Origin: Escherichia coli | GTDB taxonomy: Bacteria > Pseudomonadota > Gammaproteobacteria > Enterobacterales > Enterobacteriaceae | DNA: 64,000 nt | Reading direction: 5' to 3' (one strand) | Assembly (NCBI RefSeq): GCF_001677475.2 | Contig: NZ_CP015229.1 | The notes under the pieces: model-generated | Databases searched by the model: none | The model's input: the letters and a program-made list of their open reading frames with translations, nothing else | What the model was told of the DNA's origin: nothing | In this document: positions 1-64,000 of the stretch, piece after piece | Layout of the letters: every line of letters starts with the position of its first letter | Numbering within the stretch: position 1 is the stretch's first letter | Translations under genes and position numbers: made by a program

Positions 1-8730: not shown

Positions 8731-10954
8731 TTTCGGACTCCAGTTGCGCAACCTGTTCTGTGTTTAAACCTGCTTTGAGTAATAGTGATTGCATCGAAAC
8801 TTGTAATTCGCGTTGAATTGTCAGGACGCGATCCAACGTTTCCTGGCTGATAACGCCTTCGGTGACCAAAAACTTGCCGAGCGGCAGAGAACTGCGTTCA
8901 TGGCGCAATAACAACACGTTAATTGCTGAACGATTAATATGACCGAGCGTGGTCAGTATTTCGGCGAACAGGAACTGATGCGGCACATATTGCCGCCAGA
9001 TTTCACCGGCCTGCTGTTCCGTGAGCCACTGATGCTGAACCGCATTGTACAACATTGCCCGCGGATCGTGACCGCGTCGGCGTGCATACCAGTGACGTAA
9101 CCCCGTGACAATTTGTCCGCGCAGAACAATGACGTAACGCACTTTGCGTCCGACTTTACGCGTCAGGGCTGCCAGCGAAACCGGGTCAATACCATCTTCA
9201 CTGCCGACAATTAACTCATCATTTTCCAGACGCAGCGGCAGTACTGCATAATGCAGCGCCACGGAAGCCGGCATTTCGGCAATCAGTGATGAAGGGATCT
9301 GCCAGGCGTCGATGGATTCCCACGCCACGCCGTTTTGCTCTGCCAGCGCCTGTGCCAGTTGCTCGGCGCTAATCAGCCCCTGCATCAGCATTGAACCGCC
9401 CAGGCGTAGACCTTCGACGCGATTACGCAGTGCTGTATCGAGTTGTTCTTCAGTGATGACCTGATTTTCCAGCAGAATTTGGCCTAACGGGCGCAACGAG
9501 CGGGTATCGCCAGTCACGCTGGGGAAGTCATGCGTTGTTTTATCCCACGCGACGCGACGTGGATCGCCGTGTTGAAGTACCTGTTTTAACGCGCGCCAGT
9601 TGGCCATGAAGTTAATCAGGTTGCCCCAGAAAAGACGCAGGACAGATAGCAGCCCCTGCGTCAGACCGTAGTAGCCAGTGACAAAAATCACCCGCTGCAC
9701 GATGCGGTTAACCATCAAACCAAAGTTTAGCCACAGCAGGGTCATTAACCATGCGCTGCCGCTGAAAATAGAAAGGAAATGCCAGGCATCGGGCCACAAA
9801 CTTTCATACGCCAGTAACAGCAAAAGCTGGATCATCACCAGCATCGCGAGGAAGCTGACAAAGTTACTGATTGCCCCTTTGCGGTCGCGCCAGAGAAAGT
9901 AGTTCAGCGTCAGGCTGGAGGTCCATTTGTGGGTTTTAAAGCCCTGGAAAACAATGCCGATGATCCAGCGAGATTTTTGTCGAACCGCAGTCGAAAAGGT
10001 ATCGGGGAAATATTCGCGCACGCAGATCATGTTTGACGTCCGCGCGTGCTGTAAAAATTTACGCTGCTCGCGTTCTTTGGCTTCGTCCACCACCGGAAAA
10101 CGGACAAAAATTTCCGTCATACCTTTTTCTTTCAGGCGGAAACCAATGTCGTAATCTTCAGTAAGACTCTGCACGTCGAAAGCAATACCGTCACCGTCAG
10201 CTAACAGTGCGGTCACGGCGCGGCGGCTGAAACAGGTACCGACGCCTGCGCTGGGCACTTGTCCGGCGAGGGCTTCACGCACCGGAACATCTTTGCCATG
10301 CAGTTCTGAAAACTCATCAATGTAAGTCATGCTGGTGAAGTGCGTCCATTCGCGTTCGAACGGATACACCGGGATCTGAATCAGATCTTTACGCTCGACC
10401 AGATAGTTGAACAGACGCAATTCCATCGGTGAAATTACGTCTTCGGCGTCATGCAGAATAAAACCAGCAAAAGCGAAATTGGCGCTACGCTCAAACTGGG
10501 TGATGGCGTCCAGCACGTTGTTCAGGCAGTCGGCTTTGCTGGTGGGGCCAGGACGCGCGCAGACTACCTTATGCACATTCGGGAAGCGAGCGCACACTTC
10601 GTCAACATCACGCTGAGTATCGGGGTCGTTGGGGTAGGTGCCAACAAAGATATGATAGTTTTCGTAGTCGAGCGTGGTCGCCGCCAGCTCGGCCATATTG
10701 CCGATGACGCCCGTTTCATTCCACGCCGGAACCATAATCGCTAACGGTTTTTCATCTGGTTTATACAGTTCGCGGTAACTCATTCTCGGGTAGCGGCGAT
10801 AAACACTCAACTTGCGTTTAATGCGGCGTACCCAGTAGACGACATCAATAAAAAAATCGTCCAGCCCGCTGATGAACATGATGACCGCTAACGTTATCGC
10901 GATTACTTTTAAGCCGTAGAGCCAGGTAGCAAAAACATCAAGAAGCCAGTCCAC
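8717..10954 (-). CDS. nfrB: Bacteriophage N4 adsorption protein B (inner membrane glycosyltransferase-like)
   Basis: 745-aa ORF; membrane N-terminus; recalled NfrB; upstream of nfrA in same orientation. Confidence 0.9.
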   Translation of the reverse strand: MDWLLDVFATWLYGLKVIAITLAVIMFISGLDDFFIDVVYWVRRIKRKLSVYRRYPRMSYRELYKPDEKPLAIMVPAWNETGVIGNMAELAATTLDYENYHIFVGTYPNDPDTQRDVDEVCARFPNVHKVVCARPGPTSKADCLNNVLDAITQFERSANFAFAGFILHDAEDVISPMELRLFNYLVERKDLIQIPVYPFEREWTHFTSMTYIDEFSELHGKDVPVREALAGQVPSAGVGTCFSRRAVTALLADGDGIAFDVQSLTEDYDIGFRLKEKGMTEIFVRFPVVDEAKEREQRKFLQHARTSNMICVREYFPDTFSTAVRQKSRWIIGIVFQGFKTHKWTSSLTLNYFLWRDRKGAISNFVSFLAMLVMIQLLLLLAYESLWPDAWHFLSIFSGSAWLMTLLWLNFGLMVNRIVQRVIFVTGYYGLTQGLLSVLRLFWGNLINFMANWRALKQVLQHGDPRRVAWDKTTHDFPSVTGDTRSLRPLGQILLENQVITEEQLDTALRNRVEGLRLGGSMLMQGLISAEQLAQALAEQNGVAWESIDAWQIPSSLIAEMPASVALHYAVLPLRLENDELIVGSEDGIDPVSLAALTRKVGRKVRYVIVLRGQIVTGLRHWYARRRGHDPRAMLYNAVQHQWLTEQQAGEIWRQYVPHQFLFAEILTTLGHINRSAINVLLLRHERSSLPLGKFLVTEGVISQETLDRVLTIQRELQVSMQSLLLKAGLNTEQVAQLESENEGE

Positions 10955-11103
10955 ACAAAAACCTTACATTAACGCTGGTTATGTTTAGGGTGGCGTATAT
11001 TAAGGTTTTTTATGAATTGTGACAGCTTTTTACCATTAATAGGTATGACTATTGCGGCACGTTATTTTTACACTGGTTATAAAAGTTGCCGTTTGCTGAA
11101 TAA

Positions 11104-12546
11104 TTAAGCGGGTAATGTGATAATAAACCTTGTCCCCCGCGCATCTGACGTTACTGCAACCGTGCCTTTATGCGCGACAACTATCGATTTCACTATCGCC
11201 AGACCAATGCCGCTACCTTCGCCTTTTCGCTGACGGGAGGGGTCAACGCGGTAGAAACGGTCAAACAATCGCGGTAAGTGCTCGGGCGCAATGGGCGTAC
11301 CGGGGTTTTCGACGGTAACTTGCACCTGGTGATCGACCGTCTGGCAGCGCACTACAATTGCCTCTCCGGGTGGCGTATAACGCAGGGCATTAGAAAGCAG
11401 GTTGCTTAACGCCCGACGCAGCATCAGCGGATCGCCCGCAACCTGACATTCGTCGCCAACAAACCGCAACTCCACGCCGCGATCTTCCGCTAACGCCTCG
11501 AAAAAATCGAACACTTTGCCGACTTCATCTGCCAGGTTGAGCATTTTCTTTTCGGGGATTAACTGGTTGTTATCGGCCTGGGCGAGAAACAGCATATCGC
11601 TGACCATTTTCGCCATTCGCGTCAGCTCTTCGAGATTTGAGTAGAGCACATCTTCCAGCTCCTTCTGGCTGCGCGACTGGCTGAGGGCGATTTCCGTTTG
11701 CGTTATGAGATTTGTAATCGGTGTACGAATTTCGTGAGCGATATCGGCTGAGAAATTGGACTGGCGGGTAAAGACATCCTCAATACGCTCGATCATATGG
11801 TTGAACGACAGTACCAGCTGTTCCAGCTCAATTGGCACGGTCTGCGGGTCGAGGCGTACGTCGAGATCTTTCGAGGTGATATTCTGGATTTGACGGCTGA
11901 CGCTGCGGATCGGCGCGTGACCTTTATGTACCGCCAACAGTACGATAAAGACGATCAGGATGCTGATGATCGATGCGGTCATAATAAGTTTATTCATCAA
12001 ATCATTTATGTAATGAAGATGAAAATCGATCGAAAGTGCGATGTAGAGCGTATAAATCGGTTTGCCGTCCACCAACGGGCCAACCGGCATGTTAATCATC
12101 CGCCAGTTGCTGTGTTCCATATGCCCGTGACCGTGGCCTGGCATCATAATCGTCGGGCCGGAAAGGAGATACACCTCGCCGCCCCGCGCGTCTTTATCGG
12201 GTATGGCGTCACGCGTAAACTCGCGGATATCCGGCGCACCGGGGGAGTGATACACCGTTTTGCCGTGGCTATCTGCCAGGGAAATCAACACGTTGGAATA
12301 ACCACTGACAATATCTTCCAGCGTCATTAAGCGTCGGGCTTGTGTCTCTTCGGGATGATTAAGAACGCGCTTGAGTGTGGCGCTAATCTCTTTTAAATCA
12401 TTAATATCCTGCTCGGCAAAATGCACTTTTACTGAGTGGATCATGATCCATGCAAAGGCGAAAAACGCCGCGATGGTGGCCAGGCTGATAAAAAAGGTCA
12501 GGCGGGTTGCCAGCGAAAACGGGCGCTGAAATGGCTTACTGACCAT
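11104..12546 (-). CDS. cusS: Copper/silver-sensing histidine kinase CusS
   Basis: Start trimmed to [10 protein letters not shown] (cat at 12544..12546); HAMP/HisKA/HATPase layout; overlaps cusR by 11 nt. Confidence 0.9.
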
Positions 12547-13219
12547 CCGGCACCTCAAGCATGTAACCCACGCCGCGCACGGTTTGAATCAGCTTCGGCT
12601 CAAAGTCGTTGTCGATTTTGCCGCGTAGCCGCTTCACCGCCACATCAATGGCGTTAGTGTCGCTGTCGAAATTCATGTCCCATACCTGCGAGGCGATAAG
12701 CGAGCGGGGCAGCACTTCGCCCTGATGGCGAAGGAAAAACTCCAGCAGAGTAAATTCTTTACTGGTCAGAGTGATGCGCGTGCCGCTGCGGGTGACTTTG
12801 CGGCTGACGAGATCGACCATCAGGTCGGCAACCTGAAACTGACTTTCGATAATTACCGCCGCCCCGCGCCGCATTAAAGTGCGCACCCGCGCCAGCAGTT
12901 CAGCAAAAGCGAACGGCTTCACCAGATAGTCATCCGCCCCCAACTCCAGCCCCTTGACGCGATGTTCAATGGTGCCAAGCGCGGTAAGCAACAGAATCGG
13001 CATCCCTTTATTGGCGGAACGTAACATGCGCACGATATCCCAGCCGTTCACGTCCGGCAGCATAATATCGAGGATTATCAGATCATAATCACCGGTCATC
13101 GCCAGATGGTAGCCATTCAACCCGTTGTCGGCCAAATCGACCACAAAACCGGCTTCGGTTAACCCTTTGGTCAAGTATTCTCCGGTTTTCTTTTCATCTT
13201 CGACAATCAACAGTTTCAT
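12536..13219 (-). CDS. cusR: OmpR-family response regulator CusR
   Basis: 227-aa [19 protein letters not shown]...; receiver plus winged-helix domains. Confidence 0.95.
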
Positions 13220-13284
13220 ATTTCCTCCGCATGTTGCCCGGGCAATTCTAGAGTAGCGGGATCAGATGGCAATCGCTTATTGGC

Positions 13285-13306
13285 AAAATGACAATTTTGT
13301 CATTTT
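13285..13306. promoter_or_regulatory. CusR-box palindrome in cusR-cusC divergent promoter region
   Basis: Perfect inverted repeat AAAATGACAA-TT-TTGTCATTTT between cusR start (13219) and cusC start (13376). Confidence 0.7.
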
Positions 13307-13375
13307 CCTGTCACCGGAAAATCAGAGCCTGGCGAGTAAAGTTGGCGGCATAAAATCACCAGAAATTATGAGCCT

Positions 13376-14755
13376 ATGTCTCCTTGTAAACTTCTGCCAT
13401 TTTGTGTGGCCCTTGCGCTAACCGGTTGTTCACTGGCACCGGATTATCAGCACCCGGCAATGCCCGTGCCGCAGCAGTTCTCACTCAACCAGAACGGCCT
13501 GGTTAACGCAGCAGATAACTACCAGAACGCGGGCTGGCGCACCTTTTTTGTTGATAATCAGGTGAAGACGCTGATTAGCGAGGCGCTGGTGAATAACCGG
13601 GATTTGCGCATGGCGACGCTGAAAGTGCAGGAAGCGCGGGCGCAATATCGTCTGACCGATGCCGACCGCTACCCACAGCTCAATGGCGAGGGCAGCGGCA
13701 GCTGGAGCGGCAATCTTAAAGGCGATTCAGCCACGACGCGGGAGTTCTCGACTGGCCTTAACGCCAGCTTTGATCTCGATTTTTTCGGTCGCTTAAAGAA
13801 CATGAGCGAAGCCGAGCGACAAAATTATTTAGCCACTGAGGAAGCTCAGCGCGCGGTGCATATTCTGCTGGTTTCTAATGTCGCGCAAAGCTATTTCAAT
13901 CAGCAGCTGGCGTATGCGCAATTGCAAATAGCCGAAGAAACGCTGCGTAATTATCAGCAGTCATATGCGTTTGTCGAAAAACAACTGTTGACCGGTAGCA
14001 GCAATGTTCTGGCGCTGGAACAGGCTCGCGGGGTGATTGAAAGTACCCGCAGCGACATCGCTAAACGTCAGGGGGAACTGGCGCAGGCGAATAATGCATT
14101 GCAACTGTTATTGGGAAGCTACGGCAAGCTGCCGCAAGCGCAGATAGTAAACAGCGACAGCCTGCAAAGCGTTAAATTACCGGCGGGCTTGTCGTCGCAA
14201 ATCTTATTGCAGCGCCCGGATATTATGGAAGCTGAACACGCGTTAATGGCGGCTAATGCCAACATTGGCGCTGCGCGTGCGGCATTTTTCCCGTCTATAA
14301 GCCTGACCAGCGGAATATCGACCGCCAGCAGCGATCTGTCGTCATTATTTAACGCCAGCAGCGGGATGTGGAATTTTATTCCCAAAATTGAGATCCCCAT
14401 TTTTAATGCCGGACGCAACCAGGCCAATCTGGATATCGCCGAAATTCGCCAGCAGCAGTCGGTGGTGAATTATGAACAGAAAATCCAGAATGCTTTTAAA
14501 GAAGTGGCAAATGCGCTGGCATTACGTCAAAGCCTGAACGATCAAATCAGCGCCCAGCAGCGTTATCTGGCGTCGCTGCAAATTACCCTGCAACGGGCGC
14601 GGGCATTATATCAGCACGGCGCAGTAAGTTATCTGGAAGTGCTGGATGCCGAACGTTCTTTATTTGCAACCCGACAAACTTTACTTGACCTGAATTATGC
14701 CCGTCAGGTTAACGAAATTTCTTTATATGCCGCACTTGGTGGCGGTTGGCAGTAG
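13376..14755 (+). CDS. cusC: Outer membrane factor of Cus efflux system (TolC-like lipoprotein)
   Basis: ATG at 13376; lipobox LALTGCS; 459-aa ORF. Confidence 0.95.
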   Translation: MSPCKLLPFCVALALTGCSLAPDYQHPAMPVPQQFSLNQNGLVNAADNYQNAGWRTFFVDNQVKTLISEALVNNRDLRMATLKVQEARAQYRLTDADRYPQLNGEGSGSWSGNLKGDSATTREFSTGLNASFDLDFFGRLKNMSEAERQNYLATEEAQRAVHILLVSNVAQSYFNQQLAYAQLQIAEETLRNYQQSYAFVEKQLLTGSSNVLALEQARGVIESTRSDIAKRQGELAQANNALQLLLGSYGKLPQAQIVNSDSLQSVKLPAGLSSQILLQRPDIMEAEHALMAANANIGAARAAFFPSISLTSGISTASSDLSSLFNASSGMWNFIPKIEIPIFNAGRNQANLDIAEIRQQQSVVNYEQKIQNAFKEVANALALRQSLNDQISAQQRYLASLQITLQRARALYQHGAVSYLEVLDAERSLFATRQTLLDLNYARQVNEISLYAALGGGWQ

Positions 14756-14781
14756 TAATTTTTAACTCCAGGAGAGAATAA

Positions 14782-15114
14782 ATGAAAAAAGCACTGCAAG
14801 TCGCAATGTTCAGTCTGTTTACCGTTATTGGCTTTAATGCCCAGGCTAACGAACATCATCATGAAACCATGAGCGAAGCACAACCACAGGTTATTAGCGC
14901 CACTGGCGTGGTAAAAGGTATTGATCTGGAAAGCAAAAAAATCACCATCCATCACGATCCGATTGCTGCCGTGAACTGGCCGGAGATGACCATGCGCTTT
15001 ACCATCACCCCGCAGACGAAGATGGGCGAAATAAAAACCGGCGACAAAGTGGCGTTTAATTTTGTCCAGCAGGGCAACCTTTCTTTATTACAGGATATTA
15101 AAGTCAGCCAGTAA
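14782..15114 (+). CDS. cusF: Periplasmic copper/silver chaperone CusF
   Basis: 110-aa ORF with signal peptide; RBS aggaga upstream. Confidence 0.95.
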   Translation: MKKALQVAMFSLFTVIGFNAQANEHHHETMSEAQPQVISATGVVKGIDLESKKITIHHDPIAAVNWPEMTMRFTITPQTKMGEIKTGDKVAFNFVQQGNLSLLQDIKVSQ

Positions 15115-15129
15115 CCCAGGTTTAATGAG

Positions 15130-16353
15130 ATGAAAAAAATCGCGCTTATTATCGGCAGCATGATCGCGGGCGGTATTATTTCTGCGGCAGGTTTTACCTG
15201 GTTTGCAAAGGCTGAACCGCTAGTGGAAAAAACGCCGACCGCAGAACGTAAAATCTTATTCTGGTACGACCCGATGTATCCCAATACGCGGTTCGATAAA
15301 CCAGGTAAATCGCCGTTTATGGATATGGATCTGGTGCCGAAATATGCCGATGAAGAGAGTTCTGCGTCTGGTGTACGCATTGACCCGACCCAGACACAGA
15401 ATCTGGGGGTGAAAACGGCTACCGTCACGCGCGGGCCGCTGACTTTTGCCCAGAGTTTCCCGGCGAATGTCAGTTACAACGAGTATAAGTATGCCATTGT
15501 GCAGGCTCGCGCTGCCGGGTTTATCGATAAGGTGTATCCGCTTACCGTGGGCGATAAAGTACAAAAGGGCACACCGCTTCTCGACCTGACCATTCCCGAC
15601 TGGGTGGAAGCGCAGAGTGAGTATTTACTGCTGCGCGAAACCGGCGGTACGGCGACCCAGACTGAAGGCATTCTTGAGCGACTGCGACTGGCGGGAATGC
15701 CGGAAGCTGATATTCGCCGCCTGATCGCCACGCAAAAAATCCAGACTCGCTTTACGCTCAAATCGCCCATTGATGGCGTGATCACCGCGTTTGATCTGCG
15801 CGCGGGAATGAATATCGCCAAAGATAACGTGGTCGCGAAAATTCAGGGTATGGACCCGGTGTGGGTCACTGCTGCGATCCCGGAGTCCATCGCCTGGCTG
15901 GTGAAAGATGCCTCGCAGTTTACGCTCACCGTTCCGGCACGACCGGATAAAACACTCACCATCCGCAAATGGACGCTGCTACCCGGCGTGGATGCCGCAA
16001 CCCGCACGCTGCAGCTGCGCCTGGAAGTCGACAACACCGACGAGGCGCTAAAGCCGGGAATGAACGCCTGGTTGCAACTCAACACCGCCAGCGAACCGAT
16101 GCTGCTCATTCCGTCACAAGCGCTGATTGATACCGGCAGCGAACAGCGGGTGATTACCGTTGATGCCGACGGGCGCTTTGTACCGAAACGTGTTGCCGTT
16201 TTCCAGGCATCGCAAGGCGTCACCGCGTTACGCTCTGGTCTGGCGGAAGGTGAAAAGGTGGTTTCCAGCGGCCTGTTCCTGATCGATTCCGAAGCCAATA
16301 TTTCTGGCGCACTGGAGCGAATGCGCTCTGAAAGTGCTACCCATGCGCATTGA
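15130..16353 (+). CDS. cusB: Membrane fusion protein CusB
   Basis: 407-aa ORF. Confidence 0.95.
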   Translation: MKKIALIIGSMIAGGIISAAGFTWFAKAEPLVEKTPTAERKILFWYDPMYPNTRFDKPGKSPFMDMDLVPKYADEESSASGVRIDPTQTQNLGVKTATVTRGPLTFAQSFPANVSYNEYKYAIVQARAAGFIDKVYPLTVGDKVQKGTPLLDLTIPDWVEAQSEYLLLRETGGTATQTEGILERLRLAGMPEADIRRLIATQKIQTRFTLKSPIDGVITAFDLRAGMNIAKDNVVAKIQGMDPVWVTAAIPESIAWLVKDASQFTLTVPARPDKTLTIRKWTLLPGVDAATRTLQLRLEVDNTDEALKPGMNAWLQLNTASEPMLLIPSQALIDTGSEQRVITVDADGRFVPKRVAVFQASQGVTALRSGLAEGEKVVSSGLFLIDSEANISGALERMRSESATHAH

Positions 16354-16364
16354 GGGAATAGCCA

Positions 16365-19300
16365 ATGATTGAATGGATTATTCGTCGCTCGGTGGCGAAC
16401 CGTTTTCTGGTGCTGATGGGCGCGTTGTTTCTGAGTATCTGGGGCACCTGGACCATCATTAACACGCCAGTGGATGCACTGCCGGATCTCTCTGATGTAC
16501 AGGTGATTATTAAAACCAGCTATCCCGGTCAGGCACCGCAAATCGTTGAAAATCAGGTGACTTATCCGCTAACCACCACCATGTTGTCGGTGCCTGGCGC
16601 GAAGACTGTGCGCGGTTTCTCGCAGTTTGGCGACTCTTATGTGTATGTCATTTTCGAAGATGGCACCGATCCGTACTGGGCGCGCTCGCGGGTGCTGGAG
16701 TACCTCAACCAGGTACAGGGTAAGCTGCCTGCGGGAGTCAGCGCCGAGCTGGGGCCAGATGCCACGGGTGTTGGCTGGATCTATGAATATGCACTGGTGG
16801 ATCGCAGCGGTAAGCACGATCTGGCCGATTTACGCTCATTGCAGGACTGGTTTCTCAAATATGAGCTAAAAACCATCCCTGACGTTGCGGAAGTGGCGTC
16901 GGTGGGCGGTGTGGTGAAAGAGTATCAGGTGGTTATCGATCCTCAGCGCCTGGCGCAGTATGGCATCAGTCTCGCCGAAGTAAAAAGCGCGCTGGATGCT
17001 TCAAACCAGGAAGCGGGCGGTTCGTCGATCGAACTGGCGGAAGCGGAATATATGGTGCGCGCCAGCGGCTATCTGCAAACGCTTGACGACTTTAATCACA
17101 TCGTTTTAAAAGCCAGTGAAAATGGCGTGCCCGTTTATCTGTGTGATGTTGCGAAGGTCCAGATTGGCCCGGAGATGCGCCGGGGCATTGCCGAACTAAA
17201 CGGCGAAGGCGAAGTGGCGGGCGGGGTGGTGATCCTGCGCTCCGGCAAAAACGCCCGAGAAGTGATCGCCGCCGTGAAGGACAAACTGGAAACGCTGAAA
17301 AGTAGTCTGCCGGAAGGCGTGGAGATAGTTACAACATACGATCGCAGCCAGCTCATTGACCGCGCCATCGACAACCTCAGCGGCAAGTTGCTGGAAGAGT
17401 TTATTGTGGTGGCGGTAGTCTGTGCGCTGTTTCTCTGGCATGTGCGCTCGGCGCTGGTGGCGATTATTTCGTTGCCGCTGGGGTTGTGTATTGCTTTTAT
17501 TGTCATGCACTTTCAGGGACTGAACGCCAATATTATGTCGCTGGGCGGTATTGCGATTGCCGTCGGGGCGATGGTCGATGCTGCTATCGTCATGATCGAG
17601 AATGCGCATAAACGGCTGGAAGAGTGGCAGCACCAGCATCCTGACGCCACGCTGGATAATAAAACGCGCTGGCAGGTGATTACCGATGCGTCTGTTGAAG
17701 TGGGTCCGGCGCTGTTTATCAGTCTGCTGATTATCACACTGTCGTTTATCCCGATCTTCACCCTGGAAGGGCAGGAAGGGCGTCTGTTTGGCCCGCTGGC
17801 GTTCACCAAAACGTATGCGATGGCGGGCGCGGCGCTGCTGGCGATCGTGGTGATCCCGATCCTGATGGGCTACTGGATCCGTGGCAAAATTCCGCCAGAA
17901 AGCAGTAACCCGCTCAATCGCTTTTTGATTCGTGCTTATCATCCGCTGTTGCTGAAAGTACTGCACTGGCCAAAAACCACGCTGCTGGTGGCAGCGCTTT
18001 CGGTGCTGACGGTTCTCTGGCCGCTCAATAAAGTTGGCGGGGAATTTTTACCGCAGATCAATGAAGGCGACTTGTTGTATATGCCATCGACGCTGCCGGG
18101 GATTTCCGCAGCAGAGGCGGCGAGTATGCTGCAAAAAACCGACAAGCTGATTATGAGCGTACCTGAAGTGGCGCGGGTATTTGGCAAAACCGGGAAAGCG
18201 GAAACCGCCACCGATTCTGCTCCGCTGGAGATGGTAGAAACGACCATCCAGCTTAAGCCACAAGATCAGTGGCGGCCAGGCATGACGATGGGCAAAATCA
18301 TCGAGGAACTGGATAACACCGTGCGGCTGCCGGGGCTGGCGAATCTGTGGGTGCCGCCAATTCGTAACCGTATCGATATGCTCTCGACTGGCATTAAAAG
18401 CCCCATCGGCATTAAAGTTTCCGGCACTGTGCTGGCGGATATCGACGCGATGGCGGAGCAAATTGAAGAAGTGGCACGAACGGTGCCAGGCGTGGCTTCT
18501 GCGCTTGCTGAGCGTCTGGAAGGTGGGCGCTATATCAACGTTGAGATTAACCGTGAAAAAGCCGCGCGTTACGGTATGACGGTGGCGGATGTGCAATTGT
18601 TTGTGACTTCTGCGGTGGGCGGGGCGATGGTTGGCGAAACGGTGGAAGGGATTGCCCGTTATCCGATTAATCTGCGTTATCCGCAAAGCTGGCGCGATAG
18701 TCCGCAGGCACTGCGCCAGTTACCAATTTTGACGCCGATGAAGCAGCAAATTACCCTGGCAGATGTGGCCGACGTTAAAGTCTCTACCGGACCGTCGATG
18801 CTGAAAACCGAGAATGCGCGCCCGACGAGCTGGATTTATATCGATGCCCGCGATCGTGACATGGTGTCGGTGGTTCACGATTTGCAAAAAGCGATAGCTG
18901 AAAAAGTGCAGTTAAAACCGGGCACCAGCGTGGCATTCTCCGGGCAGTTCGAGCTACTGGAGCGCGCCAACCATAAGCTGAAACTCATGGTGCCGATGAC
19001 GTTGATGATCATCTTCGTGCTGTTGTATTTGGCGTTCCGTCGGGTGGGCGAAGCGTTGCTGATTATCAGCAGCGTACCGTTTGCGTTGGTGGGCGGCATC
19101 TGGTTGCTGTGGTGGATGGGCTTTCATCTTTCCGTGGCGACGGGCACTGGCTTTATCGCCCTTGCCGGAGTCGCCGCCGAATTTGGCGTGGTGATGCTGA
19201 TGTATTTACGTCACGCCATAGAGGCCGAGCCGTCGTTGAATAATCCGCAAACATTCAGTGAGCAGAAGCTGGATGAGGCGTTGTATCACGGCGCGGTACT

Positions 19301-19508
19301 GCGCGTGCGTCCGAAAGCAATGACGGTGGCAGTGATTATTGCCGGTCTGCTGCCGATTCTGTGGGGTACGGGAGCAGGTTCAGAGGTGATGAGCCGGATT
19401 GCCGCGCCGATGATTGGCGGCATGATCACCGCGCCTTTGCTGTCGCTGTTTATTATCCCGGCGGCGTATAAGCTGATGTGGCTGCACCGACATCGGGTAC
19501 GGAAATAA
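16365..19508 (+). CDS. cusA: RND heavy-metal efflux pump CusA
   Basis: 1047-aa ORF, RND transporter. Confidence 0.95.
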
Positions 19509-19609
19509 AAGCAGGATACCCCGTTTAACCGTGTGGATTGTGTCTTGCGACGATGGGCACTAAATGTTAAAAGGTGCCCCTCAACAAAAAAGACACACAG
19601 GGGAAAGGC

Positions 19610-20986
19610 GTGAAAAACGCGTCAACCGTATCGGAAGATACTGCGTCGAATCAAGAGCCGACGCTTCATCGCGGATTACATAACCGTCATATTCAACTGA
19701 TTGCGCTGGGTGGCGCAATTGGTACTGGTCTGTTTCTTGGCATTGGCCCGGCGATTCAGATGGCGGGTCCGGCTGTATTGCTGGGCTACGGCGTCGCCGG
19801 GATCATCGCTTTCCTGATTATGCGCCAGCTTGGCGAAATGGTGGTTGAGGAGCCGGTATCCGGTTCATTTGCCCACTTTGCCTATAAATACTGGGGACCG
19901 TTTGCGGGCTTCCTCTCTGGCTGGAACTACTGGGTAATGTTCGTGCTGGTGGGAATGGCAGAGCTGACCGCTGCGGGCATCTATATGCAGTACTGGTTCC
20001 CGGATGTTCCAACGTGGATTTGGGCTGCCGCCTTCTTTATTATCATCAACGCCGTTAACCTGGTGAACGTGCGCTTATATGGCGAAACCGAGTTCTGGTT
20101 TGCGCTGATTAAAGTGCTGGCGATCATCGGTATGATCGGCTTTGGCCTGTGGCTGCTGTTTTCTGGTCACGGCGGCGAGAAAGCCAGTATCGACAACCTC
20201 TGGCGCTACGGTGGTTTCTTCGCCACCGGCTGGAATGGGCTGATTTTGTCGCTGGCGGTAATTATGTTCTCCTTCGGCGGTCTGGAGCTGATTGGGATTA
20301 CAGCCGCTGAAGCGCGCGATCCGGAAAAAAGCATCCCGAAAGCAGTGAATCAGGTGGTGTATCGCATCCTGCTGTTTTATATCGGTTCACTGGTGGTTTT
20401 ACTGGCACTCTATCCGTGGGTGGAAGTGAAATCTAACAGTAGCCCGTTTGTGATGATTTTCCATAATCTCGACAGCAACGTGGTAGCTTCTGCGCTGAAC
20501 TTCGTCATTCTGGTAGCATCGCTGTCAGTGTATAACAGCGGGGTTTACTCTAACAGCCGCATGCTGTTTGGCCTTTCTGTGCAGGGTAATGCGCCGAAGT
20601 TTTTGACTCGCGTCAGCCGTCGCGGCGTGCCGATTAACTCGCTGATGCTTTCCGGAGCGATCACTTCGCTGGTGGTGTTAATCAACTATCTGCTGCCGCA
20701 AAAAGCGTTTGGTCTGCTGATGGCGCTGGTGGTAGCAACGCTGCTGTTGAACTGGATTATGATCTGTCTGGCGCATCTGCGTTTTCGTGCAGCGATGCGA
20801 CGTCAGGGGCGTGAAACACAGTTTAAGGCGCTGCTCTATCCGTTCGGCAACTATCTTTGCATCGCCTTCCTCGCCATGATTTTGCTGCTGATGTGCACGA
20901 TGGATGATATGCGCTTGTCAGCGATTCTGCTGCCGGTGTGGATTGTATTCCTGTTTGTGGCGTTTAAAACGCTGCGTCGGAAATAA
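19610..20986 (+). CDS. pheP: Phenylalanine-specific permease PheP
   Basis: GTG start at 19610 with aggggaaagg RBS; N-terminus VKNASTVSEDTASNQ matches recalled PheP; 458 aa; track ORF starts 36 nt upstream. Confidence 0.9.
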   Translation: MKNASTVSEDTASNQEPTLHRGLHNRHIQLIALGGAIGTGLFLGIGPAIQMAGPAVLLGYGVAGIIAFLIMRQLGEMVVEEPVSGSFAHFAYKYWGPFAGFLSGWNYWVMFVLVGMAELTAAGIYMQYWFPDVPTWIWAAAFFIIINAVNLVNVRLYGETEFWFALIKVLAIIGMIGFGLWLLFSGHGGEKASIDNLWRYGGFFATGWNGLILSLAVIMFSFGGLELIGITAAEARDPEKSIPKAVNQVVYRILLFYIGSLVVLLALYPWVEVKSNSSPFVMIFHNLDSNVVASALNFVILVASLSVYNSGVYSNSRMLFGLSVQGNAPKFLTRVSRRGVPINSLMLSGAITSLVVLINYLLPQKAFGLLMALVVATLLLNWIMICLAHLRFRAAMRRQGRETQFKALLYPFGNYLCIAFLAMILLLMCTMDDMRLSAILLPVWIVFLFVAFKTLRRK

Positions 20987-21017
20987 GGCATTCACGCTAC
21001 ATCCGACAAAACGATGT

Positions 21018-21051
21018 CCGCTCTCATCCATTCGATGAGAGCGGTTTTTTT
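21018..21051 (+). terminator. Rho-independent terminator after pheP
   Basis: Stem ccgctctcatc / gatgagagcgg followed by ttttttt, immediately after pheP stop and abutting convergent ybdG. Confidence 0.6.
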
Positions 21052-21053
21052 AA

Positions 21054-22349
<1,296 letters not shown>

Positions 22350-22408
22350 TTATGCAAATCAGGAGAATCTGAGGGGAAATAGCCGGGCAGATGCCCGGCA
22401 AGAGATAA

Positions 22409-23062
22409 TTACACTTCGGTTAAGGTGATGTTTTGCGGCAGACGAGATTTCGGCAGCGTAGCGTTAAAATCTTCAACGCTGTGATGACCCACCGGAACAA
22501 CCACCAGACTGGTGTAGCCTTTCTCTTTCAGACCAAACTCTGCATCGAGGATGGCGGCGTCAAAACCTTCGATGGGTACCGCGTCCAGACCCAGCGCCGC
22601 CACGCCCAGCAGGAAGTTACCGACGTTGAGATAAACCTGTTTTGCCATCCACTCTGCATCATCATGCAGATCTTTACGGTGCATATCGGCGAAGAACTTG
22701 CGACCTTTATCGTTCGCGGCTTTCGCTTCCGGCGTGGCAAAGCGGCCATCAGCATCTTCCTGGTCAACAACCAGCTTCAGCCAGGCATCGTCCATCGCGG
22801 TTTTTGCACAGAACACCACGACGTGCGAGGCATCAAGCATTTTACGCTCGTTGAACACGTAATTACCGGCAGCGGATTTGGCAACACGCGCTTTTCCTTC
22901 TTCCGTGCTGGCAACAATAAAATGCCACGGTTGGGAGTTGGTGCTGGATGGGCTGTATTGCAGTAGCGTTTTGATCTGCTCGGCCTGTTCCGGGGTAAGT
23001 TTTTTGCTGGCATCAAATGCCTTAGTGGAATGACGCTTTAAGGCGACAGAAATGATATCCAT
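22409..23062 (-). CDS. nfsB: Oxygen-insensitive NAD(P)H nitroreductase NfsB
   Basis: Start trimmed to [17 protein letters not shown] (cat at 23060..23062); 217 aa. Confidence 0.9.
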
Positions 23063-23155
23063 AAAGACTCCATGTGAAAGTAATTTTGCGTGCCAGCAGA
23101 TTACAAGGTTCAACAAGAAATGGTAAGCGAGAAAAATGCGCTATAGATTTCCGCT

Positions 23156-23524
23156 TTAGCCTGGACGCACTCTTTTTTGATCGCGTTTAGCCAGACCATC
23201 AACCACCAGATTCCACGAATCGTTGATCAGATCGCGAAGTAACGCTTCGGAGATTTCCTCGCCGGGATACACCGAAATCCAGTGCTTTTTATTCATGTGA
23301 TACCCTGGCTTAATGCTTGGGTATATTTGCTGATTTAACAGGGATTTTTGTGGATCGGACTTCAGATTGATAAAGGGGACGTCGCGCAGCTCCGACGACA
23401 GCATAAAAATTTTGCCGCCAATTTTAAAAACATCGAACTCCGGGCCAAAAGGCCAGCAAAGCTCGACAAAGGGTAACTCAAGGGCCAGGCGTTTCGCCGT
23501 TTCGTGCAGTGATTGCTTATCCAT
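23156..23524 (-). CDS. ybdF: Uncharacterised protein YbdF
   Basis: 122-aa ORF in conserved position. Confidence 0.85.
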
Positions 23525-23588
23525 AAACGTTCCTTTAGGCGAAGGAGAATAAGCAAAGTATGCCGCGAAGTTCGGCGATAATCGACGT

Positions 23589-23837
23589 TTAATCCGCTAG
23601 CGAGAACCAGCGTCGCCAGATAAAGCGCAGAACAAAATACTCAATAGCGCCCAGCACTAAAAACCACAGGCAAAACAATAAAGTGTAAAGCTGACTAAGA
23701 TCCATCAGATGAAACATGGTCACCAGTTTTTGTGCCAGCGTCAGCCCCAGTGCGGGGGCGGGCAGCAGCAGGCAAGAGAGGAAAGCCATCAGCAAAATGC
23801 CTGCTGCGGTGGTCAAGGTTTCTAAAGGGTGTTTCAT
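23589..23837 (-). CDS. ybdJ: Small membrane protein YbdJ
   Basis: 82-aa hydrophobic ORF. Confidence 0.8.
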
Positions 23838-23902
23838 AACATTGTTAAATGTAAGTTAAAACACCATTGTCAGGGATATTCTTCTGTAAGGCAATTCCCG
23901 GC

Positions 23903-25030
<1,128 letters not shown>

Positions 25031-25472
25031 TTATGTTGGCGTTTTCTATTCAGTATAGAAGTGGGAGCGACTGGGCGAGATGCGGAAGTTCTGGAATGTT
25101 TCTTTTTTTGGTGATGGTGAACTGATTGTGACTGAAGAAGTTTGGCTACTTTTGCAATGTGACAAGTTATGGCAGAGCTGGCTGGTGGCGAAGAATTTTG
25201 ACGATTGAGGCATGCAGAAAAAAACGGGTTCAGCTTCAGTTGATCAAATGAGGAGTGAGAAGTCTGAAACAGGACTAACTGTATAAATAAACAGCTATTT
25301 TGCTGAGGAAGGGTAAGATAACGGCGGGTGCCTGAAGCTTTCCGGTTTCAGGTTTACTCTGAGGTCTGGAAAGATGAAGCCCCAGGAGATATTTCTATCA
25401 ACCCTGGGGCTGCCACTCCAAACCCGAACAATTTGGATGGTAGTCCCTTCTTCGCATGGAGGCAATATAAAC

Positions 25473-25625
25473 ATGCTGACGAAATATGCCCTTGTGGCAG
25501 TCATAGTGCTGTGTTTGACGGTACTGGGATTTACGCTTCTGGTCGGAGACTCGCTGTGTGAGTTTACGGTGAAGGAACGTAATATTGAGTTTAAGGCTGT
25601 TCTCGCTTACGAACCGAAGAAGTAG
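25473..25625 (+). CDS. hokE: Hok-family membrane toxin, copy 1
   Basis: ATG at 25473; 50 aa [50 protein letters not shown], typical Hok single-TM toxin. Confidence 0.85.
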
Positions 25626-25876
25626 CCGTTGTGCGGGGAGTAATCCCCGCATATCCGGTTGTCAGGTCAGGGTGGTAAGGCACCTGCTTTACACTTTCGC
25701 CCGCGGTCAGCAATGGCTGCGGGCGATGTCGTTTTAAGGGCAATGATCAGTTTTGCCAACAGAAGTCCGAAACAGGATTCACTGTATAAATAAACAGCTA
25801 TTTTGCTGAGGAAGGGTAAGATAACGGCGGGTGCCTGAAGCTTTCCGGTTTCAGGTTAACTCTGAGGTCTGGAAAG

Positions 25877-26065
25877 ATGAAGCCCCAGGATGATATTTCT
25901 ATCAACCCTGGGGCTACCTACCCAAACCTGAACAATTTGGATGGTAGTCCCTTCTTCGCATGGAGGCAATATAAACATGCTGACGAAATATGCCCTTGTG
26001 GCAGTCATAGTGCTGTGTTTAACGGTGCTGGGATTTACGCTTCTGGTCGGAGACTCGCTGTGTGA
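25877..26065 (+). CDS. mok-like overlapping reading frame, copy 2
   Basis: 62-codon ORF ([12 protein letters not shown]...) starting upstream of and overlapping hok copy 2 in a different frame, the arrangement of mok in hok/sok systems; assignment rests on arrangement only. Confidence 0.45.
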
Positions 26066-26129
26066 GTTTACGGTGAAGGAACGTAATATTGAGTTTAAGG
26101 CTGTTCTCGCTTACGAACCGAAGAAGTAG
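25977..26129 (+). CDS. hokE: Hok-family membrane toxin, copy 2
   Basis: ATG at 25977; 50-aa product identical to copy 1. Confidence 0.85.
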
Positions 26130-26250
26130 CCGTTGTGCGGGGAGTAATCCCCGCATATCCGGTTGTCAGGTCAGGATGGTAAGGCACCTGCTTTACACTT
26201 TCGCCCGTGGTCAGTGATGGCTGCGGGCGAATCGTACCAGATGTTGTCAA

Positions 26251-26871
26251 TTAATCGTGTTGGCACAGCGTTATGACTATTTTTTCTTTTATCTGCCAGT
26301 GCACAGCAAACTGCTCATCCTCTAGTCGAATGATGATCTGCTGTTTATTCCAGCTAATTATCTGATAATCCAGAAAACCTTGAGCGGCCTGTATCTTGCT
26401 TGCCTTAAATGCGCTCTCTTTGGCGGAAAATGCCAGTGTCAGCGCCAGAGAAAAGGTTAAACCGCATTCTGCGAGTCGCTCGTGTTCTGCTGGTGTAATA
26501 ATGTTGTCTGTCAATTCTCTTGCGGTTTGTACAGAGAAAATCTCTTCGATATCAATGCCAATCGGTTGACGAGTTACCACGGCTAATGCCGTAGCCCCAC
26601 AGTGGCTAATACTGCCGTATACCTCCGCAGGCCACACAGGTTGGCGTAGCTCGCCGATTGCGGGCACACATTTATAGCCATATTCCCGCAGCGCATAAAC
26701 TGCAGCGATCCGTCCGGCTAAATGCTCTGTTTTACGTTTACGTCCAGCGTGTTGCAGTTGTGCGTAGTGCGGCAGCCAGAGTAAATCCTGCTCGCGAAAA
26801 CTCGCCGGATCAAACTCAACAAAATGCAGCGTATGTCCTGCAAAGGGGAGGGAGGTATGCGTAGTTTTCAT
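26251..26871 (-). CDS. entD: Enterobactin synthase 4'-phosphopantetheinyl transferase EntD
   Basis: Start trimmed to MKTTHTSLPFAGHTLHF (cat at 26869..26871); 206 aa. Confidence 0.9.
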   Translation of the reverse strand: MKTTHTSLPFAGHTLHFVEFDPASFREQDLLWLPHYAQLQHAGRKRKTEHLAGRIAAVYALREYGYKCVPAIGELRQPVWPAEVYGSISHCGATALAVVTRQPIGIDIEEIFSVQTARELTDNIITPAEHERLAECGLTFSLALTLAFSAKESAFKASKIQAAQGFLDYQIISWNKQQIIIRLEDEQFAVHWQIKEKIVITLCQHD

Positions 26872-26908
26872 GTCGACCATATTAGAGAATGATGACAAAC
26901 GCAAAACT

Positions 26909-27006
26909 GCCTGATGCGCTACGCTTATCAGGCCTACGTGGTCCTGCAATATATTGAATTGGCAAGATTTTGTAGGCCGGATAAGGCGTTCACGCCGCAT
27001 CCGGCA
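26909..27006. repeat. REP/BIME element (two inverted REP units) between entD and fepA
   Basis: gcctgatgcgctacgcttatcaggcctac ... tgtaggccggataaggcgttcacgccgcatccggca; classic enterobacterial REP sequences. Confidence 0.75.
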
Positions 27007-27044
27007 TGAACGACGCGCACTTTGTCAACAATCTGACGTTAGCA

Positions 27045-29285
27045 TCAGAAGTGAGTATTAACGCTCATATACCACGTACGTCCCGGCTCGTTATAGGTAT
27101 ACGCCCCGGCACCTGCGATATAGTTGGCTCCTGCCAGATCGCCCGTGGTCTGGGCATTGCCCGCACGCCACAAACGCTTATCGAATAGGTTGTCCACGCC
27201 GCCGGTCAGACTGACATTCTTCGTCACATCCCAGGTCGCGCTCAGGCCAACAATGCTGTAAGGACTAATTTCTTTGGTTTCCGGTCCAACCGCTGGCTGG
27301 CCTTTATAGTTGTACTTCTTCGGCTGCTGCTTGCCGTACCAGGTGAAGGTCGTTTGCATCGACAAATCTTCCCGTGCCTGCCAGCTCAGCGTTGAGTTCA
27401 ACGTATACTCCGGGATGATCGACAAACGGTCGCCCGTGGTTTTGTTTTCACTCTTCAGCATATAAGTGATGTTATTGGTCCACATCACCGTTTCGCTAAC
27501 CGGTACGTTTAACGATCCTTCCAGGCCTTCAACCACTGCTTTCGGCACGTTATCCCACTGATAGAGATCGGTGCCGACTGCGTTTTGTCCTACAGCCACA
27601 TAGCCCGCTTCAATCTTATTGCGATAATCGTTACGGAACCATGTGACGCCCGCCAGCCAGCCGTCGCGTTTGAACTCCAGACCAATCTCTTTGTTGATAC
27701 TGGTTTCCGCTTTCAGGTCATCGTTCCCTTGCAGATAGCAGCCGCCCGCGCTGGCATAGCAGCCCTGACCTTTACTGTAGAGAATGTAGTTCGGGTTAGT
27801 CTGGTACAGGCTCGGCGCTTTATAGGCGCGGGCAATGCCCATTTTCAGCGTGAAGTCATCGCCTAAACCTTGCGATATGTTCAGCGCCGGGCTCCAGTTA
27901 TTGCCGACAATACTGTGATGATCGAAACGCAGCCCCGGCGTTACGATGGTGCTGTCAGTCAGCTCCATGTTGTTTTCGGCAAACAGCGAGAAAATTTCTG
28001 CTTTTGAATACGGGCTACGGTCGGTGGCACTCACGCCATCAATAGCGCCACCGGTATTCGTTCCGGTCAGTGCCTGGGTGTTGGAACTTAAGTCCTTCAT
28101 CCGTTGCTGATTCCACTCCGTACCCAGCGTCAGCGTTTGGTTAACGAGGAAATCAATCGGCAGGTTAACTTCGCTGTGCAGCATCACGTCATCAAGATCG
28201 ATATCGACGAAATCCTGTGTCGCTTTTTCGTTAAATTTCCCTTCGGTACCACCCGCCAGACCTTCCGGAATACGCGAGTTACGGGTGTGTTCGTACTGCA
28301 CCCAGTTGCTGGTGGTCACGCCGTTATCCCAGCCACCGTTCCAGGTCAGCGAGTAGTTCTGGCGATACAGGCGGTTGGTTTCATCGCCATATTTCGAGCG
28401 AGTGTAAGCGTCAGAGTTGGTGTTCTGGGTATCGCCCGCATACAGGTTACCCTGGCGGCTGTAACCCGCTTCCAGTTCGAGTGATTGCAGAGGCGCGAAG
28501 TCCCAGCGCACCACGCCATTAATATCTTTGTTGATCACCCCTTCGCGCCCGGCTGGTAACGTCGTGGCATACGTTCCGGCACGCGCGGACTGATGACCCT
28601 GGTTGATATCCCACGCGTCAGCCTGGGTTTTGTCGAGGTTGCCATACAAGCGGAAGCTGAATTCGTCGCCCAGCGGACCGGTCAGGCTGAAGTTGGTGCG
28701 TTTAGTGGCACCTTCCTCTTTATGTTCTGGCGCATTGAAATAAGCGTCCCAGGAGCCGTGCCACTCACCGCTGCCTTTTTTGGTAATGATGTTAACCACG
28801 CCGCCCGCCGCGCCGTTGCCGTAACGCGCAGCTGCCGGACCACGCAGAACTTCAATACGTTCAATCATTTCAGGTGGCACCCAGGAAGTATCACCACGGG
28901 TATCGCGCTCTCCACGCCAGCCCTGACGCACCGAGTTACGGCTGCTGACCGGTTTGCCGTCAATTAAAATCAGCGTGTTTTCCGGACCCATGCCGCGAAT
29001 ATCAATCTGGCGGTTATTACCACGCTGACCACTGGTGGAGTTACCGGTCAGGTTAACGCCTGGCATGGTACGGATAATCTCCGACACATCGCGGGCAACC
29101 GGGTTTTTGCGGATTTCATCTGCGGTGATGGTCGAAACGCCAGGCGCCTGCAAGTTCTGCTCGGCGGCGGTAACGACAATAGTATCGTCATGTGAAACAG
29201 GAGTATCGGTCGGCTCTTGTGCCTGCGCTACCCCATAAATCCCCAGATTGACCAACAAGGCCAGGGAATGAATCTTCTTGTTCAT
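27045..29285 (-). CDS. fepA: TonB-dependent ferric enterobactin outer membrane receptor FepA
   Basis: Start trimmed to MNKKIHSLALLVNLGIYGVAQA (cat at 29283..29285); C-terminal ...YMSVNTHF. Confidence 0.95.
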   Translation of the reverse strand: MNKKIHSLALLVNLGIYGVAQAQEPTDTPVSHDDTIVVTAAEQNLQAPGVSTITADEIRKNPVARDVSEIIRTMPGVNLTGNSTSGQRGNNRQIDIRGMGPENTLILIDGKPVSSRNSVRQGWRGERDTRGDTSWVPPEMIERIEVLRGPAAARYGNGAAGGVVNIITKKGSGEWHGSWDAYFNAPEHKEEGATKRTNFSLTGPLGDEFSFRLYGNLDKTQADAWDINQGHQSARAGTYATTLPAGREGVINKDINGVVRWDFAPLQSLELEAGYSRQGNLYAGDTQNTNSDAYTRSKYGDETNRLYRQNYSLTWNGGWDNGVTTSNWVQYEHTRNSRIPEGLAGGTEGKFNEKATQDFVDIDLDDVMLHSEVNLPIDFLVNQTLTLGTEWNQQRMKDLSSNTQALTGTNTGGAIDGVSATDRSPYSKAEIFSLFAENNMELTDSTIVTPGLRFDHHSIVGNNWSPALNISQGLGDDFTLKMGIARAYKAPSLYQTNPNYILYSKGQGCYASAGGCYLQGNDDLKAETSINKEIGLEFKRDGWLAGVTWFRNDYRNKIEAGYVAVGQNAVGTDLYQWDNVPKAVVEGLEGSLNVPVSETVMWTNNITYMLKSENKTTGDRLSIIPEYTLNSTLSWQAREDLSMQTTFTWYGKQQPKKYNYKGQPAVGPETKEISPYSIVGLSATWDVTKNVSLTGGVDNLFDKRLWRAGNAQTTGDLAGANYIAGAGAYTYNEPGRTWYMSVNTHF

Positions 29286-29444
29286 TGTTTTATTCCTGCA
29301 TTTTTGCCACGAATTGCAACTGTCGGGCATGGTCGTCATCAACACGACGCATCCCGCTACCGCGAAAACCTTTGATCCTGAAAGACACGCAGTGCAGTTG
29401 GTTAATTAATGTCCGCGCTTCCCACGGCGCGCCATTACGCTATT

Positions 29445-29495
29445 GCAAATGCAAATAGTTATCAATAATATTATCAATATATTTCTGCAATCAAT
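29445..29495. promoter_or_regulatory. Fur-box region in fepA-fes divergent promoter
   Basis: AT-rich gcaaatgcaaatagttatcaataatattatcaatat resembling GATAATGATAATCATTATC iron-box repeats. Confidence 0.6.
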
Positions 29496-29527
29496 GAAAA
29501 ATTGCACAGTAAACATGGGGTTATGGT

Positions 29528-30730
29528 GTGGCGGCGTTAAAAGTAGGAAGTGAGAGCTGGTGGCAGTCGAAACATGGCCCGGAATGGCAGCGTCTGAATG
29601 ACGAAATGTTTGAGGTCACTTTCTGGTGGCGTGATCCCCAAGGTTCTGAAGAATACTCGACGATAAAGCGCGTATGGGTCTACATCACTGGTGTGACCGA
29701 TCACCATCAGAACAGCCAGCCCCAGTCGATGCAGCGAATTGCAGGCACCAACGTCTGGCAGTGGACGACACAACTCAATGCCAACTGGCGCGGCAGCTAC
29801 TGTTTTATTCCCACCGAACGCGATGACATTTTTTCTGCACCATCACCCGATTGCCTCGAATTGCGCGAAGGCTGGCGAAAACTATTACCCCAGGCGATAG
29901 CCGATCCGCTGAATCCACAAAGCTGGAAAGGCGGGCGAGGGCACGCTGTTTCTGCACTCGAAATGCCGCAAGCGCCTCTGCAACCGGGATGGGATTGTCC
30001 GCAAGCGCCAGAAATACCTGCCAAAGAAATTATCTGGAAAAGTGAACGGTTGAAAAATTCACGCCGTGTATGGATTTTTACCACCGGCGATGCAACAGCA
30101 GAAGAACGCCCGCTGGCAGTTTTGCTTGATGGCGAATTTTGGGCGCAGTGTATGCCCGTCTGGCCTGGGCTGACTTCGCTGACCCATCGTCAGCAACTTC
30201 CTCCCGCCGTGTATGTGTTGATCGACGCTATCGACACCACGCACCGCGCCCACGAACTGACGTGTAATGCGGATTTCTGGCTGGCAGTACAGCAAGAGTT
30301 ATTACCCCTGGTGAAAGCTATTGCCCCTTTTAGCGATCGCGCCGATCGCACCGTGGTCGCCGGGCAGAGTTTTGGTGGGCTTTCCGCGCTGTATGCCGGA
30401 CTGCACTGGCCTGAACGCTTTGGCTGTGTATTAAGCCAGTCAGGATCGTACTGGTGGCCGCATCGGGGCGGGCAGCAAGAGGGCGTGTTACTTGAAAAGC
30501 TAAAAGCTGGTGGAGTTAGCGCCGAAGGTCTGCGCATTGTGCTGGAAGCGGGTATTCGCGAGCCGATGATTATGCGGGCCAATCAGGCGCTGTATGCGCA
30601 ATTACACCCCATAAAAGAATCCATTTTCTGGCGTCAGGTTGACGGCGGACATGATGCGCTTTGTTGGCGCGGTGGCTTGATGCAGGGGCTAATCGACCTC
30701 TGGCAACCACTTTTCCATGACAGGAGTTGA
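29528..30730 (+). CDS. fes: Enterochelin esterase Fes
   Basis: 400-aa ORF with GTG start as on ORF track; recalled Fes N-terminus ..ALKVGSESWWQSKHGPEW. Confidence 0.9.
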   Translation: MAALKVGSESWWQSKHGPEWQRLNDEMFEVTFWWRDPQGSEEYSTIKRVWVYITGVTDHHQNSQPQSMQRIAGTNVWQWTTQLNANWRGSYCFIPTERDDIFSAPSPDCLELREGWRKLLPQAIADPLNPQSWKGGRGHAVSALEMPQAPLQPGWDCPQAPEIPAKEIIWKSERLKNSRRVWIFTTGDATAEERPLAVLLDGEFWAQCMPVWPGLTSLTHRQQLPPAVYVLIDAIDTTHRAHELTCNADFWLAVQQELLPLVKAIAPFSDRADRTVVAGQSFGGLSALYAGLHWPERFGCVLSQSGSYWWPHRGGQQEGVLLEKLKAGGVSAEGLRIVLEAGIREPMIMRANQALYAQLHPIKESIFWRQVDGGHDALCWRGGLMQGLIDLWQPLFHDRS

Positions 30731-30732
30731 AT

Positions 30733-30951
30733 ATGGCATTCAGTAATCCCTTCGATGATCCACAGGGAGCGTTTTACATTTTGCGCAATGCGCAGGGTCA
30801 ATTCAGTCTGTGGCCGCAACAATGCGCCTTACCGGCAGGCTGGGACATTGTGTGTCAGCCGCAGTCACAAGAGTCCTGCCAGCAGTGGCTTGAAGCCCAC
30901 TGGCGTACTCTGACACCGGCGAATTTCACCCAGTTGCAGGAGGCGCAATGA
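30733..30951 (+). CDS. ybdZ: MbtH-like protein YbdZ
   Basis: ATG at 30733 (MAFSNPFDDPQGAFYIL...); 72 aa; overlaps entF start. Confidence 0.9.
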   Translation: MAFSNPFDDPQGAFYILRNAQGQFSLWPQQCALPAGWDIVCQPQSQESCQQWLEAHWRTLTPANFTQLQEAQ

Positions 30952-33900
30952 GCCAGCATTTACCTTTGGTCGCCGCACAGCCCGGCATCTGGATGGCAGA
31001 AAAACTGTCGGATTTACCCTCCGCCTGGAGCGTGGCGCATTACGTTGAGTTAACCGGAGAGGTTGATGCGCCATTACTGGCCCGCGCGGTGGTTGCCGGA
31101 TTAGCGCAAGCAGATACGTTGCGGATGCGTTTTACGGAAGATAACGGCGAAGTCTGGCAATGGGTTGATGATGCGCTGATATTCGAACTACCAGAAATTA
31201 TCGACCTGCGAACCAATATTGATCCGCACGGTACTGCGCGGGCATTAATGCAGGCGGATTTGCAACAAGATTTGCGCGTCGATAGCGGTAAACCACTGGT
31301 CTTTCATCAGCTGATACAGGTGGCGGATAACCGCTGGTACTGGTATCAGCGTTATCACCATTTGCTGGTCGATGGCTTCAGTTTCCCGGCCATTACCCGC
31401 CAGATCACCAATATTTACTGCACATTGCTGCGTGGTGAACCAACGCCTGCTTCGCCGTTTACGCCTTTCGCTGATGTAGTGGAAGAGTACCAGCAATACC
31501 GCGAAAGCGAAGCCTGGCAGCGTGATGCGGCATTCTGGGCAGAACAGCGTCGTCAACTGCCGCCGCCCGCGTCACTTTCTCCGGCACCTTTACCGGGGCG
31601 CAGCGCTTCGGCAGATATTTTGCGTCTGAAAATGGAATTTACCGACGGGGAATTCCGCCAGTTGGCTACGCAACTTTCAGGTGTGCAGCGTACCGATTTA
31701 GCCCTTGCGCTGACGGCTTTGTGGCTGGGGCGATTGTGCAACCGCATGGACTACGCCGCCGGATTTATCTTTATGCGTCGACTGGGCTCGGCGGCGTTGA
31801 CGGCTACCGGACCCGTGCTCAACGTTTTGCCGCTGGGTATTCATATTGTGGCGCAAGAAACGCTGCCGGAACTGGCAACCCGACTGGCAGCACAACTGAA
31901 AAAAATGCGTCGCCATCAACGTTACGATGCCGAACAAATTGTCCGTGACAGCGGGCGAGCGGCAGGTGATGAACCGCTGTTTGGTCCGGTACTCAATATT
32001 AAGGTATTTGATTACCATCTGGATATTCCTGGTGTTCAGACGCAAACCCATACCCTGGCAACCGGTCCGGTTAATGACCTTGAACTGGCCCTGTTCCCGG
32101 ATGAACACGGTGATTTGAGTATTGAAATCCTCGCCAATAAACAGCGTTACGCTGAGCCAACGTTAATCCAGCATGCTGAACGCCTGAAAATGCTGATCGC
32201 CCAGTTTGCCGCGGATCCGGCGCTGTTGTGCGGCGATGTCGATATTATGCTGCCAGGTGAGTATGCGCAGCTGGCGCAGATCAACGCCACTCAGGTTGAG
32301 ATTCCAGAAACCACGCTGAGCGCGCTGGTGGCAGAACAAGCGGCAAAAACACCGGATGCTCCGGCGCTGGTTGATGCGAGTTACCAGTTTAGCTATCGGG
32401 AAATGCGCGAGCAGGTGGTGGCGCTGGCGAATCTGCTGCGTGAGCGCGGCGTTAAACCGGGGGACAGCGTGGCGGTGGCACTACCGCGCTCGGTCTTTTT
32501 GACCCTGGCGCTACATGCGATAGTTGAAGCTGGCGCGGCCTGGCTACCGCTGGATACCGGCTATCCGGACGATCGCCTGAAAATGATGCTGGAAGATGCG
32601 CGTCCGTCGCTGTTAATCACCACCGACGATCAACTGCCGCGCTTTGCCGATGTTCCAGATTTAACCAACCTTTGCTATAACGCCCCGCTTACACCGCAGG
32701 GCAGTGCGCCGCTGCAACTTTCACAACCGCATCACACGGCTTATATCATCTTTACCTCTGGCTCCACCGGCAGGCCGAAAGGGGTAATGGTCGGGCAGAC
32801 GGCTATCGTTAACCGCCTGTTGTGGATGCAAAATCATTATCCGCTTACAGGCGAAGATGTCGTTGCCCAAAAAACGCCGTGCAGTTTTGATGTCTCGGTG
32901 TGGGAGTTTTTCTGGCCGTTTATTGCCGGGGCTAAACTGGTGATGGCTGAACCGGAAGCGCACCGCGACCCGCTCGCTATGCAGCAATTCTTTGCCGAAT
33001 ATGGCGTAACGACCACGCACTTTGTTCCCTCAATGCTGGCGGCATTTGTTGCATCGCTGACGCCGCAAACCGCTCGCCAGAGTTGCGTGACGTTGAAACA
33101 GGTTTTCTGTAGTGGTGAGGCCTTACCGGCTGATTTATGCCGCGAATGGCAACAGTTAACCAGCGTGCCGTTGCATAATCTATATGGCCCAACGGAAGCG
33201 GCGGTAGATGTCAGCTGGTATCCGGCTTTTGGCGAGGAACTGGCACAGGTGCGCGGCAGCAGTGTGCCGATTGGTTATCCGGTATGGAATACGGGTCTGC
33301 GTATTCTTGATGCGATGATGCATCCGGTGCCGCCGGGTGTGGCGGGTGATCTCTATCTCACCGGCATTCAACTGGCGCAGGGGTATCTTGGACGACCCGA
33401 TCTGACCGCCAGCCGTTTTATTGCCGATCCTTTTGCCCCAGGTGAACGGATGTACCGTACCGGAGACGTTGCCCGCTGGCTGGATAACGGCGCGGTGGAG
33501 TACCTCGGGCGCAGTGACGATCAGCTAAAAATTCGCGGGCAGCGTATCGAACTGGGCGAAATCGATCGCGTGATGCAGGCGCTGCCGGATGTCGAACAAG
33601 CCGTTACCCACGCCTGTGTGATTAACCTGGCGGCAGCCACCGGTGGTGATGCGCGTCAGTTGGTGGGCTATCTGGTGTCGCAATCAGGTCTGCCGTTGGA
33701 TACCAGCGCATTACAGGCACAGCTTCGCGAAACATTGCCGCCGCATATGGTGCCGGTCGTTCTGATGCAACTGCCGCAGTTGCCACTTAGCGCCAACGGC
33801 AAGCTGGATCGCAAAGCCTTACCGTTGCCTGAACTGAAGGCACAAGCGCCGGGACGTGCGCCGAAAGCGGGCAGTGAAACGATTATCGCCGCGGCATTCG

Positions 33901-34829
33901 CATCGTTGCTGGGTTGTGACGTGCAGGATGCCGATGCTGATTTCTTCACGCTTGGCGGTCACTCGCTACTGGCAATGAAACTGGCAGCGCAGTTAAGTCG
34001 ACAGTTTGCTCGTCAGGTGACGCCGGGGCAGGTGATGGTCGCGTCAACCGTCGCCAAACTGGCAACGATTATTGATGGTGAAGAAGACAGCTCCCGGCGC
34101 ATGGGATTCGAAACCATTCTGCCGTTGCGTGAAGGTAATGGCCCGACGCTGTTTTGTTTCCATCCGGCGTCCGGTTTTGCCTGGCAGTTTAGTGTGCTCT
34201 CGCGTTATCTCGATCCACAATGGTCGATTATTGGCATTCAGTCGCCGCGCCCTCATGGACCCATGCAGACAGCGACAAACCTGGATGAAGTCTGCGAAGC
34301 GCATCTGGCAACGCTACTTGAGCAACAACCGCACGGTCCTTATTACCTGCTGGGGTATTCCCTTGGCGGTACGCTGGCGCAGGGTATTGCGGCGCGACTG
34401 CGTGCCCGTGGCGAACAGGTGGTATTTCTTGGCTTGCTGGATACCTGGCCGCCAGAAACGCAAAACTGGCAGGAAAAAGAGGCTAATGCTCTGGACCCGG
34501 AAGTGCTGGCGGAGATTAACCGCGAACGCGAGGCCTTCCTGGCGGCACAGCAGGGAAGTACTTCAACGGAGTTGTTTACCACCATTGAAGGCAACTACGC
34601 TGATGCTGTGCGCCTGCTGACGACTGCTCATAGCGTACCGTTTGACGGTAAAGCGACGCTGTTTGTTGCTGAACGCACGCTTCAGGAAGGTATGAGTCCC
34701 GAACGCGCCTGGTCGCCGTGGATAGCGGAGCTGGATATCTATCGTCAGGATTGTGCGCATGTGGATATTATCTCTCCAGGGGCGTTTGAAAAAATTGGGC
34801 CGATTATTCGCACTACGCTAAACAGGTAA
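30948..34829 (+). CDS. entF: Enterobactin NRPS component EntF (C-A-PCP-TE)
   Basis: 1293-aa ORF; start overlaps ybdZ stop (ATGA). Confidence 0.95.
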   Translation: MSQHLPLVAAQPGIWMAEKLSDLPSAWSVAHYVELTGEVDAPLLARAVVAGLAQADTLRMRFTEDNGEVWQWVDDALIFELPEIIDLRTNIDPHGTARALMQADLQQDLRVDSGKPLVFHQLIQVADNRWYWYQRYHHLLVDGFSFPAITRQITNIYCTLLRGEPTPASPFTPFADVVEEYQQYRESEAWQRDAAFWAEQRRQLPPPASLSPAPLPGRSASADILRLKMEFTDGEFRQLATQLSGVQRTDLALALTALWLGRLCNRMDYAAGFIFMRRLGSAALTATGPVLNVLPLGIHIVAQETLPELATRLAAQLKKMRRHQRYDAEQIVRDSGRAAGDEPLFGPVLNIKVFDYHLDIPGVQTQTHTLATGPVNDLELALFPDEHGDLSIEILANKQRYAEPTLIQHAERLKMLIAQFAADPALLCGDVDIMLPGEYAQLAQINATQVEIPETTLSALVAEQAAKTPDAPALVDASYQFSYREMREQVVALANLLRERGVKPGDSVAVALPRSVFLTLALHAIVEAGAAWLPLDTGYPDDRLKMMLEDARPSLLITTDDQLPRFADVPDLTNLCYNAPLTPQGSAPLQLSQPHHTAYIIFTSGSTGRPKGVMVGQTAIVNRLLWMQNHYPLTGEDVVAQKTPCSFDVSVWEFFWPFIAGAKLVMAEPEAHRDPLAMQQFFAEYGVTTTHFVPSMLAAFVASLTPQTARQSCVTLKQVFCSGEALPADLCREWQQLTSVPLHNLYGPTEAAVDVSWYPAFGEELAQVRGSSVPIGYPVWNTGLRILDAMMHPVPPGVAGDLYLTGIQLAQGYLGRPDLTASRFIADPFAPGERMYRTGDVARWLDNGAVEYLGRSDDQLKIRGQRIELGEIDRVMQALPDVEQAVTHACVINLAAATGGDARQLVGYLVSQSGLPLDTSALQAQLRETLPPHMVPVVLMQLPQLPLSANGKLDRKALPLPELKAQAPGRAPKAGSETIIAAAFASLLGCDVQDADADFFTLGGHSLLAMKLAAQLSRQFARQVTPGQVMVASTVAKLATIIDGEEDSSRRMGFETILPLREGNGPTLFCFHPASGFAWQFSVLSRYLDPQWSIIGIQSPRPHGPMQTATNLDEVCEAHLATLLEQQPHGPYYLLGYSLGGTLAQGIAARLRARGEQVVFLGLLDTWPPETQNWQEKEANALDPEVLAEINREREAFLAAQQGSTSTELFTTIEGNYADAVRLLTTAHSVPFDGKATLFVAERTLQEGMSPERAWSPWIAELDIYRQDCAHVDIISPGAFEKIGPIIRTTLNR

Positions 34830-34844
34830 ATTAATATTATCTAT

Positions 34845-34890
34845 AAACCCATAATTACAGAAAATAATTATGGGTTTGTTATTTATTTTA
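34845..34890 (+). terminator. Rho-independent terminator after entF
   Basis: Perfect 12-bp stem aaacccataatt / aattatgggttt with 9-nt loop, followed by T-rich tract. Confidence 0.6.
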
Positions 34891-35044
34891 TTTATAAGTT
34901 TAGTGGTTATTTCTCTTAAATAGAATGAATGTTGCATTCAGTGGAAGGAATTTACAAACTTCAGCTTCGGATAATTCTCACCAACTGGTAAAGTGAGCGC
35001 CGTGGAGATTTTCCCCTATTGGACTCATTTTCAGGTTATACCCC

Positions 35045-36178
35045 ATGTCATCACTGAATATTAAACAGGGAAGTGACGCTCATTTTCCTGAGTATCCTCT
35101 GGCGTCGCCCAGTAATAATGAAATTGATTTACTTAATCTAATCGAAGTTTTATGGCGGGCCAAAAAAACGGTCATGGCGGTCGTTTTTGCATTTGCCTGC
35201 GCAGGTTTACTGATCTCTTTCATCCTGCCGCAAAAATGGACCAGCTCAGCCGTTATTACTCCCGCCGAAGCCATTCAGTGGCAGGACCTGGAGAAAACCT
35301 TTACCAAACTCCGCGTTCTTGATCTCGATGTTAATATCGACCGTGGCGGTGCATTTAACCTGTTTATCAAGAAGTTTCAGTCGGTTAGCTTGCTGGAAGA
35401 GTACCTACGTTCATCACCTTATGTGATGGACCAATTAAAAGAGGCGAAAATCGACGAACTGGATTTGCATCGCGCAATTGTCGCATTGAGCGAAAAAATG
35501 AAAGCGGTTGATGACAATGCCAGTAAGAAAAAAGATGAACCGTCACTGTATACCTCCTGGACGCTAACTTTTACCGCACCAACCAGTGAAGAAGCGAAGA
35601 CCGTTTTGAGCGGGTATATCGATTATATCTCTGCGTTGGTGGTGAAAGAGTCGATAGAAAACGTCCGTAATAAACTGGAGATCAAAACCCAGTTTGAAAA
35701 AGAAAAACTGGCTCAGGATCGCATTAAAACGAAAAATCAACTTGATGCAAACATTCAGCGCCTCAATTATTCACTCGACATTGCCAACGCGGCAGGAATT
35801 AAAAAGCCCGTATACAGTAATGGTCAGGCCGTTAAAGATGACCCCGATTTCTCTATTTCTCTCGGCGCAGACGGTATTGAACGCAAACTGGAAATTGAAA
35901 AAGCGGTCACTGACGTTGCGGAACTGAACGGTGAATTACGTAATCGTCAGTATCTTGTTGAGCAGTTAACAAAAGCAAATATCAACGATGTGAATTTTAC
36001 GCCATTTAAATATCAGTTAAGCCCGTCATTGCCAGTGAAAAAAGACGGTCCGGGTAAGGCGATTATTGTGATCCTTTCCGCGTTGATCGGCGGAATGGTG
36101 GCTTGTGGTGGCGTGCTGTTGCGCCATGCGATGGCATCCAGAAAACAGGATGCCATGATGGCAGACCACTTAGTTTAA
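35045..36178 (+). CDS. fepE: Polysaccharide chain-length regulator (Wzz-like) FepE
   Basis: 377-aa ORF with N- and C-terminal TM segments. Confidence 0.9.
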   Translation: MSSLNIKQGSDAHFPEYPLASPSNNEIDLLNLIEVLWRAKKTVMAVVFAFACAGLLISFILPQKWTSSAVITPAEAIQWQDLEKTFTKLRVLDLDVNIDRGGAFNLFIKKFQSVSLLEEYLRSSPYVMDQLKEAKIDELDLHRAIVALSEKMKAVDDNASKKKDEPSLYTSWTLTFTAPTSEEAKTVLSGYIDYISALVVKESIENVRNKLEIKTQFEKEKLAQDRIKTKNQLDANIQRLNYSLDIANAAGIKKPVYSNGQAVKDDPDFSISLGADGIERKLEIEKAVTDVAELNGELRNRQYLVEQLTKANINDVNFTPFKYQLSPSLPVKKDGPGKAIIVILSALIGGMVACGGVLLRHAMASRKQDAMMADHLV

Positions 36179-36990
36179 ATATTTGCGGTTGAAGGTGCCG
36201 TTCGTCCGAGCGGCACCACGAGCGGCGTTCCGGCTACCGGATCGTCAATTATCATGCAGCGCAGACCATAAATGCGCTCGATCAATTCAGCAGTGACAAT
36301 CTCCTTCGGCGCTCCCTGAGCAATAATTTTCCCTTCCCGCAATGCAATCAAATGGCTGGCGTAACGACAGGCCTGGTTAAGATCGTGCAGCACTGCCGCC
36401 AGGGTATAGCCTTTCTCACGGTTCAGTTCGCTCAACAGTTCCAGTAGATCAATCTGATGACTGATATCCAGCCAGGTCGTTGGTTCGTCGAGCAGCATAA
36501 TTGCCGTTTCCTGGGCCAGCACCATCGCGATCCACGCTCGCTGGCGTTGTCCACCAGAAAGGGTATCCACGCTTTGATTTGCCAGATGAGTTATTCCCGT
36601 GGCCTGCATCGCTTTCGTTACCGCTTCTTCATCTTCTTTGCGCCAGCGGGTAAACAGCGGTTGATGCGGGTAACGTCCACGCGCCACCAGCTCCTGCACG
36701 GTGATATCGCCCGGCGTGGTAGCATTTTGCGCCAACAGACCAATCCGGCGTGCAACCTCTTTACTGGCGTAATGTTGAATGTGCTCACCATCCAGCCAGA
36801 CATGCCCGTGAGCAGGCGTCATCAGGCGGCTTAAAGTACGCAGTAAAGTGGATTTACCGCAGCCATTTGGCCCGATAATTGCCGTGAAGTGACCATCAGG
36901 TATTTCTACAGTCAGATTTTCCGCAACGGTATATTTGCCATATCCGAGGGTTAACTGTTCGCCGCGCAAACGGGCTACTGATTCGGTCAT
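36175..36990 (-). CDS. fepC: Ferric enterobactin ABC transporter ATPase FepC
   Basis: Start trimmed to MTESVARLRGEQL (cat at 36988..36990); Walker A GPNGCGKST; 271 aa. Confidence 0.95.
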   Translation of the reverse strand: MTESVARLRGEQLTLGYGKYTVAENLTVEIPDGHFTAIIGPNGCGKSTLLRTLSRLMTPAHGHVWLDGEHIQHYASKEVARRIGLLAQNATTPGDITVQELVARGRYPHQPLFTRWRKEDEEAVTKAMQATGITHLANQSVDTLSGGQRQRAWIAMVLAQETAIMLLDEPTTWLDISHQIDLLELLSELNREKGYTLAAVLHDLNQACRYASHLIALREGKIIAQGAPKEIVTAELIERIYGLRCMIIDDPVAGTPLVVPLGRTAPSTANI

Positions 36991-37979
36991 TTTTTGCGAG
37001 ACTCCTGAATTAACAAGACGATAAGGTAAATACCGCCGAGGCTGACGGTAACGACGCCAACCGGAAGTTGATACGGCATAAACAGTTGTTGGGCGCAGAG
37101 ATCGGCCGCCAGCAGTAACAGCGCCCCGCACAGCGCCGCCTGGGTCAGCCCCCAGCGAGCGGTGCCGCTAATGCGTCGGGCAATGTGCGGCGCGACTAAA
37201 GCAATAAAGGAAATCGGCCCGGCAAGCGCTGTTGCCGCAGCGGTAAGCACCACTGCAACCAGCATCATTAATAGACGCGAACGTTCGACGCTGACGCCCA
37301 GCGCACACGCGGTATCATCGCCCATCTCCAGCAAGCGCATTCGCCGCACCAGTAAGGCGGCGGCAATGAGCATCAATATAATGATGGGGGCGGAAGGCGA
37401 GGTTTTTGCCCACGTCAGGCCGTTGAGCGATCCGGCATTCCACAAACCTGCTGTTAGCGCCGTTTCTAAAGACGCTTTCAGCAACAGCCAGGTATTAAAG
37501 GCCACCAGCATGGCGCGAACACCGATACCGATAATAATCAACCGAAAGGTGTCGATGCCGTTACGCCAGGCGAGCAGCCAGACCAACAGCGAAGTGACAA
37601 TGCCGCCCATCATTGCTGCCAGCGCGATAGCCGTCAGGTCCTGACCAAACAGCACCATCGCCACCAGCACGCCGCTCCACGCCCCGGTGTTAAAACCCAT
37701 TACGTCAGGGCTGCCGAGCGGGTTACGCATCAGCGACTGAAAAATCGCGCCGCTGACGCCCAGCGCCGCGCCAATCAACAGCGCCATCAGCACGCGTGGT
37801 AAACGCCATTCGGTGACCACCATCGTCATACTGCGCGGCGCATCGCCCATCAGCGCGGCGAATACCTGCGAGGTTTCCAGCGTGACGGCACCGCTGCGTA
37901 ATCCCCAGATACCTGCAACCACACAGGCGGAAATCAGCAGCAAACAGGTGATGAGTAATCGGCGAGAGACGTAAATCAT
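36987..37979 (-). CDS. fepG: Ferric enterobactin ABC transporter permease FepG
   Basis: 330-aa ORF; 4-nt overlap with fepC start. Confidence 0.95.
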   Translation of the reverse strand: MIYVSRRLLITCLLLISACVVAGIWGLRSGAVTLETSQVFAALMGDAPRSMTMVVTEWRLPRVLMALLIGAALGVSGAIFQSLMRNPLGSPDVMGFNTGAWSGVLVAMVLFGQDLTAIALAAMMGGIVTSLLVWLLAWRNGIDTFRLIIIGIGVRAMLVAFNTWLLLKASLETALTAGLWNAGSLNGLTWAKTSPSAPIIILMLIAAALLVRRMRLLEMGDDTACALGVSVERSRLLMMLVAVVLTAAATALAGPISFIALVAPHIARRISGTARWGLTQAALCGALLLLAADLCAQQLFMPYQLPVGVVTVSLGGIYLIVLLIQESRKK

Positions 37980-38980
37980 GCACCACCTCGCGTTTTACGT
38001 CGCACGAGGAAGATTAGCACCGGTGCACCAATAAACGCACTGACCACAGAAACGCGCAACTCGCCGGGCACAATCACCCGCCCGATGATATCGGCAAACA
38101 GCAGCAGGGCAGGGGTGGCGAGTAGCGTGACGGGCAGCGACCAGCGATGATCGGCACCCACCAGCCAACGCGCCATATGCGGCATCATCAGGCCAATAAA
38201 GGCAATCGGGCCAACTACCGCTGTCGCACTACCACAAAGCACGGTAATCGCCAGCAGACCAATTAACTGTGTGCGCGCCACGCGACTGCCCAGCGCCGTC
38301 GCGGTGTCGCTGCCGAGGCTTAAACTGTTCAGTGCGCGGCTCAGTAATAGCGCGGTTGCTCCGGCGACCAGCACCGGGATCAGCACCACTTTTAAGGTAT
38401 GTAGATTGCGAATATCCAGCGAACCGGCTTGCCAGAAACGTAGTTGATCGTAGACGTCAGGATTAAGCAGGGCGATGCCGCTGGTCAGCCCTTCCAGCAC
38501 CGCCGCCAGCGCCACGCCCGCCAGGGTTAAACGCACCGGACTTAACTGCCCGCCGCCCTGGCTGCCGGTAAAGGCAACAATCAACGAGGCCACCAGCGCC
38601 CCGGCGAAGGCCATCGCCAGTTGTTCCTGTGCGGAAGAGTAACCAAACAGCGCCGCACCCAGCACAATGGCAAAGCTGGCTCCGGCGTTCACGCCAAGCA
38701 AGCCGGGGTCGGCAAGTGGATTTCGGGTGAGGGTTTGCATCAACGCCCCGGCAAGGCCAAGCGCGCCGCCTGCAAGTAAACCGGCAAGGGTGCGCGGCAG
38801 TCGCGCGTCGAGCACGATGGTGCAGTCGGCGCTCTGACAGGTGCCGGAGAGGGCCTCCAGCACTACGGAAGCGGGGAGTGATTTTGCCCCAATGAGCAGG
38901 CTTAATGCCGTCGCGATAATCAGTAATAACAGCAATCCGGGCACGGCAATGGCGCGTGTCACGGCAACAGAACCAGACAT
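37976..38980 (-). CDS. fepD: Ferric enterobactin ABC transporter permease FepD
   Basis: Start trimmed to MSGSVAVTRAIAV; 334 aa; 4-nt overlap with fepG start. Confidence 0.95.
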   Translation of the reverse strand: MSGSVAVTRAIAVPGLLLLLIIATALSLLIGAKSLPASVVLEALSGTCQSADCTIVLDARLPRTLAGLLAGGALGLAGALMQTLTRNPLADPGLLGVNAGASFAIVLGAALFGYSSAQEQLAMAFAGALVASLIVAFTGSQGGGQLSPVRLTLAGVALAAVLEGLTSGIALLNPDVYDQLRFWQAGSLDIRNLHTLKVVLIPVLVAGATALLLSRALNSLSLGSDTATALGSRVARTQLIGLLAITVLCGSATAVVGPIAFIGLMMPHMARWLVGADHRWSLPVTLLATPALLLFADIIGRVIVPGELRVSVVSAFIGAPVLIFLVRRKTRGGA

Positions 38981-38992
38981 ACGAACTTCCAT

Positions 38993-39017
38993 GATAATGA
39001 AATTAATTATCGTTATC
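38993..39017. promoter_or_regulatory. Putative Fur box in fepD-entS divergent promoter
   Basis: gataatgaaattaattatcgttatc between fepD start (38980) and entS start (39091). Confidence 0.5.
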
Positions 39018-39090
39018 GATCTTATTTGGATATGTTAGCATGTGCAGCCTAAGAATAGGTATTTAAAATATTTGATGGCAAGGCATTGTA

Positions 39091-40341
39091 ATGAATAAAC
39101 AATCCTGGCTGCTTAACCTCAGCCTGTTGAAAACGCACCCGGCGTTTCGCGCAGTATTCCTCGCTCGTTTTATCTCAATTGTGTCTCTGGGTTTGCTCGG
39201 CGTCGCGGTACCGGTGCAGATCCAGATGATGACGCATTCTACCTGGCAGGTGGGGCTTTCGGTGACGCTGACCGGCGGCGCGATGTTTGTTGGCCTGATG
39301 GTCGGCGGTGTGCTGGCGGATCGCTATGAGCGCAAAAAAGTGATTTTACTGGCGCGCGGCACCTGTGGCATTGGCTTCATTGGACTGTGCCTGAATGCGC
39401 TGCTGCCGGAGCCGTCATTGCTGGCAATCTATTCACTCGGTTTATGGGATGGTTTTTTCGCATCGCTTGGCGTTACGGCGCTACTGGCGGCGACACCTGC
39501 ACTGGTAGGGCGTGAAAACCTAATGCAGGCCGGGGCGATCACCATGTTGACCGTGCGTCTGGGATCGGTGATTTCGCCCATGATTGGCGGTTTACTGCTG
39601 GCGACTGGCGGCATAGCCTGGAACTACGGGCTGGCGGCGGCGGGCACGTTTATTACCTTGCTACCGTTGTTAAGCCTTCCGGCGTTGCCACCGCCACCGC
39701 AGCCGCGTGAGCATCCGTTGAAATCATTACTGGCAGGATTTCGTTTTCTGCTCGCCAGCCCGCTGGTAGGAGGGATTGCGCTGCTGGGTGGTTTATTGAC
39801 GATGGCGAGCGCGGTGCGGGTACTGTATCCGGCGCTGGCTGACAACTGGCAGATGTCGGCGGCACAGATTGGTTTTCTCTATGCGGCGATCCCGCTCGGT
39901 GCGGCTATTGGCGCGTTAACCAGCGGGAAGCTGGCACATAGCGCGCGACCAGGGTTATTGATGTTGCTCTCCACGCTGGGATCGTTCCTCGCCATTGGTC
40001 TGTTTGGCCTGATGCCGATGTGGATTTTAGGCGTGGTTTGTCTGGCGCTGTTCGGCTGGCTGAGCGCGGTTAGTTCGTTGCTGCAATATACAATGCTGCA
40101 AACGCAAACCCCGGAAGCGATGTTAGGGCGGATTAACGGTTTGTGGACGGCGCAAAATGTGACGGGAGATGCCATAGGCGCGGCGCTGCTGGGCGGTTTG
40201 GGAGCGATGATGACACCGGTTGCTTCCGCAAGCGCGAGCGGTTTTGGTTTGTTGATTATCGGCGTGTTGTTGTTGCTGGTGCTGGTGGAGTTGCGACGTT
40301 TTCGCCAGACGCCGCCGCAGGTGACAGCGTCCGACAGTTAG
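39091..40341 (+). CDS. entS: Enterobactin exporter (MFS) EntS
   Basis: 416-aa ORF, polytopic membrane protein. Confidence 0.95.
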
Positions 40342-40354
40342 CTAAAGGTGCATT

Positions 40355-40399
40355 TTCCCCTCACCCTAACCCTCTCCCCAAAGGGGCGAGGGGACTGTT
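40355..40399. repeat. GC-rich palindromic intergenic repeat, copy 1 (family name uncertain)
   Basis: ttcccctcaccctaaccctctccccaaaggggcgaggggactgtt; imperfect palindrome; near-identical element at 48749..48794. Confidence 0.6.
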
Positions 40400-40421
40400 A
40401 GTGCTCTAATTTTATGTTTTA

Positions 40422-41387
40422 TCAATCTTTTTTAAACAGTGAATTAAGTCTGTCCAGCACTTGCATGGCGCTGTAGTAATCCAGGCGGAACGTCTCGGTT
40501 CCCAGCGCATAAACCTGCTTGTTTTGTACTGCGGGCAGGTGTGCGAGCAGCGGATTAGCATAAATAGCATCGGCGTCTTTCTGATCACCGGCGAACAGGA
40601 ATAGTGACTCGCCATTTAACCCTGCAGCCAGATTTTCCCCACCAAGCTGAATGATGTCATGGCGTTTGCCCTGGCTTTGGCTGGCGTTTAAGCCTGCGGG
40701 CAACTTCGCCAGCGTAAAGCCGAGTTGTTCCAGCATCTGCCCTTGTGCTGATTCCGGCGTCCAGAGATTGGCACTGTGTGCAGCGGCAGTATAGACAATG
40801 GCAGTGATCGGCTGCGGCGGTAATTTGATTTGCTCTTTCGCCGCTGCCAGTTGCTTATCAAACTGTGCAATCCGCTTTGCCGCTTGTTTCTCATGCCCGG
40901 TAATTTCGCCAAGCTGCGTTAACAGCGACTGCCAGCTTTTGTCGTCGTAATTGATGATTAATGTCGGGGCGATGGTAGAGAGCTGATCATACAGCGCCAG
41001 CGCCGAATCACCGCCGGTTGCGCTAATTAAAATCAGATCCGGCATTTGCGCGGCAACGGCTTCTGCACTCGGTTCGCCGATATAGAGCCGTTGCAGTTTG
41101 CGTTCTGTCGCCACCTTGCTCCACTGGCGTAAAAAGCCCTGGTCATCCGCGACGCGGTTATTTGGCGTGGTCGCGCCGCTGGCGATCACCGGAGCATCAA
41201 TCGCCAGCAGTGAGCCGGTCAAGGTGACGCTGGTGGAAACAATACGCTGCGGCTGGCTTTCCAGGGTATGAGTGCCACGGCTGTCAGTAATCTGACGCGG
41301 CCAGTCGGCAGCCTGAACTACGGCTATTCCTGAAAGCAAAAGTCCTGTTAATAGAAGGGCGTTGCGGTAGAGCGAGGCGAGTCTCAC
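40422..41387 (-). CDS. fepB: Periplasmic ferric enterobactin-binding protein FepB
   Basis: 321-aa [29 protein letters not shown]... Confidence 0.95.
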
Positions 41388-41526
41388 AAATCAGCTTCCT
41401 GTTATTAATGAAGTTAATGCTTCTCATTTTCATTGTAACCACAACCAGATGCAACCCCGAGTTGCAGATTGCGTTACCTCAAGAGTTGACATAGTGCGCG
41501 TTTGCTTTTAGGTTAGCGACCGAAAA

Positions 41527-41547
41527 TATAAATGATAATCATTATTA
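41527..41547. promoter_or_regulatory. Fur box in fepB-entC divergent promoter
   Basis: ataaatgataatcattatt, close match to GATAATGATAATCATTATC. Confidence 0.65.
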
Positions 41548-41575
41548 AAGCCTTTATCATTTTGTGGAGGATGAT

Positions 41576-42751
41576 ATGGATACGTCACTGGCTGAGGAAG
41601 TACAGCAGACCATGGCAACACTTGCGCCCAATCGCTTTTTCTTTATGTCGCCGTACCGCAGTTTTACGACGTCAGGATGTTTCGCCCGCTTCGATGAACC
41701 GGCTGTGAACGGGGATTCGCCCGACAGTCCCTTTCAGCAAAAACTCGCCGCGCTGTTTGCCGATGCCAAAGCGCAGGGCATCAAAAATCCGGTGATGGTC
41801 GGGGCGATTCCCTTCGATCCACGTCAGCCTTCGTCGCTGTATATTCCTGAATCCTGGCAGTCGTTCTCCCGTCAGGAAAAACAAGCTTCCGCACGCCGCT
41901 TCACCCGCAGCCAGTCGCTGAACGTGGTGGAACGCCAGGCAATTCCGGAACAAACCACGTTTGAACAGATGGTTGCTCGCGCTGCCGCACTTACCGCCAC
42001 GCCGCAGGTCGACAAAGTGGTGTTGTCACGGTTGATTGATATCACCACTGACGCCGCCATTGATAGTGGCGTATTGCTGGAACGGTTGATTGCGCAAAAC
42101 CCGGTTAGTTACAACTTCCATGTCCCGCTGGCTGATGGTGGCGTCCTGCTGGGGGCCAGCCCGGAACTGCTGCTACGTAAAGACGGCGAGCGTTTTAGCT
42201 CCATTCCGTTAGCCGGTTCCGCGCGTCGTCAGCCGGATGAAGTGCTCGATCGCGAAGCGGGTAATCGTCTGCTGGCGTCAGAAAAAGATCGCCATGAACA
42301 TGAACTGGTGACTCAGGCGATGAAAGAGGTACTGCGCGAACGCAGTAGTGAGTTACACGTTCCCTCCTCTCCACAATTGATTACCACGCCGACGCTGTGG
42401 CATCTCGCAACTCCCTTTGAAGGTAAAGCGAATTCGCAAGAAAACGCACTGACTCTGGCCTGTCTGCTGCATCCGACCCCCGCGCTGAGCGGTTTCCCGC
42501 ATCAGGCCGCGACCCAGGTTATTGCTGAACTGGAGCCGTTCGACCGCGAACTGTTTGGAGGCATCGTGGGTTGGTGTGACAGCGAAGGTAACGGCGAATG
42601 GGTGGTGACCATCCGCTGCGCGAAGCTGCGGGAAAATCAGGTGCGTCTGTTTGCCGGAGCGGGGATTGTGCCTGCGTCGTCACCGTTGGGTGAGTGGCGC
42701 GAAACAGGCGTCAAACTTTCTACCATGTTGAACGTTTTTGGATTGCATTAA
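41576..42751 (+). CDS. entC: Isochorismate synthase EntC
   Basis: ATG at 41576 ([30 protein letters not shown]); 391 aa. Confidence 0.95.
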
Positions 42752-42760
42752 GGAGCGAGG

Positions 42761-44371
42761 ATGAGCATTCCATTCACCCGCTGGCCGGAAGAGTTTGCCC
42801 GTCGCTATCGGGAAAAAGGCTACTGGCAGGATTTGCCGCTGACCGACATTCTGACTCGCCACGCTGCGAGTGACAGCATCGCGGTTATCGACGGCGAGCG
42901 GCAGTTGAGTTATCGGGAGCTGAATCAGGCGGCGGATAACCTCGCGTGTAGTTTACGCCGTCAGGGCATTAAACCTGGTGAAACCGCGCTGGTACAATTG
43001 GGTAACGTCGCTGAACTTTACATTACCTTTTTCGCACTACTGAAACTGGGCGTTGCGCCGGTGCTGGCGCTGTTCAGCCATCAGCGTAGTGAACTGAACG
43101 CCTATGCCAGCCAGATTGAACCGGTGTTACTGATTGCCGATCGCCAACATGCGCTGTTTAGCGGAGATGATTTCCTTAATACTTTCGTCACAGAACATTC
43201 CTCCATTCGCGTGGTGCAACTGCTCAACGACGGCGGTGAGCATAACTTGCAGGATGCGATTAACCATCCGGCTGAGGATTTTACTGCCACGCCATCACCT
43301 GCTGATGAAGTGGCTTATTTCCAGCTTTCCGGCGGCACCACCGGCACACCGAAACTGATCCCGCGCACTCATAACGACTACTACTACAGCGTGCGTCGTA
43401 GCATCGAGATTTGTCAGTTCACACAACAGACACGCTACCTGTGTGCGATCCCGGCGGCTCATAACTATGCCATGAGTTCGCCAGGATCGCTGGGCGTCTT
43501 TCTTGCCGGAGGAACGGTTGTTCTGGCGGCCGATCCCAGCGCCACGCTTTGCTTCCCATTGATTGAAAAACATCAGGTGAACGTCACCGCGCTGGTGCCG
43601 CCAGCAGTCAGCCTGTGGTTGCAGGCACTGGCTGAAGGCGAAAGCCGAGCGCAGCTTGCCTCGCTGAAACTGTTACAGGTCGGTGGTGCACGTCTTTCTG
43701 CCACGCTTGCGGCGCGTATTCCCGCAGAGATTGGCTGCCAGTTACAGCAGGTGTTTGGCATGGCGGAAGGGCTGGTGAACTACACCCGTCTTGATGATAG
43801 CGCGGAGAAAATTATCCATACCCAGGGTTACCCAATGTGCCCGGACGATGAAGTGTGGGTTGCCGATACTGAAGGAAATCCACTGCCGCAAGGGGAAGTC
43901 GGACGCCTGATGACGCGCGGTCCGTACACCTTCCGTGGCTATTACAAAAGCCCGCAGCACAATGCCAGCGCCTTTGATGCCAACGGTTTTTACTGTTCCG
44001 GCGATCTGATCTCTATTGATCCCGACGGTTATATCACCGTGCAGGGGCGCGAGAAAGATCAGATCAACCGTGGCGGCGAGAAGATCGCAGCCGAAGAGAT
44101 CGAAAACCTGCTGCTGCGCCATCCGGCGGTGATCTACGCCGCACTGGTGAGCATGGAAGATGAGCTGATGGGCGAAAAAAGCTGTGCTTATCTGGTGGTA
44201 AAAGAGCCTCTACGCGCGGTGCAGGTGCGTCGTTTCTTGCGTGAACAGGGTATTGCCGAATTTAAATTACCGGATCGCGTGGAGTGTGTGGATTCACTTC
44301 CGCTGACGGCGGTCGGGAAAGTCGATAAAAAACAATTACGTCAGTGGCTGGCGTCACGCGCATCAGCCTGA
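42761..44371 (+). CDS. entE: 2,3-dihydroxybenzoate-AMP ligase EntE
   Basis: 536-aa ORF; adenylation-domain protein. Confidence 0.95.
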
Positions 44372-44384
44372 AGGAGAGAACACG

Positions 44385-45241
44385 ATGGCTATTCCAAAAT
44401 TACAGGCTTACGCACTGCCGGAGTCTCACGATATTCCGCAGAATAAAGTCGACTGGGCCTTTGAACCGCAACGTGCCGCGTTGTTAATCCATGATATGCA
44501 GGACTATTTTGTCAGCTTCTGGGGCGAGAACTGCCCGATGATGGAGCAGGTGATCGCGAATATTGCGGCACTACGCGACTACTGCAAACAGCACAATATC
44601 CCGGTTTATTACACCGCCCAGCCGAAAGAGCAGAGCGATGAAGATCGGGCGCTGTTGAATGATATGTGGGGACCGGGCCTGACCCGTTCGCCGGAACAGC
44701 AAAAGGTGGTGGATCGCCTGACGCCAGATGCCGACGACACGGTGCTGGTGAAGTGGCGCTACAGCGCGTTTCATCGTTCTCCGCTGGAGCAAATGCTCAA
44801 AGAGAGTGGACGTAACCAGCTGATTATTACCGGGGTATATGCCCACATTGGCTGTATGACCACCGCAACCGACGCATTTATGCGCGATATTAAACCGTTT
44901 ATGGTGGCGGATGCGCTGGCCGATTTCAGCCGTGACGAGCATTTGATGTCGCTGAAATATGTGGCTGGACGTTCTGGCCGGGTGGTGATGACCGAAGAAT
45001 TACTGCCAGCACCTATCCCCGCCAGCAAAGCGGCGCTGCGTGAGGTTATCCTGCCGTTGCTGGACGAGTCCGATGAACCGTTCGATGATGACAACCTGAT
45101 CGACTACGGTTTGGATTCGGTGCGCATGATGGCGCTGGCGGCGCGCTGGCGCAAAGTACATGGCGATATCGACTTTGTCATGCTGGCGAAAACCCCAACC
45201 ATTGATGCCTGGTGGAAACTGCTCTCCCGCGAGGTGAAATA

Positions 45242-45242
<1 letters not shown>
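44385..45242 (+). CDS. entB: Isochorismatase / aryl carrier protein EntB
   Basis: 285-aa ORF; stop overlaps entA start (TAATG). Confidence 0.95.
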
Positions 45243-46404
<1,162 letters not shown>

Positions 46405-46584
46405 GCCCGACAGAATTAAATGAGATTGCAGGAAAACTCGGTTAACGGAGTGATCGAGTTAACATTGTTAAGTTAAATATTGGTTTCAACTCCGATTTAC
46501 ATGGTTGCTGTGTTGTTAAATTGTACAAAGATGTTATAGAAACAAAATGTAACATCTCTATGGACACGCACACGGATAACAACT

Positions 46585-48690
46585 ATGAACAAATCAGGGA
46601 AATACCTCGTCTGGACAGTGCTCTCTGTAATGGGAGCATTTGCTCTGGGATACATTGCTTTAAATCGTGGGGAACAGATCAACGCGCTGTGGATTGTGGT
46701 GGCGTCGGTCTGTATCTATCTGATCGCTTATCGTTTTTATGGTCTGTATATCGCCAAAAATGTGCTGGCGGTTGACCCGACGCGTATGACGCCAGCGGTG
46801 CGCCATAACGACGGGCTGGATTATGTGCCGACGGACAAGAAAGTGCTGTTCGGTCACCATTTTGCGGCCATTGCCGGAGCTGGTCCGTTGGTGGGGCCGG
46901 TGCTGGCAGCGCAAATGGGCTACCTGCCGGGGATGATCTGGCTGCTTGCTGGGGTGGTTCTCGCCGGTGCGGTACAGGATTTCATGGTGCTGTTTGTTTC
47001 CACGCGCCGTGACGGTCGCTCGCTGGGTGAGCTGGTCAAAGAAGAGATGGGGCCAACCGCCGGGGTGATTGCGCTGGTTGCCTGCTTTATGATCATGGTC
47101 ATCATCCTTGCCGTGCTGGCGATGATCGTGGTGAAAGCCCTGACCCATAGCCCGTGGGGAACGTATACCGTTGCGTTCACCATTCCGCTGGCGCTGTTCA
47201 TGGGGATCTACCTGCGCTATCTGCGTCCAGGGCGTATTGGCGAAGTGTCGGTCATTGGCCTGGTGTTCCTGATTTTCGCCATTATCTCTGGCGGCTGGGT
47301 GGCAGAAAGTCCGACCTGGGCACCGTACTTTGACTTTACCGGCGTGCAGCTGACCTGGATGCTGGTGGGTTACGGCTTCGTGGCGGCGGTGCTGCCGGTG
47401 TGGTTGCTGCTGGCCCCGCGTGACTACCTCTCAACCTTCCTGAAAATCGGGACTATTGTCGGTCTGGCGGTAGGCATTCTGATTATGCGCCCGACGCTGA
47501 CCATGCCTGCTCTGACCAAATTTGTTGATGGCACTGGCCCGGTATGGACCGGTAACCTGTTCCCGTTCCTGTTTATTACTATCGCCTGTGGCGCGGTGTC
47601 TGGCTTCCATGCGCTGATCTCTTCTGGCACCACGCCGAAGATGCTGGCGAACGAAGGGCAGGCGTGCTTTATCGGCTACGGTGGGATGTTAATGGAATCC
47701 TTCGTGGCGATTATGGCGCTGGTTTCCGCCTGTATCATCGATCCGGGCGTTTACTTCGCAATGAACAGCCCAATGGCGGTGCTGGCTCCGGCAGGGACGG
47801 CGGATGTGGTTGCTTCTGCCGCGCAGGTGGTGAGTAGCTGGGGCTTTGCGATTACCCCGGATACGCTAAACCAGATTGCCAGCGAAGTGGGTGAACAGTC
47901 GATCATTTCCCGTGCGGGCGGTGCGCCGACCCTGGCGGTGGGGATGGCCTACATTCTGCACGGTGCGCTGGGCGGCATGATGGATGTGGCGTTCTGGTAT
48001 CACTTCGCCATTCTGTTTGAAGCACTGTTTATTCTGACGGCGGTGGATGCAGGTACGCGTGCTGCGCGCTTTATGTTGCAGGATCTGCTGGGCGTGGTGT
48101 CTCCGGGCCTGAAACGGACAGATTCTCTGCCTGCTAACCTGCTGGCAACGGCGCTGTGTGTGCTGGCGTGGGGCTACTTCCTGCATCAGGGCGTGGTCGA
48201 TCCGCTGGGCGGTATTAACACCCTGTGGCCGCTGTTTGGTATTGCCAACCAGATGCTGGCAGGGATGGCGCTGATGCTCTGTGCCGTAGTGCTGTTCAAG
48301 ATGAAACGTCAACGTTACGCCTGGGTGGCGCTGGTGCCAACGGCCTGGCTGCTGATTTGTACCCTGACCGCAGGCTGGCAGAAAGCGTTCAGCCCGGATG
48401 CGAAAGTGGGCTTCCTGGCCATTGCTAATAAGTTCCAGGCAATGATCGACAGCGGTAATATTCCGTCGCAGTATACTGAGTCACAACTGGCGCAACTGGT
48501 GTTCAACAACCGTCTGGATGCCGGGTTGACCATCTTCTTTATGGTGGTTGTGGTGGTTCTGGCGCTGTTCTCGATTAAGACGGCACTGGCGGCATTGAAA
48601 GAGCCGAAGCCAACGGCGAAAGAAACGCCGTATGAGCCAATGCCGGAAAATGTCGAGGAGATCGTGGCGCAGGCGAAAGGCGCGCACTAA
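46585..48690 (+). CDS. cstA: Carbon starvation protein A (peptide/pyruvate transporter)
   Basis: 701-aa polytopic membrane ORF. Confidence 0.95.
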   Translation: MNKSGKYLVWTVLSVMGAFALGYIALNRGEQINALWIVVASVCIYLIAYRFYGLYIAKNVLAVDPTRMTPAVRHNDGLDYVPTDKKVLFGHHFAAIAGAGPLVGPVLAAQMGYLPGMIWLLAGVVLAGAVQDFMVLFVSTRRDGRSLGELVKEEMGPTAGVIALVACFMIMVIILAVLAMIVVKALTHSPWGTYTVAFTIPLALFMGIYLRYLRPGRIGEVSVIGLVFLIFAIISGGWVAESPTWAPYFDFTGVQLTWMLVGYGFVAAVLPVWLLLAPRDYLSTFLKIGTIVGLAVGILIMRPTLTMPALTKFVDGTGPVWTGNLFPFLFITIACGAVSGFHALISSGTTPKMLANEGQACFIGYGGMLMESFVAIMALVSACIIDPGVYFAMNSPMAVLAPAGTADVVASAAQVVSSWGFAITPDTLNQIASEVGEQSIISRAGGAPTLAVGMAYILHGALGGMMDVAFWYHFAILFEALFILTAVDAGTRAARFMLQDLLGVVSPGLKRTDSLPANLLATALCVLAWGYFLHQGVVDPLGGINTLWPLFGIANQMLAGMALMLCAVVLFKMKRQRYAWVALVPTAWLLICTLTAGWQKAFSPDAKVGFLAIANKFQAMIDSGNIPSQYTESQLAQLVFNNRLDAGLTIFFMVVVVVLALFSIKTALAALKEPKPTAKETPYEPMPENVEEIVAQAKGAH

Positions 48691-48748
48691 AGTCAGAGTG
48701 AGGGGGGAATGTTGGCGAATGTTGGCGAAAGTTGGCATGGTGCCGAGG

Positions 48749-48794
48749 GTTCCCCCTCACCCTAACCCTCTCCCCGGTGGGGTGAGGGGACTGA
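48749..48794. repeat. GC-rich palindromic intergenic repeat, copy 2
   Basis: gttccccctcaccctaaccctctccccggtggggtgaggggactga; near-identical to 40355..40399; preceded by three 10-mer direct repeats (gaatgttggc) at 48718..48747. Confidence 0.6.
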
Positions 48795-48853
48795 CCGAGC
48801 GCGTTGATAGCTATTAATGCACTCTCTCAGCAATCTGATTACCGGAGGTATTG

Positions 48854-49051
48854 ATGTTTGATTCACTGGCAAAAGCCGGAAAATATTTAGGTCAGGCGGC
48901 GAAGCTGATGATTGGTATGCCTGATTACGACAACTATGTCGAACATATGCGGGTTAACCATCCCGATCAAACGCCGATGACCTACGAAGAGTTTTTCCGT
49001 GAGCGGCAGGACGCGCGCTACGGTGGAAAAGGTGGCGCGCGCTGCTGCTAA
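48854..49051 (+). CDS. ybdD: Small protein YbdD (DUF466)
   Basis: 65 aa [33 protein letters not shown]...; downstream of cstA. Confidence 0.85.
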
Positions 49052-49060
49052 ATTTGTACG

Positions 49061-50149
49061 TCAGGCTTTAAACGATTCCACTTTTTCGAACGCTGCACGC
49101 AACGTATCTGGTGTCAGCGTGACTGGCAGGTAATGAATGGACTCCACCGGACGTAAGGTGTGGGCAATCACTTTGTCGATCTCCGCCTGATTATTGATAT
49201 CCACTTCCAGCTCCGCCAGCGTAGTCGGCAGATGAAAACGTTGATACGCCCCGGTTAATTGCGCCAGCACATCATCCTGACCCAGCAAGGCGCTTTGCAC
49301 CAGAATGCCGTAGGCGACTTTGGTGCCGTGGAGAAACTTCTCGGTTTGCGGCAAAACGGTCAGACCGTTATGCACGGCATGGGCCGCCGCCACACGCGTA
49401 AAACGATCGCCCAGACCACCGACCATCCCACCACCAGCAATAATAGCATCCACCACATCGCAAAATGATTGCGTTAACTGTTGTTTTTGCTGATCGCTCA
49501 GCGCCTGTTCGCTACTGTTTAACAAGACGTCGCGAATGGCCTGCGCATTATTGATCCCCAGACGCACGGTTAGCGGCAAGGTTTCTGGTTGCGGAGCCAG
49601 CACCACCGCTTCATACCATTTCGCCAGCGTGTCACCGATCCCCGCCAGCAGATATTCTTGCGGCGCATTGAGGATAATCTCTGGCTCCACCAGCACCATA
49701 AAATTGGCGTCGTCGAAAATCTCATAATGCAGCGCCTGTCCGGCATCGTTATACCAGACGGAGAGCGGTGTCCAGGCGGCGCAGGTGGCGGCGATCGTCG
49801 GAACGGCAACAAACGGCAGACCGAGACGGCGGGCGAGGGCTTTCGCGGTGTCGAGCAGTGCGCCGCCGCCGACGCCAATCACCACGCTGCGATCGTCACC
49901 GGACTCAGCCGCCAGGTGCTGTACATCGCTTTCGCTGCAATGACCGCGAAACAAAATATGCTTTGCACCAGGCAGTTGAAACGCTGGTGGAAGTCTGATT
50001 TGCGCCGCAGCAATGGCGCGTTCGCCGTAGATCCACACCGCGCGAGAAAGCTGTTCATCAGTGAAAAAGTCGTGCAGGTGATTGAAACTTCCTGGATGTG
50101 AAAAGTAGTTAGCCGGGCCGACGACGACGCGGATAGGATTGTGAGGCAT
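49061..50149 (-). CDS. ybdH: Iron-containing (glycerol dehydrogenase-like) alcohol dehydrogenase family protein YbdH
   Basis: 362-aa ORF. Confidence 0.85.
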   Translation of the reverse strand: MPHNPIRVVVGPANYFSHPGSFNHLHDFFTDEQLSRAVWIYGERAIAAAQIRLPPAFQLPGAKHILFRGHCSESDVQHLAAESGDDRSVVIGVGGGALLDTAKALARRLGLPFVAVPTIAATCAAWTPLSVWYNDAGQALHYEIFDDANFMVLVEPEIILNAPQEYLLAGIGDTLAKWYEAVVLAPQPETLPLTVRLGINNAQAIRDVLLNSSEQALSDQQKQQLTQSFCDVVDAIIAGGGMVGGLGDRFTRVAAAHAVHNGLTVLPQTEKFLHGTKVAYGILVQSALLGQDDVLAQLTGAYQRFHLPTTLAELEVDINNQAEIDKVIAHTLRPVESIHYLPVTLTPDTLRAAFEKVESFKA

Positions 50150-50257
50150 GTTGTGTTGTCCTTATTGTTTTATTTAGACATCTAAACGTCTTGATTGCCA
50201 AATACTAGCATCGTGTTATAGTGCCTTCAACACGCAACTTCGTCAGGCACAATAAAA

Positions 50258-51418
50258 ATGACAAATAACCCTCTGATTCCACAAAGCAAACTTCCACAAC
50301 TTGGCACTACCATTTTCACCCAGATGAGCGCGCTGGCGCAGCAACACCAGGCGATTAACCTGTCGCAAGGCTTTCCTGATTTTGATGGTCCGCGCTATTT
50401 ACAGGAGCGGCTGGCGTACCACGTTGCCCAGGGGGCAAACCAATACGCGCCCATGACCGGCGTGCAGGCCTTGCGCGAGGCGATTGCTCAGAAAACGGAA
50501 CGTTTGTATGGCTATCAACCAGATGCCGATAGCGATATCACCGTAACGGCAGGGGCGACGGAAGCGTTATATGCAGCGATTACCGCATTGGTGCGCAATG
50601 GTGATGAAGTGATCTGCTTTGATCCCAGCTATGACAGTTACGCGCCCGCCATCGCGCTTTCGGGGGGAATAGTGAAACGTATTGCACTGCAACCACCGCA
50701 TTTTCGCGTGGACTGGCAGGAATTTGCCGCATTGTTAAGCGAGCGCACCCGACTGGTGATCCTCAACACCCCGCATAACCCCAGTGCAACTGTCTGGCAG
50801 CAGGCTGATTTCGCCGCTTTGTGGCAGGCAATTGCCGGGCACGAGATTTTTGTCATTAGCGATGAAGTTTACGAGCACATCAACTTTTCACAACAGGGCC
50901 ATGCCAGCGTGCTGTCGCATCCGCAGCTGCGTGAGCGGGCGGTGGCAGTTTCTTCATTTGGCAAGACTTATCATATGACCGGCTGGAAAGTGGGTTATTG
51001 CGTTGCGCCAGCGCCCATCAGTGCCGAAATTCGCAAGGTACATCAGTATCTGACCTTTTCGGTAAATACCCCGGCGCAACTGGCGCTTGCCGATATGCTA
51101 CGTGCAGAACCTGAGCATTATCTTGCGTTACCGGACTTTTATCGCCAGAAACGCGATATTCTGGTGAATGCCTTAAGTGAGAGTCGGCTGGAGATTTTAC
51201 CGTGCGAAGGTACATACTTTTTGCTGGTGGATTACAGCGCCGTGTCTACGCTGGATGACGTTGAGTTTTGCCAGTGGCTGACGCGGGAGCACGGTGTAGC
51301 GGCGATTCCGCTGTCGGTGTTTTGCGCCGATCCCTTCCCCCATAAACTGATTCGTCTCTGTTTTGCCAAGAAGGAATCGACGTTGCTGGCAGCAGCTGAA
51401 CGCCTGCGCCAGCTGTAG
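50258..51418 (+). CDS. ybdL: PLP-dependent methionine aminotransferase YbdL
   Basis: 386-aa ORF; class I aminotransferase. Confidence 0.9.
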   Translation: MTNNPLIPQSKLPQLGTTIFTQMSALAQQHQAINLSQGFPDFDGPRYLQERLAYHVAQGANQYAPMTGVQALREAIAQKTERLYGYQPDADSDITVTAGATEALYAAITALVRNGDEVICFDPSYDSYAPAIALSGGIVKRIALQPPHFRVDWQEFAALLSERTRLVILNTPHNPSATVWQQADFAALWQAIAGHEIFVISDEVYEHINFSQQGHASVLSHPQLRERAVAVSSFGKTYHMTGWKVGYCVAPAPISAEIRKVHQYLTFSVNTPAQLALADMLRAEPEHYLALPDFYRQKRDILVNALSESRLEILPCEGTYFLLVDYSAVSTLDDVEFCQWLTREHGVAAIPLSVFCADPFPHKLIRLCFAKKESTLLAAAERLRQL

Positions 51419-52048
51419 TTATTTAACCGTCCAGGCGCGGGAAAATTGACGGTCGGCAAACAGTTCTTGCAGGCCGTTAATTTGCTTCAGGCGCAGCACT
51501 TCGTCGCTGTCCATTCCCAGCTCTTTGCCGATTTTATGATCGTCCCATCCCAACTGGCTGAGTTCACGAACAATTTCGGACATGGCAGTGATTTGGTGGC
51601 GACCACGAGCGCGGTTATGACGAATAGTCGCGGCGATGCGTTGATTACGCGTACCTTCCAGACAGGTCACCGGCAAATAACCTTTTAAGCGTAATTTTAA
51701 CGATGATGAGCCTTTACCAATTTCATGGCGGTGAAAACCATCCACGATTTCCAGGGCATTTTTATCCGTATGCGTGACCACAATGGGTTGGGTAAAACCA
51801 TCTATTTCAATGGATTTTTTCAGCAGTTTTTTTTCGGGTGGTGCCACGTTGTTTGGGTTGTAATCATTAGGCATAAGTTGGCTGTTTTTAACCCACAGAA
51901 CGCAATCCACTGGCTCTTCTCGAAAGGGGCTAACCTGATGGATCGCCATGCGGATTTCATTAATCGCTTTGATGCGATCGTCTTCCGGCAAGCTGGCGAG
52001 AAATTGGGTTAAATCCTGCGTTAATCGTTGTTGCATAGTATCCCCCAT
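51419..52048 (-). CDS. ybdM: ParB/sulfiredoxin-like domain protein YbdM (IbrB-like)
   Basis: 209-aa ORF with DGFHRH motif (IVDGFHRHEIG); overlaps ybdN by 28 nt. Confidence 0.85.
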   Translation of the reverse strand: MGDTMQQRLTQDLTQFLASLPEDDRIKAINEIRMAIHQVSPFREEPVDCVLWVKNSQLMPNDYNPNNVAPPEKKLLKKSIEIDGFTQPIVVTHTDKNALEIVDGFHRHEIGKGSSSLKLRLKGYLPVTCLEGTRNQRIAATIRHNRARGRHQITAMSEIVRELSQLGWDDHKIGKELGMDSDEVLRLKQINGLQELFADRQFSRAWTVK

Positions 52049-53241
52049 TCCTGACGTTTTCCTTTTATTCGTTCGTTATAACGCTGATAGTTCTTCGCTT
52101 TGGTCGGGCTAAATGATAATGCCCGACACCAGTAATCGTTATTGAGTAAAACTTTGCATATTCGCCGCCAGGAGGGGATATCTTTCGCGCCAATGTCCCC
52201 TTGCTGGGTTTGTGGAACCTCGATGCCTTTTTTCTGATACCAGTGCAAATAAATGGCGATTTTATTGCGATAATGCTCAGCTGTTTTCTCCGGCATGCTG
52301 TTGAGTAGCAATAATGCATACTCCTGCCAGTCTAAATGTTCGGGCTTGAGGATTTTCCGATGACCATAAAAATGGTTGTCATGTCCGGCGTAAATGCCGC
52401 CACTTTTTACCCCGCTGACTCGTGCGCACATAGCAGCCCAGCGATCCGGTTCGATAACGTGATAGAGCCATAATCCTTGCCGTTGTTCCGGACCAAAAGG
52501 TTCGCAAATTCGCATATGACGCAGAGGAACGCCTGCCTGATACATTAGGTTATACAGTGGGTTGCAGAGACTTTGATGATTTGCATACCAGGTCCAGATA
52601 TCAGCCACTTTCCAGTCGTAGATGGGGTAAATGTACCAACTATGACCGCCTGGTGCGGCAGTAGTCCAGGGCTTATCATCGGCAAAACGTTGTTTATTTA
52701 AACTGGCGATGGCGACAAAACGGTTGTAGGACTCATCCGCACGGATGCCGATCATCATCGCCGCCGGACGTTTTTGCGAAAACCATTCGGCAAACTCACG
52801 CACAAATTGTTCGAAGGTCATGCCAGGCTGGTAAAAGGAGAAAAAGTCAGGATCGGTTATCGCATCTTGCGGGGGCTGACGTACCCATTCGACATCAGGT
52901 TCCCAGCACTGCCATTCGGGTTGGTATTGTGATAGGGAATTTTGCGTTGTAAGCGGGAGCGCAACCCAGTAAAACTCTTCGATGACATCGGTGTACAACT
53001 CGCGCAGAGACTGAACATAGTTAATGGTGCAAGAGAACTGAGCTTCCCAGTCGATAAATAAAACACAAATTTTTTTGCCCATTTGTCGGGCAAGTTCGGC
53101 GGTCAGATGCAGCATTAATCCGGAATCTTTACCACCCGAAAAAGAAACGCAGACGCGGGGTAGGGTGTTAAGTGTCCAGGTAATACGTTCTTTTGCAGCT
53201 TCCAGAATATTCAGTGGAAGCGGGATTTTATAAATAGACAT
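52021..53241 (-). CDS. ybdN: PAPS reductase-like PP-loop ATPase family protein YbdN (IbrA-like)
   Basis: 406-aa ORF with PP-loop motif SFSGGKDSG near N-terminus. Confidence 0.85.
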   Translation of the reverse strand: MSIYKIPLPLNILEAAKERITWTLNTLPRVCVSFSGGKDSGLMLHLTAELARQMGKKICVLFIDWEAQFSCTINYVQSLRELYTDVIEEFYWVALPLTTQNSLSQYQPEWQCWEPDVEWVRQPPQDAITDPDFFSFYQPGMTFEQFVREFAEWFSQKRPAAMMIGIRADESYNRFVAIASLNKQRFADDKPWTTAAPGGHSWYIYPIYDWKVADIWTWYANHQSLCNPLYNLMYQAGVPLRHMRICEPFGPEQRQGLWLYHVIEPDRWAAMCARVSGVKSGGIYAGHDNHFYGHRKILKPEHLDWQEYALLLLNSMPEKTAEHYRNKIAIYLHWYQKKGIEVPQTQQGDIGAKDIPSWRRICKVLLNNDYWCRALSFSPTKAKNYQRYNERIKGKRQEWGILCNND

Positions 53242-53387
53242 CTGAAAACGCTCTCTGAACGTTACGGGGTGATCAGTGAGATAAGACTGTTAATTATAAA
53301 GTAAACACTGTAAAGCAGAGTGTTTTATTTTTCATTCGCGCCGTGAATAAATAGATGAAAGTTATAGTAGCTGTCTGAAGTTATATA

Positions 53388-54290
53388 TCAAAAACTCTCA
53401 TTTAGGCGGTCAATAAATCGGGAGAACACCAGGTTATTTAAAGAAGATTTATTATAGGAAATGTAAAGCTTTATTGAAGGTAACGGATGCTCTAGTTTTA
53501 TCTCTTTTAAATTAAGAAAGTCACGGTGGGAGTTATAAAGTTCATAGGGAACTATTCCCAGTAAATCTGTAACTGCAATGCTATTAATGATTGTCAGCAA
53601 AGAGGAACCACGAAATGAAATTTTGCGATTCATAAACTTCTCATCTATTTCCATTTGAATATCATCAACCCCTGCTGATTTGGATATTAATTGGGTGAAC
53701 TCTTCTGCCATAATTTGCTCATAAGTGCTATTGTCAGTAATTCGCGGATGCTTATTACTACAAATTAGAGTATTGCGAATTGTATGCAATGGCATGCAAA
53801 TAACGGAACGGCTGATTACTGGCATTTGGGTGATCACCAGATCGGCTTTGCGGTGAACCAACAGTTCTTCAGCATTCTCTGCTGACATGAGGATATCATG
53901 GCACTCAATCTCGACAGAGGCATCTTGTCGTAGGCAGCGGATCAGCATACTATTATTAGAGCAAGAAATGAGCTGAGGGCCGTAGATAATAAAATTTTTC
54001 TTTAGTTCGGACTTATTGACTATATTAATTGTTTGTTCAAGGTCTCTGAGATTTTTCTCAAGATGGTGATGCAGATTTAACCCTGTCGTCGTCGGCGCGA
54101 TACCTTTTCCTGAGCGAATGAATAAAGGGTCATTAAATTGCGCACGTAAGCGTTGTAACGACTGGCTCACGGCTGATGGGGTGATATATAGTGATTCAGC
54201 AGCCTTGCTAATGCTTAAATGCTGATAAATACACTCAAATATGACAAGAAGATTTAAGTCGAACTTTTTCAAGTCGTAGAGATTGGCCAT
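53388..54290 (-). CDS. ybdO: LysR-family transcriptional regulator YbdO
   Basis: 300-aa ORF with N-terminal HTH (ISKAAESLYITPSAVSQSLQRLR). Confidence 0.85.
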   Translation of the reverse strand: MANLYDLKKFDLNLLVIFECIYQHLSISKAAESLYITPSAVSQSLQRLRAQFNDPLFIRSGKGIAPTTTGLNLHHHLEKNLRDLEQTINIVNKSELKKNFIIYGPQLISCSNNSMLIRCLRQDASVEIECHDILMSAENAEELLVHRKADLVITQMPVISRSVICMPLHTIRNTLICSNKHPRITDNSTYEQIMAEEFTQLISKSAGVDDIQMEIDEKFMNRKISFRGSSLLTIINSIAVTDLLGIVPYELYNSHRDFLNLKEIKLEHPLPSIKLYISYNKSSLNNLVFSRFIDRLNESF

Positions 54291-54499
54291 ACACTACTCC
54301 GGTTATATTTTTCTTCCATGGTATATTCACTTAATCAATGTTTTTTTGCGTATATATTTTTATTGATTATATTTTTTTGCTTAACTCAGGATTAAGTTTT
54401 TCTAAAATAGCACAGCCACTTAGGGCAGAGCGAGCAATTCATGCTTTTTTAGGATGGTTGAAAAGCAGGGATGTATTTCAACCATCCATGAATTATCTT

Positions 54500-55246
54500 T
54501 TATTTATTCCCCATAATGATATTAAGCGTTTTCTGATCGGGCAACCCCACGGCCTGTTGCAGCGTATTTTCCTTACTCATGTAATAGATAGCTGGTGTGA
54601 CATTTGCCCCCAGATCGTCCATGAGTTTTTCGTTGTCGCTTAACACTTTCATTTGCTCTGTACTTACGTTTGCAGGCACGTTTAGCTTAAGCTTGCCACC
54701 AGAGGATTCATATTCTTGCCAGGTTTTTGCGGGATCTTTGGAGGCAAGAATTGCCGCTGCTGTAGCCGGGCTTTCTGGCTTGATAACCCCAACCAACAAT
54801 GTTCTTAATTGCACTTTGCCAGAATCTACCCACGGGCGCGCCTGCTGCCAGAACTGTTTACAATATGGGCAGAACGGATCGGCGAAGACGTAGACAATGA
54901 CCGGCGCATCTTTTTTACCGTCGAGGAGCCAGTGGGATTGTTCCATCCGTTGCCACATTTCGCGTCCGGCTGGTGCGTAAATTTCTTTTTCGATAAGTGT
55001 GTTACTCAGGTTTTCACCTTTCTCGTTGTACATGTAACCGGATATGGCGTGCTTACCATCTGGAGTCAGGTAGATGGTGACGCCCATATCCTGATACTTT
55101 CCGAGATAACCTTTCATTCCTCCGGGGGCATCGAACGTTTTGATGATTGTAATGCCCTGTTTTTCAATCGCTTTTACTGGGGCAGGAAGTTCCTCTGCGA
55201 AGGCGATTGCTGGAAGCAGAGCCAGTAAAAGTATCTTTTTTAACAT
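54500..55246 (-). CDS. dsbG: Periplasmic thiol:disulfide oxidoreductase DsbG
   Basis: Start trimmed to [17 protein letters not shown] (cat at 55244..55246); CPYC active site; 248 aa. Confidence 0.95.
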
Positions 55247-55617
55247 TAATTTGTCCTTTTCAGTCAGTGCAAAAGTCGAGTAAAAGGCATAACCTATCAC
55301 TGTCATAGGTAAGAGCTTAGATCAGGTGATTGCCCTTTGTTTATGAGGGTGTTGTAATCCATGTCGTTGTTGCATTTGTAAGGGCAACACCTCAGCCTGC
55401 AGGCAGGCGCTGAAGATACCAAAGGGTAGTTCAGATTACACGGTCACCTGGAAAGGGGGCCATTTTACTTTTTATCGCCGCTGGCGGTGCAAAGTTCACA
55501 AAGTTGTCTTACGAAGGTTGTAAGGTAAAACTTATCGATTTGATAATGGAAACGCATTAGCCGAATCGGCAAAAATTGGTTACCTTACATCTCATCGAAA
55601 ACACGGAGGAAGTATAG

Positions 55618-56181
55618 ATGTCCTTGATTAACACCAAAATTAAACCTTTTAAAAACCAGGCATTCAAAAACGGCGAATTCATCGAAATCACCGAAAAAGA
55701 TACCGAAGGCCGCTGGAGCGTCTTCTTCTTCTACCCGGCTGACTTTACTTTCGTATGCCCGACCGAACTGGGTGACGTTGCTGACCACTACGAAGAACTG
55801 CAGAAACTGGGCGTAGACGTATACGCAGTATCTACCGATACTCACTTCACCCACAAAGCATGGCACAGCAGCTCTGAAACCATCGCTAAAATCAAATATG
55901 CGATGATCGGCGACCCGACTGGCGCCCTGACCCGTAACTTCGACAACATGCGTGAAGATGAAGGTCTGGCTGACCGTGCGACCTTCGTTGTTGACCCGCA
56001 GGGTATCATCCAGGCAATCGAAGTTACCGCTGAAGGCATTGGCCGTGACGCGTCTGACCTGCTGCGTAAAATCAAAGCAGCACAGTACGTAGCTTCTCAC
56101 CCAGGTGAAGTTTGCCCGGCTAAATGGAAAGAAGGTGAAGCAACTCTGGCTCCGTCTCTGGACCTGGTTGGTAAAATCTAA
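55618..56181 (+). CDS. ahpC: Alkyl hydroperoxide reductase peroxiredoxin subunit AhpC
   Basis: 187-aa [26 protein letters not shown]...; peroxidatic Cys motif FTFVCPTE. Confidence 0.97.
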
Positions 56182-56425
56182 ATTTCCTTCGTCTTTCACG
56201 CCATAGCGGCGTTGGCGTCGCCCGCTCACCCCGGTCACTTACTTGTGTAAGCTTCCGGGGATTCACAGGCTAGCCGCCTTGCTCTGGCGTGAAATACTTC
56301 GGAAATTCACCTAATTCTTCGGGTGCTGCGGCACCCGATTTTCTTCCCCGCATCATGATGCAAGCTGCATCCAGGTAGCCGCAGAGGCCGCTTGCATGAT
56401 GATGTTTAAAGCCCAGGAGATAAAC

Positions 56426-57991
56426 ATGCTCGACACAAATATGAAAACTCAACTCAAGGCTTACCTTGAGAAATTGACCAAGCCTGTTGAGTTAATTGCC
56501 ACGCTGGATGACAGCGCTAAATCGGCAGAAATCAAGGAACTGTTGGCTGAAATCGCAGAACTGTCAGACAAAGTCACCTTTAAAGAAGATAACAGCTTGC
56601 CGGTGCGTAAGCCGTCTTTCCTGATCACCAACCCAGGTTCCAACCAGGGGCCACGTTTTGCAGGCTCCCCGCTGGGCCACGAGTTCACCTCGCTAGTACT
56701 GGCGTTGCTGTGGACCGGTGGTCATCCGTCGAAAGAAGCGCAGTCTCTGCTGGAGCAGATTCGCCATATTGACGGTGATTTTGAATTCGAAACCTATTAC
56801 TCGCTCTCTTGCCACAACTGCCCGGACGTGGTGCAGGCGCTGAACCTGATGAGCGTACTGAACCCGCGCATCAAGCACACTGCAATTGACGGCGGCACCT
56901 TCCAGAACGAAATCACTGATCGCAACGTGATGGGCGTTCCGGCAGTGTTCGTAAACGGGAAAGAGTTTGGTCAGGGCCGCATGACGTTGACTGAAATCGT
57001 TGCCAAAATTGATACTGGCGCGGAAAAACGTGCGGCAGAAGAGCTGAACAAGCGTGATGCTTATGACGTATTAATCGTTGGTTCCGGCCCGGCGGGTGCA
57101 GCGGCAGCGATTTACTCCGCACGTAAAGGCATCCGTACCGGCCTGATGGGCGAACGTTTCGGTGGTCAGATCCTCGATACCGTTGATATCGAAAACTACA
57201 TTTCTGTACCGAAGACCGAAGGGCAGAAACTGGCAGGTGCGCTGAAAGTTCACGTTGATGAATACGACGTTGATGTGATCGACAGCCAGAGCGCCAGCAA
57301 ACTGATCCCGGCAGCGGTTGAAGGTGGTCTGCATCAGATTGAAACAGCTTCTGGCGCGGTACTGAAAGCACGCAGCATTGTCGTGGCGACCGGTGCAAAA
57401 TGGCGCAACATGAACGTTCCGGGCGAAGATCAGTATCGCACCAAAGGCGTGACCTACTGCCCGCACTGCGACGGCCCGCTGTTTAAAGGCAAACGCGTAG
57501 CGGTTATCGGCGGCGGTAACTCCGGCGTGGAAGCAGCAATCGACCTGGCGGGTATCGTTGAGCACGTAACTCTGCTGGAATTTGCGCCAGAAATGAAAGC
57601 CGACCAGGTTCTGCAGGACAAACTGCGCAGCCTGAAAAACGTCGACATTATTCTGAATGCGCAAACCACGGAAGTGAAAGGCGACGGCAGCAAAGTCGTT
57701 GGTCTGGAATATCGAGATCGTGTCAGCGGCGATATTCACAACATCGAACTGGCCGGTATTTTCGTCCAGATTGGTCTGCTGCCGAACACCAACTGGCTGG
57801 AAGGCGCAGTCGAACGTAACCGCATGGGCGAGATTATCATTGATGCGAAATGCGAAACCAACGTCAAAGGCGTGTTCGCAGCGGGTGACTGTACAACGGT
57901 TCCGTACAAGCAGATCATCATCGCCACTGGCGAAGGTGCCAAAGCCTCTCTGAGTGCTTTTGACTACCTGATTCGCACCAAAACAGCATAA
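56426..57991 (+). CDS. ahpF: Alkyl hydroperoxide reductase flavoprotein subunit AhpF
   Basis: ATG at 56426 ([17 protein letters not shown]); 521 aa; CHNC and CPHC redox motifs. Confidence 0.97.
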
Positions 57992-58020
57992 GAAGAAGTA
58001 AGATTCACCTGCAATTGCTT

Positions 58021-58052
58021 AGCCGCCGGGGTCAAACCTGGCGGCTTTTTTA
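58021..58052 (+). terminator. Rho-independent terminator after ahpF
   Basis: Stem agccgcc / ggcggct followed by tttttt; a second GC-rich hairpin follows that may terminate convergent uspG. Confidence 0.55.
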
Positions 58053-58112
58053 TTGCAATAAAAAGCCCCGCCGGGATGGCTCCGGGCAGGGCGGGATAAA
58101 TACTTTTATCTA

Positions 58113-58541
58113 TTAGCGAACGACCAGCACCGGCAGATTGGCGTGGCGGATAACGCTGGAGGCGTTAGAACCTAACAGATGGGTCGAAATCGATGGGTTG
58201 CGCGAACCGATAACGACAACATCAGCCCCCAGTTCTTCTGCCAACTCATTGACTTCATCCCGCACGCTACCAAAACGGACATGTTGTTTAATGCGGGAAG
58301 GATCGATGGTGAAGTGGCTGACCATCGTTTGCAGACGTTCTTCTGCTTCATGTTGCAGATGCTCTTCAAAACGACGCACATCAGCGGCAAAACGGTGCAG
58401 GCTCAGGCTGGCTGACCCCGGTAGTACGTGAAGTAGATGAATAACTCCGTCATCCTGGGCGAGGAATTCAGCGTGGCGAACAGCTTTGTCGCTCAATTCC
58501 ATTTCGAAAACATCCACTGGCATGATGATTGTTTTGTACAT
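58113..58541 (-). CDS. uspG: Universal stress protein G
   Basis: Start trimmed to [21 protein letters not shown] (cat at 58539..58541); 142 aa. Confidence 0.9.
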
Positions 58542-58896
58542 AAGCATTCTCTCCTTGTTTTTGCATGTATACATAACAGCACATTATTGGTTATGAATCT
58601 ATAATTTGCGAGGCTGATTTGATCTGAATTTGCTATTGAGCTGGAAAATAAATAAAACCAGGCGCTACCAGCGTTGTTCAAGGTATAGCACTGCAGCAAC
58701 AATAATTGCTGCTATGAATATATAAAATGCAGTGATACCGAGAGCTTCGCTCATATGAGGTTCCGCAGATGAATAACCAGTTCAGATTAGAATGCTGCGC
58801 TTAAGAGCAAAATGATAAATCTGGTTGATATTTGAGCGGAAAGAGGATGCGAGTGCATCCTCTGGGCAAAGCGAGTTATCGCTTGTGCAGATGGGA

Positions 58897-59307
58897 TTAA
58901 AGCAGGTAGTCGCCAGCAGCTTCTGGCTGGTATTCGAGTTCCAGCACTTCAAGGTGGGTTGCAACGCCGCCCGGAAGTTCCCAGTGAATGGAATCGCCAA
59001 CGCGCAGTCCCAGCAGTGCGGCACCTACCGGAGCCATAACGGAAAGCTGAGTATTGCTATCGGTCATTTTTGCCGGATACACCAGCGTGCGCACACGCAC
59101 TTCGCCATCGCTAAGATTGCGGAATTTAACCCGGCTGTTCATTGTCACCACGTCGTGTGGCATCTGTTCTGGCGAACACATTTGGGCGCGATCCAACTCT
59201 GCGTTTAACGCGTCGGCGATTGGCAAACCAGCATAGGCGGGTTGCTCCAGCAGAATATCGATGCGTTCGGCATCCAGGTCGTTAATGATGATAGTTGGTC
59301 TGGACAT
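58897..59307 (-). CDS. rnk: Regulator of nucleoside diphosphate kinase (GreA/GreB-like) Rnk
   Basis: Start trimmed to [22 protein letters not shown] (cat at 59305..59307); 136 aa. Confidence 0.9.
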
Positions 59308-59535
59308 TTTTACTCCATGTCGTCGGTACTGCGAGTGTCGCAGTAAACATACCCAAAAGAAAACCCTCACCGTCAGGCGGCGAGGGTTTAACTCACATGA
59401 TGATACTGACTGTTGCTCACTCTTTGAAGTGATTTGCGTCACATTCAGGGAATTCCTCAATGCAGCGCATTATGTATAATTCTTAATCGTCACGGTTTAT
59501 GGAAGACGAATTAGCGTGTTTTGTAAATCAGATGA

Positions 59536-60342
59536 TTAATAACCCACTTTATCAATCAGAAAGGTTTTGCCACAGTTGCCTGGGTGTGGTTGTGGCAAGA
59601 ATGAGTTTGCAGAAAGCGGAGCGTTGATGGCGTCAGCTTTGATCGAGATCTGAATTTCAGTCAAATACGCAGGGTTACCCTGGCACGTTAGCTTAACTGC
59701 TTTCACGTTCTCTTTTCCCCAGCTTTTGGCAAAGGCGGCATCAAAGTCACGGCGGCTCACTGTTTTACCGTAGTTATCCGCTAGGAATTTTCCGGCTTCG
59801 CTCTCTTTAATTTCTTGATTCAGGCGTACCATCGTGCCGAAGTATGCGTCTGGATCAAAACCAAAGCAGGCACCGTGTTTGGCATATTCGTAGCGTTCCA
59901 GGCAGGAACGTCCGCCAGCTCCTGGCATGACTTCACTTAGTTTAGCGGCCGTTTCCAGTGATAACCCGGTTTCCGGCGATGAACACATTCGGCTGGCGCG
60001 CGCTTCTGGTAGATTCGGGATTGGGCGAGTAGCGCAACCGAAGCGCATCCAGCGGCGTTCATCAACACCACGAGCAGCAACCGATTTAGGCAATCCTGGC
60101 CACAGACCATGTACGGTCAGAAAATCAGCTTTGTTGGTCGTTTCGGTTTGCAGGCGACATTCATCTCGTTCGTTACGATTTCGATCGTGTTGACTCTGGC
60201 AAAATCCGGTTTGCCAGGAGAGGGCCAGGACATAGCGATCAAAATCGCCATACTGTTTTGCCTGCAACGCCACGGCGTTGGCAGAAGAGAAGGGAAGCAG
60301 AGAAACCGCGAGCAACGCGGCGTTACGCCAGAATGCTTTCAT
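59536..60342 (-). CDS. rna: Periplasmic ribonuclease I (RNase T2 family)
   Basis: Start trimmed to MKAFWRNAALLAVSLLPFSSANA (cat at 60340..60342); 268 aa. Confidence 0.9.
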   Translation of the reverse strand: MKAFWRNAALLAVSLLPFSSANAVALQAKQYGDFDRYVLALSWQTGFCQSQHDRNRNERDECRLQTETTNKADFLTVHGLWPGLPKSVAARGVDERRWMRFGCATRPIPNLPEARASRMCSSPETGLSLETAAKLSEVMPGAGGRSCLERYEYAKHGACFGFDPDAYFGTMVRLNQEIKESEAGKFLADNYGKTVSRRDFDAAFAKSWGKENVKAVKLTCQGNPAYLTEIQISIKADAINAPLSANSFLPQPHPGNCGKTFLIDKVGY

Positions 60343-60390
60343 AATGGGTGTGGAACTCATACATACACTGAATACTATCTATTAAATCAT

Positions 60391-60424
60391 AAAAAAGCCC
60401 GCCAGGTGGGCTTACCTGGCGGGC
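60391..60424 (-). terminator. Rho-independent terminator after citT
   Basis: Perfect 11-bp stem gcccgccaggt / acctggcgggc with 6-nt loop; on the minus strand it is followed by a U-tract (aaaaaa on + strand at 60391..60396). Confidence 0.65.
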
Positions 60425-60455
60425 GTGATGATTTATTCAGCGTTTGGCGAACGTA

Positions 60456-61919
60456 TTAGTTCCACATGGCGAGAATCGGCCAGCCAACCAACAGCAACAT
60501 AGAGATGTAAATCACCCCGAAGATTGCGCCAAGTCGCCAGTAATCTTTTGATTTCACATAGCCACAGCCGTAAATAATCACCCCAGGACCGGTTGCATAC
60601 GGCGTCAGACAGCCCATGATACCGATAGACAGCACCAGCAGGATACACAGTTGTTCCATTGGTACGCCCGGAATACCTTTACCGACGGCCAGAATAACCG
60701 GCAGCATGGTTGCAGTGTGCGCAGACAGGCTGGCAAACAGGTAGTGTGCAAAGTAGAACACCAGAACCAGTACAATCACCGTTGCGTTTGGTGAGAATCC
60801 TTCCAGGTGCGTACTCATGGTACCGGCGAACCAGTCAATAAAACCAGAACGAGTCAGGCCGTTAGCCATCACAACCAGAGTTGCCAGGTTGACCAGCGTG
60901 TTCCATGCGCTGTTATAGCGGGTAATGTCTTTCCACGGCACAACGTGCAGGGCCAGCATTAGCGAAACTGCCAGCAGACCAACCGCAGTAGCATTAATGA
61001 CTTCACTGCCAAATACCCACAAACCTAAGCTGAGCAATACAAGGCCAATCAGCGTCCACTCTCTGCGTGTCAGCGCACCCATGGTTTTTAGTTCATCACC
61101 CGCCCAGGTTGCCACTTCTTCACTGTGTGTGATTTCCGGTTTGTACAACACGTAGGAAAGCCACGGCGCAATGATAAGCAAGATAACCCCAACCGGCAGG
61201 AAGCAGAGGAACCACTGCAACCAGCTAATCTGGATACCGGCAATTTTGCTGACGAACTCCAGACCCAGCACGTTTGGTGCCGCACCGGTGACAAACATGG
61301 ACGAACTCAGACTGGTACTAATGACCATCATCCACATCAAATAGCCGCCAATACGACGCGCGGACGGATCGTTCGGGAATGATTTAAACAACGGCGGCAG
61401 GTTTTTAATGACCGGAAAAACCGTACCCCCGGTACGCGCGGTGTTGGACGGTGTAAACGGTGCCAGCAGAATGTCGATAATGACAATCGCATAACCCAAC
61501 GTCAGCGTGCGTTTGCCCATGAATTTCACCAGGAAAAGGGCAATGCGACGACCTAACCCGGAAACTTCATACCCTAATGCAAAAATAAATGCGCCAAATA
61601 CCAGCCATACCGTGGTGCTGGAAAAACCAGCCAGACCCCATTTCAGCGCCTGTTTTTGCGCATTAAACGCTGGGTCAGCTAATTCTTTGGCATCAAAGAG
61701 CAGGTAATTACTGCCAATAACGCAAATAGTAACCGCAATAAAACTGATCGCTGTTGCCGGAATTGGCTCGAGGATCATGCCGACAATCATTGCCACAAAC
61801 ACAGCGAAGTAATGCCATGCCTGCGGCGGCATACCGTCGGGGACAGGGATAAGAAACATGACACCCATCACCACCAGTGGGGCCAATAGTTTCCATATAT
61901 TATCTTTTGCTAAAGACAT
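60456..61919 (-). CDS. citT: Citrate:succinate antiporter CitT
   Basis: 487-aa polytopic membrane ORF. Confidence 0.9.
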   Translation of the reverse strand: MSLAKDNIWKLLAPLVVMGVMFLIPVPDGMPPQAWHYFAVFVAMIVGMILEPIPATAISFIAVTICVIGSNYLLFDAKELADPAFNAQKQALKWGLAGFSSTTVWLVFGAFIFALGYEVSGLGRRIALFLVKFMGKRTLTLGYAIVIIDILLAPFTPSNTARTGGTVFPVIKNLPPLFKSFPNDPSARRIGGYLMWMMVISTSLSSSMFVTGAAPNVLGLEFVSKIAGIQISWLQWFLCFLPVGVILLIIAPWLSYVLYKPEITHSEEVATWAGDELKTMGALTRREWTLIGLVLLSLGLWVFGSEVINATAVGLLAVSLMLALHVVPWKDITRYNSAWNTLVNLATLVVMANGLTRSGFIDWFAGTMSTHLEGFSPNATVIVLVLVFYFAHYLFASLSAHTATMLPVILAVGKGIPGVPMEQLCILLVLSIGIMGCLTPYATGPGVIIYGCGYVKSKDYWRLGAIFGVIYISMLLLVGWPILAMWN

Positions 61920-61969
61920 ACGAGTTCTCCGAAAATTAATATTTCCAAATTTATCAAGTGCTTAAATAA

Positions 61970-63374
<1,405 letters not shown>

Positions 63375-63377
63375 GGC

Positions 63378-64000
63378 TTATTCCTTCACCTGATGCACAA
63401 CATCGATCACCGAGCCATCGCGGTAACGCACAACGGCAACGACGCGGTCGGTGAATTCAATCGGCTGTGGTTCACCGGTCAGCAGACGCGCACGTTCGCG
63501 CAGCCACTCAATAGAAACCACTTTGATACCTGCTTCCTGCAGACGTTCTGCCAGCTCCGGACGTGCCGGGTTAACAGCGATACCGTGGTCGGTAACCAGG
63601 ATATCGACGCTGGAACCCGGGGTGATGCAGGTCAGCACGTTATCCACCAGAGTCGGAATACGACCGCGTACCAGCGGTGCGACGATGATGGAAAGGGCGG
63701 ATGCAATCGCGGTATCGCAGTGACCGCCGGAAGCGCCACGCAGTACGCCGTCAGAGCCAGTCAGCACGTTGACGTTGAACTGGGTGTCAATTTCCAGCGC
63801 GCTCAGTACCACCACGTCGAGACGATCAACCGATGCACCTTTCGAACCCCAGTTGGCGTACTGGTTGGCGCTGATTTCGATATGATTCGGGTTACGAGCC
63901 AGCGATTGCGCAGCGTGGCTGTCAAAGCTCTGCACATCCAGCAGTTTGCGGATCAGACCTTTTTCGTGCAGGTCAACCATCGTCGCGGTAATACCGCCAA
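63378..64000 (-). CDS. citF: Citrate lyase alpha subunit, C-terminal portion (gene continues beyond window end)
   Basis: Frame remains open to the window edge; C-terminus ...SVIDVVHQVKE; position upstream of citX. Confidence 0.85.
   Translation of the reverse strand, partial: GGITATMVDLHEKGLIRKLLDVQSFDSHAAQSLARNPNHIEISANQYANWGSKGASVDRLDVVVLSALEIDTQFNVNVLTGSDGVLRGASGGHCDTAIASALSIIVAPLVRGRIPTLVDNVLTCITPGSSVDILVTDHGIAVNPARPELAERLQEAGIKVVSIEWLRERARLLTGEPQPIEFTDRVVAVVRYRDGSVIDVVHQVKE

Follow-up and report, generated by a model that had tools for sequence, protein, structure and literature searches.

The CusR box between cusRS and cusCFBA of Escherichia coli and a third half-site that may extend it toward cusC

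A 22-bp element at positions 13285-13306 of the 64,000-nucleotide stretch of Escherichia coli DNA analyzed here (the window) is almost certainly the CusR box, the operator of the copper- and silver-responsive regulator CusR between cusRS and cusCFBA. The element reads AAAATGACAATTTTGTCATTTT directly in the sequence. It is laid out as AAAATGACAA-TT-TTGTCATTTT, a 10-2-10 inverted repeat with the core TGACA-N4-TGTCA at 13289-13302. The box is already known, having been defined in 2005 and later confirmed by ChIP-chip and gSELEX, and is an ordinary feature. Its function in the window would carry over from K-12 through sequence identity. The literature on K-12, which has an identical sequence, establishes that periplasmic Cu(I)/Ag(I) activates the kinase CusS, and that CusS phosphorylates CusR. 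CusR then binds TGACA-N4-TGTCA, turning on both cusCFBA, which encodes an efflux pump, and cusRS, as autoregulation. HprR, a CusR paralogue, recognizes the same box. A third half-site, TGTCA at 13309-13313, appears to extend the operator toward cusC, 23 nt upstream of a TAAAGT hexamer that has no -35 partner. Right arm and third half-site form a tandem pair that corresponds to a documented PhoB site, through which phosphate starvation raises cusC expression.

The box sits in a 156-bp gap between two divergent open reading frames, 12536-13219 on the minus strand and 13376-14755 on the plus strand. The former encodes CusR, a response regulator of the OmpR/PhoB family, recognized by a full-length match to the equivalog model NF007346 (506.7 bits against a cutoff of 420) and identical to K-12 CusR in 226 of 227 residues. 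Next to it on the same strand lies cusS, the gene for the Cu(I)/Ag(I) sensor kinase, identified by an NCBIfam model and by K-12 annotation and assigned to 11104-12546; the open reading frame as listed runs to 12558, and 12546 was chosen as the probable start by reference to K-12 annotation and to the profile alignment. The regulated target, the cusCFBA efflux operon, occupies 13376-19508 on the plus strand according to NCBIfam models and RefSeq annotation. Its four genes, each identified by a curated NCBIfam model, are cusC (13376-14755), cusF (14782-15114), cusB (15130-16353) and cusA (16365-19508). The original prediction had placed the element in the divergent cusRS/cusCFBA promoter region, and the NCBIfam models, together with RefSeq annotation of matching genomes, bear this out. 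By megablast, the cusS-cusR-cusC stretch is matched in 5344 of 5426 complete E. coli genomes. Gene order in K-12 MG1655 is the same, nfrB-cusS-cusR on one side and cusC-cusF-cusB-cusA-pheP on the other. Over 201 bases around the box, the window and K-12 differ at a single position, 13307, directly 3' of the box, where the window has C and K-12 has T.

The symmetry of the element is nearly, but not strictly, that of a palindrome. A repeat finder returns two arms of 10 nt, 13285-13294 and 13297-13306, that are 100% complementary and are separated by 2 nt (TT). The left arm, half-site 1, faces cusR and contains TGACA at 13289-13293, while the right arm, half-site 2, faces cusC and contains TGTCA at 13298-13302; neither arm, nor the box as a whole, is assigned a strand. 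When the 22-mer is compared with its own reverse complement, the two central bases differ (TT versus AA), leaving 20 of 22 positions symmetric. The original prediction spoke in its title of a perfect 22-bp palindrome. As a perfect 10-2-10 inverted repeat the description stands, and its hyphenated form, with two perfect 10-nt arms about a TT center, is accurate; a strict 22-bp palindrome it is not, because of the central TT.

Symmetry of this extent is, by itself, only modestly improbable under chance. Perfect inverted repeats whose arms reach 10 nt or more, with spacers of 0-10 nt, average 0.5 per random window under a first-order Markov model, and 22 of 60 such windows contain one or more; the real window has four distinct ones. 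Agreement with the published operator is far more telling. PMC11195947, a 2024 paper in PLoS Genetics that cites Yamamoto and Ishihama (2005), gives AAAATGACAAnnTTGTCATTTT as the E. coli CusR palindrome, located between the divergent cusRS and cusC(F)BA transcription units. For this consensus we relied on the quotation in that paper. All 20 specified positions of the sequence so quoted agree with the element in the window, which is its sole match there even when 3 mismatches are allowed. Searching with AAAATGACAANNTTGTCATTTT at up to 3 mismatches likewise gives one match in the 64-kb window and none in 100 dinucleotide-preserving shuffles. An exact match to a pre-specified 20-base operator, found at the position where it is expected, excludes chance. 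The reading of the element as a CusR binding site thus survives comparison with the operator as quoted in PMC11195947: the sequence is the same, 20 of 20 consensus positions agree, and the published site lies in this same cusR/cusC spacer rather than elsewhere. Assignment of 13285-13306 as the CusR box draws on sequence, symmetry, published consensus, K-12 identity and conservation in E. coli.

Binding data from K-12 point to the same place. ChIP-chip under copper gives one CusR peak genome-wide, at the cusR/cusC spacer, which is consistent with the box occurring only there. PMC11195947 states that CusR prefers AAAATGACAAnnTTGTCATTTT, that other chromosomal sites could not be identified, and that the promoter of the plasmid gene pcoE, which is directly controlled by chromosomal CusR, carries TGACAAnnTTGTCAT. 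In gSELEX, unphosphorylated CusR likewise gives a single peak, in the cusR/cusC spacer; HprR peaks in this spacer too, and its peak there is its highest. The gSELEX study describes HprR and CusR as recognizing the same DNA sequence with different affinity. Further papers repeat the model in which phosphorylated CusR binds the box and activates both cusRS and cusCFBA. The Reg-Seq preprint reports expression from the cusC promoter only with copper. For the CusR of Pseudomonas, mutation of the palindrome abolishes activation of both divergent promoters (PMC11195947).

The box is essentially single in each genome and closely conserved. Of 5426 complete E. coli genomes, 5333 carry a 30-mer containing it, typically in a single place (median 1, maximum 2 per genome), which answers the scan for additional copies that had been suggested as a check; 8 of its places are on plasmids. 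The C allele at 13307 is the commoner one, with 3403 records carrying the exact 30-mer and 1832 being one base off. Among the E. coli spacer alleles sampled, even the most divergent retain all 22 bases of the box, while the flanking bases 13284 and 13307 vary. One plasmid match was examined and lies between pcoS and pcoE, upstream of pcoE, where it reads tgATGACAATTTTGTCAcct. Among plasmids, the 30-mer query also matched the silR/silC spacer of a Kosakonia plasmid (AAAATGACAATATTGTCATTAT) and many Acinetobacter plasmids with copper-resistance clusters. A 20-nt BLAST match on a Klebsiella oxytoca plasmid was set aside as chance, copper genes being absent nearby.

Additional loci were fetched through similarity to the CusR protein, without selection on the box, and were scanned for TGACA-N4-TGTCA or TTACA-N4-TGTAA, one mismatch being tolerated. 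Sites appear in the divergent promoter of an Acinetobacter johnsonii regulator, upstream of a regulator on an Erwinia plasmid, at silE, and between hprR and hiuH. The last of these, TTACAATTTTGTAA, was obtained from a plasmid copy and agrees with the published site. Plasmid homologues from Ralstonia, Pseudomonas oryzihabitans and Burkholderia have no box within the fetched stretch; in P. oryzihabitans and Burkholderia the regulator gene is inside an operon, so that its promoter falls outside the locus and the absence is uninformative, not a negative result. Among the matches listed from a separate scan of a species-genome collection, cus-like loci with the box occur in Lelliottia, Enterobacter, Providencia, Denitrificimonas, Collimonas and one MAG contig. 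TGACA-N4-TGTCA is kept, across taxa, beside heavy-metal two-component regulators or their targets, as expected of a copper box; the published consensus of copper-box regulators of the CopR/CusR type is an inverted repeat of exactly this form.

Alignment of related sites brings out a further half-site on the cusC side. The sequence CTGTCAC at 13308-13314 (plus strand, facing cusC) contains TGTCA at 13309-13313, 6 nt after the TGTCA of the right arm, and is a direct repeat of that arm in an 11-bp register. When 18 related sites are aligned on the inverted repeat and oriented toward the regulated structural gene, a half-site stands at this N6 position in 17 of them; the sites are partly paralogous (cus, sil, pco), and so the 18 do not count as independent. 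Its consensus across sites is [T/A/C]GTCA, with TGTAA at hiuH. The cusR side of the box in the window has no such half-site. In the aligned E. coli alleles the third half-site is invariant. A hexamer of the form TAnnnT lies exactly 23 nt past the third half-site in 14 of the 18 sites, reading TATAAT at pcoE and silE and TAAAGT at cusC and silC; at hiuH the hexamer is one base closer. Fewer sites share the outer A/T flanks of the box than share the third half-site and the 23-nt spacing to the -10.

The scan of the species-genome collection mentioned above used AATGACAANNTTGTCATT as its query and provides a contrast for this spacing. It yielded at least 120 loci, an arbitrary subset, used here solely as a case/control set. 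Most of these loci are irrelevant, representing a Collinsella-specific palindrome and, judging by context, apparently conserved coding sequence. Among the matches listed, all 6 cus-linked loci have NGTCA at N6, as against 1 of 99 distinct unrelated ones, and other offsets are shared by at most 2 of the 6 cus-linked loci.

These comparisons suggest that the functional operator is longer than 22 bp and that the third half-site probably belongs to it. Its conservation could be owed to PhoB, to CusR, or to both. The type of third half-site tracks that of the inverted repeat, TGTAA accompanying TTACA/TGTAA at hiuH and TGTCA accompanying TGACA/TGTCA. The half-site is also present at plasmid, Acinetobacter and betaproteobacterial loci. 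Taken together, these points suggest that the cognate regulator may read the third half-site besides PhoB.

Between the third half-site and the cusC -10, at 13320-13326, a block AA(A/T)CAGA is conserved. It could be a further promoter element, hitherto undescribed.

An imperfect inverted repeat at 13302-13322 (ATTTTCCTGT/ACCGGAAAAT) was considered as a second operator and rejected, as it shows no conservation in sil or other loci. Of its 10 positions, 9 pair here; inspection of the K-12 allele, which has T at 13307, gives 8.

Promoters can be placed tentatively on both sides of the box. On the cusC side, hexamer geometry across related sites points to TAAAGT at 13337-13342 (plus strand) as the probable -10, which would put the transcription start near 13349. 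No recognizable -35 is present on this side, and a simple promoter scan gave no sigma-70 promoter; this is as expected for an activator-dependent promoter, yet is no proof of one. On the cusR side a consensus scan predicts a promoter on the minus strand at 13245-13272, with -35 TTGCCA at 13272-13267, a 16-nt spacer and -10 TAGAAT at 13250-13245, matching the consensus at 10 of 12 positions. The sil and Lelliottia spacers keep this TAGAAT at an unchanged distance, and Enterobacter has one base changed (CTAGAAT). The center of the box would thus be near -57.5 of the predicted cusR promoter, whose start would fall near 13238, and near -53.5 of the putative cusC start, and the tandem pair of half-sites 2 and 3 would be centered near -43.5 of the latter. 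Such a position would be class-II-like, typical of activators of the OmpR/PhoB type. A mapped cusC start or footprint coordinates were not found in the literature.

Right arm and third half-site together make a sequence that a different regulator is reported to use. TTGTCAT-TTTC-CTGTCAC at 13297-13314 is a 7-4-7 direct repeat with an 11-bp period, the repeat form of a Pho box, in which two repeats of roughly 7 bp with a TGTCA core flank a 4-bp A/T-rich spacer. The Pho box consensus is CTGTCATA(A/T)A(T/A)CTGTCA(C/T), and a classical Pho box replaces the -35, about 10 bp upstream of the -10. Here the second repeat ends 22-23 nt before the putative cusC -10, and because the distance is about 23 nt rather than about 10 nt we do not class the tandem pair as a classical Pho box. 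It nevertheless resembles one in its right arm plus third half-site, TTGTCATTTTCCTGTCAC, in the 7-4-7 direct repeat, and in being a reported in vivo PhoB site; an example of the box proper, at pstS, is CTGTCATAAAACTGTCAT (PMC3465305). The cus tandem site is unlike a Pho box in overlapping the inverted repeat of another regulator and in serving genes that are not phosphate-metabolism genes. PhoB ChIP-seq (PMC10294691, Table 1) lists a site at K-12 position 595521, in cusR/cusC, with the sequence TGTCATTTTTCTGTCACC. This sequence is the right arm plus third half-site and corresponds to the Pho-box-like tandem site TGTCATTTTCCTGTCACC at 13298-13315 on the plus strand of the window, which has C at 13307. 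The same study reports cusC expression of 208 in wild type and 50 in a phoB deletion, calls cusC a novel member of the pho regulon, and notes that the PhoB site is conserved (PMC10294691). PhoB was also located at cusR/cusC and at yedW/yedX by ChIP-chip and EMSA (PMC3465305). Three related response regulators, CusR, HprR and PhoB, would thus converge on this one site.

Likenesses and differences among related operators place the window element closest to K-12. With the K-12 CusR box, as PMC11195947 quotes it (AAAATGACAAnnTTGTCATTTT), the element shares all 20 positions, the intergenic location, the regulator (226 of 227 residues) and the spacer save one base; nothing substantive differs, the base 3' of the box being T in K-12 and C here. 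The box of HprR (YedW) at hprR/hiuH, CATTACAAAATTGTAATG, has the same 5-4-5 layout, divergent-promoter position and N6 third half-site, but it is built of TTACA/TGTAA half-sites rather than TGACA/TGTCA, and its signal is H2O2/HOCl rather than copper. The boxes of pcoE (TGACAAnnTTGTCAT), silR/silC and silE share the TGACAA-NN-TTGTCA core, the N6 third half-site and the 23 nt to the -10. Their outer A/T flanks are unlike those of the cus box, as seen in tgATGACAATTTTGTCAcct at pcoE and ...TTGTCATTAT at silC, and the -10 of pcoE and silE is the consensus TATAAT, whereas that of cusC is TAAAGT.

The nearest precedent for a third half-site is AgrR of Cupriavidus metallidurans. Its operator was established by footprinting and mutagenesis as a 6-4-6 inverted repeat, ATKACANNNNTGTMAT, with an in-phase direct repeat beside it that is needed for full activation (PMC7380067). 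[quoted passage not shown] The AgrR box is like the cus box in combining the inverted repeat of a CusR-like OmpR-family regulator with an in-phase direct repeat. It differs in that its direct repeat is imperfect and present at some operators only, whereas the third half-site described here occurs at nearly every site with fixed spacing. With this precedent and the mapped PhoB site, the extension to three half-sites is largely known too, although we found no statement of a three-half-site architecture for E. coli CusR in the literature.

We tentatively propose, as a serious possibility rather than a probable one, that the operator of CusR, SilR, PcoR and HprR is no simple palindrome but a fixed module, consisting of an inverted repeat, N6, a direct-repeat half-site, 23 nt and a -10, without a -35. 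In such an arrangement, the promoter-proximal tandem pair would carry an activating head-to-tail dimer at about -43.5, and the role of the distal arm would be to bring in another protomer or to act at the divergent promoter. The tandem pair would also explain cross-activation of cusC by PhoB. CusR homodimers have been reported to give an unusually large FRET change, for which the authors thought higher-order oligomers might be the cause; this is compatible with more than two CusR protomers on DNA, and counts as weak evidence for them.

A sharper form of this idea is that the tandem pair, and not the inverted repeat, drives cusC, being read head-to-tail by PhoB, by CusR or by both. The left arm would then act chiefly at the divergent cusR promoter or in additional cooperative binding, and the term 22-bp palindrome would mis-delimit the operator. 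We regard this as unlikely, although several observations speak for it. TTGTCAT-TTTC-CTGTCAC has the form of a Pho box, its K-12 version is a PhoB ChIP-seq site with PhoB-dependent cusC expression, and the third half-site and the 23-nt spacing are more widely kept than the outer A/T flanks. In DNA complexes whose structures are solved, PhoB, KdpE, PmrA and PhoP use direct repeats; for CusR, alone or with DNA, the PDB has no structure, only the PcoR DNA-binding domain (by NMR) and more distant members of the family. In AgrR, activation drops when the promoter-proximal direct repeat is mutated (PMC7380067). Against this, the left arm is as strictly kept as the right at every locus, the published CusR consensus, as quoted in PMC11195947, is an inverted repeat, and mutation of the inverted repeat nearly abolishes activation by AgrR and abolishes both divergent promoters in the case of Pseudomonas CusR. 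Reading the tandem pair in this way is a refinement of the CusR box and no replacement for it. Much less probable still is that the site is mainly an operator for HprR, in the H2O2 response, or for PhoB, in phosphate starvation, with CusR secondary. The highest gSELEX peak of HprR does lie in the cusR/cusC spacer, HprR recognizes the same sequence as CusR, and PhoB binds cusR/cusC in vivo and in vitro (PMC10294691, PMC3465305). The half-sites, however, are TGACA/TGTCA, the CusR type, whereas HprR's own box at hiuH has TTACA/TGTAA; the neighboring genes are those for copper sensing and efflux; phosphate limitation gives low cusC counts (208, and 50 once phoB is deleted; PMC10294691); and CusR is the regulator described as switching cusCFBA on in copper, with ChIP-chip placing it at the site under copper.

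That the element is a chance palindrome, or a hairpin acting as terminator, attenuator or cruciform without a protein-binding role, has a negligible probability. About one random 64-kb window in three does contain a perfect 10-nt inverted repeat by chance, and the single strand can adopt a weak fold (-7.7 kcal/mol, z = -2.6). Against this stand the exact agreement with a pre-specified operator and the conservation of the box across genera while its flanks diverge. The AT-rich sequence, with a 2-nt center, cannot form the full hairpin, and the predicted fold pairs differently. Lying between divergent genes and upstream of both putative promoters, the box is probably not transcribed. No terminator-like site was found, and there is no Rfam match; with the weak fold and its different pairing, this led us to reject the hairpin and RNA readings, which are effectively refuted. 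The CusR box remains the reading that the evidence favors.

As the CusR box, the element is the cis-acting switch for the CusCFBA copper/silver efflux pump, a system relevant to metal tolerance, to silver resistance and to survival in copper-loaded phagosomes. Its correct recognition is useful for annotation and in itself adds nothing new. The modest addition made here is the comparative view, in which the 22 bp are part of a putative three-half-site module with fixed spacing to the -10, a portion of which is a PhoB site. If it holds, the module would offer a simple structural rationale for the reported cross-regulation among CusR, HprR and PhoB, and would serve as a sharper template for predicting targets of CusR-family regulators in other genomes.

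The 22 bp of the CusR box (13285-13306), a 10-2-10 inverted repeat in the gap between divergent cusR and cusC, are invariant in E. coli among the strains compared, and the bases directly adjoining it on either side, 13284 and 13307, are polymorphic. Position 13284 is T in one strain; at 13307 the window has the majority allele, C, whereas K-12 has T. On the cusC side, the right arm together with the third half-site CTGTCAC (13308-13314) forms a direct repeat with a period of 11 bp, TTGTCAT-TTTC-CTGTCAC (13297-13315), oriented toward cusC. A published PhoB ChIP-seq site is the K-12 version of this same direct repeat, and polymorphic position 13307 falls within the spacer of the tandem PhoB site. 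The layout of an inverted repeat followed by six bases and a further half-site recurs at sil, pco and hprR/hiuH, and at cus-like loci of other genera.

A conserved AA(A/T)CAGA block at 13320-13326, downstream of the third half-site and upstream of the inferred cusC -10 element (TAAAGT, 13337-13342), appears at the equivalent position in the aligned spacers of the silC, silE and pcoE promoters and in those of Lelliottia, Enterobacter, Providencia and Denitrificimonas. The block is neither a -35 element nor an obvious half-site. An imperfect inverted repeat, ATTTTCCTGT / ACCGGAAAAT (13302-13322), overlaps both the right arm and the third half-site, and pairs at 9 of 10 positions in the window and 8 of 10 in K-12, where the allele was read by inspection. 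It is probably incidental, because conservation was not found in sil or other spacers.

Besides the box, the window contains three perfect inverted repeats whose arms are 10 nt or longer and whose spacers measure 5-9 nt. One of the two GC-rich examples, at 21018-21044, comes directly past the ORF at the pheP position; it and the other, at 60397-60424, may be terminators. The third, at 34847-34875, is AT-rich. Among the matches listed in the scan of species genomes for the box pattern, a palindrome, AATGACAACGTTGTCATT, is common to dozens of Collinsella genomes (L012, L016-L020, L022, L023 and at least about 40 more loci), where it is adjoined by a partial copy, TTAATGACAACGTAAGACA; one locus, L052, has two tandem copies. 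No CusR homolog occurs in the vicinity of these listed Collinsella matches, and their palindrome is presumably the operator of an unrelated regulator.

Gene order in the window is that of the K-12 sfm-nfrBA-cusSR-cusCFBA-pheP-ybdG-ent region. Long stretches of the window nevertheless reach only 97.3-98.8% identity to the best match among 5426 complete E. coli genomes. The highest value for cusC-cusF in this set is 98.4%, whereas the cus spacer shows 100% identity to some strains. The source of the window is probably a divergent Escherichia lineage absent from the complete E. coli assemblies. In K-12, cusC and cusF have a 125-bp insertion between them (4983-5107 of its locus, L001), which we take to resemble an ERIC/IRU-type intergenic repeat as a candidate identity. 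The window lacks it, with the junction at about 14757/14758, and its cusC-cusF gap is 26 bp vs. 157 bp in K-12; CusC is 459 residues long in the window and 457 in K-12. In E. coli O19:H7 strain 730V1, IS903B is inserted in the cus spacer (L134, 3110-4222) directly after the equivalent of window position 13328, which places it downstream of the third half-site and upstream of the -10 element; cusC is also split, by ISKpn26. The arrangement resembles a naturally occurring knock-out of the regulated promoter.

Follow-up and report, generated by a model that had tools for sequence, protein, structure and literature searches.

The ybdK–entD interval of the window, a 64-kb stretch of E. coli DNA, holds two hokE/sokE units arranged head to tail. 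With a probability of about 0.9, the locus is the chromosomal hokE/sokE type I toxin-antitoxin system in its common two-unit form, the product of an old duplication that is polymorphic within Escherichia. Sequence and database comparison shows each unit to be a complete module, with a LexA core, an RF01794 leader, a leader ORF, an SD, a Hok ORF, a 3' pairing element and a predicted Sok RNA of ~60 nt (Table 1). The two-unit layout is not new, having been annotated and published already, and the tandem finding carries little weight as the rediscovery of a common polymorphism.

Repeat geometry and toxin ORFs

The first-pass annotation had described two near-identical head-to-tail units of ~503 bp, forming a hok/sok-type type I toxin-antitoxin pair between ybdK and entD, and both statements are borne out by direct repeats and pairwise alignment. 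The tandem units have a period of 503/504 bp and an identity of ~96-97%. Two direct repeats, each 97% identical, were detected, one with a spacing of 503 (25258-25387/25761-25890) and one with a spacing of 504 (25388-25687/25892-26191). In the pairwise alignment, unit 1 is similar over ~25258-25727 to the stretch 25761-26231 of unit 2. The 3' flank of unit 2 is the same as that at single-copy loci. The units differ at 18 positions, one indel among them, which rules out a chance match and argues against an artefact of duplicated reads. Tandem Repeats Finder reported no repeat at the locus, but this is because the period of 503-504 bp lies above its 500-bp limit and is not evidence against the repeat. 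A third direct-repeat family, D3 (24604, 25463 and 25967), was rejected as a short chance similarity inside ybdK.

Table 1. Features of the hokE/sokE locus and its flanks, in window coordinates.
Feature	Position	Strand	Basis or remark
ybdK	23903..25021	-	Flanking ORF; name from RefSeq annotation at matching loci
hokE/sokE unit 1, conserved repeat core	25258..25727	+	Direct-repeat families D1, D2 and pairwise alignment
LexA (SOS) box core CTGTATAAATAAACAG, unit 1	25279..25294	+	CTGT-N8-ACAG match
Putative -10 TAAGAT of hok mRNA promoter, unit 1	25314..25319	+	6 nt 5' of Rfam match start and fold-back helix (25326)
Predicted full-length hokE mRNA, unit 1 (ends inferred)	25326..25736	+	Rfam match start, MFE fold, 3' hairpin
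SokE antisense RNA, unit 1	25370..25429	-	60/60 identical to curated MG1655 sokE (b4835)
Leader (mok-like) ORF, unit 1	25374..25625	+	83 codons; ATG in frame with hok; contains hok
Predicted Sok promoter, unit 1	25437..25465	-	Relaxed sigma-70 scan: -35 TTGCCT (25465-25460), 17-nt spacer, -10 TACCAT (25442-25437)
hokE toxin ORF, unit 1 (50 aa)	25473..25625	+	Pfam HOK_GEF, E = 2.5e-8
Tyr46 codon TAC in UACG context	25608..25610; unit 2 26112-26114	+	A-to-I editing site reported for hokE
GC-rich hairpin directly 3' of hok stop	25633..25650; unit 2 ~26137-26154	+	K-12 IS186 insertion site
Predicted 3' fold-back (fbi-like) element	25678..25685; unit 2 26182-26189	+	MFE fold of both predicted mRNAs
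Inter-unit junction spacer (~33 nt)	25728..25760	+	Alignment; little similarity to sequence 5' of unit 1
hokE/sokE unit 2, conserved repeat core	25761..26231	+	Direct repeats and pairwise alignment
LexA (SOS) box core, unit 2	25782..25797	+	CTGT-N8-ACAG match
Putative -10 TAAGAT of hok mRNA promoter, unit 2	25817..25822	+	As unit 1; sequence identical in register
Predicted full-length hokE mRNA, unit 2 (ends inferred)	25829..26236	+	Rfam match, fold-back helix, hairpin
SokE antisense RNA, unit 2	25873..25933	-	Equivalent of unit 1 Sok
Leader (mok-like) ORF, unit 2	25877..26065	+	62 codons, not in frame with hok; stops within hok, as in the classical mok layout
Predicted Sok promoter, unit 2	25941..25969	-	Relaxed sigma-70 scan; same hexamers as unit 1
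hokE toxin ORF, unit 2 (50 aa)	25977..26129	+	Protein identical to unit 1 Hok
entD	26251..27000	-	Flanking ORF; name from RefSeq annotation at matching loci

Complete 50-codon Hok ORFs had been called at 25473..25625 and 25977..26129, and both were recovered exactly. Pfam PF01848 (HOK_GEF) covers Hok residues 5-46, corresponding to model positions 1-42 of 42. The window HokE shares 49/50 residues with K-12 HokE, the one change being V8A, and is identical to WP_000956465.1, which RefSeq names HokE ('toxin HokE'). The protein scores below the cut-offs of two NCBIfam models, NF007290 (HokA equivalog; 49.2 bits against 89) and NF007279 (Hok family subfamily; 40 bits against 73), both of which were made for other Hok paralogues. 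Editing of hokE reaches 40% in K-12, and Cys46 is important (PMC12214031); conversion of Tyr46 to Cys through TadA editing may be required for full toxicity.

Predicted hok mRNA and Sok RNA of each unit

CTGT-N8-ACAG has only two matches in the 64-kb window, one per unit, where 0.62 would be expected by chance. Among 68 units surveyed from 40 genomes, 67 carry the LexA-box core. hokE is among the listed LexA-box genes (PMC2826370, PMC11228462); its box has a heterology index of 4.9, and the same K-12 study saw no SOS induction of hokE (PMC11228462). The K-12 hokE locus in that study is IS-disrupted. By their boxes, the hokE units appear to fit the LexA (SOS) regulon, and LexA may hold hok transcription down until DNA damage.

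The hok promoter of unit 1 has a poor -35 that overlaps the LexA box, and the TAAGAT hexamer is found in 68/68 units. A strict sigma-70 scan found no promoter at the locus for either hok or Sok, and a relaxed scan found no convincing -35 for hok. Since the strict scan gave no site, the promoter of hok and the ends of its mRNA are predictions. Rfam RF01794 matches both units over the full length of the model and above its gathering threshold of 59, with 84.4 bits from 25326 in unit 1 and 86.8 bits at 25829-25985 in unit 2. Rfam matches to mir-1990 and Ysr224 were discarded, with scores far under their gathering thresholds.

In the MFE folds an 8-bp helix closes each predicted mRNA, pairing 25326-25333 with 25678-25685 in unit 1 and 25829-25836 with 26182-26189 in unit 2, so that a modelled 5'-3' fold-back (tac/fbi) is found in both. 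By analogy with the plasmid R1 hok model, the function of the fbi-like element would be to pair with the mRNA 5' end. A 3' hairpin follows in each unit, at 25697-25726 before TGTCGTTTTA in unit 1 and at 26201-26231 before ATCGTACCAG in unit 2. A U-tract after this hairpin is absent from unit 2 and from all single-copy loci.

The R1 model and published work suggest how such a module would operate. The 5'-3' fold-back would lock the full-length hok mRNA, which would refold once its 3' end has been trimmed. Hok would then be made only if ribosomes on the leader ORF reach the hok SD, and the single-stranded 5' tail of Sok would pair with the leader, leading to a block and degradation. The window locus resembles plasmid R1 hok/mok/sok in its Hok/Gef family toxin, RF01794 leader, leader ORF upstream of hok and predicted 5'-3' fold-back, and its Sok resembles R1 Sok in having a 5' tail, a terminator hairpin, a U-rich end and a promoter that overlaps the hok SD region. 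Unlike the R1 system it is chromosomal and has a LexA box. Compared with the R1 mok start, the leader ATG of the window locus is also placed further upstream, and that of unit 1 shares the hok frame, whereas the R1 overlap is out of frame.

The earlier description of the tandem as intact holds for both Hok ORFs but needs a caveat, since the frame of the mok-like leader ORF differs between the units. Both leader ORFs pass the hok SD. Across strains the frame is not conserved, and three states occur among the 68 units: in frame with hok (30 units; the state of K-12, E. albertii and E. whittamii), out of frame and overlapping hok (20 units), and stopping upstream of the hok SD (18 units). Hok synthesis requires mok translation that reaches the hok SD (PMC9841398), and the variable frame puts in doubt how, or whether, hokE translation may be coupled to that of the leader.

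The Sok RNAs could be placed by mapping the curated MG1655 sokE, whose position in K-12 is 44-103 nt upstream of the ATG of hokE. The first-pass annotation had tentatively put Sok on the minus strand opposite the leader, at roughly 25337..25400 and 25840..25903; the strand was correct, and the positions were ~30 nt off. The unit 1 Sok folds into a 5' tail, a stable hairpin and a U-rich end (z = -5.2), and the unit 2 Sok differs from it by one inserted base in the hairpin loop and, in the 20-nt 5' tail, by five substitutions. The 5' end of the curated sokE is 8 nt downstream of the -10 found in the relaxed scan. Each unit thus appears to encode a cis-encoded antisense Sok with its own predicted promoter.

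Variation in the Sok 5' tail

Of all 20-nt windows in the unit, the Sok 5' tail is by far the most variable, with 0.215 differences/site. The next-highest window has 0.108, the median is 0.034 and hok third codon positions have 0.074. Units in the same genome differ at 0.26/site in the tail and at 0.038 elsewhere, and in none of the 26 multi-copy genomes sampled (15 distinct combinations) do co-resident units have identical tails. The tails fall into at least four discrete haplotype classes, which occur at either unit position; the window has the K-12-type in unit 1 and the 'B'-type in unit 2, and the pair in EDL933 is 'C' and 'D'. The variable, always-differing tail may be new as an observation.

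It is possible, though on balance doubtful, that the units are insulated paralogues, in which selection keeps the Sok tails different and each Sok mainly controls its own hok mRNA. The tail variation described above is in keeping with this, as are the predicted tail duplexes, which are stronger for cognate pairs (-41.4 and -38.0 kcal/mol) than for cross pairs (-25.6 and -24.4 kcal/mol). [quoted passage not shown] Sib RNAs repress cognate targets only (PMC2943612), which is a precedent and the model for such insulation, although the toxin families and RNA architectures of ibs/sib and ldr/rdl are unrelated to those of hokE/sokE. Against this, the duplex of Sok1 on leader 2 keeps 12 contiguous pairs, so that cross-repression is possible, and the tail may simply be unconstrained, any change altering antisense and target together. 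The tail excess is also suggestive only, at ~2.5 SD by a rough coalescent estimate, as it comes from just 20 sites in phylogenetically related genomes. That co-resident hokE units are kept as specificity-diverged Sok/hok pairs, with tail classes that are long-lived across Escherichia, is accordingly a tentative proposal. If true, it would mean that diversifying or balancing selection favours insulated antitoxin RNAs inside a tandem hok array. The tail hot spot is relevant to the question of how type I toxin-antitoxin modules, once duplicated, escape cross-talk or make use of it.

Two other ideas about the tails were rejected. One was that the four classes are what deletions have left of an array of 3-4 units once fixed in an ancestor; genomes disagree on the order of the classes (both A-B and B-A occur, as do both A-C and C-A). 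A unit-specific G/A difference at ~25666/26170 had seemed a candidate for compensating tail changes through long-range pairing in the MFE fold, but it does not track the tail haplotype across strains.

Conservation, distribution and age of the duplication

One or both units could instead be decaying relics that lack regulated toxin function, inactive passengers of a neutral duplication. This is unlikely, and there is evidence on both sides. The unconserved leader ORF frame, with 18/68 leaders stopping before the hok SD, and the missing U-tract in unit 2 and all single-copy loci would be expected of relics; in addition, chromosomal hok loci tested earlier gave no post-segregational killing (bioRxiv 10.1101/2025.08.07.668861), and K-12 hokE is IS-disrupted. 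However, the hok ORF is intact in 68/68 sampled units, and its diversity per site of 0.006, 0.019 and 0.074 at codon positions 1, 2 and 3 points to purifying selection. No change is seen in 68/68 units in the hexamers of the Sok promoter, in the hok SD or in the editing context of Tyr46, CTCGCTTACGAACCG, and variation within the unit is lowest at the 5' end of the leader and in the Sok-promoter/SD segment. Overexpressed HokE is also toxic (bioRxiv 10.1101/2025.08.07.668861, a 2026 preprint).

K-12 has a single hokE copy with an adjacent IS186, as had been stated in the first pass. K-12 MG1655 hokE/sokE (b4415/b4835) is like the window locus in its ybdK–entD position, LexA box, leader and in-frame leader ATG. 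It has one unit, which carries IS186B within the GC-rich hairpin, 18 nt beyond the stop codon of hok, whereas the window has two uninterrupted units; the insertion parts K-12 hok from its 3' fold-back element. Unit 1 is 98.5% identical to the K-12 unit up to the insertion point, and the alignment breaks at window position 25647 and resumes at 25636/26140 past the IS. The single interrupted unit of K-12 would be one derived state, and the locus illustrates how poorly K-12 serves as a reference where chromosomal hok loci are concerned. In natural E. coli, two or three uninterrupted hokE/sokE units with SOS boxes are often present, and conclusions drawn from the IS186-disrupted K-12 hokE may therefore not transfer to them.

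The reading as an old, polymorphic two-unit locus is carried by the distribution of the junction between the units. A 91-nt query (25700-25790, coverage 80% or more) finds it in 2,298 of 5,426 complete E. coli genomes (~42%), across phylogroups and in O157:H7, O55:H7, O111:H2 and ExPEC/AIEC strains. A homologous junction joins two units in E. whittamii, Escherichia sp. MOD1-EC7003 and SCPM-O-B-8794, and a single unit is present in E. albertii and Escherichia sp. E1V33. RefSeq annotates hokE x2 or x3 at matching loci, and the unit number among strains is 1, 2 or 3, which is probably due to unequal recombination. Local duplication has produced hok islets frequently in Escherichia, comprising 13.5% of chromosomal hok genes (bioRxiv 10.1101/2025.08.07.668861).

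The sharing of the junction with other Escherichia lineages, together with the ~4% divergence of the units, indicates that the duplication is old, neither recent nor an assembly artefact. The first-pass annotation had implied that an intact tandem was unusual and suspected recent recombination; neither idea survives, the first in view of the junction count, the RefSeq hokE x2 annotation and PMC7232551. It had also allowed that a tandem might prove to be the common ancestral state, and the comparison across E. coli points that way: the shared junction suggests that the tandem may be ancestral to E. coli, although E. albertii and E1V33 have one unit.

A recent, strain-specific duplication that alters toxin dosage is very improbable. 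With two identical Hok proteins and two LexA boxes the potential output of toxin would be doubled, and strains do differ in hokE copy number, from 1 to 3, but the non-tail differences within a genome (19.1) are at the level of those across positions between genomes (19.6), and the junction extends through the E. coli phylogroups to E. whittamii and other Escherichia lineages. The same equality of within-genome and cross-position divergence gives no support to concerted evolution, in which gene conversion homogenises the units. That unit 2 arose in assembly, through artefactual expansion of a repeat in the source genome as the first pass had also considered, is scarcely credible, since an artefactual copy would be identical and not differ at 18 positions including an indel, and the junction recurs in 2,298 independent complete genomes. 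Moreover, 66 complete genomes are at least 99% identical to the window across 25395-25945 (unit-1 tail to unit-2 tail). The two of these 66 that were inspected have the same two-unit gene layout.

The same duplication at the same locus was described in 2020 as hok-2.1/hok-2.2 of the adherent-invasive strain NRG857c, 504 bp apart (PMC7232551), and appears as 'hokE (x2)' in RefSeq, for example in O157:H7 EDL933. Like the window, these loci lack an IS and space their hok starts by 504 bp, and they differ from it only in allelic differences.

Identity and signals of the hokE pair

The two head-to-tail copies between ybdK and entD form a tandem hok/sok-type module, as the first-pass annotation had it, and the Hok ORF coordinates proposed there agree exactly with the ORF positions found. 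The two-copy repeat is real, since pairwise alignment recovers it together with two direct-repeat families, each of 97% identity, at 25258-25387/25761-25890 (spacing 503 bp) and 25388-25687/25892-26191 (spacing 504 bp). The spacings differ because of a single-base indel at 25388/25891. Tandem Repeats Finder reported no repeat at the locus, solely because the period exceeds the 500-bp limit of the tool. The Hok proteins of the two units are identical, match Pfam HOK_GEF (E = 2.5e-8) and differ from K-12 HokE by a single residue (V8A). The plus-strand leaders of both units cover the Rfam hok/sok model RF01794 at full length, scoring 84.4 and 86.8 bits (gathering score 59).

Features of the hokE locus in window coordinates (for features of the units, paired positions are unit 1, then unit 2)
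Feature	Position	Strand	Remark
ybdK	23903..25021	minus	upstream neighbour; named from RefSeq annotation of matching loci
Extent of similarity	~25258 to 25727; 25761 to 26231		pairwise alignment
LexA box core CTGTATAAATAAACAG	25279-25294; 25782-25797		
hok promoter -10, TAAGAT	25314-19 (unit 1)		putative
Fold-back helix	25326-33 with 25678-85; 25829-36 with 26182-89		MFE fold
SokE	25370..25429; 25873..25933	minus	unit 1, 60/60 identity to curated MG1655 sokE; unit 2, its equivalent
Sok 5' tail	25410-25429; 25914-25933		
Sok promoter -10	25442-25437; 25946-25941	minus	relaxed scan
hokE toxin ORF	25473..25625; 25977..26129	+	50 aa each
Tyr46 codon, UACG context	25608-25610; 26112-26114		
Inter-unit junction	25728-25760		~33 nt; hardly resembles sequence upstream of unit 1 (alignment)
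entD	26251..27000	minus	downstream neighbour; named from RefSeq annotation of matching loci
ES036/naRNA4 region, entD-fepA	26930..26971; 26975..27016	-; +	Rfam

The curated sokE of MG1655 (b4835) lies on the opposite strand, 44-103 nt upstream of the hokE ATG, and mapping it here moves the antitoxin about 30 nt from its earlier tentative position. The fold predicted for both Sok RNAs has a stable hairpin between a single-stranded 5' tail and a U-rich end (z-scores -5.2 and -6.6). A strict promoter scan found no sigma-70 site; a relaxed scan found TTGCCT-17 nt-TACCAT on the minus strand of both units, with 8 nt from the -10 down to the curated Sok 5' end. The hok -10 and mRNA ends are those we infer. 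In the predicted full-length hok mRNAs of both units an 8-bp helix joins the 5' end to a 3' element, a counterpart of the tac/fbi fold-back of the plasmid R1 hok mRNA. The pattern CTGT-N8-ACAG has only two matches in the window, one per unit, and hokE is among the recognised LexA-box genes (PMC2826370, PMC11228462). A-to-I editing has been reported at the UACG context of Tyr46 in hokE (PMC12214031).

The leader (mok-like) ORFs differ in frame, which is shifted by a one-base indel in the Sok hairpin loop. In unit 1 the ORF (ATG 25374) has 83 codons in the hok frame, like the in-frame leader ORF of K-12, and in unit 2 (ATG 25877) it has 62 codons out of frame, running past the hok Shine-Dalgarno (SD) and stopping within hok in the classical mok arrangement. 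Mutagenesis in R1 showed that leader translation has to get to the hok SD but does not have to continue beyond it (PMC9841398); as predicted from the sequence, the leader ORFs of both units do so. The frame varies among 68 units, being in frame in 30, out of frame and past the SD in 20, and ending upstream of the SD in 18.

Opposite the hok leaders, at 25295..25504 (-) and 25856..26008 (-), RefSeq has a "hypothetical protein" of some 89 aa, mostly flagged as frameshifted or with an internal stop. This ORF is probably spurious, its "frameshifts" reflecting polymorphic indels in the hairpin loop and tail of Sok. In unit 1 (25697-25736) the 3' hairpin is followed by a U-tract and resembles an intrinsic terminator; the U-tract is part of the junction sequence made by duplication. 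The hairpin lacks a U-tract in unit 2 (26201-26245) and in all single-copy loci.

Distribution, age and constraint

The locus was matched in 5,415 of 5,426 complete E. coli genomes, and a 91-nt query spanning the junction between the units (coverage >= 80%) found that junction in 2,298 genomes (42%), including O157:H7 EDL933, O55:H7 and O111:H2. RefSeq annotates hokE twice, occasionally three times, at two-unit loci. In 66 genomes the stretch spanning the tails of units 1 and 2 has at least 99% identity, with unchanged gene layout in both of those examined. The pair had also been published: NRG857c hok-2.1 and hok-2.2, 504 bp apart without an IS, are listed as a duplication of a hokE homologue (PMC7232551). 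The tandem hokE/sokE pair is thus already known and common, and the view of an intact pair as something unusual or recent is refuted; the first-pass annotation had itself named common two-copy loci as contrary evidence, and cross-genome comparison finds them. More broadly, type I toxin-antitoxin loci tend to duplicate in tandem (PMC2887945). A survey of the Hok coding sequence that left out Sok and Mok places 10% of Hok genes, and 13.5% of the chromosomal ones in Escherichia, in islets of 2-6 copies from local duplication (bioRxiv 10.1101/2025.08.07.668861).

Other states are a single unit; a single unit with IS186, as K-12 has; a pair whose first unit carries IS186; and a pair with another gene island after it instead of entD. 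In a collection with one genome per species, two units with a homologous junction occur in E. whittamii, Escherichia sp. MOD1-EC7003 and SCPM-O-B-8794, and a single unit in E. albertii and Escherichia sp. E1V33. Units 1 and 2 show 18 differences in total, with 5 substitutions in the 20-nt Sok tail. Outside the tail, units show 19.1 differences within a genome versus 19.6 across positions between genomes, and same-position units are slightly closer (15.7). Combined, the distribution and divergence data point to one old duplication, which would have been followed by loss and exchange. The distribution across genomes and species and the within-genome divergence rule out a recent duplication, and likewise an assembly artefact.

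Among 68 units from 40 genomes, the hok ORF is intact in all, diversity per site is 0.006, 0.019 and 0.074 at codon positions 1, 2 and 3, and there is no variation in the two Sok promoter hexamers (-35 and -10), around the hok SD or in the Tyr46 context. These sequence patterns argue for maintained function of the hokE units.

The Sok recognition tail

Variation within the unit peaks in the Sok 5' tail, which would pair with the hok leader; at 0.215 differences per site it exceeds every other 20-nt window (next highest 0.108, median 0.034). There are at least four discrete tail haplotype classes, found at either unit position (loci L001-L010 and L060-L089 from other genomes), and in none of 26 multi-copy genomes (15 distinct combinations) do two units share a tail, in a small sample of phylogenetically related genomes. 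Cognate tail duplexes are predicted at -41.4 and -38.0 kcal/mol versus -25.6 and -24.4 kcal/mol for cross duplexes. The latter keep up to 12 contiguous pairs, so cross-talk is possible. Antitoxin RNAs that act on their cognate targets only have a precedent in Sib/Ibs (PMC2943612). Functional insulation of co-resident Sok/hok pairs is a tentative and rather doubtful reading here.

Insertions and neighbouring features

The K-12 IS lies within the GC-rich hairpin directly past the hok stop, with the remainder of the unit beyond it. Strain 98232 (L063 1-1928) also has IS186 after the first hokE, and its downstream second unit is uninterrupted in the stretch examined, suggesting that this hairpin (window equivalent 25633-25650) is a recurrent IS186 target. 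In some strains (L064 4329-7321, L067 2038-3091, L069, L078 and L079) an island for SDR oxidoreductases and a sugar ABC transporter directly follows the second hokE unit, replacing entD. The 3' junction of that unit differs in these strains, which places the hokE array beside a variable insertion point.

A 42-codon ORF between ybdK and unit 1 (25080..25208, +) is annotated in only some RefSeq genomes, where it is a hypothetical protein (for example WP_001225242.1 in L003 and WP_021038080.1 in L065). In E. albertii NBRC 107761 a blastn gap covers most of ybdK (relative to window 23914-25154), and the gene may be missing or very divergent in that genome. The stretch between entD and fepA has an Rfam match to the ES036 (CssrF) sRNA (42.2 bits, gathering score 37.6), adjoined by a partial, below-threshold match to the REP-like naRNA4.

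Follow-up and report, generated by a model that had tools for sequence, protein, structure and literature searches.

The two tandem hokE/sokE units of the window (the whole 64,000-nt stretch of DNA that was analysed) differ by one base in the leader of the hok mRNA, and this difference is likely a structure-neutral length polymorphism between two otherwise complete modules, neither of which gives an indication of being deregulated. The hokE/sokE system and its tandem islets are already known, and the indel is an ordinary allele. We propose that it would be an old 1-nt length polymorphism tolerated by the structure of the leader RNA, with little or no regulatory consequence, in which case units 1 and 2 would be functionally equivalent. 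The original prediction had held that the copies are likely not equivalent in translational control and that one of them may be deregulated or inactive; the sequence comparisons given below do not support this, as the frames upstream of hok vary between loci and the indel appears nearly neutral.

Both units sit between ybdK (23903–25021, minus strand) and entD (26251–27000, minus strand), the interval that is also the chromosomal site of hokE/sokE in K-12. They are direct repeats with a spacing of 503/504 nt and 97% identity (repeat families D1/D2 and pairwise alignment). Delimited by the direct repeat and Rfam, unit 1 (25258–25727, plus strand) comprises the promoter region, the hok mRNA, and the terminator stem, and unit 2 occupies 25761–26231 on the same strand. 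Their leaders match Rfam RF01794 at 25326–25481 (84.4 bits) and 25829–25985 (86.8 bits), respectively, both above the gathering score of 59. The hokE ORF of unit 1 (25473–25625, plus strand; ORF list, Pfam, and homologous annotations) encodes 50 aa behind a Shine–Dalgarno (SD) sequence, GGAGG, at 25458–25462, and the ORF of unit 2 (25977–26129, plus strand; ORF list) encodes an identical 50-aa protein. Pfam HOK_GEF (PF01848) covers residues 38–79 of the 83-aa ORF described below, which correspond to Hok residues 5–46, with an E-value of 1.1e-7; the NCBIfam Hok models match Hok with scores under their curated cut-offs, and homologous E. coli loci carry the annotation hokE. A single match spans at least 80% of the two-unit region in 3,365 of 5,426 complete E. 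coli genomes, and PGAP calls two hokE genes in the E. coli loci matching this region.

The hok mRNA of unit 1 closes with a 3' terminal stem-loop (25697–25726, plus strand; terminator scan), and its inverted-repeat counterpart in unit 2 lies at 26201–26231. The stem-loop of unit 1 runs into the T-run TGTCGTTTTA (25697–25736) and was called as a terminator, whereas the corresponding stem in unit 2 leads into AATCGTACCAG (26201–26240) without a T-run, so the end of the unit 2 transcript may differ. A consensus promoter scan called zero sigma-70 sites in the locus, and the hok and sok promoters are therefore placed by homology and position only; the putative sok promoter would consist of TTGCCT, a 17-nt spacer, and TACCAT. 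Antisense ORFs overlap hok in both units (25398–25652, minus strand, 84 aa in unit 1; 26019–26156, minus strand). Their E. coli counterparts are annotated by PGAP as "hypothetical protein", often flagged as frameshifted or with an internal stop, and the antisense ORF had zero NCBIfam matches; it is probably spurious, a by-product of conservation in the hok region. In addition, an Rfam ES036/CssrF match (26930–26971, minus strand; 42.2 bits against a gathering score of 37.6) overlaps the 5' end of the entD ORF, adjoined by a sub-threshold REP-like naRNA4 match at 26975–27016.

Pairwise alignment of the hok mRNA regions of the two units leaves exactly one gap. Unit 1 reads CCCCAGGA-GATATTT, with the gap at 25387/25388; the sequence of unit 2 is CCCCAGGATGATATTT, which has an extra T at 25891 (plus strand), a site that is not a homopolymer. 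Because of this extra base, an ATG upstream of hok shares the hok frame in unit 1 but is shifted to the +1 frame in unit 2. The ATG of unit 1 (25374–25376, plus strand) lies 99 nt before the hok ATG and opens an 83-aa ORF (25374–25625), while that of unit 2 (25877–25879, plus strand) lies 100 nt before the hok ATG (100 mod 3 = 1) and opens a 62-aa ORF (25877–26065) that ends 89 nt past the hok ATG, both as given in the ORF list. In unit 1 the +1 frame opens only at a GTG (25328–25561, plus strand; 77 aa). The 1-nt indel, both ATG frames, and the GTG-initiated ORF had all been described in the original prediction and were all confirmed by the alignment and the ORF list. As a mok start, the GTG at 25328 was dismissed since it lies 3 nt into the mRNA, within the tac element. 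The T at 25891 also makes an additional ATG at 25890 (AGGATGATA) in the hok frame, which opens a 13-codon ORF ended by a TGA specific to unit 2 (25929–25931); E. coli has no ATG of this kind because it carries C at the inserted position.

Both length states are common in nature. Of the 5,426 complete E. coli genomes, 4,196 contain a 40-mer that is centred on the unit 1 state, lacks the extra base, and cannot seed on the other length state, and 2,735 carry the longer state with C at the inserted position. Alignment and genome counts give the extra base as T in the window and as C in E. coli and Escherichia whittamii. In a motif scan across genera that took one genome per species, the motif without the extra base, CCCCAGGA-GATATTTCTATCAA, was found in Escherichia albertii, six Klebsiella, two Atlantibacter, Pluralibacter, Pseudescherichia vulneris, and an Enterobacter metagenome-assembled genome (MAG), and among the scanned species representatives the extra base occurred only in E. 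whittamii, as C. The frequency of both states in genomes, together with the extra C in E. whittamii, marks the indel as an old heritable polymorphism. Furthermore, between the upstream ATG and the hok ATG the leader of unit 1 matches that of K-12 hokE without a difference; on these comparisons, the unit 1 length state is ancestral and of the K-12 type, and the unit 2 state is derived within Escherichia.

The exact T allele of unit 2 was found in none of the 5,426 complete E. coli genomes, which is what would be expected if the indel were a sequencing or assembly error in one of the repeat copies. The chance of such an error is nonetheless negligible, since the same extra position is occupied, as C, in 2,735 independent genomes and in E. 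whittamii, and the site is not homopolymeric. The best match of the window among the same genomes has 97.4–97.6% identity over 24 kb (14000–38000), so the window comes from a diverged Escherichia lineage absent from that genome set, and a T/C substitution is to be expected at about 97.5% identity. T25891 itself reflects a substitution of this lineage at the inserted site and, in the +1 frame, is a synonymous change (GAT/GAC).

In nature, the upstream ATG keeps no constant frame relative to hok. Among 23 intact units from 15 genomes, the distance from this ATG to the hok ATG is 98 nt in five, 99 nt in ten, and 100 nt in eight. At 98 nt the ATG opens a 22-aa ORF whose stop lies 29 nt short of the hok ATG, at 99 nt it is in frame (one of these units has an early TGA), and at 100 nt its frame is +1 and gives the 62-aa ORF. 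All 23 units retain an intact Hok ORF of 50 aa. The 98-nt state is due to another 1-nt indel, located in the SD/dcb hairpin loop (25423–25431; CCAAACCCGAACAA versus CCAAACCAGACAA). Counts of exact haplotypes among the 5,426 genomes gave about 2,174 and 1,110 in frame, about 1,986 in the +1 frame, and about 654 with the short ORF; the haplotype of unit 1 is the commonest. Any of the three frame states can occur in genomes with a single unit. A fixed place for each unit type, proximal to ybdK or to entD, was considered and rejected, as the order differs between strains and recombinant haplotypes exist. A point against the tolerance that we propose is that chromosomal hok loci are perhaps under weak selection, and the variability of the frame could then reflect decay rather than tolerance.

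The upstream ATG does not lie at the canonical mok start. On plasmid R1, mok starts at position 116, approximately 9 nt after a GAGG SD, and hok at 174, which places the two starts 58 nt apart and out of frame (PMC9841398). The mokB and mokC of K-12 start 58 and 57 nt upstream of their respective hok genes, and in the Rfam alignments the AUGs of the R1-type, hokB, and hokC loci all fall in the 5' arm of the SD/dcb hairpin. At this position the sequence is CAAAC in both units of the window, without a start codon, and the same column is CAAAC or CGAGC in all sampled Escherichia hokE units, with ATG, GTG, and TTG absent. The ATGs at 25374 and 25877 align 5' of ucb, approximately 42 nt upstream of the canonical column. 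Across 17 leader sequences from seven genera, no start codon or ORF was conserved in both position and frame. An invariant ATG 36 nt before hok was not read as a start: its frame differs from genus to genus, and it coincides with both the dcb arm and the putative −10 of sok (TACCAT). Our literature search found nothing usable on mokE or on translation of the hokE leader.

These positions bear on the claim that unit 2 has the proper mok/hok arrangement while unit 1, with its ATG fused in frame to hok, is deregulated or inactive. The frames are as originally described, and unit 2 shares the +1 frame of R1 mok (58 mod 3 = 1; PMC9841398), so the "expected mok arrangement" ascribed to unit 2 holds for the frame; it does not hold for the start, whose position is not homologous to that of R1. 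A defect of unit 1 is very unlikely. The alignment with characterised loci that had been suggested as the way to find the canonical copy identifies unit 1, the copy under suspicion, with K-12 hokE and with the ancestral state, and its haplotype is the one most often encountered. The ATG in question stands some 42 nt 5' of the canonical mok start, in-frame mok genes are found in mokC, in Klebsiella, and on an IncFII plasmid, and the remaining regulatory elements and the predicted fold are common to both units. An in-frame upstream start, judged from these sequences, is not aberrant.

The extra base falls in the ucb/mok-SD hairpin, which RNA folds place at 25378–25411 (plus strand) in unit 1, as a closed-form anti-SD structure with the indel site 25387/25388 in an internal loop, and at 25881–25915 (plus strand) in unit 2, where T25891 pairs with A25904. 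As folded in both units, the hairpin has an outer stem of AGCCCCAGG/CCUGGGGCU, an inner stem of GAUA/UAUC, and a UUUC loop; the added U pairs with an A on the opposite side of the loop, and the inner stem of unit 2 is thereby lengthened from 4 to 5 bp. The hairpin energies are −20.7 kcal/mol with no extra base (unit 1), −22.0 kcal/mol with T (unit 2), and −20.3 kcal/mol with C. In an alignment of 17 leaders from seven genera the hairpin is almost invariant, with 94% of its cells paired, and the indel column is unpaired. Modelled in this way, the indel is structurally near-neutral for the hairpin. By analogy with R1, hairpins of the 25378–25411 type would be the closed form, in which ucb (GCCCC) sequesters the mok-type SD (GGGGC) (PMC9841398).

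The full-length mRNAs of both units are predicted to adopt the same closed fold, in which the 5' end is paired with the 3' fold-back. In the minimum-energy folds, computed in silico, the 5' GCGGGUGCCU pairs with the 3' AGGCACCUGC (tac/fbi), with z-scores of −8.1 and −8.5. The open form has a mok-SD/dcb hairpin, placed in unit 1 at 25406–25447 (plus strand) from covariation and from the Rfam alignments. Its covariation amounts to five pairs and 19 double-change cells, matched by 0 of 500 shuffles. The SD of Escherichia hokE in this hairpin is GGGG, not GAGG, and a U-to-C change in the dcb arm compensates for it (pair 88/128: eight G–C versus eight A–U). Taken together with the sequence alignments, the constraint on the leader appears to be one of RNA structure, not of coding.

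The upstream ATG itself deserves separate consideration, as it is invariant: it was found in every Escherichia unit sampled, with GAGG 9 nt on its 5' side, a pattern that counts against a wholly inconsequential indel. In the corresponding column, ACG is found in Klebsiella and Pluralibacter, where the canonical mok ATG is retained, and TTG or GTG in Pseudescherichia and the Enterobacter MAG, neither of which has the canonical ATG. The upstream ATG could therefore be a relocated mok start. Under such a relocation, the ATG at −99/−100 would be the mok start of Escherichia hokE and the loop indels would be natural switches with three outcomes. In frame, the ATG would give an N-extended Hok together with coupling; in the +1 frame, a classical Mok-like leader; and in the −1 frame, an upstream ORF ending before the hok SD, with hok uncoupled or silent. 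We hold a relocation of this kind to be unlikely, though it is the main alternative. The ATG lies within the segment complementary to SokE, facing the U-rich 3' tail of the antisense RNA, and the beta haplotype pairs the insertion with a TGA in the frame thereby abandoned. In the predicted folds of the leader and of the full-length mRNA, however, a strong 5' hairpin sequesters the GAGG and the bases up to the ATG, which are also paired in the Rfam consensus structure; this consensus is taken, by analogy with the R1 model, to represent the processed open form. Atlantibacter is without either start, about 654 genomes carry the short-ORF state with hok intact, and each of the three frame states is found as the sole unit of a genome. 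The fuller proposal, that hokE has lost canonical mok, uses the −99 ATG, and is toggled by two loop indels among three outcomes to give heritable differences in toxin translatability, is rated as decidedly unlikely.

The structure-tolerated polymorphism that we prefer also accommodates some use of the upstream ATG. If it were translated, the in-frame reading of unit 1 and the +1 reading of unit 2 would both be open across the hok ribosome-binding site, and such an open reading is the only mok requirement established in R1 (PMC9841398). Mutagenesis of R1 showed that mok translation is needed up to the hok SD and is dispensable beyond the hok start, and that Hok is no longer made when mok ends prematurely upstream of hok (PMC9841398). 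The last of these findings also provides an argument against our reading, as the frame and the position of the stop could matter if mok has been relocated.

The minus strand of the ucb/mok-SD hairpin is the terminator hairpin of SokE. SokE of unit 1 (25370–25429, minus strand) was mapped from K-12 sokE (b4835), using the K-12 annotation of sokE at 607733–607792 (minus strand) and hokE at 607836, and SokE of unit 2 (25873–25933, minus strand; 61 nt) is placed by homology. Both fold into a 5' tail, a hairpin, and a U-rich end (the tail UUCAUCUUU in unit 1). The leader segments complementary to the SokE 5' tail, 25412–25426 and 25916–25930, show five to six differences, reading GCCACTCC...CCCG in unit 1 and ACCTACCC...CCTG in unit 2. 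For the 22-nt Sok 5' tail, the predicted duplexes have −46.2 and −42.8 kcal/mol when cognate and −28.5 and −29.2 kcal/mol when non-cognate; for full Sok–leader duplexes the predictions are about −125/−123 and −104/−105 kcal/mol, respectively. Cognate tail duplexes that are approximately 15 kcal/mol stronger in these models suggest a partial insulation of the two modules.

From these energies it might be argued that the indel acts at the level of RNA–RNA recognition and, with the tail substitutions, helps to insulate the modules, giving each SokE a preference for the hok mRNA of its own unit. The predicted cognate duplexes, tail and full, are indeed more stable than the non-cognate ones. Such a role for the indel is nonetheless highly improbable: the five to six tail substitutions, and not the single bulge in the hairpin, give most of the discrimination, non-cognate pairing is still strong, and recombinant haplotypes mixing indel state and tail type exist. 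It is because these unit-specific substitutions explain most of the cognate/non-cognate difference that we give a role of the indel in Sok specificity little weight.

A further difference between the units was observed in their 3' UTRs, where 25673 (G) and 26176 (A) are the sole substitution in the segment GGTCAGG[G/A]TGGTAAGG. In the full-length folds this segment pairs with a unit-specific leader segment (GCCACUCC or ACCUACCC), and the models suggest that the substitution may represent long-range 5'–3' covariation within each unit. The leaders of Atlantibacter RC6 and of the Enterobacter MAG carry ACCATCC, the exact complement of GGATGGT.

For the window, a frame that differs upstream of hok should not be taken to mean that one copy is defective, nor does the upstream ATG justify the annotation of an 83-aa "N-extended Hok". 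More generally, annotators may bear in mind that the frame and position of mok are evolutionarily labile, that the canonical mok site of Escherichia hokE holds no start codon, and that what the leader conserves is RNA structure for both strands. The absence of a canonical hokE mok start, the three-state ATG, and the in-frame mok of Klebsiella are useful though unsurprising to specialists. If the upstream ATG is used, the three-state frame polymorphism would offer a natural allele series for studies of translational coupling.

Among the known systems, the closest is hokE/sokE of K-12 (b4415/b4835), which occupies the same genomic site, has a leader identical to that of unit 1, and encodes a Hok that differs by one residue (A8 in K-12, V8 in the units of the window). 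The single unit of K-12 is interrupted by IS186, which lies 18 nt past the hok stop and removes the 3' fold-back element of hokE, whereas the window has two intact units and no IS. In E. coli AR_0150, IS150 is inserted within the region of the hokE leader hairpin, and the insertion sequences that disrupt or flank the hokE units of AR_0150 and K-12 fit the known IS inactivation of chromosomal hok loci. The tandem hokE loci of other E. coli resemble the window in that units with and without the extra base both occur; they differ in that the inserted base is C instead of T and in that the order and combination of units depend on the strain. Recently, hok "islets" of two to six copies have been described as the product of local duplication, and the authors of that study found mok hard to assign (bioRxiv 10.1101/2025.08.07.668861).

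The units resemble plasmid R1 hok/sok in the tac stem, the ucb/SD and SD/dcb hairpins, the 5'–3' fold-back, the antisense Sok complementary to the leader, and the toxin of the Hok/Gef family. They depart from it in the start region: R1 has a GAGG SD and a mok AUG at −58 (PMC9841398), while the units of the window have a GGGG SD and no start there, their only upstream ATG with a long ORF being that at −99/−100. The IncFII plasmid NZ_CP128973.1 (locus L017, 294–509) has a mok ATG at the canonical position, −57, which is in frame and gives a 71-aa product. Its Hok is identical to what we take to be the R1 Hok sequence. With −57 in frame on this plasmid and −58 in published R1, the mok frame varies among R1-type plasmid loci. 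A chromosomal precedent for unit 1 is K-12 hokC/mokC (gef), in which mokC, as annotated, is in frame with hokC, shares its stop, and gives a 69-aa N-extended HokC; the two differ in that mokC starts at the canonical −57, covered by the 5' end of SokC, while the ATG of unit 1 is at −99, opposite the 3' tail of SokE.

The hokE-like loci of Klebsiella and Pluralibacter, the nearest relatives outside Escherichia, have an alignable leader, a closely related Hok, and an identical 22-nt inner hairpin motif without the extra base. Unlike Escherichia hokE, they keep the GAGG SD and the canonical mok ATG. In five Klebsiella species this ATG is in frame at −51; in Pluralibacter it lies at −50, and the reading frame ends ahead of the hok SD. 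The ucb/SD hairpin of these loci is less stable, at −13.0 versus −20.7 kcal/mol. Judged by this alignment, Escherichia appears to have changed GAGG to GGGG with a compensatory change in dcb and to have lost the canonical ATG.

Follow-up and report, generated by a model that had tools for sequence, protein, structure and literature searches.

The DNA analyzed here is a 64,000-nt stretch of the Escherichia coli contig NZ_CP015229.1 (the window). Its plus strand carries two hokE open reading frames (ORFs), each within one unit of a tandem direct repeat that recurs every 503/504 bp (families D1 and D2), and the second of these ORFs is the one under study. The repeat is flanked on one side by nfsB, ybdF, ybdJ, and ybdK (ybdK at 23903-25021, minus strand) and on the other by entD (26251-27000, minus strand), followed by fepA. 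The site between ybdK and entD is the hokE site of E. coli, and synteny together with protein identity places the gene among the hokE orthologues. The copy 2 protein is identical to a RefSeq HokE annotated in FDAARGOS_1282 and other strains. It belongs to the Hok/Gef family, as indicated by a PF01848 (HOK_GEF) score of 34.0 bits against a gathering cut-off of 22, with residues 5-46 aligned to profile positions 1-42 of 42. The NCBIfam Hok-family models gave only matches below their strict cut-offs. RefSeq lists two hokE genes at the matching site in many genomes, for example O157:H7, O111, and O169, and three in the isolate SC418, so arrays of three units exist.

Architecture of the Two Units

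The features of the array are collected in the table below. The 34-nt segment that separates the two units is diagnostic of the duplication.

Table. Features of the hokE/sokE array in the window (positions are those of the window)
Feature	Position	Strand	Description and basis
hokE/sokE unit 1	25258-25726	+	469 nt, complete; direct repeats D1/D2 and pairwise alignment
hokE/sokE unit 2	25761-26230	+	470 nt, complete; holds the ORF under study; repeats, alignment, column comparison
Inter-unit junction TGTCGTTTTAAGGGCAATGATCAGTTTTGCCAAC	25727-25760	+	34 nt; no alignment between the units or to either flank
hok mRNA leader, unit 1	25326-25481	+	RF01794, 84.4 bits (gathering 59); inferred 5' end 25326
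hok mRNA leader, unit 2	25829-25985	+	RF01794, 86.8 bits (gathering 59); inferred 5' end 25829
tac element GGGTGCCT, unit 1	25326-25333	+	5' end of inferred mRNA
tac element, unit 2	25829-25836	+	5' end of inferred mRNA
Sok antisense RNA, unit 1	25370-25429	-	60 nt, 5' end 25429; homology to annotated K-12 sokE
Sok antisense RNA, unit 2	25873-25933	-	61 nt; differs from Sok 1 by 5 bases and 1 indel; homology placement
Upstream-ATG ORF, unit 1	25374-25625	+	In frame with hok; 83-aa N-terminally extended Hok; start codon under Sok
Upstream-ATG ORF, unit 2	25877-26065	+	62-aa mok-like, other frame; overlaps hok start, ends 89 nt into hok
Putative Sok promoter, unit 1	25437-25465	-	-35 TTGCCT 25460-25465, 17-nt spacer, -10 TACCAT 25437-25442; read by eye from homology-mapped Sok 5' end
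Putative Sok promoter, unit 2	25941-25969	-	Counterpart of unit 1 block
hokE ORF, copy 1	25473-25625	+	50 aa and stop; Pfam HOK_GEF match on the in-frame 83-aa ORF containing copy 1
hokE ORF, copy 2 (under study)	25977-26129	+	50 aa and stop; 153 nt; PF01848 match; WP_000956465.1
fbi element AGGCACCT, unit 1	25678-25685	+	Pairs with tac in MFE fold
fbi element, unit 2	26182-26189	+	Counterpart of unit 1 fbi
3' terminal hairpin, unit 1	25697-25726	+	13 bp, GCAA loop, then TGTCGTTTTA; terminator-like call and folds
3' terminal hairpin, unit 2	26201-26230	+	13 bp, GUGA loop; one C-G to U-G; no T-run after; repeats and fold

Both units match the Rfam sok/hok leader model RF01794 over its full length. 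The 5' ends of the mRNAs were taken from the start of this model and the transcript ends were placed by homology, which gives full-length mRNAs of 402 and 403 nt at 25326-25727 and 25829-26231. The folds of these putative transcripts are far more stable than those of shuffled sequences (z = -7.4 and -8.2). In both minimum free energy (MFE) folds, an 8-bp helix closes the molecule, with GGGUGCCU at the 5' end paired to AGGCACCU of the 3' UTR, which corresponds in silico to the tac/fbi interaction described for hok of plasmid R1 (PMC9841398). All eight pairs of this helix are invariant across 26 distinct units, as is the helix covering the Shine-Dalgarno (SD) region of hok, and the helix over the end of the ORF likewise never varies. 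No compensatory changes on both sides of pairs were seen in the full-length mRNA structure of the 26 distinct units, the divergence of which is too shallow. A covariation test on the same units gave 98.4% of cells paired versus 98.3% in a shuffle control, so that the control is uninformative.

Each predicted Sok folds as an 11-nt 5' tail followed by a hairpin and a U-rich end. Placed by homology, it lies antisense in cis to the hok mRNA and covers the upstream ATG (25374 in unit 1 and 25877 in unit 2), the sole Sok-covered ATG of each unit. The putative Sok promoter of unit 1 overlaps the hok SD sequence GGAGG at 25458-25462, and this promoter/SD block is nearly invariant in the 26 distinct units. 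A scan for the sigma-70 consensus called a promoter for neither hok nor Sok.

The differences between the two 3' terminal hairpins are structure-neutral: a C-G pair becomes U-G, and the GCAA and GUGA loops are both of the GNRA type. The terminator scan gave no call for the hairpin of unit 2, where the U-tract is absent. Each unit of the window is thus a complete hok/sok module in which all recognizable elements are intact.

The surroundings of the last hairpin vary among strains. The unit 2 hairpin is followed by AATCGTACCA (26231-26250, compared with 25727-25736 in unit 1), which abuts the 3' end of the convergent entD gene. All terminal or single units in other strains are likewise followed by AATCGTACCA without a T-run. 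Strains A1.S1.126, K56-43-un, and M1/5 have an island between the hokE array and entD, with two SDR oxidoreductase genes and an ABC transporter permease gene, and the sequence after the last unit differs accordingly.

The upstream ORFs of both window units run through the hok SD sequence in different frames, because unit 2 has an extra T at 25891. Running through the SD is the feature that matters in R1, and both units are therefore potentially translatable. In R1, Hok is no longer translated when the upstream ORF ends ahead of the hok SD (PMC9841398). The frame of this putative mokE is polymorphic, with three classes among 37 units sampled from the window and 19 E. coli genomes, a non-random set picked from BLAST lists. 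The leader length is also polymorphic (146, 147, or 148 nt). The 146-nt leaders, found in other strains, give a 22-aa upstream ORF that stops 29 nt before hok, and in two sampled units the upstream ORF stops at 17 aa. By analogy with R1, units of these two kinds may be silent.

The hokE/sokE locus of K-12 (b4415/b4835) occupies the same chromosomal site between ybdK and entD. Its leader is base-for-base identical to that of window unit 1, its upstream ATG is in frame with hokE as in that unit, and its 50-aa HokE differs from the window toxin only by V8A. In the curated K-12 record, sokE lies on the opposite strand, 44-103 nt ahead of the hokE ATG, the same position as Sok in the window. However, K-12 has a single unit, in which IS186B sits 18 nt past the stop codon and cuts off the 3' UTR with its fbi element and terminal hairpin, whereas the window has two complete units and no insertion sequence. 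Unit 2 of the window also differs from K-12 in its leader haplotype and its shifted upstream frame.

Divergence of the Units and Selection on the Toxin

The sequence-only reading had described two identical 50-aa toxins with diverged flanks. Both ORFs indeed translate to the same HokE, and the two flank differences it quoted are real: tttactctgag versus ttaactctgag corresponds to T25355 versus A25858, and gcaatggctg versus gtgatggctg to CA at 25711-12 versus TG at 26215-16. That description was incomplete, however, since the ORFs are not identical at the nucleotide level and a 1-nt indel in the leader had been overlooked. A column-by-column comparison gives 15 substitutions and one indel in total (96.8% overall identity). 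The flanks within the repeat account for 13 of the substitutions (13/317 = 4.1%) and the indel: three substitutions fall in the 68-nt part upstream of the transcript, six in the leader (147/148 nt), together with the indel, and four in the 3' UTR (101 nt). The two remaining substitutions, both synonymous, lie in the 153-nt ORF at 25517 (G/A, Leu15) and 25523 (A/G, Val17). The indel is the extra T of unit 2, which has no counterpart between 25387 and 25388, and it is the inter-unit difference with the largest predicted effect.

The silent sites of the ORF are as diverged as the flanks (2/37.7 = 5.3% versus 4.1%, p = 0.67), and the contrast between the whole ORF and the flanks is not significant (2/153 versus 13/317, Fisher p = 0.16). 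Nonsynonymous sites differ from the flanks (0/112, p = 0.025), and the finding that both ORF changes are synonymous has p = 0.063 (0/112 versus synonymous sites). Selection on the ORF is thus only weakly visible within the window pair alone (p of about 0.03-0.06).

Selection on the ORF, which had been put forward from the window pair, is borne out by the comparison across strains and not convincingly by the pair itself. Averaged over pairs of the 37 units, pN is 0.0069 against a pS of 0.077, and variation at synonymous sites is thus 11-fold that at replacement sites (pN/pS of 0.09, from a calculation that takes no account of recombination). The sample contains 13 synonymous and 6 nonsynonymous variants on 37.7 and 112.3 sites, respectively (binomial p = 8.9e-5), and its 19 ORF haplotypes encode only 6 proteins. 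The HokE peptide is 96-100% conserved out to E. albertii, where the flanking DNA is about 90% identical. Purifying selection on the HokE peptide is therefore well supported. The assumption that the flanks drift freely is wrong. Nucleotide diversity (π) in the flanks (0.053 upstream, 0.040 in the leader, and 0.024 in the 3' UTR) is lower than the 0.077 of the synonymous ORF sites, and the flanks contain invariant regulatory RNA elements.

The commonest protein allele is encoded by 24 of the 37 units, and the chance that two random units encode the same protein, calculated from the allele frequencies in the sample, is about 0.455 (623/1369). Identical proteins were observed in 7 of 16 multi-copy genomes. 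An identical toxin pair, such as that in the window, is an expected outcome and not a special signal.

Some variants within the peptide are potentially disruptive. Unit 1 of the O157:H7 strain 9234 carries L18P in the transmembrane helix together with K41R. G25R occurs in the last unit of four sampled loci (L001, L004, L007, and L014) and in both E. whittamii units. TadA A-to-I editing is reported to turn the Tyr46 codon of hokE mRNA into a Cys codon, which would create a partner for Cys29. In all units examined, the UACG context of this codon (TAC followed by G; 25608-25611 and 26112-26115) is invariant.

It could be argued that the units are decaying, non-functional relics and that the ORF is kept by other constraints, such as mRNA structure or overlapping frames. 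The activity of chromosomal hok loci is disputed, and hokA, hokB, and hokC have been reported not to mediate post-segregational killing. The truncated K-12 locus, the L18P and G25R alleles, and the upstream ORFs that stop before the hok SD, which make up about a quarter of the sampled units and would abolish Hok translation if R1 is a guide (PMC9841398), all point in this direction. However, a structural RNA constraint would depress synonymous change as well, and the observed deficit is specific to replacements. Every recognizable element is intact in both window units, the protein is far better conserved out to E. albertii than the flanking DNA, and HokE is toxic when expressed (10.1101/2025.08.07.668861). 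We consider decay distinctly unlikely. The selection on the peptide argues that chromosomal hokE is maintained for function.

Recombination and Age of the Array

A second possibility is that gene conversion or unequal crossing-over alone homogenizes the ORF, in place of purifying selection. Recombination in the array is indeed strong: all four gametes are present at 47% of the informative site pairs, with Rm of at least 9 in 403 nt. The same ORF and unit haplotypes are found at either the first or the second position, depending on the genome, and there are three-unit arrays, as in SC418. In E. whittamii and in the divergent 'E. coli' SCPM-O-B-8794, the two paralogues group with each other, and their proteins are identical. 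Each segment of each window unit has 0-2 differences from the unit of some other strain, with different strains for different segments. The mosaic segments, the four-gamete result, and the clustering of paralogues show that the array goes back to an old duplication and is being reshaped by recombination, gene conversion, and unequal exchange. Nevertheless, conversion does not discriminate between silent and replacement sites, whereas the window ORFs have two synonymous differences and no replacement difference. Across the sampled units the excess of synonymous over replacement variation points the same way, and 9 of the 16 multi-copy genomes encode non-identical proteins. Conversion clearly operates, but it is no substitute for selection as the cause of the identity, and we regard homogenization by conversion alone as very unlikely.

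The distribution of the junction bears on the age of the duplication. Of 5,426 complete E. coli genomes, at least 2,450 (at least 45%) match 80% or more of a 121-nt query that spans the junction; single-unit genomes match one end only of this query. An exact 30-mer from the invariant SD/start block led to two-unit arrays in E. whittamii, Escherichia sp. MOD1-EC7003, and SCPM-O-B-8794, which have a period of about 502-503 bp and recognizably homologous junctions. Since the junction is present in other Escherichia lineages as well as in a large part of E. coli, the duplication is old and arose before E. coli and its sister Escherichia lineages separated. It is polymorphic, with 1, 2, or 3 units.

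The units of the window also have positional relatives elsewhere. In strains 7/2, FDAARGOS_1282, and M21170, unit 1 differs from window unit 1 at 5 positions, and unit 2 differs from window unit 2 at 7-9. The window units differ from each other at 16 positions, more than either differs from its positional counterpart.

The sequence-only reading had offered a very recent tandem duplication as an alternative to selection, with the identity due to lack of time. Such a strain-specific event would agree with the high inter-unit identity and with the similar divergence of the whole ORF and the flanks, but it is contradicted by the shared junction, by units nearer to those of other strains than to their neighbor, by segments that all have close matches in other strains, and by the 5.3% silent divergence between the ORFs, and it is almost certainly wrong.

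Among the 5,426 complete RefSeq E. coli genomes, the best identity to the window was only 97.4% over 22 kb for window positions 14000-36000 and 96.8% over 8 kb for positions 44000-52000. Identity to five GTDB representatives that share the exact 30-mer was 93-97%. The window seems to come from a divergent lineage that lies on the margin of sampled E. coli or outside it, and its array nonetheless shares the junction.

Taken together, we conclude that the ORF under study is a toxin gene, the second of two complete tandem hokE/sokE type I toxin-antitoxin (TA) units in the ybdK-entD intergenic region, which arose by an ancient, recombining duplication and encode identical toxins through purifying selection and one dominant allele. 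We assign this reading a probability of nearly nine in ten. The two units would then be distinct, long-lived unit lineages that recombine and convert with each other and with the alleles of other strains. The identity of their toxins would follow from purifying selection on the peptide combined with the dominance of one protein allele in the population.

Proposed Mechanism and Relation to Known Systems

The tac/fbi/mok/Sok mechanism of R1 hok has been described (PMC9841398), and the window units resemble R1 hok/sok in the Hok/Gef toxin, the match to the Rfam leader model, the tac/fbi helix, the tail and hairpin of Sok, and the start of the upstream ORF under Sok. By analogy, we propose that each unit would be expressed as a stable, tightly folded hok mRNA, in which the 5' tac element would pair with the 3' fbi element and render the mRNA untranslatable. 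Slow 3' trimming would then open it. The short, unstable antisense Sok would bind the leader where the mok-like upstream start codon lies, leading to a translation block and decay, and the membrane-damaging 50-aa Hok peptide would be made only on loss of Sok. There are also differences from R1. The window locus lies on the chromosome instead of a plasmid, has a leader shorter by about 26 nt, and has its mok-like start elsewhere, with the upstream frame of unit 1 in frame with hok instead of overlapping out of frame as in R1. Post-segregational killing is not expected for the window locus.

The Sok 5' tail and its target (25412-25429 in unit 1 and 25916-25933 in unit 2) form the most polymorphic stretch of the unit. 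Nine of its 18 columns vary among the 26 distinct units, compared with about 11% of columns elsewhere (post hoc Fisher p = 8e-5), and of the ten substitutions by which the transcribed flanks of the window units differ, five fall here. Were this segment to evolve under diversifying pressure, each Sok would be expected to act mainly on the hok mRNA of its own unit, as in Sib/Ibs, for which repression is reported between cognate pairs only (PMC2887945, PMC2943612), a precedent for a hypervariable Sok-target segment. In that case the leader indel would constitute a second difference, with an in-frame extended Hok in unit 1 and an overlapping mok in unit 2. The predicted duplexes of the 5' 22 nt of Sok with hok mRNA are weaker for cross pairs (-30 kcal/mol) than for cognate pairs (-45 and -48 kcal/mol), but the cross-duplexes are still very stable, and orthogonality of the two Sok RNAs is therefore not claimed. 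It is unlikely, in our view, that the units are partly insulated TA pairs instead of redundant copies, each Sok preferring its own hok mRNA and the indel adding a different translational coupling.

This kind of feature is already known: chromosomal hokE/sokE, multi-copy hok, and tandem hok 'islets' have all been published. In Escherichia, 13.5% of the chromosomal hok genes lie in such islets, which hold 2-6 copies (10.1101/2025.08.07.668861), and the array in the window belongs exactly to this class, which has been described in Escherichia and Proteus. That survey deals with peptides only, without the age of the hokE array, its junction, recombination between units, or variation of the leader and Sok. 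Type I TA loci tend to undergo tandem duplication (PMC2887945). The ibs/sib, ldr/rdl, and zorO/zorP loci (PMC2887945, PMC2943612) likewise consist of several units of toxin and antisense RNA, nearly identical to one another, within a single intergenic region, although they encode toxin families unrelated to HokE and differ in RNA architecture.

As a discovery, the array carries little weight. It is a textbook locus, and two hokE genes are already annotated by RefSeq in thousands of genomes. The main gain is a corrected evolutionary reading, that of an old, recombining, and polymorphic array in which the toxin peptide is under clear purifying selection. In addition, the hypervariable Sok-target segment and the polymorphic mok-like frame bear on the redundancy of tandem type I TA copies.

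On the minus strand, an ORF lies opposite the hok leader and start. In unit 1 it spans 84 aa (25398-25652), and in unit 2 it is split into 50-aa and 45-aa pieces (25856-26008 and 26019-26156). Counterparts of this antisense ORF are annotated by PGAP as 'hypothetical protein'. We rejected it as a real gene, given that it is frameshifted or interrupted by an internal stop in most genomes and broken in unit 2 of the window; it is probably a spurious call.

The entD-fepA intergenic region (26930-27016) contains REP-type elements, with a match to ES036 above its gathering score at 26930-26971 (minus strand) and a partial match to naRNA4 at 26975-27016. Other Rfam matches in the window, unrelated to hokE, are the rnk leader (59352-59460, minus strand), the STnc70 sRNA (55380-55473, plus strand), and a tRNA (3801-3874, plus strand).

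Follow-up and report, generated by a model that had tools for sequence, protein, structure and literature searches.

The spacer between fepA and entD in the window, by which we mean the whole 64,000-nt stretch of Escherichia coli DNA that was analyzed, holds a single BIME-1 (RIP/RIB) element, which belongs to the REP family of dispersed Escherichia repeats. This identification is close to certain: every sequence property of BIME-1 that could be tested was found in the element, as judged from its letters and its paralogs. The type of element, its size and its presence or absence among isolates have been described before, and the K-12 site is known to hold the same element. Taken as a whole, the explanation we favor, and consider probable, is that the BIME-1 lies within an operon where it has replaced a GC-rich hairpin, and that it may act as a structured 3′ barrier in the mRNA with possible attenuation ahead of entD.

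The gene context defines where the element sits. The upstream gene is fepA (746 aa; 27045–29285, minus strand), recognized from its translation, an NCBIfam FepA family match of 1281 bits and the K-12 annotation. The downstream gene is entD (206 aa; 26251–26871, minus strand), recognized from its translation, a match of 424.8 bits to the NCBIfam EntD equivalog and the 621-nt gene annotated in K-12. K-12 has the same arrangement, with entD at 609459–610079 and fepA at 610254–612494, both on the minus strand, and fes divergent. The fepA and entD genes are described as one Fur-regulated operon (PMC10763504, PMC4676285). Because both genes lie on the minus strand, the element lies past the 3′ end of fepA and ahead of the 5′ end of entD and is intercistronic; from the observed gene order and the co-transcription given in those papers, it is within the fepA–entD mRNA. 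The sequence-only reading had instead described a REP pair between the 3′ ends of two convergent genes; a pair so placed would serve both ends. The presence of the REPs is the sole point in favor of that arrangement, which is refuted by the minus-strand orientation of both genes in the window and in K-12 and by the operon description, and which retains next to no likelihood.

A coding interpretation of the same DNA fares no better. A 249-aa open reading frame (26251–27000, minus strand) would be a longer EntD starting inside the Y REP; it is ATG-initiated and spans the BIME-1 unit, and gene callers often give a 247-aa ‘EntD’ (one such cluster, P0001, has 2,481 member sequences). However, the dispersed repeat itself supplies the 43 added codons, and the EntD equivalog profile of 209 positions is fully covered without them. 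The gene is annotated as 206 aa in K-12 and RefSeq, and alleles that lack the BIME are unable to encode the extension. We see practically no chance that the longer protein is real. The 249-aa frame is an annotation artefact, and over-long ‘EntD’ calls are numerous in protein databases. REPs upstream of entD were reportedly noted when the gene was first sequenced (Armstrong et al. 1989; Coderre & Earhart 1989).

Read directly, positions 26909–27006 consist of TGCCTGATGCGCTACGCTTATCAGGCCTAC, a 34-nt linker and GTAGGCCGGATAAGGCGTTCACGCCGCATCCGGCA. The left unit is a 29-nt palindromic Z1-type REP on the plus strand (26909–26937, GCCTGATGCGCTACGCTTATCAGGCCTAC) whose CTAC foot (26934–26937) is turned toward the linker. 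The right unit is a 34-nt Y-type REP on the minus strand (26972–27005, GCCGGATGCGGCGTGAACGCCTTATCCGGCCTAC, an exact pattern match) whose foot, GTAG on the plus strand (26972–26975), is also turned toward the linker. The two REPs are thus arranged tail to tail, with their feet facing one another across the linker at 26938–26971 (inverted-repeat pairs I1, I3 and I4). REP sequences are characterized by a palindrome with a conserved GTAG/CTAC tetranucleotide as its foot (PMC3333891). Both units are imperfect palindromes able to form stem-loops, as is typical of REPs of 30–40 nt, and the element is high-copy, dispersed and extragenic, lying within the 173-nt spacer between two coding sequences. The claim of two inverted REP units of a known element type is borne out. 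Against K-12 REP325, which serves as an independent reference, the Y unit agrees with the Y copies at 33 of 34 positions.

The class of the plus-strand unit follows from comparison with the same reference. Three REP types, Y, Z1 and Z2, are recognized (PMC3333891), and REP325 is composed of repeats of Y and Z2 units (PMC4550694); in K-12 its sequence includes GCCGGATGCGGCGTAAACGCCTTATCCGGCCTAC and the 36-nt GCCTGATGCGACGCTTGCGCGTCTTATCAGGCCTAC, each present five times. The plus-strand unit has its Z head and foot in common with the REP325 Z2, but its center is shorter and the Z2 center is absent. Because its center is shorter than that of the 36-nt Z2, the unit is not a Z2 and, among the three recognized types, is a Z1. 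Among the matches listed for Escherichia albertii, this 29-nt short Z form partners the linker in 15 of 17 copies.

The repeated unit extends well beyond the two REPs. The initial REP pattern strings were written with the window sequence in view, and the Z pattern was copied from it, so the test that they provide is not independent; with up to three mismatches these window-derived patterns matched 0 of 100 window shuffles. For independent references we used the K-12 REP325 units and an nhmmer profile built from E. albertii paralogs only. The paralogs come from matches to the linker pattern CTGCAATNNATTGAATT, each species being represented by one genome; most of the matches listed are chance occurrences in unrelated phyla, and the list also includes at least 17 separate E. 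albertii loci. When these loci are aligned with the window, conservation runs past both REPs, with ...AGAnTGATGACAAACGCAAAAC on the left and ATGAACAAAGCGCACTTTGTCAACAATCTGA on the right, which are mutually inverted. The profile, made from 12 of the paralogs, gives a single full-length match in the window at 26883–27037 (E=4.4e-51, model positions 4–159), and the unit therefore occupies all but 18 nt of the spacer. Its right end lies 7 nt past the fepA stop codon and its left end 11 nt ahead of the entD ATG, and these boundaries agree with those given by filled-versus-empty alignment against E. fergusonii and Citrobacter. The extent of 26909–27006 proposed earlier takes in just the core of a repeated unit of ∼155 bp; the sequence-only reading overlooked the conservation of the linker and the outer motifs, which mark the unit as a BIME-1.

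The unit as a whole is an imperfect long palindrome. The left outer motif, AGAGAATGATGACAAACGCAAAAC (26883–26908), and the right outer motif, ATGAACGACGCGCACTTTGTCAACAATCTGA (27006–27037), are kept in most paralogs, are inverted-repeat partners and pair with one another in folds of either strand; their arms (26886–26899 and 27021–27034, pair I2) are 86% complementary. The linker is conserved among paralogs and aligns with those of 17 E. albertii copies, 15 of its bases being fixed by the search pattern. It also matches Rfam RF02751 (ES036/CssrF) at 26930–26971 on the minus strand, where its 42.2 bits exceed the family's gathering score of 37.6. An IHF-consensus-like core, ATTCAATATATTG, was found by pattern matching at 26947–26959 on the minus strand, with one mismatch to the consensus WATCAANNNNTTR. 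With counts limited to 40 pieces per record, the 106-nt core of the unit occurs in at least 13–55 places per genome in all but one of 5,426 complete E. coli genomes (5,425), far beyond chance, and the repeat is thus genuinely dispersed.

BIME-1 is described as one Z1 and one Y unit with a long L linker, present as a single copy and with an IHF site in L (PMC3333891, PMC2817692), with a size of about 140 bp (PMC1187871). The fepA–entD element has one Y and one Z1 in inverse orientation without tandem repetition, a further REP foot is absent from the window, and the overall size and conserved outer motifs fit this class. In addition to these properties, it shares with other BIME-1 elements the conserved linker with its IHF-like core, a length of ∼140–155 bp, an extragenic position just past the 3′ end of a gene, and presence or absence among isolates. 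It differs in nothing essential, although this copy separates two genes of one operon instead of closing a transcription unit. BIME-2, with its tandem Y and Z2 units and short S-type linkers, was rejected as an assignment: the unit is single, its Z is not a Z2 and its linker is of the L type. Only the Y half aligns to Rfam RF02564 (naRNA4, CssrE), with 38.4 bits, below the gathering score of 59.5. Elsewhere in the window, a decayed Y-REP-like remnant, GTCGGAAATAAGGCATTCACGCTACATCCGACA, gives a weak profile match (E=0.0025) at 20975–21010, where it overlaps the end of a gene for a 470-aa permease, and is followed by a hairpin-plus-T-run terminator at 21017–21050.

Comparison with relatives indicates that the element stands in place of a simpler structure. 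The K-12 spacer carries the same BIME-1 and differs from that of the window at five positions: a 1-base length change in a T run, one linker substitution and three substitutions between the Z1 REP and the entD ATG. A 173-nt spacer with a BIME-1 is also found in Escherichia sp. E4742, Escherichia sp. E4930 and a metagenomic Escherichia-like scaffold whose EntD is 81% identical. The corresponding spacer is 49 nt long in E. fergusonii, with the GC-rich hairpin UUCCUCCCCCGAUAUUUGGGGGAGGAA, 50 nt in Citrobacter (multi-species EntD), with the GC-rich hairpin UUCCCUCUCCUCGCGACGGGGAGAGGGAA, and 68 nt in Klebsiella, also with a GC-rich hairpin; in C. rodentium the entD call overlaps fepA and a GC-rich hairpin is again present. 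The BIME-less spacers of E. fergusonii, Citrobacter, Klebsiella and E. coli GF43 span 49–68 nt, and each has a 10–14-bp GC-rich hairpin at the same position, with a sequence that differs between genera. Alignment places the BIME-1 where the hairpin would be, between the conserved flanks TGATGCTAACG... and ...TAATATGGTCGACATG.

Both alleles occur within E. coli. Among 5,426 complete genomes, 5,345 have the BIME-1 allele, with 80% or more of a 700-nt query matched, and 59 have an allele with a 26-nt hairpin that is at least 99% identical among its carriers. Because these 59 genomes do without the element, BIME-1 is dispensable at fepA–entD. PMC1187871, citing Bachellier et al. 1997, likewise describes whole BIME-1 units as present or absent among isolates. 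The view that the element is to be expected here thus holds in so far as K-12 carries it at this site, but not for the 59 genomes or E. fergusonii, where it is absent. Flank identity did not separate the alleles with respect to gain versus loss: fepA is 95–98% identical in all pairs, and the flanks of the empty allele of GF43 are no closer to E. fergusonii.

The spacer of the window is 96.0–99.4% identical to that of divergent Escherichia lineages in which the 5′ part of entD is only 83–92% identical. We also observed that, between lineages, the first 400 nt of entD are 83–92% identical, compared with 95–97% for the 3′ end of fepA and 96–99% for the spacer (window 26251–26871 versus 27045–27444; loci L125, L129 and L130). 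On sequence grounds, the divergence of entD suggests either a recombination boundary at its start or relaxed constraint on the gene. The high conservation of the spacer could come from BIME gene conversion or from the entD recombination boundary rather than from selection. For this region, the closest complete genome is that of E. coli strain 104 (L002:1947–3701; 98% identity), in which fepA is annotated as a pseudogene with an internal stop. Just downstream of entD, the window has two tandem copies of the hokE/sok toxin–antitoxin system (25326–25481 and 25829–25985, plus strand), with small open reading frames that extend to 25625 and 26129 and Rfam sok matches of 84–87 bits. At this site there is one hokE copy, followed by IS186, in K-12, three copies in strain 104 and two in E. 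fergusonii.

The spacer RNA is predicted to be strongly folded. In the mRNA sense the Y hairpin has a folding energy of −21.3 kcal/mol (z=−4.6) and the Z1 hairpin −12.9 kcal/mol (z=−2.9); the unit folds with −64 kcal/mol (z=−6.2) and the whole spacer with −72.3 kcal/mol (z=−6.3), far better than shuffled sequences. The hairpin of the empty allele, at −21.4 kcal/mol, is about equal in stability to the Y hairpin. A sequence scan of the spacer found neither a sigma-70-like promoter nor a canonical intrinsic terminator. Function as an intrinsic (Rho-independent) terminator was accordingly set aside, the scan showing no GC-rich hairpin with an immediate U run in the unit; the mRNA after Z1 reads AGUUUUGCGUUUG, a near miss to a U-run terminator. 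Liang, Rudd and Deutscher are said to have found in 2015 that a REP within ∼15 nt of a stop codon stalls translation. We also set this rule aside because the Y hairpin begins 39 nt past the fepA stop, beyond that distance. A 7-bp hairpin specific to the filled allele can form from the final bases of fepA, the fepA stop codon and the start of the BIME-1 (27025–27050, minus strand; UCUGAUG...CGUCAGA); it is probably coincidental.

The properties of REPs in other transcripts suggest what such a structure might do. Stable stem-loops that lack a U-tract, REPs among them, define mRNA 3′ ends and protect them from PNPase and RNase II (PMC6061677). REP325, between yjdM and yjdN, stabilizes the upstream gene and causes partial termination ahead of the downstream gene; where tandem genes have REPs between them, the upstream gene tends to be favored (preprint 10.64898/2026.03.23.713779). 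In our proposal, the Y hairpin and the whole folded unit would block 3′-to-5′ exonucleases in the mRNA, and this barrier would protect the fepA segment as its structured 3′ barrier. Modest Rho-dependent or structural attenuation ahead of entD may follow, and FepA would then be made in larger amounts than the catalytic EntD. In the DNA, a probable IHF site would lie in the L linker, and the unit would have arrived as mobile or selfish DNA that took the place of the hairpin. For an RNA-level role of BIME-1 at fepA–entD, we put the chances at about even.

Any polarity between the two genes appears to be mild. K-12 baseMeans are 347.6 for fepA and 67.0 for entD, a ∼1.4-fold difference per nucleotide, and the two genes change together (tables of preprint 10.64898/2026.03.23.713779). 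The ∼1.4-fold value indicates that polarity is mild at least under iron-replete growth. REP325, the source of naRNA4, resembles the fepA–entD element in placing REP units between two co-transcribed genes, and its reported upstream stabilization and partial termination are the behavior that we propose, by analogy, for fepA–entD. In contrast, the Y and Z2 units of REP325 form a six-fold tandem array, joined by short linkers and similar to BIME-2, and the yjdM/yjdN ratio in the tables of the same study is ∼35. The empty-allele hairpin and the REP hairpins share with the U-tract-less 3′-end stem-loops (PMC6061677) their stability and the absence of a following U run; the difference is that transcription of fepA–entD must go on into entD. 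Because transcription continues, the structure would mark a processed or attenuated end and not the end of the unit. By analogy, the element also resembles REPIN/RAYT (TnpA-REP) systems in being an inverted REP doublet that would constitute a mobile, non-autonomous unit.

Intercistronic REPs at malE–malF and hisJ–hisQ block 3′-to-5′ exonucleases and raise upstream over downstream expression. They are similar to the fepA–entD element in placing REP hairpins between the genes of one operon, but are REP pairs without an L linker and outer motifs.

An alternative to any role for the element in the mRNA is that a selfish or mobile BIME-1 has settled in a tolerant spacer as a neutral passenger, doing nothing specific for fepA or entD. 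The unit is present at many unrelated loci, and its presence/absence polymorphism, seen in the 59 empty genomes and described in PMC1187871, also speaks for a passenger. The ∼1.4-fold RNA ratio, these 59 hairpin-only genomes and the unremarkable IHF match make this a serious rival. On the other hand, the replaced hairpin keeps its position and strength across genera despite its different sequences, so some hairpin function seems to be required; the Y hairpin equals the replaced hairpin in stability; and, between Escherichia lineages, conservation of the spacer exceeds that of entD. On balance we regard a purely passive element as rather unlikely.

The element might also act on DNA rather than RNA, as a nucleoid or topological landmark bound by IHF at the L linker and by gyrase or Pol I at the REPs. 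An IHF site has been placed in the L linker of BIME-1 (PMC3333891, PMC2817692), and the predicted core at 26947–26959 lies in the linker. However, a one-mismatch match to the IHF consensus is 1 of 61 in the 64-kb window and is not significant by itself, gyrase enrichment is reported for BIME-2 and not for BIME-1 (PMC6379681), and the replaced element is a plain hairpin without an IHF-like site. We therefore find this explanation improbable. Even less probable, to a very marked degree, is that the linker encodes an independent small RNA of the ES036/CssrF type. The minus-strand match to RF02751 exceeds the gathering score, but that 43-nt model amounts to a consensus of the BIME-1 linker; any BIME-1 will therefore match it, and the match says little about small-RNA function. 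The scan revealed no promoter-like site in the spacer, the strand is already transcribed as fepA–entD mRNA, and a literature search for an ES036 function gave no result. Of these possibilities, a 3′ barrier in the fepA–entD mRNA remains the one that we favor.

The replacement of a hairpin at fepA–entD can be compared with the surroundings of BIME-1 at other loci. Many E. albertii copies have a locus-specific terminator-like hairpin on both sides, in the arrangement [A-tract] hairpin, BIME-1, hairpin [T-tract] (L035:4027–4181, L039:69–225, L033:6436–6589 and 4562–4719, L041:6394–6550 and L029:2628–2777; the E. coli loci in this comparison are L132, L133 and L134). At about 8 of 14 independent E. 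albertii loci, alignment of the left flank with the right gives scores of 8 to 21, compared with a mean of 5.4 (sd 1.1, maximum 11.5) for cross-locus flank controls. Comparison of filled with empty sites bears out the flanking hairpins at two loci. The metE–ysgA spacer has a single hairpin in K-12 versus hairpin, BIME-1 and hairpin in E. albertii. At yqjF–yqjG, the single hairpin of most E. coli is present twice in E. albertii and in E. coli EC42405, once on each side of a BIME-1. The BIME-1 at yqjF–yqjG has opposite orientations in EC42405 (L134) and E. albertii (L033:4562–4719) with the same duplicated hairpin, reflecting either independent insertions or inversion of a near-palindromic unit. 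At L043:1242–1929, E. albertii has four full-length BIME-1-like units in tandem, separated by the same short hairpin, ACCGACGCCAAAAGGTGTCGGT, an array that contrasts with the single-copy definition of BIME-1.

The duplicated flanks suggest hairpin-targeted insertion accompanied by duplication of the hairpin. At fepA–entD the hairpin was replaced and not duplicated. We tentatively propose, while thinking it somewhat doubtful, that BIME-1 may home to pre-existing terminator-like or protective hairpins, duplicating them or, as at fepA–entD, replacing them. If this is true, BIME-1 homing points to a hairpin-targeted insertion mechanism, and the 59 E. coli genomes with the hairpin allele would be a natural experiment on the effect of BIME-1 in an operon.

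The main use of these results lies in annotation: fepA and entD are co-directional, the element is a unit of ∼155 bp, and the 249-aa open reading frame is spurious and makes many automated EntD calls too long. The polymorphism between the BIME-1 and hairpin alleles offers a clean test of whether an intercistronic BIME-1 shifts the balance between an abundant receptor of the outer membrane and a low-abundance enzyme.

What the first reader, a model, noticed from the sequence alone, without database searches (positions are those of the whole stretch)
29445..29495. Iron-box (Fur) repeats in the fepA-fes divergent promoter
An AT-rich run with tandem hexamer-like repeats resembling the Fur consensus lies between the divergent fepA and fes starts, as expected for iron-regulated siderophore genes. 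Exact operator boundaries are not determinable by eye.
Basis: partly seen in the sequence, partly recalled or inferred. Interest (0 to 1): 0.15.

Follow-up and report, generated by a model that had tools for sequence, protein, structure and literature searches.

The report
Known Fur operator between fepA–fes
This AT-rich stretch is the long-known binding site where the iron sensor protein Fur shuts off two back-to-back enterobactin genes (fepA and fes); it is real and base-for-base identical to the E. coli K-12 site, so it is ordinary.

Summary
The window is an Escherichia enterobactin cluster. fepA runs on the minus strand from its ATG at 29285, and fes runs on the plus strand from a GTG at 29528. 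The 242-bp spacer between them is identical to E. coli K-12. I built a Fur weight matrix from 15 K-12 Fur sites that lie outside the window. Its three best hits in 64 kb are the three known ent-cluster operators. The fepA-fes site, AATGCAAATAGTTATCAAT at 29448-29466, scores 18.3 bits and ranks third. In-phase sites follow at +6 bp (2.4 bits) and +12 bp (9.1 bits). Only 5 of 5000 dinucleotide shuffles of the spacer reach 18.3 bits. The published DNase I footprint maps to 29436-29483. In 103 fepA-fes loci from about 30 genera of Enterobacterales, the same or a near-identical 19-mer is always the best site, about 72 bp before fes. The conserved block is 29430-29484. The boxes cover the overlapping -10 hexamers of both promoters, so one operator represses both genes. 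Novelty: already known. Interest: very low.

The parts
29436..29483 (.). Fur-protected region: the K-12 DNase I footprint transferred to window coordinates
   Evidence: Chen 2007 Table 3 gives 611868-611915 in NC_000913.2. The offset is fixed by fepA ATG 611717(.2)/612494(.3) = window 29285. The sequence is identical to K-12. The offset is cross-checked by the fepD-entS site, 621437 -> 39005, which is my second-best PWM hit.
29448..29466 (.). Primary Fur box AATGCAAATAGTTATCAAT (a 9-1-9 inverted repeat, centre 29457)
   Evidence: 18.3 bits with the independent PWM, rank 3 in the window. It matches 15 of 18 positions of the 9-1-9 consensus and 12 of 14 of the 7-1-7 consensus. The same or a near-identical 19-mer is the best site in all 103 fepA-fes loci examined.
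29454..29472 (.). Weak in-phase Fur site (+6 bp, centre 29463)
   Evidence: 2.4 bits. The 6-bp phasing is as described for overlapping Fur dimers in Chen 2007.
29460..29478 (.). Secondary Fur box TATCAATAATATTATCAAT (+12 bp, centre 29469)
   Evidence: 9.1 bits, rank 15 in the window. It is present at +12 in most of the related loci. The TTATCAATA direct repeat with a 12-bp period fits this spacing.
29465..29470 (-). fepA promoter -10 hexamer TATTAT
   Evidence: Found by the consensus scan. Schmidt et al. 2023 give the fepA promoter as TTGCAG-14-TATTAT, silent in wild type and active in a fur deletion and in vitro.
29485..29490 (-). fepA promoter -35 hexamer TTGCAG (the tool's scan prefers TTGATT at 29494-29489 with an 18-nt spacer)
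   Evidence: paper; scan. The assignment of the -35 is not settled by my data.
29443..29448 (+). Putative fes promoter -35 TTGCAA
   Evidence: My inference from the sequence: TTGCAA, a 17-nt spacer, then TAATAT, matching 8 of 12 consensus positions, which is below the scan's threshold. These positions are 100% conserved across 102 distinct sequences. The transcription starts are reported to be 19 bp apart with the promoters almost completely overlapping.
29466..29471 (+). Putative fes promoter -10 TAATAT, overlapping the fepA -10 on the other strand
   Evidence: Inference from the sequence. It is consistent with the overlap stated.
29430..29484 (.). Block conserved across about 30 genera of Enterobacterales
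   Evidence: The majority base is present in at least 80% of 102 distinct sequences at most columns, and in at least 95% at 29437-29451, 29453-29456, 29459-29467 and 29470-29472. Conservation collapses after 29484.
27045..29285 (-). fepA coding sequence (ferric enterobactin outer-membrane receptor), first gene of fepA-entD
   Evidence: ORF list and alignment to the annotated K-12 fepA.
29528..30730 (+). fes coding sequence (enterochelin esterase), first gene of fes-ybdZ-entF
   Evidence: ORF list and the K-12 annotation, where fes at L001 3329 corresponds to window 29528.

Best explanation
This is the single shared Fur operator of the bidirectional fepA-fes promoter. When iron is plentiful, Fe2+-loaded Fur dimers bind a phased array of overlapping 19-bp sites centred at 29457, 29463 and 29469, protecting roughly 29436-29483. 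That array covers the -10 hexamers of both promoters, which overlap each other on opposite strands (29465-29471), and also the putative fes -35. RNA polymerase is therefore shut out of both promoters together, and fepA-entD and fes-ybdZ-entF are repressed in step. When iron is scarce, Fur loses its metal and releases the DNA, and both operons are transcribed. Shown here: the sequence match, its statistical strength, its identity to the footprinted K-12 sequence, and its near-invariance across genera at a fixed distance from fes. Taken from papers: physical protection by Fur, Fur-dependent silencing of the fepA promoter, and transcription starts 19 bp apart. Inferred: the exact fes -35 and -10 hexamers, the number of dimers bound, and steric exclusion of polymerase as the mechanism.
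For: (1) A PWM from 15 K-12 Fur sites outside the window ranks the three known ent-cluster operators first, second and third in 64 kb. fepA-fes scores 18.3 bits at 29448-29466, with further sites at +6 and +12 bp. (2) In shuffles, 5 of 5000 (spacer), 23 of 5000 (AT-rich core) and 3 of 100 (whole window) reach 18.3 bits. (3) The spacer is identical to K-12, and the published footprint and Chen's strongest site map onto my hit. (4) All 103 divergent fepA-fes loci from about 30 genera, with Fes N-termini down to 43% identity, have their best site at 15.4 bits or more. It is the same or a near-identical 19-mer, at a median of 72 bp before fes. The conserved block 29430-29484 nearly coincides with the footprint. 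(5) The 17-nt fes spacer (29449-29465), which RNA polymerase does not read base by base, is on average about 95% conserved (values). (6) The promoters overlap the boxes. The fepA promoter is silent in wild type but active in a fur deletion and in vitro. (7) fep and ent genes belong to the core Fur regulon of nine E. coli strains by ChIP-exo and expression. (8) The 71-bp operator is 100% identical in 4830 of 5413 complete E. coli genomes.
Against: Nothing contradicts this reading. There are caveats. The classical 19-mer consensus matches only 13 of 19 positions here and gave no hit at up to 3 mismatches. The alignment register of my 15 training sites comes from Chen's model, which itself included fepA-fes among its 24 training sites, so the PWM is not fully independent. 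The cross-genus sequences were anchored on their best PWM hit, which inflates conservation inside the 19 columns, though not in the flanks. The primary papers (Hunt 1994, Escolar 1998) could not be read, so the footprint limits are second-hand. No binding or expression was measured for this strain.
Confidence: 0.97

Rival explanations
1. The block is conserved only because two sigma-70 promoters overlap there. The resemblance to a Fur box is a by-product of AT-rich -10 hexamers, and Fur acts elsewhere or indirectly.
For: The -10 hexamers of both promoters lie inside the block. AT-rich DNA raises chance PWM scores: 23 of 5000 shuffles of the core reach 18.3 bits, against 5 of 5000 for the whole spacer.
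Against: The best-conserved bases include the fes spacer and the region around the fepA start (29449-29465, about 95% conserved), which polymerase does not read specifically. The primary box at 29448-29466 lies mostly outside the -10 hexamers. A footprint exists on the identical sequence. The promoter is active in vitro and in a fur deletion but silent in wild type.
Confidence: 0.02
2. The AT-rich tract is mainly a target for another DNA-binding protein, either a nucleoid protein such as H-NS, Fis or IHF or another Fur-family regulator such as Zur. Fur would be secondary.
For: The tract is 23% G+C, the kind of DNA that nucleoid proteins prefer. My tools cannot exclude additional binders.
Against: The sequence is conserved base for base, not merely in composition, across about 30 genera. 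It scores as well as proven Fur sites and ranks with the two other ent-cluster operators. The literature assigns the footprint and the regulation to Fur. No matrix for Zur or nucleoid proteins was run.
Confidence: 0.01

Closest known systems
[quoted passage not shown]
   Same: The sequence is identical over the whole 242-bp spacer, with the same flanking genes and orientation. The footprint and the strongest predicted site map onto my PWM hit.
   Different: Nothing differs in the operator. The surrounding window is only about 97% identical to K-12, and fes codon 2 is GCG (Ala) instead of ACG (Thr).
The two other Fur operators of the same cluster: fepD-entS and fepB-entC
   Same: Both are divergent iron-regulated promoters with clusters of overlapping Fur sites at 3- or 6-bp phasing. 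In this window they score 19.65 bits (centre 39005) and 24.8 bits (centre 41540), with the fepB-side sites at 11.0 and 9.8 bits.
   Different: In fepB-entC the two sides have separate footprints. In fepA-fes a single protected region serves both promoters, because the promoters themselves overlap.
Classical 19-bp 'iron box' GATAATGATAATCATTATC and its later readings as NATWAT hexamers, 7-1-7 or 9-1-9 repeats
   Same: The hexamer array and the 9-1-9 symmetry are present.
   Different: Only 13 of 19 positions match the classical consensus. The 9-1-9 matrix describes the site much better, as Chen 2007 argue in general.

Membership tests
Fur operator (iron box) | Sequence match to a Fur binding matrix or consensus, above chance | tested here: met
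   18.3 bits, rank 3 of about 64,000 positions. 5 of 5000 spacer shuffles reach it. 15 of 18 to the 9-1-9 consensus and 12 of 14 to the 7-1-7 consensus. The classical 19-mer matches only 13 of 19.
Fur operator (iron box) | Cluster of overlapping sites phased by 6 bp (or 3 bp), allowing several dimers to bind | tested here: met
   Positive scores at centres 29457, 29463 and 29469. This is the phasing rule of Chen 2007.
Fur operator (iron box) | Overlap with the core promoter elements of the regulated gene(s) | tested here: met
   The fepA -10 TATTAT at 29470-29465 lies inside the boxes. The fes hexamers are my inference. The transcription starts are 19 bp apart.
Fur operator (iron box) | Located upstream of iron-acquisition genes | tested here: met
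   fepA (receptor) and fes (esterase) flank it, and the rest of the ent/fep cluster follows.
Fur operator (iron box) | Evolutionary conservation of the site at orthologous promoters | tested here: met
   103 of 103 divergent fepA-fes loci have their best site at 15.4 bits or more, at a fixed distance from fes. The conserved block is 29430-29484.
Fur operator (iron box) | Physical binding or protection by metal-loaded Fur | not testable with these tools
   Literature only: a DNase I footprint on the identical K-12 sequence, as listed in Chen 2007 Table 3. The primary papers are not held.
Fur operator (iron box) | Iron- and Fur-dependent expression of the flanking genes | not testable with these tools
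   Literature only: the fepA start site appears only in a fur deletion and in vitro, and fep/ent are in the core Fur regulon of nine strains.
Fur operator (iron box) | A fur gene in the same genome | not tested
   In K-12, fur lies about 98 kb from fepA by the coordinates, beyond the end of this window.

The most novel reading that the evidence does not exclude
The conserved block extends left of the Fur boxes. Next to it, in the fepA leader, lies a G+C-rich inverted repeat: CGCGC at 29414-29418 and GCGCG at 29427-29431. That is about +27 to +45 of the fepA mRNA and about -47 to -64 relative to the inferred fes start. It is sequence-conserved in most Enterobacteriaceae, and in Rahnella and Hafnia a hairpin of different sequence sits at the same place. 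It could be a separate cis-element, either a 5' hairpin that stabilises or regulates the fepA mRNA or a site for an unidentified co-regulator of both promoters. From my own recollection of the Hunt 1994 abstract, which I could not check, such a further component was hinted at.
Probability: 0.12. Interest if true: 0.3.

Novelty: already known. Interest (0 to 1): 0.04.

Why it matters
It matters little as a discovery. This is one of the original footprinted Fur sites used to define the Fur binding model. Its value here is as a calibration point: the first-stage reader placed a known operator to within about 10 bp by eye, and a simple independent matrix recovers all three ent-cluster operators as its top three hits in the window. 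The only addition is a documented observation that the primary 19-mer and its roughly 55-bp context are almost invariant across about 30 genera of Enterobacterales, at a fixed distance from fes.

Tried and rejected
(1) The classical 19-mer consensus with up to 3 mismatches gave one hit in the window, at fepD-entS, and none in the finding's interval. I dropped it as too blunt a test, since the best match here is 13 of 19. (2) I tried to read Hunt 1994 (PMC205592), Escolar 1998 (PMC107206) and the Escolar 1999 review (PMC103753). None is held, so the footprint limits come from Chen 2007. (3) An Rfam scan of 29150-29650 at E-value up to 1 found no known RNA family. (4) I tested the hairpin in the fepA leader. 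An RNAalifold consensus over the first 62 nt found essentially nothing. Per-sequence folding of 72 distinct leaders gave a median z of -0.69, with 24% below -2, and several genera lack the hairpin. The evidence is mixed, so I make no claim. (5) The Fur-like hit of 14.5 bits at 2912-2930 sits at the convergent 3' ends of a fimbrial gene and a LuxR-type regulator gene in very AT-rich DNA. I treat it as chance. (6) The promoter scan found only the fepA-side promoter, no more than expected from shuffles (1 found against 1.0 expected). It therefore supports the promoter positions only in combination with the papers.

Full report
**What is there.** The interval lies in the 242-bp spacer between two divergent genes. 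fepA is on the minus strand, 27045-29285, with its ATG at 29285. fes is on the plus strand, 29528-30730, with a GTG start. A 421-bp query around the spacer matches 5414 of 5426 complete E. coli genomes, always under the annotations fepA and fes. Aligned to K-12 MG1655, the spacer is identical. The single difference in the 421 bases is 29531, G instead of A, which changes fes codon 2 from Thr to Ala.

**Checking the observation.** The run is AT-rich: 29436-29500 is 23% G+C against 52% for the window.
- GCAAAT occurs twice in tandem at 29445-29456, followed by A, GTTATC, AATAAT, ATTATC and AATATA. These match GATAAT or its complement at 4, 4, 5, 5, 6 and 4 of 6 positions.
- TTATCAATA occurs twice with a 12-bp period (29459-29467 and 29471-29479).
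- The whole tract is an imperfect 21-nt palindrome centred on 29469/29470.

The classical 19-mer with up to 3 mismatches does not hit the interval, and its best match is 13 of 19. I therefore built a proper matrix.
- Chen et al. 2007 (PMC2189734) list the centre coordinates of Fur sites in K-12.
- I fetched 15 of them that lie outside this window: fhuA, gpmA, fiu, sufA, cir, mntH, exbB, bfd, ryhB, sodA, fecI, fecA, fhuF, yoeA and nohA.
- For 12 of the 15 I checked the coordinate shift between genome versions against the stated distance to the gene start. For fiu, cir and nohA no gene start lay in the fetched stretch, so I assumed the same offsets.
- The result is a symmetric 19-column matrix with consensus AATGATAATCATTATCATT and 20.9 bits of information.

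Across the 64 kb the top three hits are the three known operators of the cluster:
- entC at centre 41540, 24.8 bits;
- fepD-entS at centre 39005, 19.65 bits;
- fepA-fes at centre 29457, 18.3 bits, sequence AATGCAAATAGTTATCAAT at 29448-29466.

In phase with the fepA-fes hit are 29463 (2.4 bits) and 29469 (9.1 bits).

The significance of 18.3 bits was tested in several ways.
- From window base composition, 0.018 such hits are expected in 64 kb.
- Among dinucleotide shuffles, 5 of 5000 of the spacer reach that score.
- 23 of 5000 shuffles of the AT-rich core alone reach it.
- 3 of 100 shuffles of the whole window reach it.

One caveat applies. The register of my training sites comes from Chen's model, which had fepA-fes among its 24 training sites. 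The consensus counts are free of that dependence: 15 of 18 to the 9-1-9 form and 12 of 14 to the 7-1-7 form.

**Comparison with the footprint.** Chen's Table 3 gives the DNase I footprint attributed to Hunt et al. 1994 as 611868-611915 in NC_000913.2. It gives the strongest predicted site as 611889, at 18.7 bits. With the fepA ATG at 611717 in version 2 and 612494 in version 3, equal to window 29285, these map to 29436-29483 and 29457. The second figure is exactly my best hit. The same offset places Chen's fepD-entS site (621437) on my second-best hit (39005), which validates the mapping. The fepB-entC sites are displaced by 100 bp because this window differs from K-12 by insertions and deletions there. 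I could not read Hunt 1994 or Escolar 1998 themselves.

**Evidence from other genomes.** I scanned one genome per species (GTDB) with a degenerate pattern for a conserved FepA peptide, QNLQAPGV-TIT. The pattern is in coding sequence and so does not depend on the operator.
- Of the 120 loci returned, 103 have fes divergently adjacent. They come from about 30 named genera, from Citrobacter and Salmonella to Serratia, Rahnella, Hafnia, Erwinia, Pantoea and Tatumella.
- Fes N-terminal identity to the window ranges from 90% down to 43%.
- In every one of the 103, the best Fur score in the spacer is at least 15.4 bits, with a median of 18.3.
- The best site is the same 19-mer or a close variant such as AATGAAAATAATTATCAAT.
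- It lies at a median of 72 bp before the fes start (interquartile range 70-73).

Stacked on that site, 102 distinct sequences show a conserved block at 29430-29484, close to the footprint. Identity is at least 95% at 29437-29451, 29453-29456, 29459-29467 and 29470-29472, and conservation collapses after 29484. Anchoring on the best hit inflates conservation within the 19 columns, but not in the flanks, which are conserved as well. Within E. coli, the 71 bp at 29425-29495 are 100% identical in 4830 of 5413 genomes. Against K-12 the window averages 3% divergence, yet 29152-29748 carries a single mismatch in 597 bp.

**How it works.** The consensus scan finds a minus-strand promoter with -10 TATTAT at 29470-29465. 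Schmidt et al. 2023 describe the fepA promoter as TTGCAG-14-TATTAT, undetectable in wild type but active in a fur deletion and in vitro. For fes I infer TTGCAA (29443-29448), a 17-nt spacer, then TAATAT (29466-29471). This matches 8 of 12 consensus positions, which is below the scan's threshold. Masulis et al. 2015, citing Pettis 1988, state that the two transcription starts are 19 bp apart and that the promoters overlap almost completely. That fits these hexamers.

The Fur boxes at 29448-29478 thus cover both -10 hexamers and the fes -35. One array of Fur dimers would exclude polymerase from both promoters, giving coordinated repression when iron is plentiful. ChIP-exo and expression data place the fep and ent genes in the core Fur regulon of nine E. 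coli strains. The sequence evidence is shown here. Binding and regulation come from the literature. The fes hexamers, the number of dimers and steric exclusion are inferred.

**Rival explanations.** Conservation caused by the promoters alone is unlikely. The fes spacer (29449-29465) is about 95% conserved, and most of the primary box lies outside the -10 hexamers. A different main binder, such as a nucleoid protein or another Fur-family regulator, is not excluded as an extra. It would not explain base-for-base conservation, the PWM rank, or the published Fur footprint.

**Comparison with what is known, and novelty.** This is the K-12 fepA-fes Fur operator itself, one of the eleven footprinted sites used to build the Fur model. 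It meets every membership feature I could test. Binding and iron-dependent expression rest on papers. It is already known and the interest is very low. The most novel reading left open concerns the neighbouring G+C-rich inverted repeat in the fepA leader (29414-29431), for which my tests were mixed.

Noticed in passing
whole window; 26000-46000 tested: The window is only about 97% identical to K-12 and to every complete E. coli genome in RefSeq; the best match is 97.1% over 20 kb. It is about 93% identical to a GTDB representative labelled E. coli (L033) and about 90% to E. albertii (L021). It therefore seems to come from an Escherichia lineage just outside the sampled E. coli diversity.
   Followed up: partly
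29152-29748: There is a single mismatch to K-12 in 597 bp, where about 18 would be expected at the local 3% divergence. The quiet zone covers the spacer, both leaders and the first codons of both genes, so it extends beyond the Fur operator.
   Followed up: partly
29531: fes codon 2 is GCG (Ala) instead of ACG (Thr). None of the 15 listed top E. coli hits is identical over the 421-bp query; all are 99.8%.
   Followed up: no
29414-29431 (fepA leader, about +27 to +45 of the mRNA): G+C-rich inverted repeat CGCGC...GCGCG. Most Enterobacteriaceae have CGCGCT-GTGGGA-AGCGCG. Rahnella and Hafnia have a hairpin of different sequence (TGCCCA...TGGGCA) at the same place, and several genera have none. 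The median folding z-score is -0.69, with 24% of sequences below -2.
   Followed up: partly
29486-29506 (inferred fes leader): Perfect 6-nt inverted repeat TGCAAT/ATTGCA with 9 nt between the arms, soon after the inferred fes transcription start. It is not conserved in the ungapped cross-genus stack.
   Followed up: no
41415-41417 and 40340-40434: Relative to K-12, the fepB-entC spacer lacks about 180 bp, and there are about 90 extra bp between entS and fepB. This shifts the fepB and entC Fur sites by 100 bp from their K-12-derived positions.
   Followed up: partly
25647-26140: The IS4-like element (IS421 family) that K-12 carries next to entD is absent here. The hokE-side sequence is joined differently.
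   Followed up: no
1-3877: The window starts with chaperone-usher fimbrial genes (an usher C-terminal part and two fimbrial subunits), a response regulator of the LuxR family (2926-3621, minus strand) and tRNA-Arg(UCU) at 3801-3877, followed directly by the envY-like ORF at 3923-4684. The ompT and appY genes and the prophage remnant that K-12 carries beyond envY are absent from the window.
   Followed up: partly
2896-2930: A small cluster of Fur-PWM hits (14.5, 9.2 and 9.2 bits) in extremely AT-rich DNA, at the convergent stop codons of a fimbrial gene and the LuxR-type regulator gene. It is not in front of any gene and is probably chance.
   Followed up: partly
related loci L023, L039, L057, L084, L088, L090, L096, L099, L122, L132 and others: Many genera carry AATGAAAATAATTATCAAT (26.9 bits) where Escherichia, Citrobacter and Salmonella have AATGCAAATAGTTATCAAT (18.3 bits). 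The enteric version of the primary box is therefore a weaker match to the matrix. The C at 29452 creates the tandem TGCAAA repeat.
   Followed up: no

What the first reader, a model, noticed from the sequence alone, without database searches (positions are those of the whole stretch)
30727..30951. Tight translational coupling in the fes-ybdZ-entF and entB-entA junctions
The fes stop is 2 nt before the ybdZ ATG, the ybdZ stop overlaps the entF ATG (ATGA), and the entB stop overlaps the entA ATG at 45242 (TAATG). This implies co-translation of the MbtH-like protein with its NRPS partner. The feature is known and conserved; noted for completeness.
Basis: seen in the sequence. Interest (0 to 1): 0.1.

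Follow-up and report, generated by a model that had tools for sequence, protein, structure and literature searches.

The report
Overlapping gene junctions, enterobactin operons
The stop and start codons of neighbouring enterobactin genes (fes-ybdZ-entF and entB-entA) do abut or overlap as reported, but this is the ordinary, already annotated layout of E. coli, and it suggests rather than proves linked translation.

Summary
The fes stop (TGA 30728-30730) lies 2 nt before the ybdZ ATG (30733). The ybdZ stop overlaps the entF ATG (ATGA, 30948-31951 region: 30948-30951). The entB stop overlaps the entA ATG (TAATG, shared A at 45242). The K-12 MG1655 and PGAP annotations have the same geometry, and the junction sequences occur in about 5,300-5,400 of 5,426 complete E. 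coli genomes.

Conservation is only partial. In 39 Enterobacteriaceae species plus Salmonella, the ybdZ-entF distance is always 10 nt or less, but it takes several forms: -4 (23 species), -8 (7), +1 (1) and +9/+10 (8). The 2-nt fes-ybdZ spacing is specific to Escherichia; other genera have 10-30 nt. It arose when about 24 nt holding the ancestral fes stop were lost.

Every downstream start keeps a Shine-Dalgarno motif. The predicted ybdZ ribosome-binding site is unusually open. Those of entF, entA and entH are as structured as ordinary coding sequence.

The most likely mechanism is termination-reinitiation at ybdZ/entF and entB/entA. This is inferred, not shown: one of five tested E. coli ATGA pairs is uncoupled. 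"Co-translation" overstates the case. The feature is already known and of low interest.

The parts
29528..30730 (+). fes (enterochelin esterase), 400 aa, GTG start, TGA stop at 30728-30730
   Evidence: ORF list. Pfam Enterochelin_N at 1.5e-41 plus Esterase. Same extent as the PGAP and K-12 annotations.
30723..30726 (+). Shine-Dalgarno GGAG of ybdZ, inside the last fes codons, 6 nt before the ATG
   Evidence: Sequence. Anti-SD duplex -6.9 kcal/mol. GGAG is invariant in the 9-genus alignment. 95% of 39 species score -6 kcal/mol or better, against 5% of background positions.
30733..30951 (+). ybdZ, MbtH-like protein, 72 aa (ATG 30733, TGA 30949-30951)
   Evidence: Pfam MbtH at 1e-21, 76.5 bits against a cutoff of 27. 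PDB 5JA1 chain B (YbdZ) at 3.4e-46, with 3 substitutions. Annotated identically.
30939..30943 (+). Shine-Dalgarno GGAGG of entF, embedded in ybdZ codons Gln69-Glu70-Ala71, 4 nt before the entF ATG
   Evidence: Sequence. Duplex -10.3 kcal/mol, the strongest in the cluster.
30948..30951 (+). ATGA: the entF start overlapping the ybdZ stop (4-nt overlap; entF lies in the -1 frame relative to ybdZ)
30948..34829 (+). entF, non-ribosomal peptide synthetase, 1293 aa (C-A-T-TE domains)
   Evidence: Pfam Condensation, AMP-binding, PP-binding and Thioesterase. Annotation.
44385..45242 (+). entB, 285 aa, TAA stop at 45240-45242
45231..45236 (+). Shine-Dalgarno-like GAGGTG of entA, inside the last entB codons, 5 nt before the ATG
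   Evidence: Sequence. Duplex -7.2 kcal/mol.
45242..45988 (+). entA, 248 aa. Its ATG at 45242 shares its A with the entB TAA (TAATG)
   Evidence: The same 1-nt overlap occurs in Salmonella and Citrobacter.
45991..46404 (+). entH, 137 aa, with its ATG 2 nt after the entA stop. A further tight junction that the finding did not list
   Evidence: The 2-nt gap is kept in Salmonella and Citrobacter.
37976..37979 (-). ATGA overlap of the fepD stop and fepG start.
   Evidence: with the annotation offset.
36987..36990 (-). ATGA overlap of the fepG stop and fepC start
   Evidence: with the annotation offset.

Best explanation
These are the normal cistron junctions of the E. coli enterobactin gene cluster. 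fes, ybdZ and entF lie on one iron-regulated mRNA. ybdZ has its own accessible ribosome-binding site immediately after the fes stop. The entF start (ATGA) overlaps the ybdZ stop, and a strong GGAGG motif sits in the last ybdZ codons.

A ribosome that terminates on ybdZ therefore most likely reinitiates on entF (termination-reinitiation), with some de novo initiation possible in addition. This would tie EntF synthesis to synthesis of its 1:1 partner YbdZ, giving YbdZ at least equal to EntF. The entB/entA (TAATG) and entA/entH (2-nt gap) junctions would work the same way.

What is shown here: the geometry, the gene identities, the Shine-Dalgarno motifs and their conservation. [quoted passage not shown]
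For: Geometry was read directly and agrees with the reference annotations.

Identities: Pfam MbtH at 1e-21, EntF with C-A-T-TE domains, EntB and EntA, and the YbdZ structure 5JA1_B.

No promoter-like or terminator-like site lies at either ybdZ junction, and no Rfam family matches there.

Shine-Dalgarno duplex energies are -6.9 (ybdZ), -10.3 (entF) and -7.2 (entA) kcal/mol. Across 39 species, 95% of ybdZ starts and 79% of entF starts score -6 or better, against 5% of in-frame coding positions.

The ybdZ-entF distance is 10 nt or less in 39 of 39 species, even though the junction has been remodelled to -4, -8, +1 and +9/+10. Salmonella has -4.

Predicted energy to open the ribosome-binding site, against a coding background of 13.4 +/- 3.9 kcal/mol: ybdZ 6.7, which is lower than 97% of background; entF 11.6, entA 15.7 and entH 13.5, which are all background-like. 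Across species, entF averages 12.0 and ybdZ 8.0, with entF higher in 33 of 39. The -4 group averages 13.1 and the spacer group 10.2.

Precedent: 4 of 5 native E. coli ATGA pairs are translationally coupled, and predicted structure at the initiation region went with coupling (PMC6728339).

A 1:1 MLP:A-domain stoichiometry and the YbdZ requirement for enterobactin are reported in PMC7593251. Some NRPSs carry the MbtH-like domain fused in one chain (4GR4/4GR5, 6N8E), consistent with pressure for equimolar supply.
Against: I could obtain no experimental measurement of coupling at these junctions. The overlap alone is not diagnostic, since bioBF is uncoupled.

entF has the strongest Shine-Dalgarno motif in the cluster, and 9 of 39 species separate ybdZ and entF by 1-10 nt with a canonical AAGGAG. 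Independent initiation is therefore clearly workable.

No conserved hairpin sequesters the entF start: the consensus fold gave a covariation term of only -0.25 kcal/mol and no pairs over the SD or AUG.

The opening-energy comparison is a prediction on related sequences, so the species are not independent samples.
Confidence: 0.68

Rival explanations
1. The layout is compact but uncoupled. The overlaps are just tight packing of an operon, and each cistron is initiated de novo at its own Shine-Dalgarno motif, as at bioBF. Amounts of YbdZ and EntF would then be set independently.
For: All downstream genes have good SD motifs at normal spacing. Nine of 39 species have a 1-10 nt spacer carrying AAGGAG in place of an overlap. 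No conserved RBS-sequestering structure was found. One of five tested E. coli ATGA pairs is uncoupled. Overlaps are common in this region: 5 of 22 pairs.
Against: The entF, entA and entH initiation regions are not depleted of predicted structure, unlike ybdZ, entE, entB and fepE. The distance never exceeds 10 nt in 39 species despite repeated remodelling. Four of five precedents are coupled.
Confidence: 0.27
2. The start codons are wrong, so the described overlaps are artefacts of annotation. Candidates are ybdZ at TTG 30727, entA at GTG 45212, or entF at a downstream ATG.
For: The mechanical ORF list starts ybdZ at TTG 30727 and entA at GTG 45212. The fes start was itself re-annotated 78 nt upstream after proteomics (PMC4512697).
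Against: TTG 30727 has zero spacing to the SD, and GTG 45212 has no SD at all (+0.6 kcal/mol). The ATG with a GGAG about 6 nt upstream is conserved in all 39 species, whereas the upstream in-frame TTG is not. The predicted EntF N-termini align from the ATG (MSQHLPLVAAQPGIWMAE...) in all species. The Pfam MbtH match begins at residue 4.
Confidence: 0.03
3. Programmed frameshifting at the ATGA produces a YbdZ-EntF fusion protein, resembling the natural MLP-NRPS fusions.
For: MLP domains are fused to NRPSs in 4GR4/4GR5 and 6N8E. In Escherichia the entF frame stays open for 193 nt upstream of the ybdZ stop.
Against: entF is in the -1 frame, and no slippery heptamer precedes the stop. The length of the upstream open stretch in the entF frame varies from 0 to 266 nt among species, so it is not conserved. 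YbdZ and EntF were crystallised as separate chains (5JA1).
Confidence: 0.01

Closest known systems
E. coli K-12 MG1655 fes-ybdZ-entF-fepE and entCEBAH operons (b0585, b4511, b0586; b0595-b0597)
   Same: Gene order and all junction geometries are identical: +2, -4, -1, +2. The junction core sequences are identical too. The only nearby difference at the ybdZ/entF junction is a synonymous GCG/GCA change.
   Different: YbdZ differs at 3 of 72 residues (A32V, E47A, A63T relative to K-12). Overall DNA identity to complete E. coli genomes is about 97-98.5%.
Native E. coli gene pairs with ATGA overlaps tested for termination-reinitiation: hyfHI, astDB, ydbH/ynbE, menDH and bioBF (Huber et al. 2019, PMC6728339)
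   Same: The same 4-nt ATGA overlap, with an SD motif inside the 3' end of the upstream gene. The downstream initiation region has predicted structure.
   Different: Coupling at those pairs was measured. Here it is only inferred. Results there ranged from strict coupling to none (bioBF).
MbtH-like domains fused to NRPS adenylation enzymes (SlgN1, PDB 4GR4/4GR5; ObiF1, PDB 6N8E)
   Same: The MbtH-like module and its NRPS partner are supplied together from adjacent coding sequence.
   Different: Here they are two separate polypeptides in different reading frames, and EntF begins with a condensation domain rather than the A domain that YbdZ binds.

Membership tests
MbtH-like protein family (Pfam PF03621) | Profile match above the curated threshold | tested here: met
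   76.5 bits against a cutoff of 27, E = 1e-21, residues 4-54.
MbtH-like protein family (Pfam PF03621) | Conserved Trp/Pro signature (S-x-W-P ... P-x-G-W ... W) | tested here: met
   Read from the translation: S25-L-W27-P28, P34-A-G-W37, W57. The sequence aligns over its full length with YbdZ of PDB 5JA1_B.
MbtH-like protein family (Pfam PF03621) | Encoded next to an NRPS that has an adenylation domain | tested here: met
   entF (C-A-T-TE) starts inside the ybdZ stop codon.
E. coli enterobactin cluster (fes-ybdZ-entF-fepE; entCEBAH) | Same genes, order and orientation as the reference | tested here: met
   Collinear with OkiPb01695 at 96.6-97.1% identity. The annotation tables agree.
Translationally coupled gene pair (termination-reinitiation) | Stop and start codons overlap or lie within a few nucleotides on one transcript | tested here: met
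   Distances of +2, -4, -1 and +2 nt. No promoter-like or terminator-like site lies at the ybdZ junctions. That the genes share one transcript was not measured here.
Translationally coupled gene pair (termination-reinitiation) | Shine-Dalgarno motif inside the 3' end of the upstream gene | tested here: met
   GGAG, GGAGG and GAGGTG. Enriched across 39 species against background.
Translationally coupled gene pair (termination-reinitiation) | Translation of the downstream gene depends on translation of the upstream gene | not testable with these tools
   This needs premature-stop reporter constructs or ribosome profiling. The relevant papers and supplements were not held or were truncated.
Translationally coupled gene pair (termination-reinitiation) | [quoted passage not shown] | tested here: inconclusive
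   The entF, entA and entH sites have background-level predicted structure while ybdZ is open. No conserved hairpin with covariation was found.

The most novel reading that the evidence does not exclude
The two junctions flanking ybdZ may work differently. ybdZ would initiate independently at an open, deeply conserved leader (GACAGGAGTTGA(A/G)TATG). Escherichia only recently absorbed that leader into fes by losing about 24 nt. entF would be reinitiation-dependent. On this reading the poorly conserved C-terminal tail of YbdZ (residues 55-72, outside the MbtH domain) serves mainly as the entF translation-initiation region. It would hold YbdZ at or above EntF while the exact junction drifts between -8 and +10 nt.
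Probability: 0.35. Interest if true: 0.2.

Novelty: already known. Interest (0 to 1): 0.05.

Why it matters
It matters little beyond housekeeping. The junctions are part of the reference annotation, and stop/start overlaps are a textbook operon feature.

If coupling were demonstrated, it would give a simple explanation for how cells supply the MbtH-like helper in step with its synthetase. That is practically relevant to heterologous NRPS expression, where MLP co-expression is often needed.

The comparative result does refine the claim that the feature is conserved. Closeness is conserved, the exact overlap is not, and the fes-ybdZ spacing is specific to Escherichia.

Tried and rejected
1. Literature on coupling at these junctions. 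[quoted passage not shown] Li et al. 2014 and Schmidt et al. 2016 are also not held. Searches combining ybdZ with translational coupling, start codon or ribosome profiling found no statement about these junctions. The one Ribo-seq supplement is truncated and contains only entB.

2. A conserved RNA structure hiding the entF start. The consensus fold of 15 genera shows none.

3. An internal promoter or terminator at the junctions. Nothing was found above shuffle expectation, and nothing lies near 30.7-31.0 kb.

4. Rfam families at the junction: none.

5. TTG 30727 and GTG 45212 as real starts: rejected on SD spacing and on conservation.

6. A frameshift fusion of YbdZ and EntF: rejected, because the frame is wrong, there is no slippery site, and the upstream open frame is not conserved.

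7. The YbdZ scan of genome contigs used exact peptide patterns. It missed Salmonella and Klebsiella. Salmonella was recovered by walking from FepC. Klebsiella was not examined.

Full report
**Observation.** Direct reading of the window confirms every stated junction.
- fes runs from 29528 (GTG) to 30730 and ends with TGA at 30728-30730.
- Two bases (AT) follow, then the ybdZ ATG at 30733.
- ybdZ is 72 codons long and ends with TGA at 30949-30951.
- The entF ATG is at 30948-30950, so the four bases ATGA hold both signals.
- entB ends with TAA at 45240-45242, and entA begins with ATG at 45242-45244, giving TAATG.

The finding's start coordinate, 30727, is the TTG of the maximal ORF. It is not the ATG that the text describes.
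- entA/entH, a 2-nt gap.
- fepD/fepG and fepG/fepC on the minus strand, both ATGA.
- fepE/fepC, convergent stops sharing TTAA.

**Identity.** Pfam assigns the six products as follows:
- Fes: Enterochelin_N plus Esterase.
- YbdZ: MbtH, 1e-21.
- EntF: Condensation, AMP-binding, PP-binding and Thioesterase.
- EntB, EntA and EntH: their expected families.

YbdZ matches chain B of PDB 5JA1 (YbdZ) with three substitutions. The region is 97-98.5% identical to complete E. coli genomes. PGAP annotation of strain OkiPb01695 and the K-12 MG1655 record place all starts and stops at the homologous positions, and the junction cores are identical to K-12.

Within E. coli, the three 42-nt junction sequences are distributed as follows:

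| Junction | Genomes of 5,426 | Detail |
|---|---|---|
| fes/ybdZ | 5,404 matched | 5,401 at ≥99% identity |
| ybdZ/entF | 5,412 matched | 228 at ≥99%, 5,164 at 95-99%; K-12 and OkiPb01695 differ by one synonymous GCG/GCA change |
| entB/entA | 5,304 matched | all at 95-99% identity |

**Is it more than chance?** Overlaps of this kind are common.
- In the 36-kb annotated stretch around the cluster, 5 of 22 same-strand neighbour pairs overlap and two more are 2 nt apart (my count).
- Huber et al. report about 15% overlapping co-directional pairs in most prokaryotic groups (PMC6728339).

The single instance is therefore unremarkable. The informative signal is comparative.

**Comparative anatomy.** A scan of one genome per species with YbdZ returned 41 loci, of which 39 were usable Enterobacteriaceae. 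The order fes-ybdZ-entF is universal among them.
- ybdZ-entF distance: -4 in 23 species, -8 in 7, +1 in 1, and +9 or +10 in 8. It never exceeds 10 nt.
- Salmonella enterica: -4.
- fes-ybdZ gap: 2 nt only in the five Escherichia species. It is 10-30 nt elsewhere and 30 nt in Salmonella.

An alignment of nine genera explains the Escherichia case. Escherichia lacks about 24 nt that hold the ancestral fes stop and spacer in Citrobacter and Salmonella. As a result fes now reads into the conserved ybdZ leader, GACAGGAGTTGA(A/G)TATG, and stops at the TGA within it. The tight fes-ybdZ junction is thus a derived state specific to the genus.

The entB/entA 1-nt overlap (TAATG in Salmonella, TGATG in Citrobacter amalonaticus) and the entA/entH 2-nt gap are both kept in those two genera.

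**Signals for initiation.** Every downstream cistron has a Shine-Dalgarno motif at normal spacing:
- ybdZ: GGAG, -6.9 kcal/mol.
- entF: GGAGG, -10.3 kcal/mol, inside ybdZ codons 69-71.
- entA: GAGGTG, -7.2 kcal/mol.
- entH: -8.4 kcal/mol.

Across the 39 species, 95% of ybdZ starts and 79% of entF starts have a duplex of -6 kcal/mol or better. Only 5% of random in-frame coding positions do. The alternative starts fail this test: TTG 30727 has zero SD spacing, and GTG 45212 has no SD.

I also estimated the energy needed to open positions -16 to +12 around each start, in a 121-nt context. The coding background is 13.4 +/- 3.9 kcal/mol (n = 220).

| Start | Opening energy (kcal/mol) | Relative to background |
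|---|---|---|
| ybdZ | 6.7 | lower than 97% |
| fepE | 5.5 | lower than 98% |
| entE | 7.6 | lower than 94% |
| entB | 8.4 | lower than 90% |
| entF | 11.6 | background-like |
| entH | 13.5 | background-like |
| entA | 15.7 | background-like |

The pattern holds across species. entF averages 12.0 and ybdZ 8.0, and entF is higher in 33 of 39 species. The -4 overlap group averages 13.1 for entF and the spacer group 10.2. However, no conserved hairpin covers the entF start: the covariation term was -0.25 kcal/mol. No promoter-like or terminator-like site, and no Rfam family, lies at the junctions.

**Mechanism.** The best-supported reading has four parts.
- The cistrons share one mRNA.
- ybdZ initiates at its own open site.
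- Ribosomes terminating on ybdZ reinitiate at the overlapping entF AUG, helped by the GGAGG.
- The same happens at entB/entA and probably at entA/entH.

The precedent is Huber et al.: 4 of 5 native E. coli ATGA pairs were coupled, the SD usually mattered, and predicted structure at the initiation region accompanied coupling. bioBF, however, was uncoupled.

A functional rationale exists. MbtH-like proteins act at 1:1 with adenylation domains, and YbdZ is required for enterobactin synthesis (PMC7593251). Some NRPSs carry the MbtH-like domain in the same chain (4GR4/4GR5, 6N8E).

The dependence of entF on ybdZ translation, and the stoichiometric benefit, are inferences. "Co-translation" is not the right term, because the two proteins would be made one after the other. 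I put about 0.68 on coupling and about 0.27 on independent initiation. Wrong start codons (0.03) and a frameshift fusion (0.01) are effectively excluded.

**Comparison with what is known, and verdict.** The locus is the reference E. coli enterobactin cluster and meets every sequence-level criterion tested. The one defining feature of a coupled pair that matters, dependence on upstream translation, cannot be tested with these tools. The literature that might settle it was not available.

The feature is already known and of low interest. The only additions here are three:
- Closeness is conserved, but the exact overlap is not.
- The fes-ybdZ spacing is specific to Escherichia.
- The ybdZ and entF initiation regions differ in predicted accessibility.

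Noticed in passing
L046:2225-2260 (homologous to window 45965-45995); proteins P0001, P0004, P0011: Three database entries encode a 387-aa EntA-EntH fusion. In L046 an extra G in the G5 run just before the entA stop (ctgggggGcataagcatg) shifts the frame across the 2-nt gap into entH, giving ...LGGISMIWK.... This could be a real variant or a homopolymer sequencing error. It shows that these tight junctions are one indel away from a gene fusion.
   Followed up: partly
L007 (NZ_GG670150.1, 223 bp): A 223-bp scaffold in the 'Lactobacillus johnsonii ATCC 33200' assembly is 95% identical to E. coli ybdZ/entF. It is almost certainly contamination of that public assembly.
   Followed up: no
L024 (CACSKA010000002.1) compared with L025: A 647-kb contig labelled 'Chryseobacterium sp. 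18061' carries an Enterobacteriaceae fes-ybdZ-entF locus that closely resembles the one in Citrobacter sp. 18056: same junction geometry, same predicted EntF N-terminus and near-identical junction DNA. This points to a mislabelled or mixed culture.
   Followed up: no
L005 (NZ_JAATUR010000024.1): The species-representative genome labelled 'Escherichia coli strain SCPM-O-B-8794' is only 92% identical to the window across fes-entF, whereas ordinary E. coli is 97-98.5% identical. It probably belongs to another Escherichia species or clade.
   Followed up: no
window 40342-40421: About 80-90 nt between the convergent entS and fepB genes do not align to strain OkiPb01695, and both OkiPb01695 and K-12 have a gap of only 3 nt there. 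The insert contains a G+C-rich inverted repeat (ccctctcccc aaa ggggcgagggg), which looks like a small intergenic repeat element.
   Followed up: no
window 34843-34879: A 15-bp A+T-rich hairpin followed by a T-run lies just after the entF stop, ahead of the 215-nt entF-fepE spacer. It may be a partial terminator. In published RNA-seq, regulation weakens along fes-ybdZ-entF-fepE: log2 fold changes of -5.04, -4.96, -3.10 and -1.69 (PMC8910356).
   Followed up: partly
window 25326-25481 and 25829-25985: Two tandem sok-antitoxin (hokE/sok) copies lie upstream of entD (Rfam RF01794, 84-87 bits). They match the duplicated hokE annotated in strain OkiPb01695. K-12 has IS186 in this neighbourhood instead.
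   Followed up: no
window 3801-3877: A tRNA-Arg(TCT) gene (argU) lies only about 8.5 kb from cusS, with nfrA and nfrB annotated within that stretch. To my knowledge, which I did not check here, K-12 has the DLP12 prophage and the ompT region at this site. Only 2,283 of 5,426 genomes are contiguous across the stretch.
   Followed up: partly
window 36175-36178: fepE (+) and fepC (-) converge with overlapping stop codons in the palindrome TTAA.
   Followed up: yes
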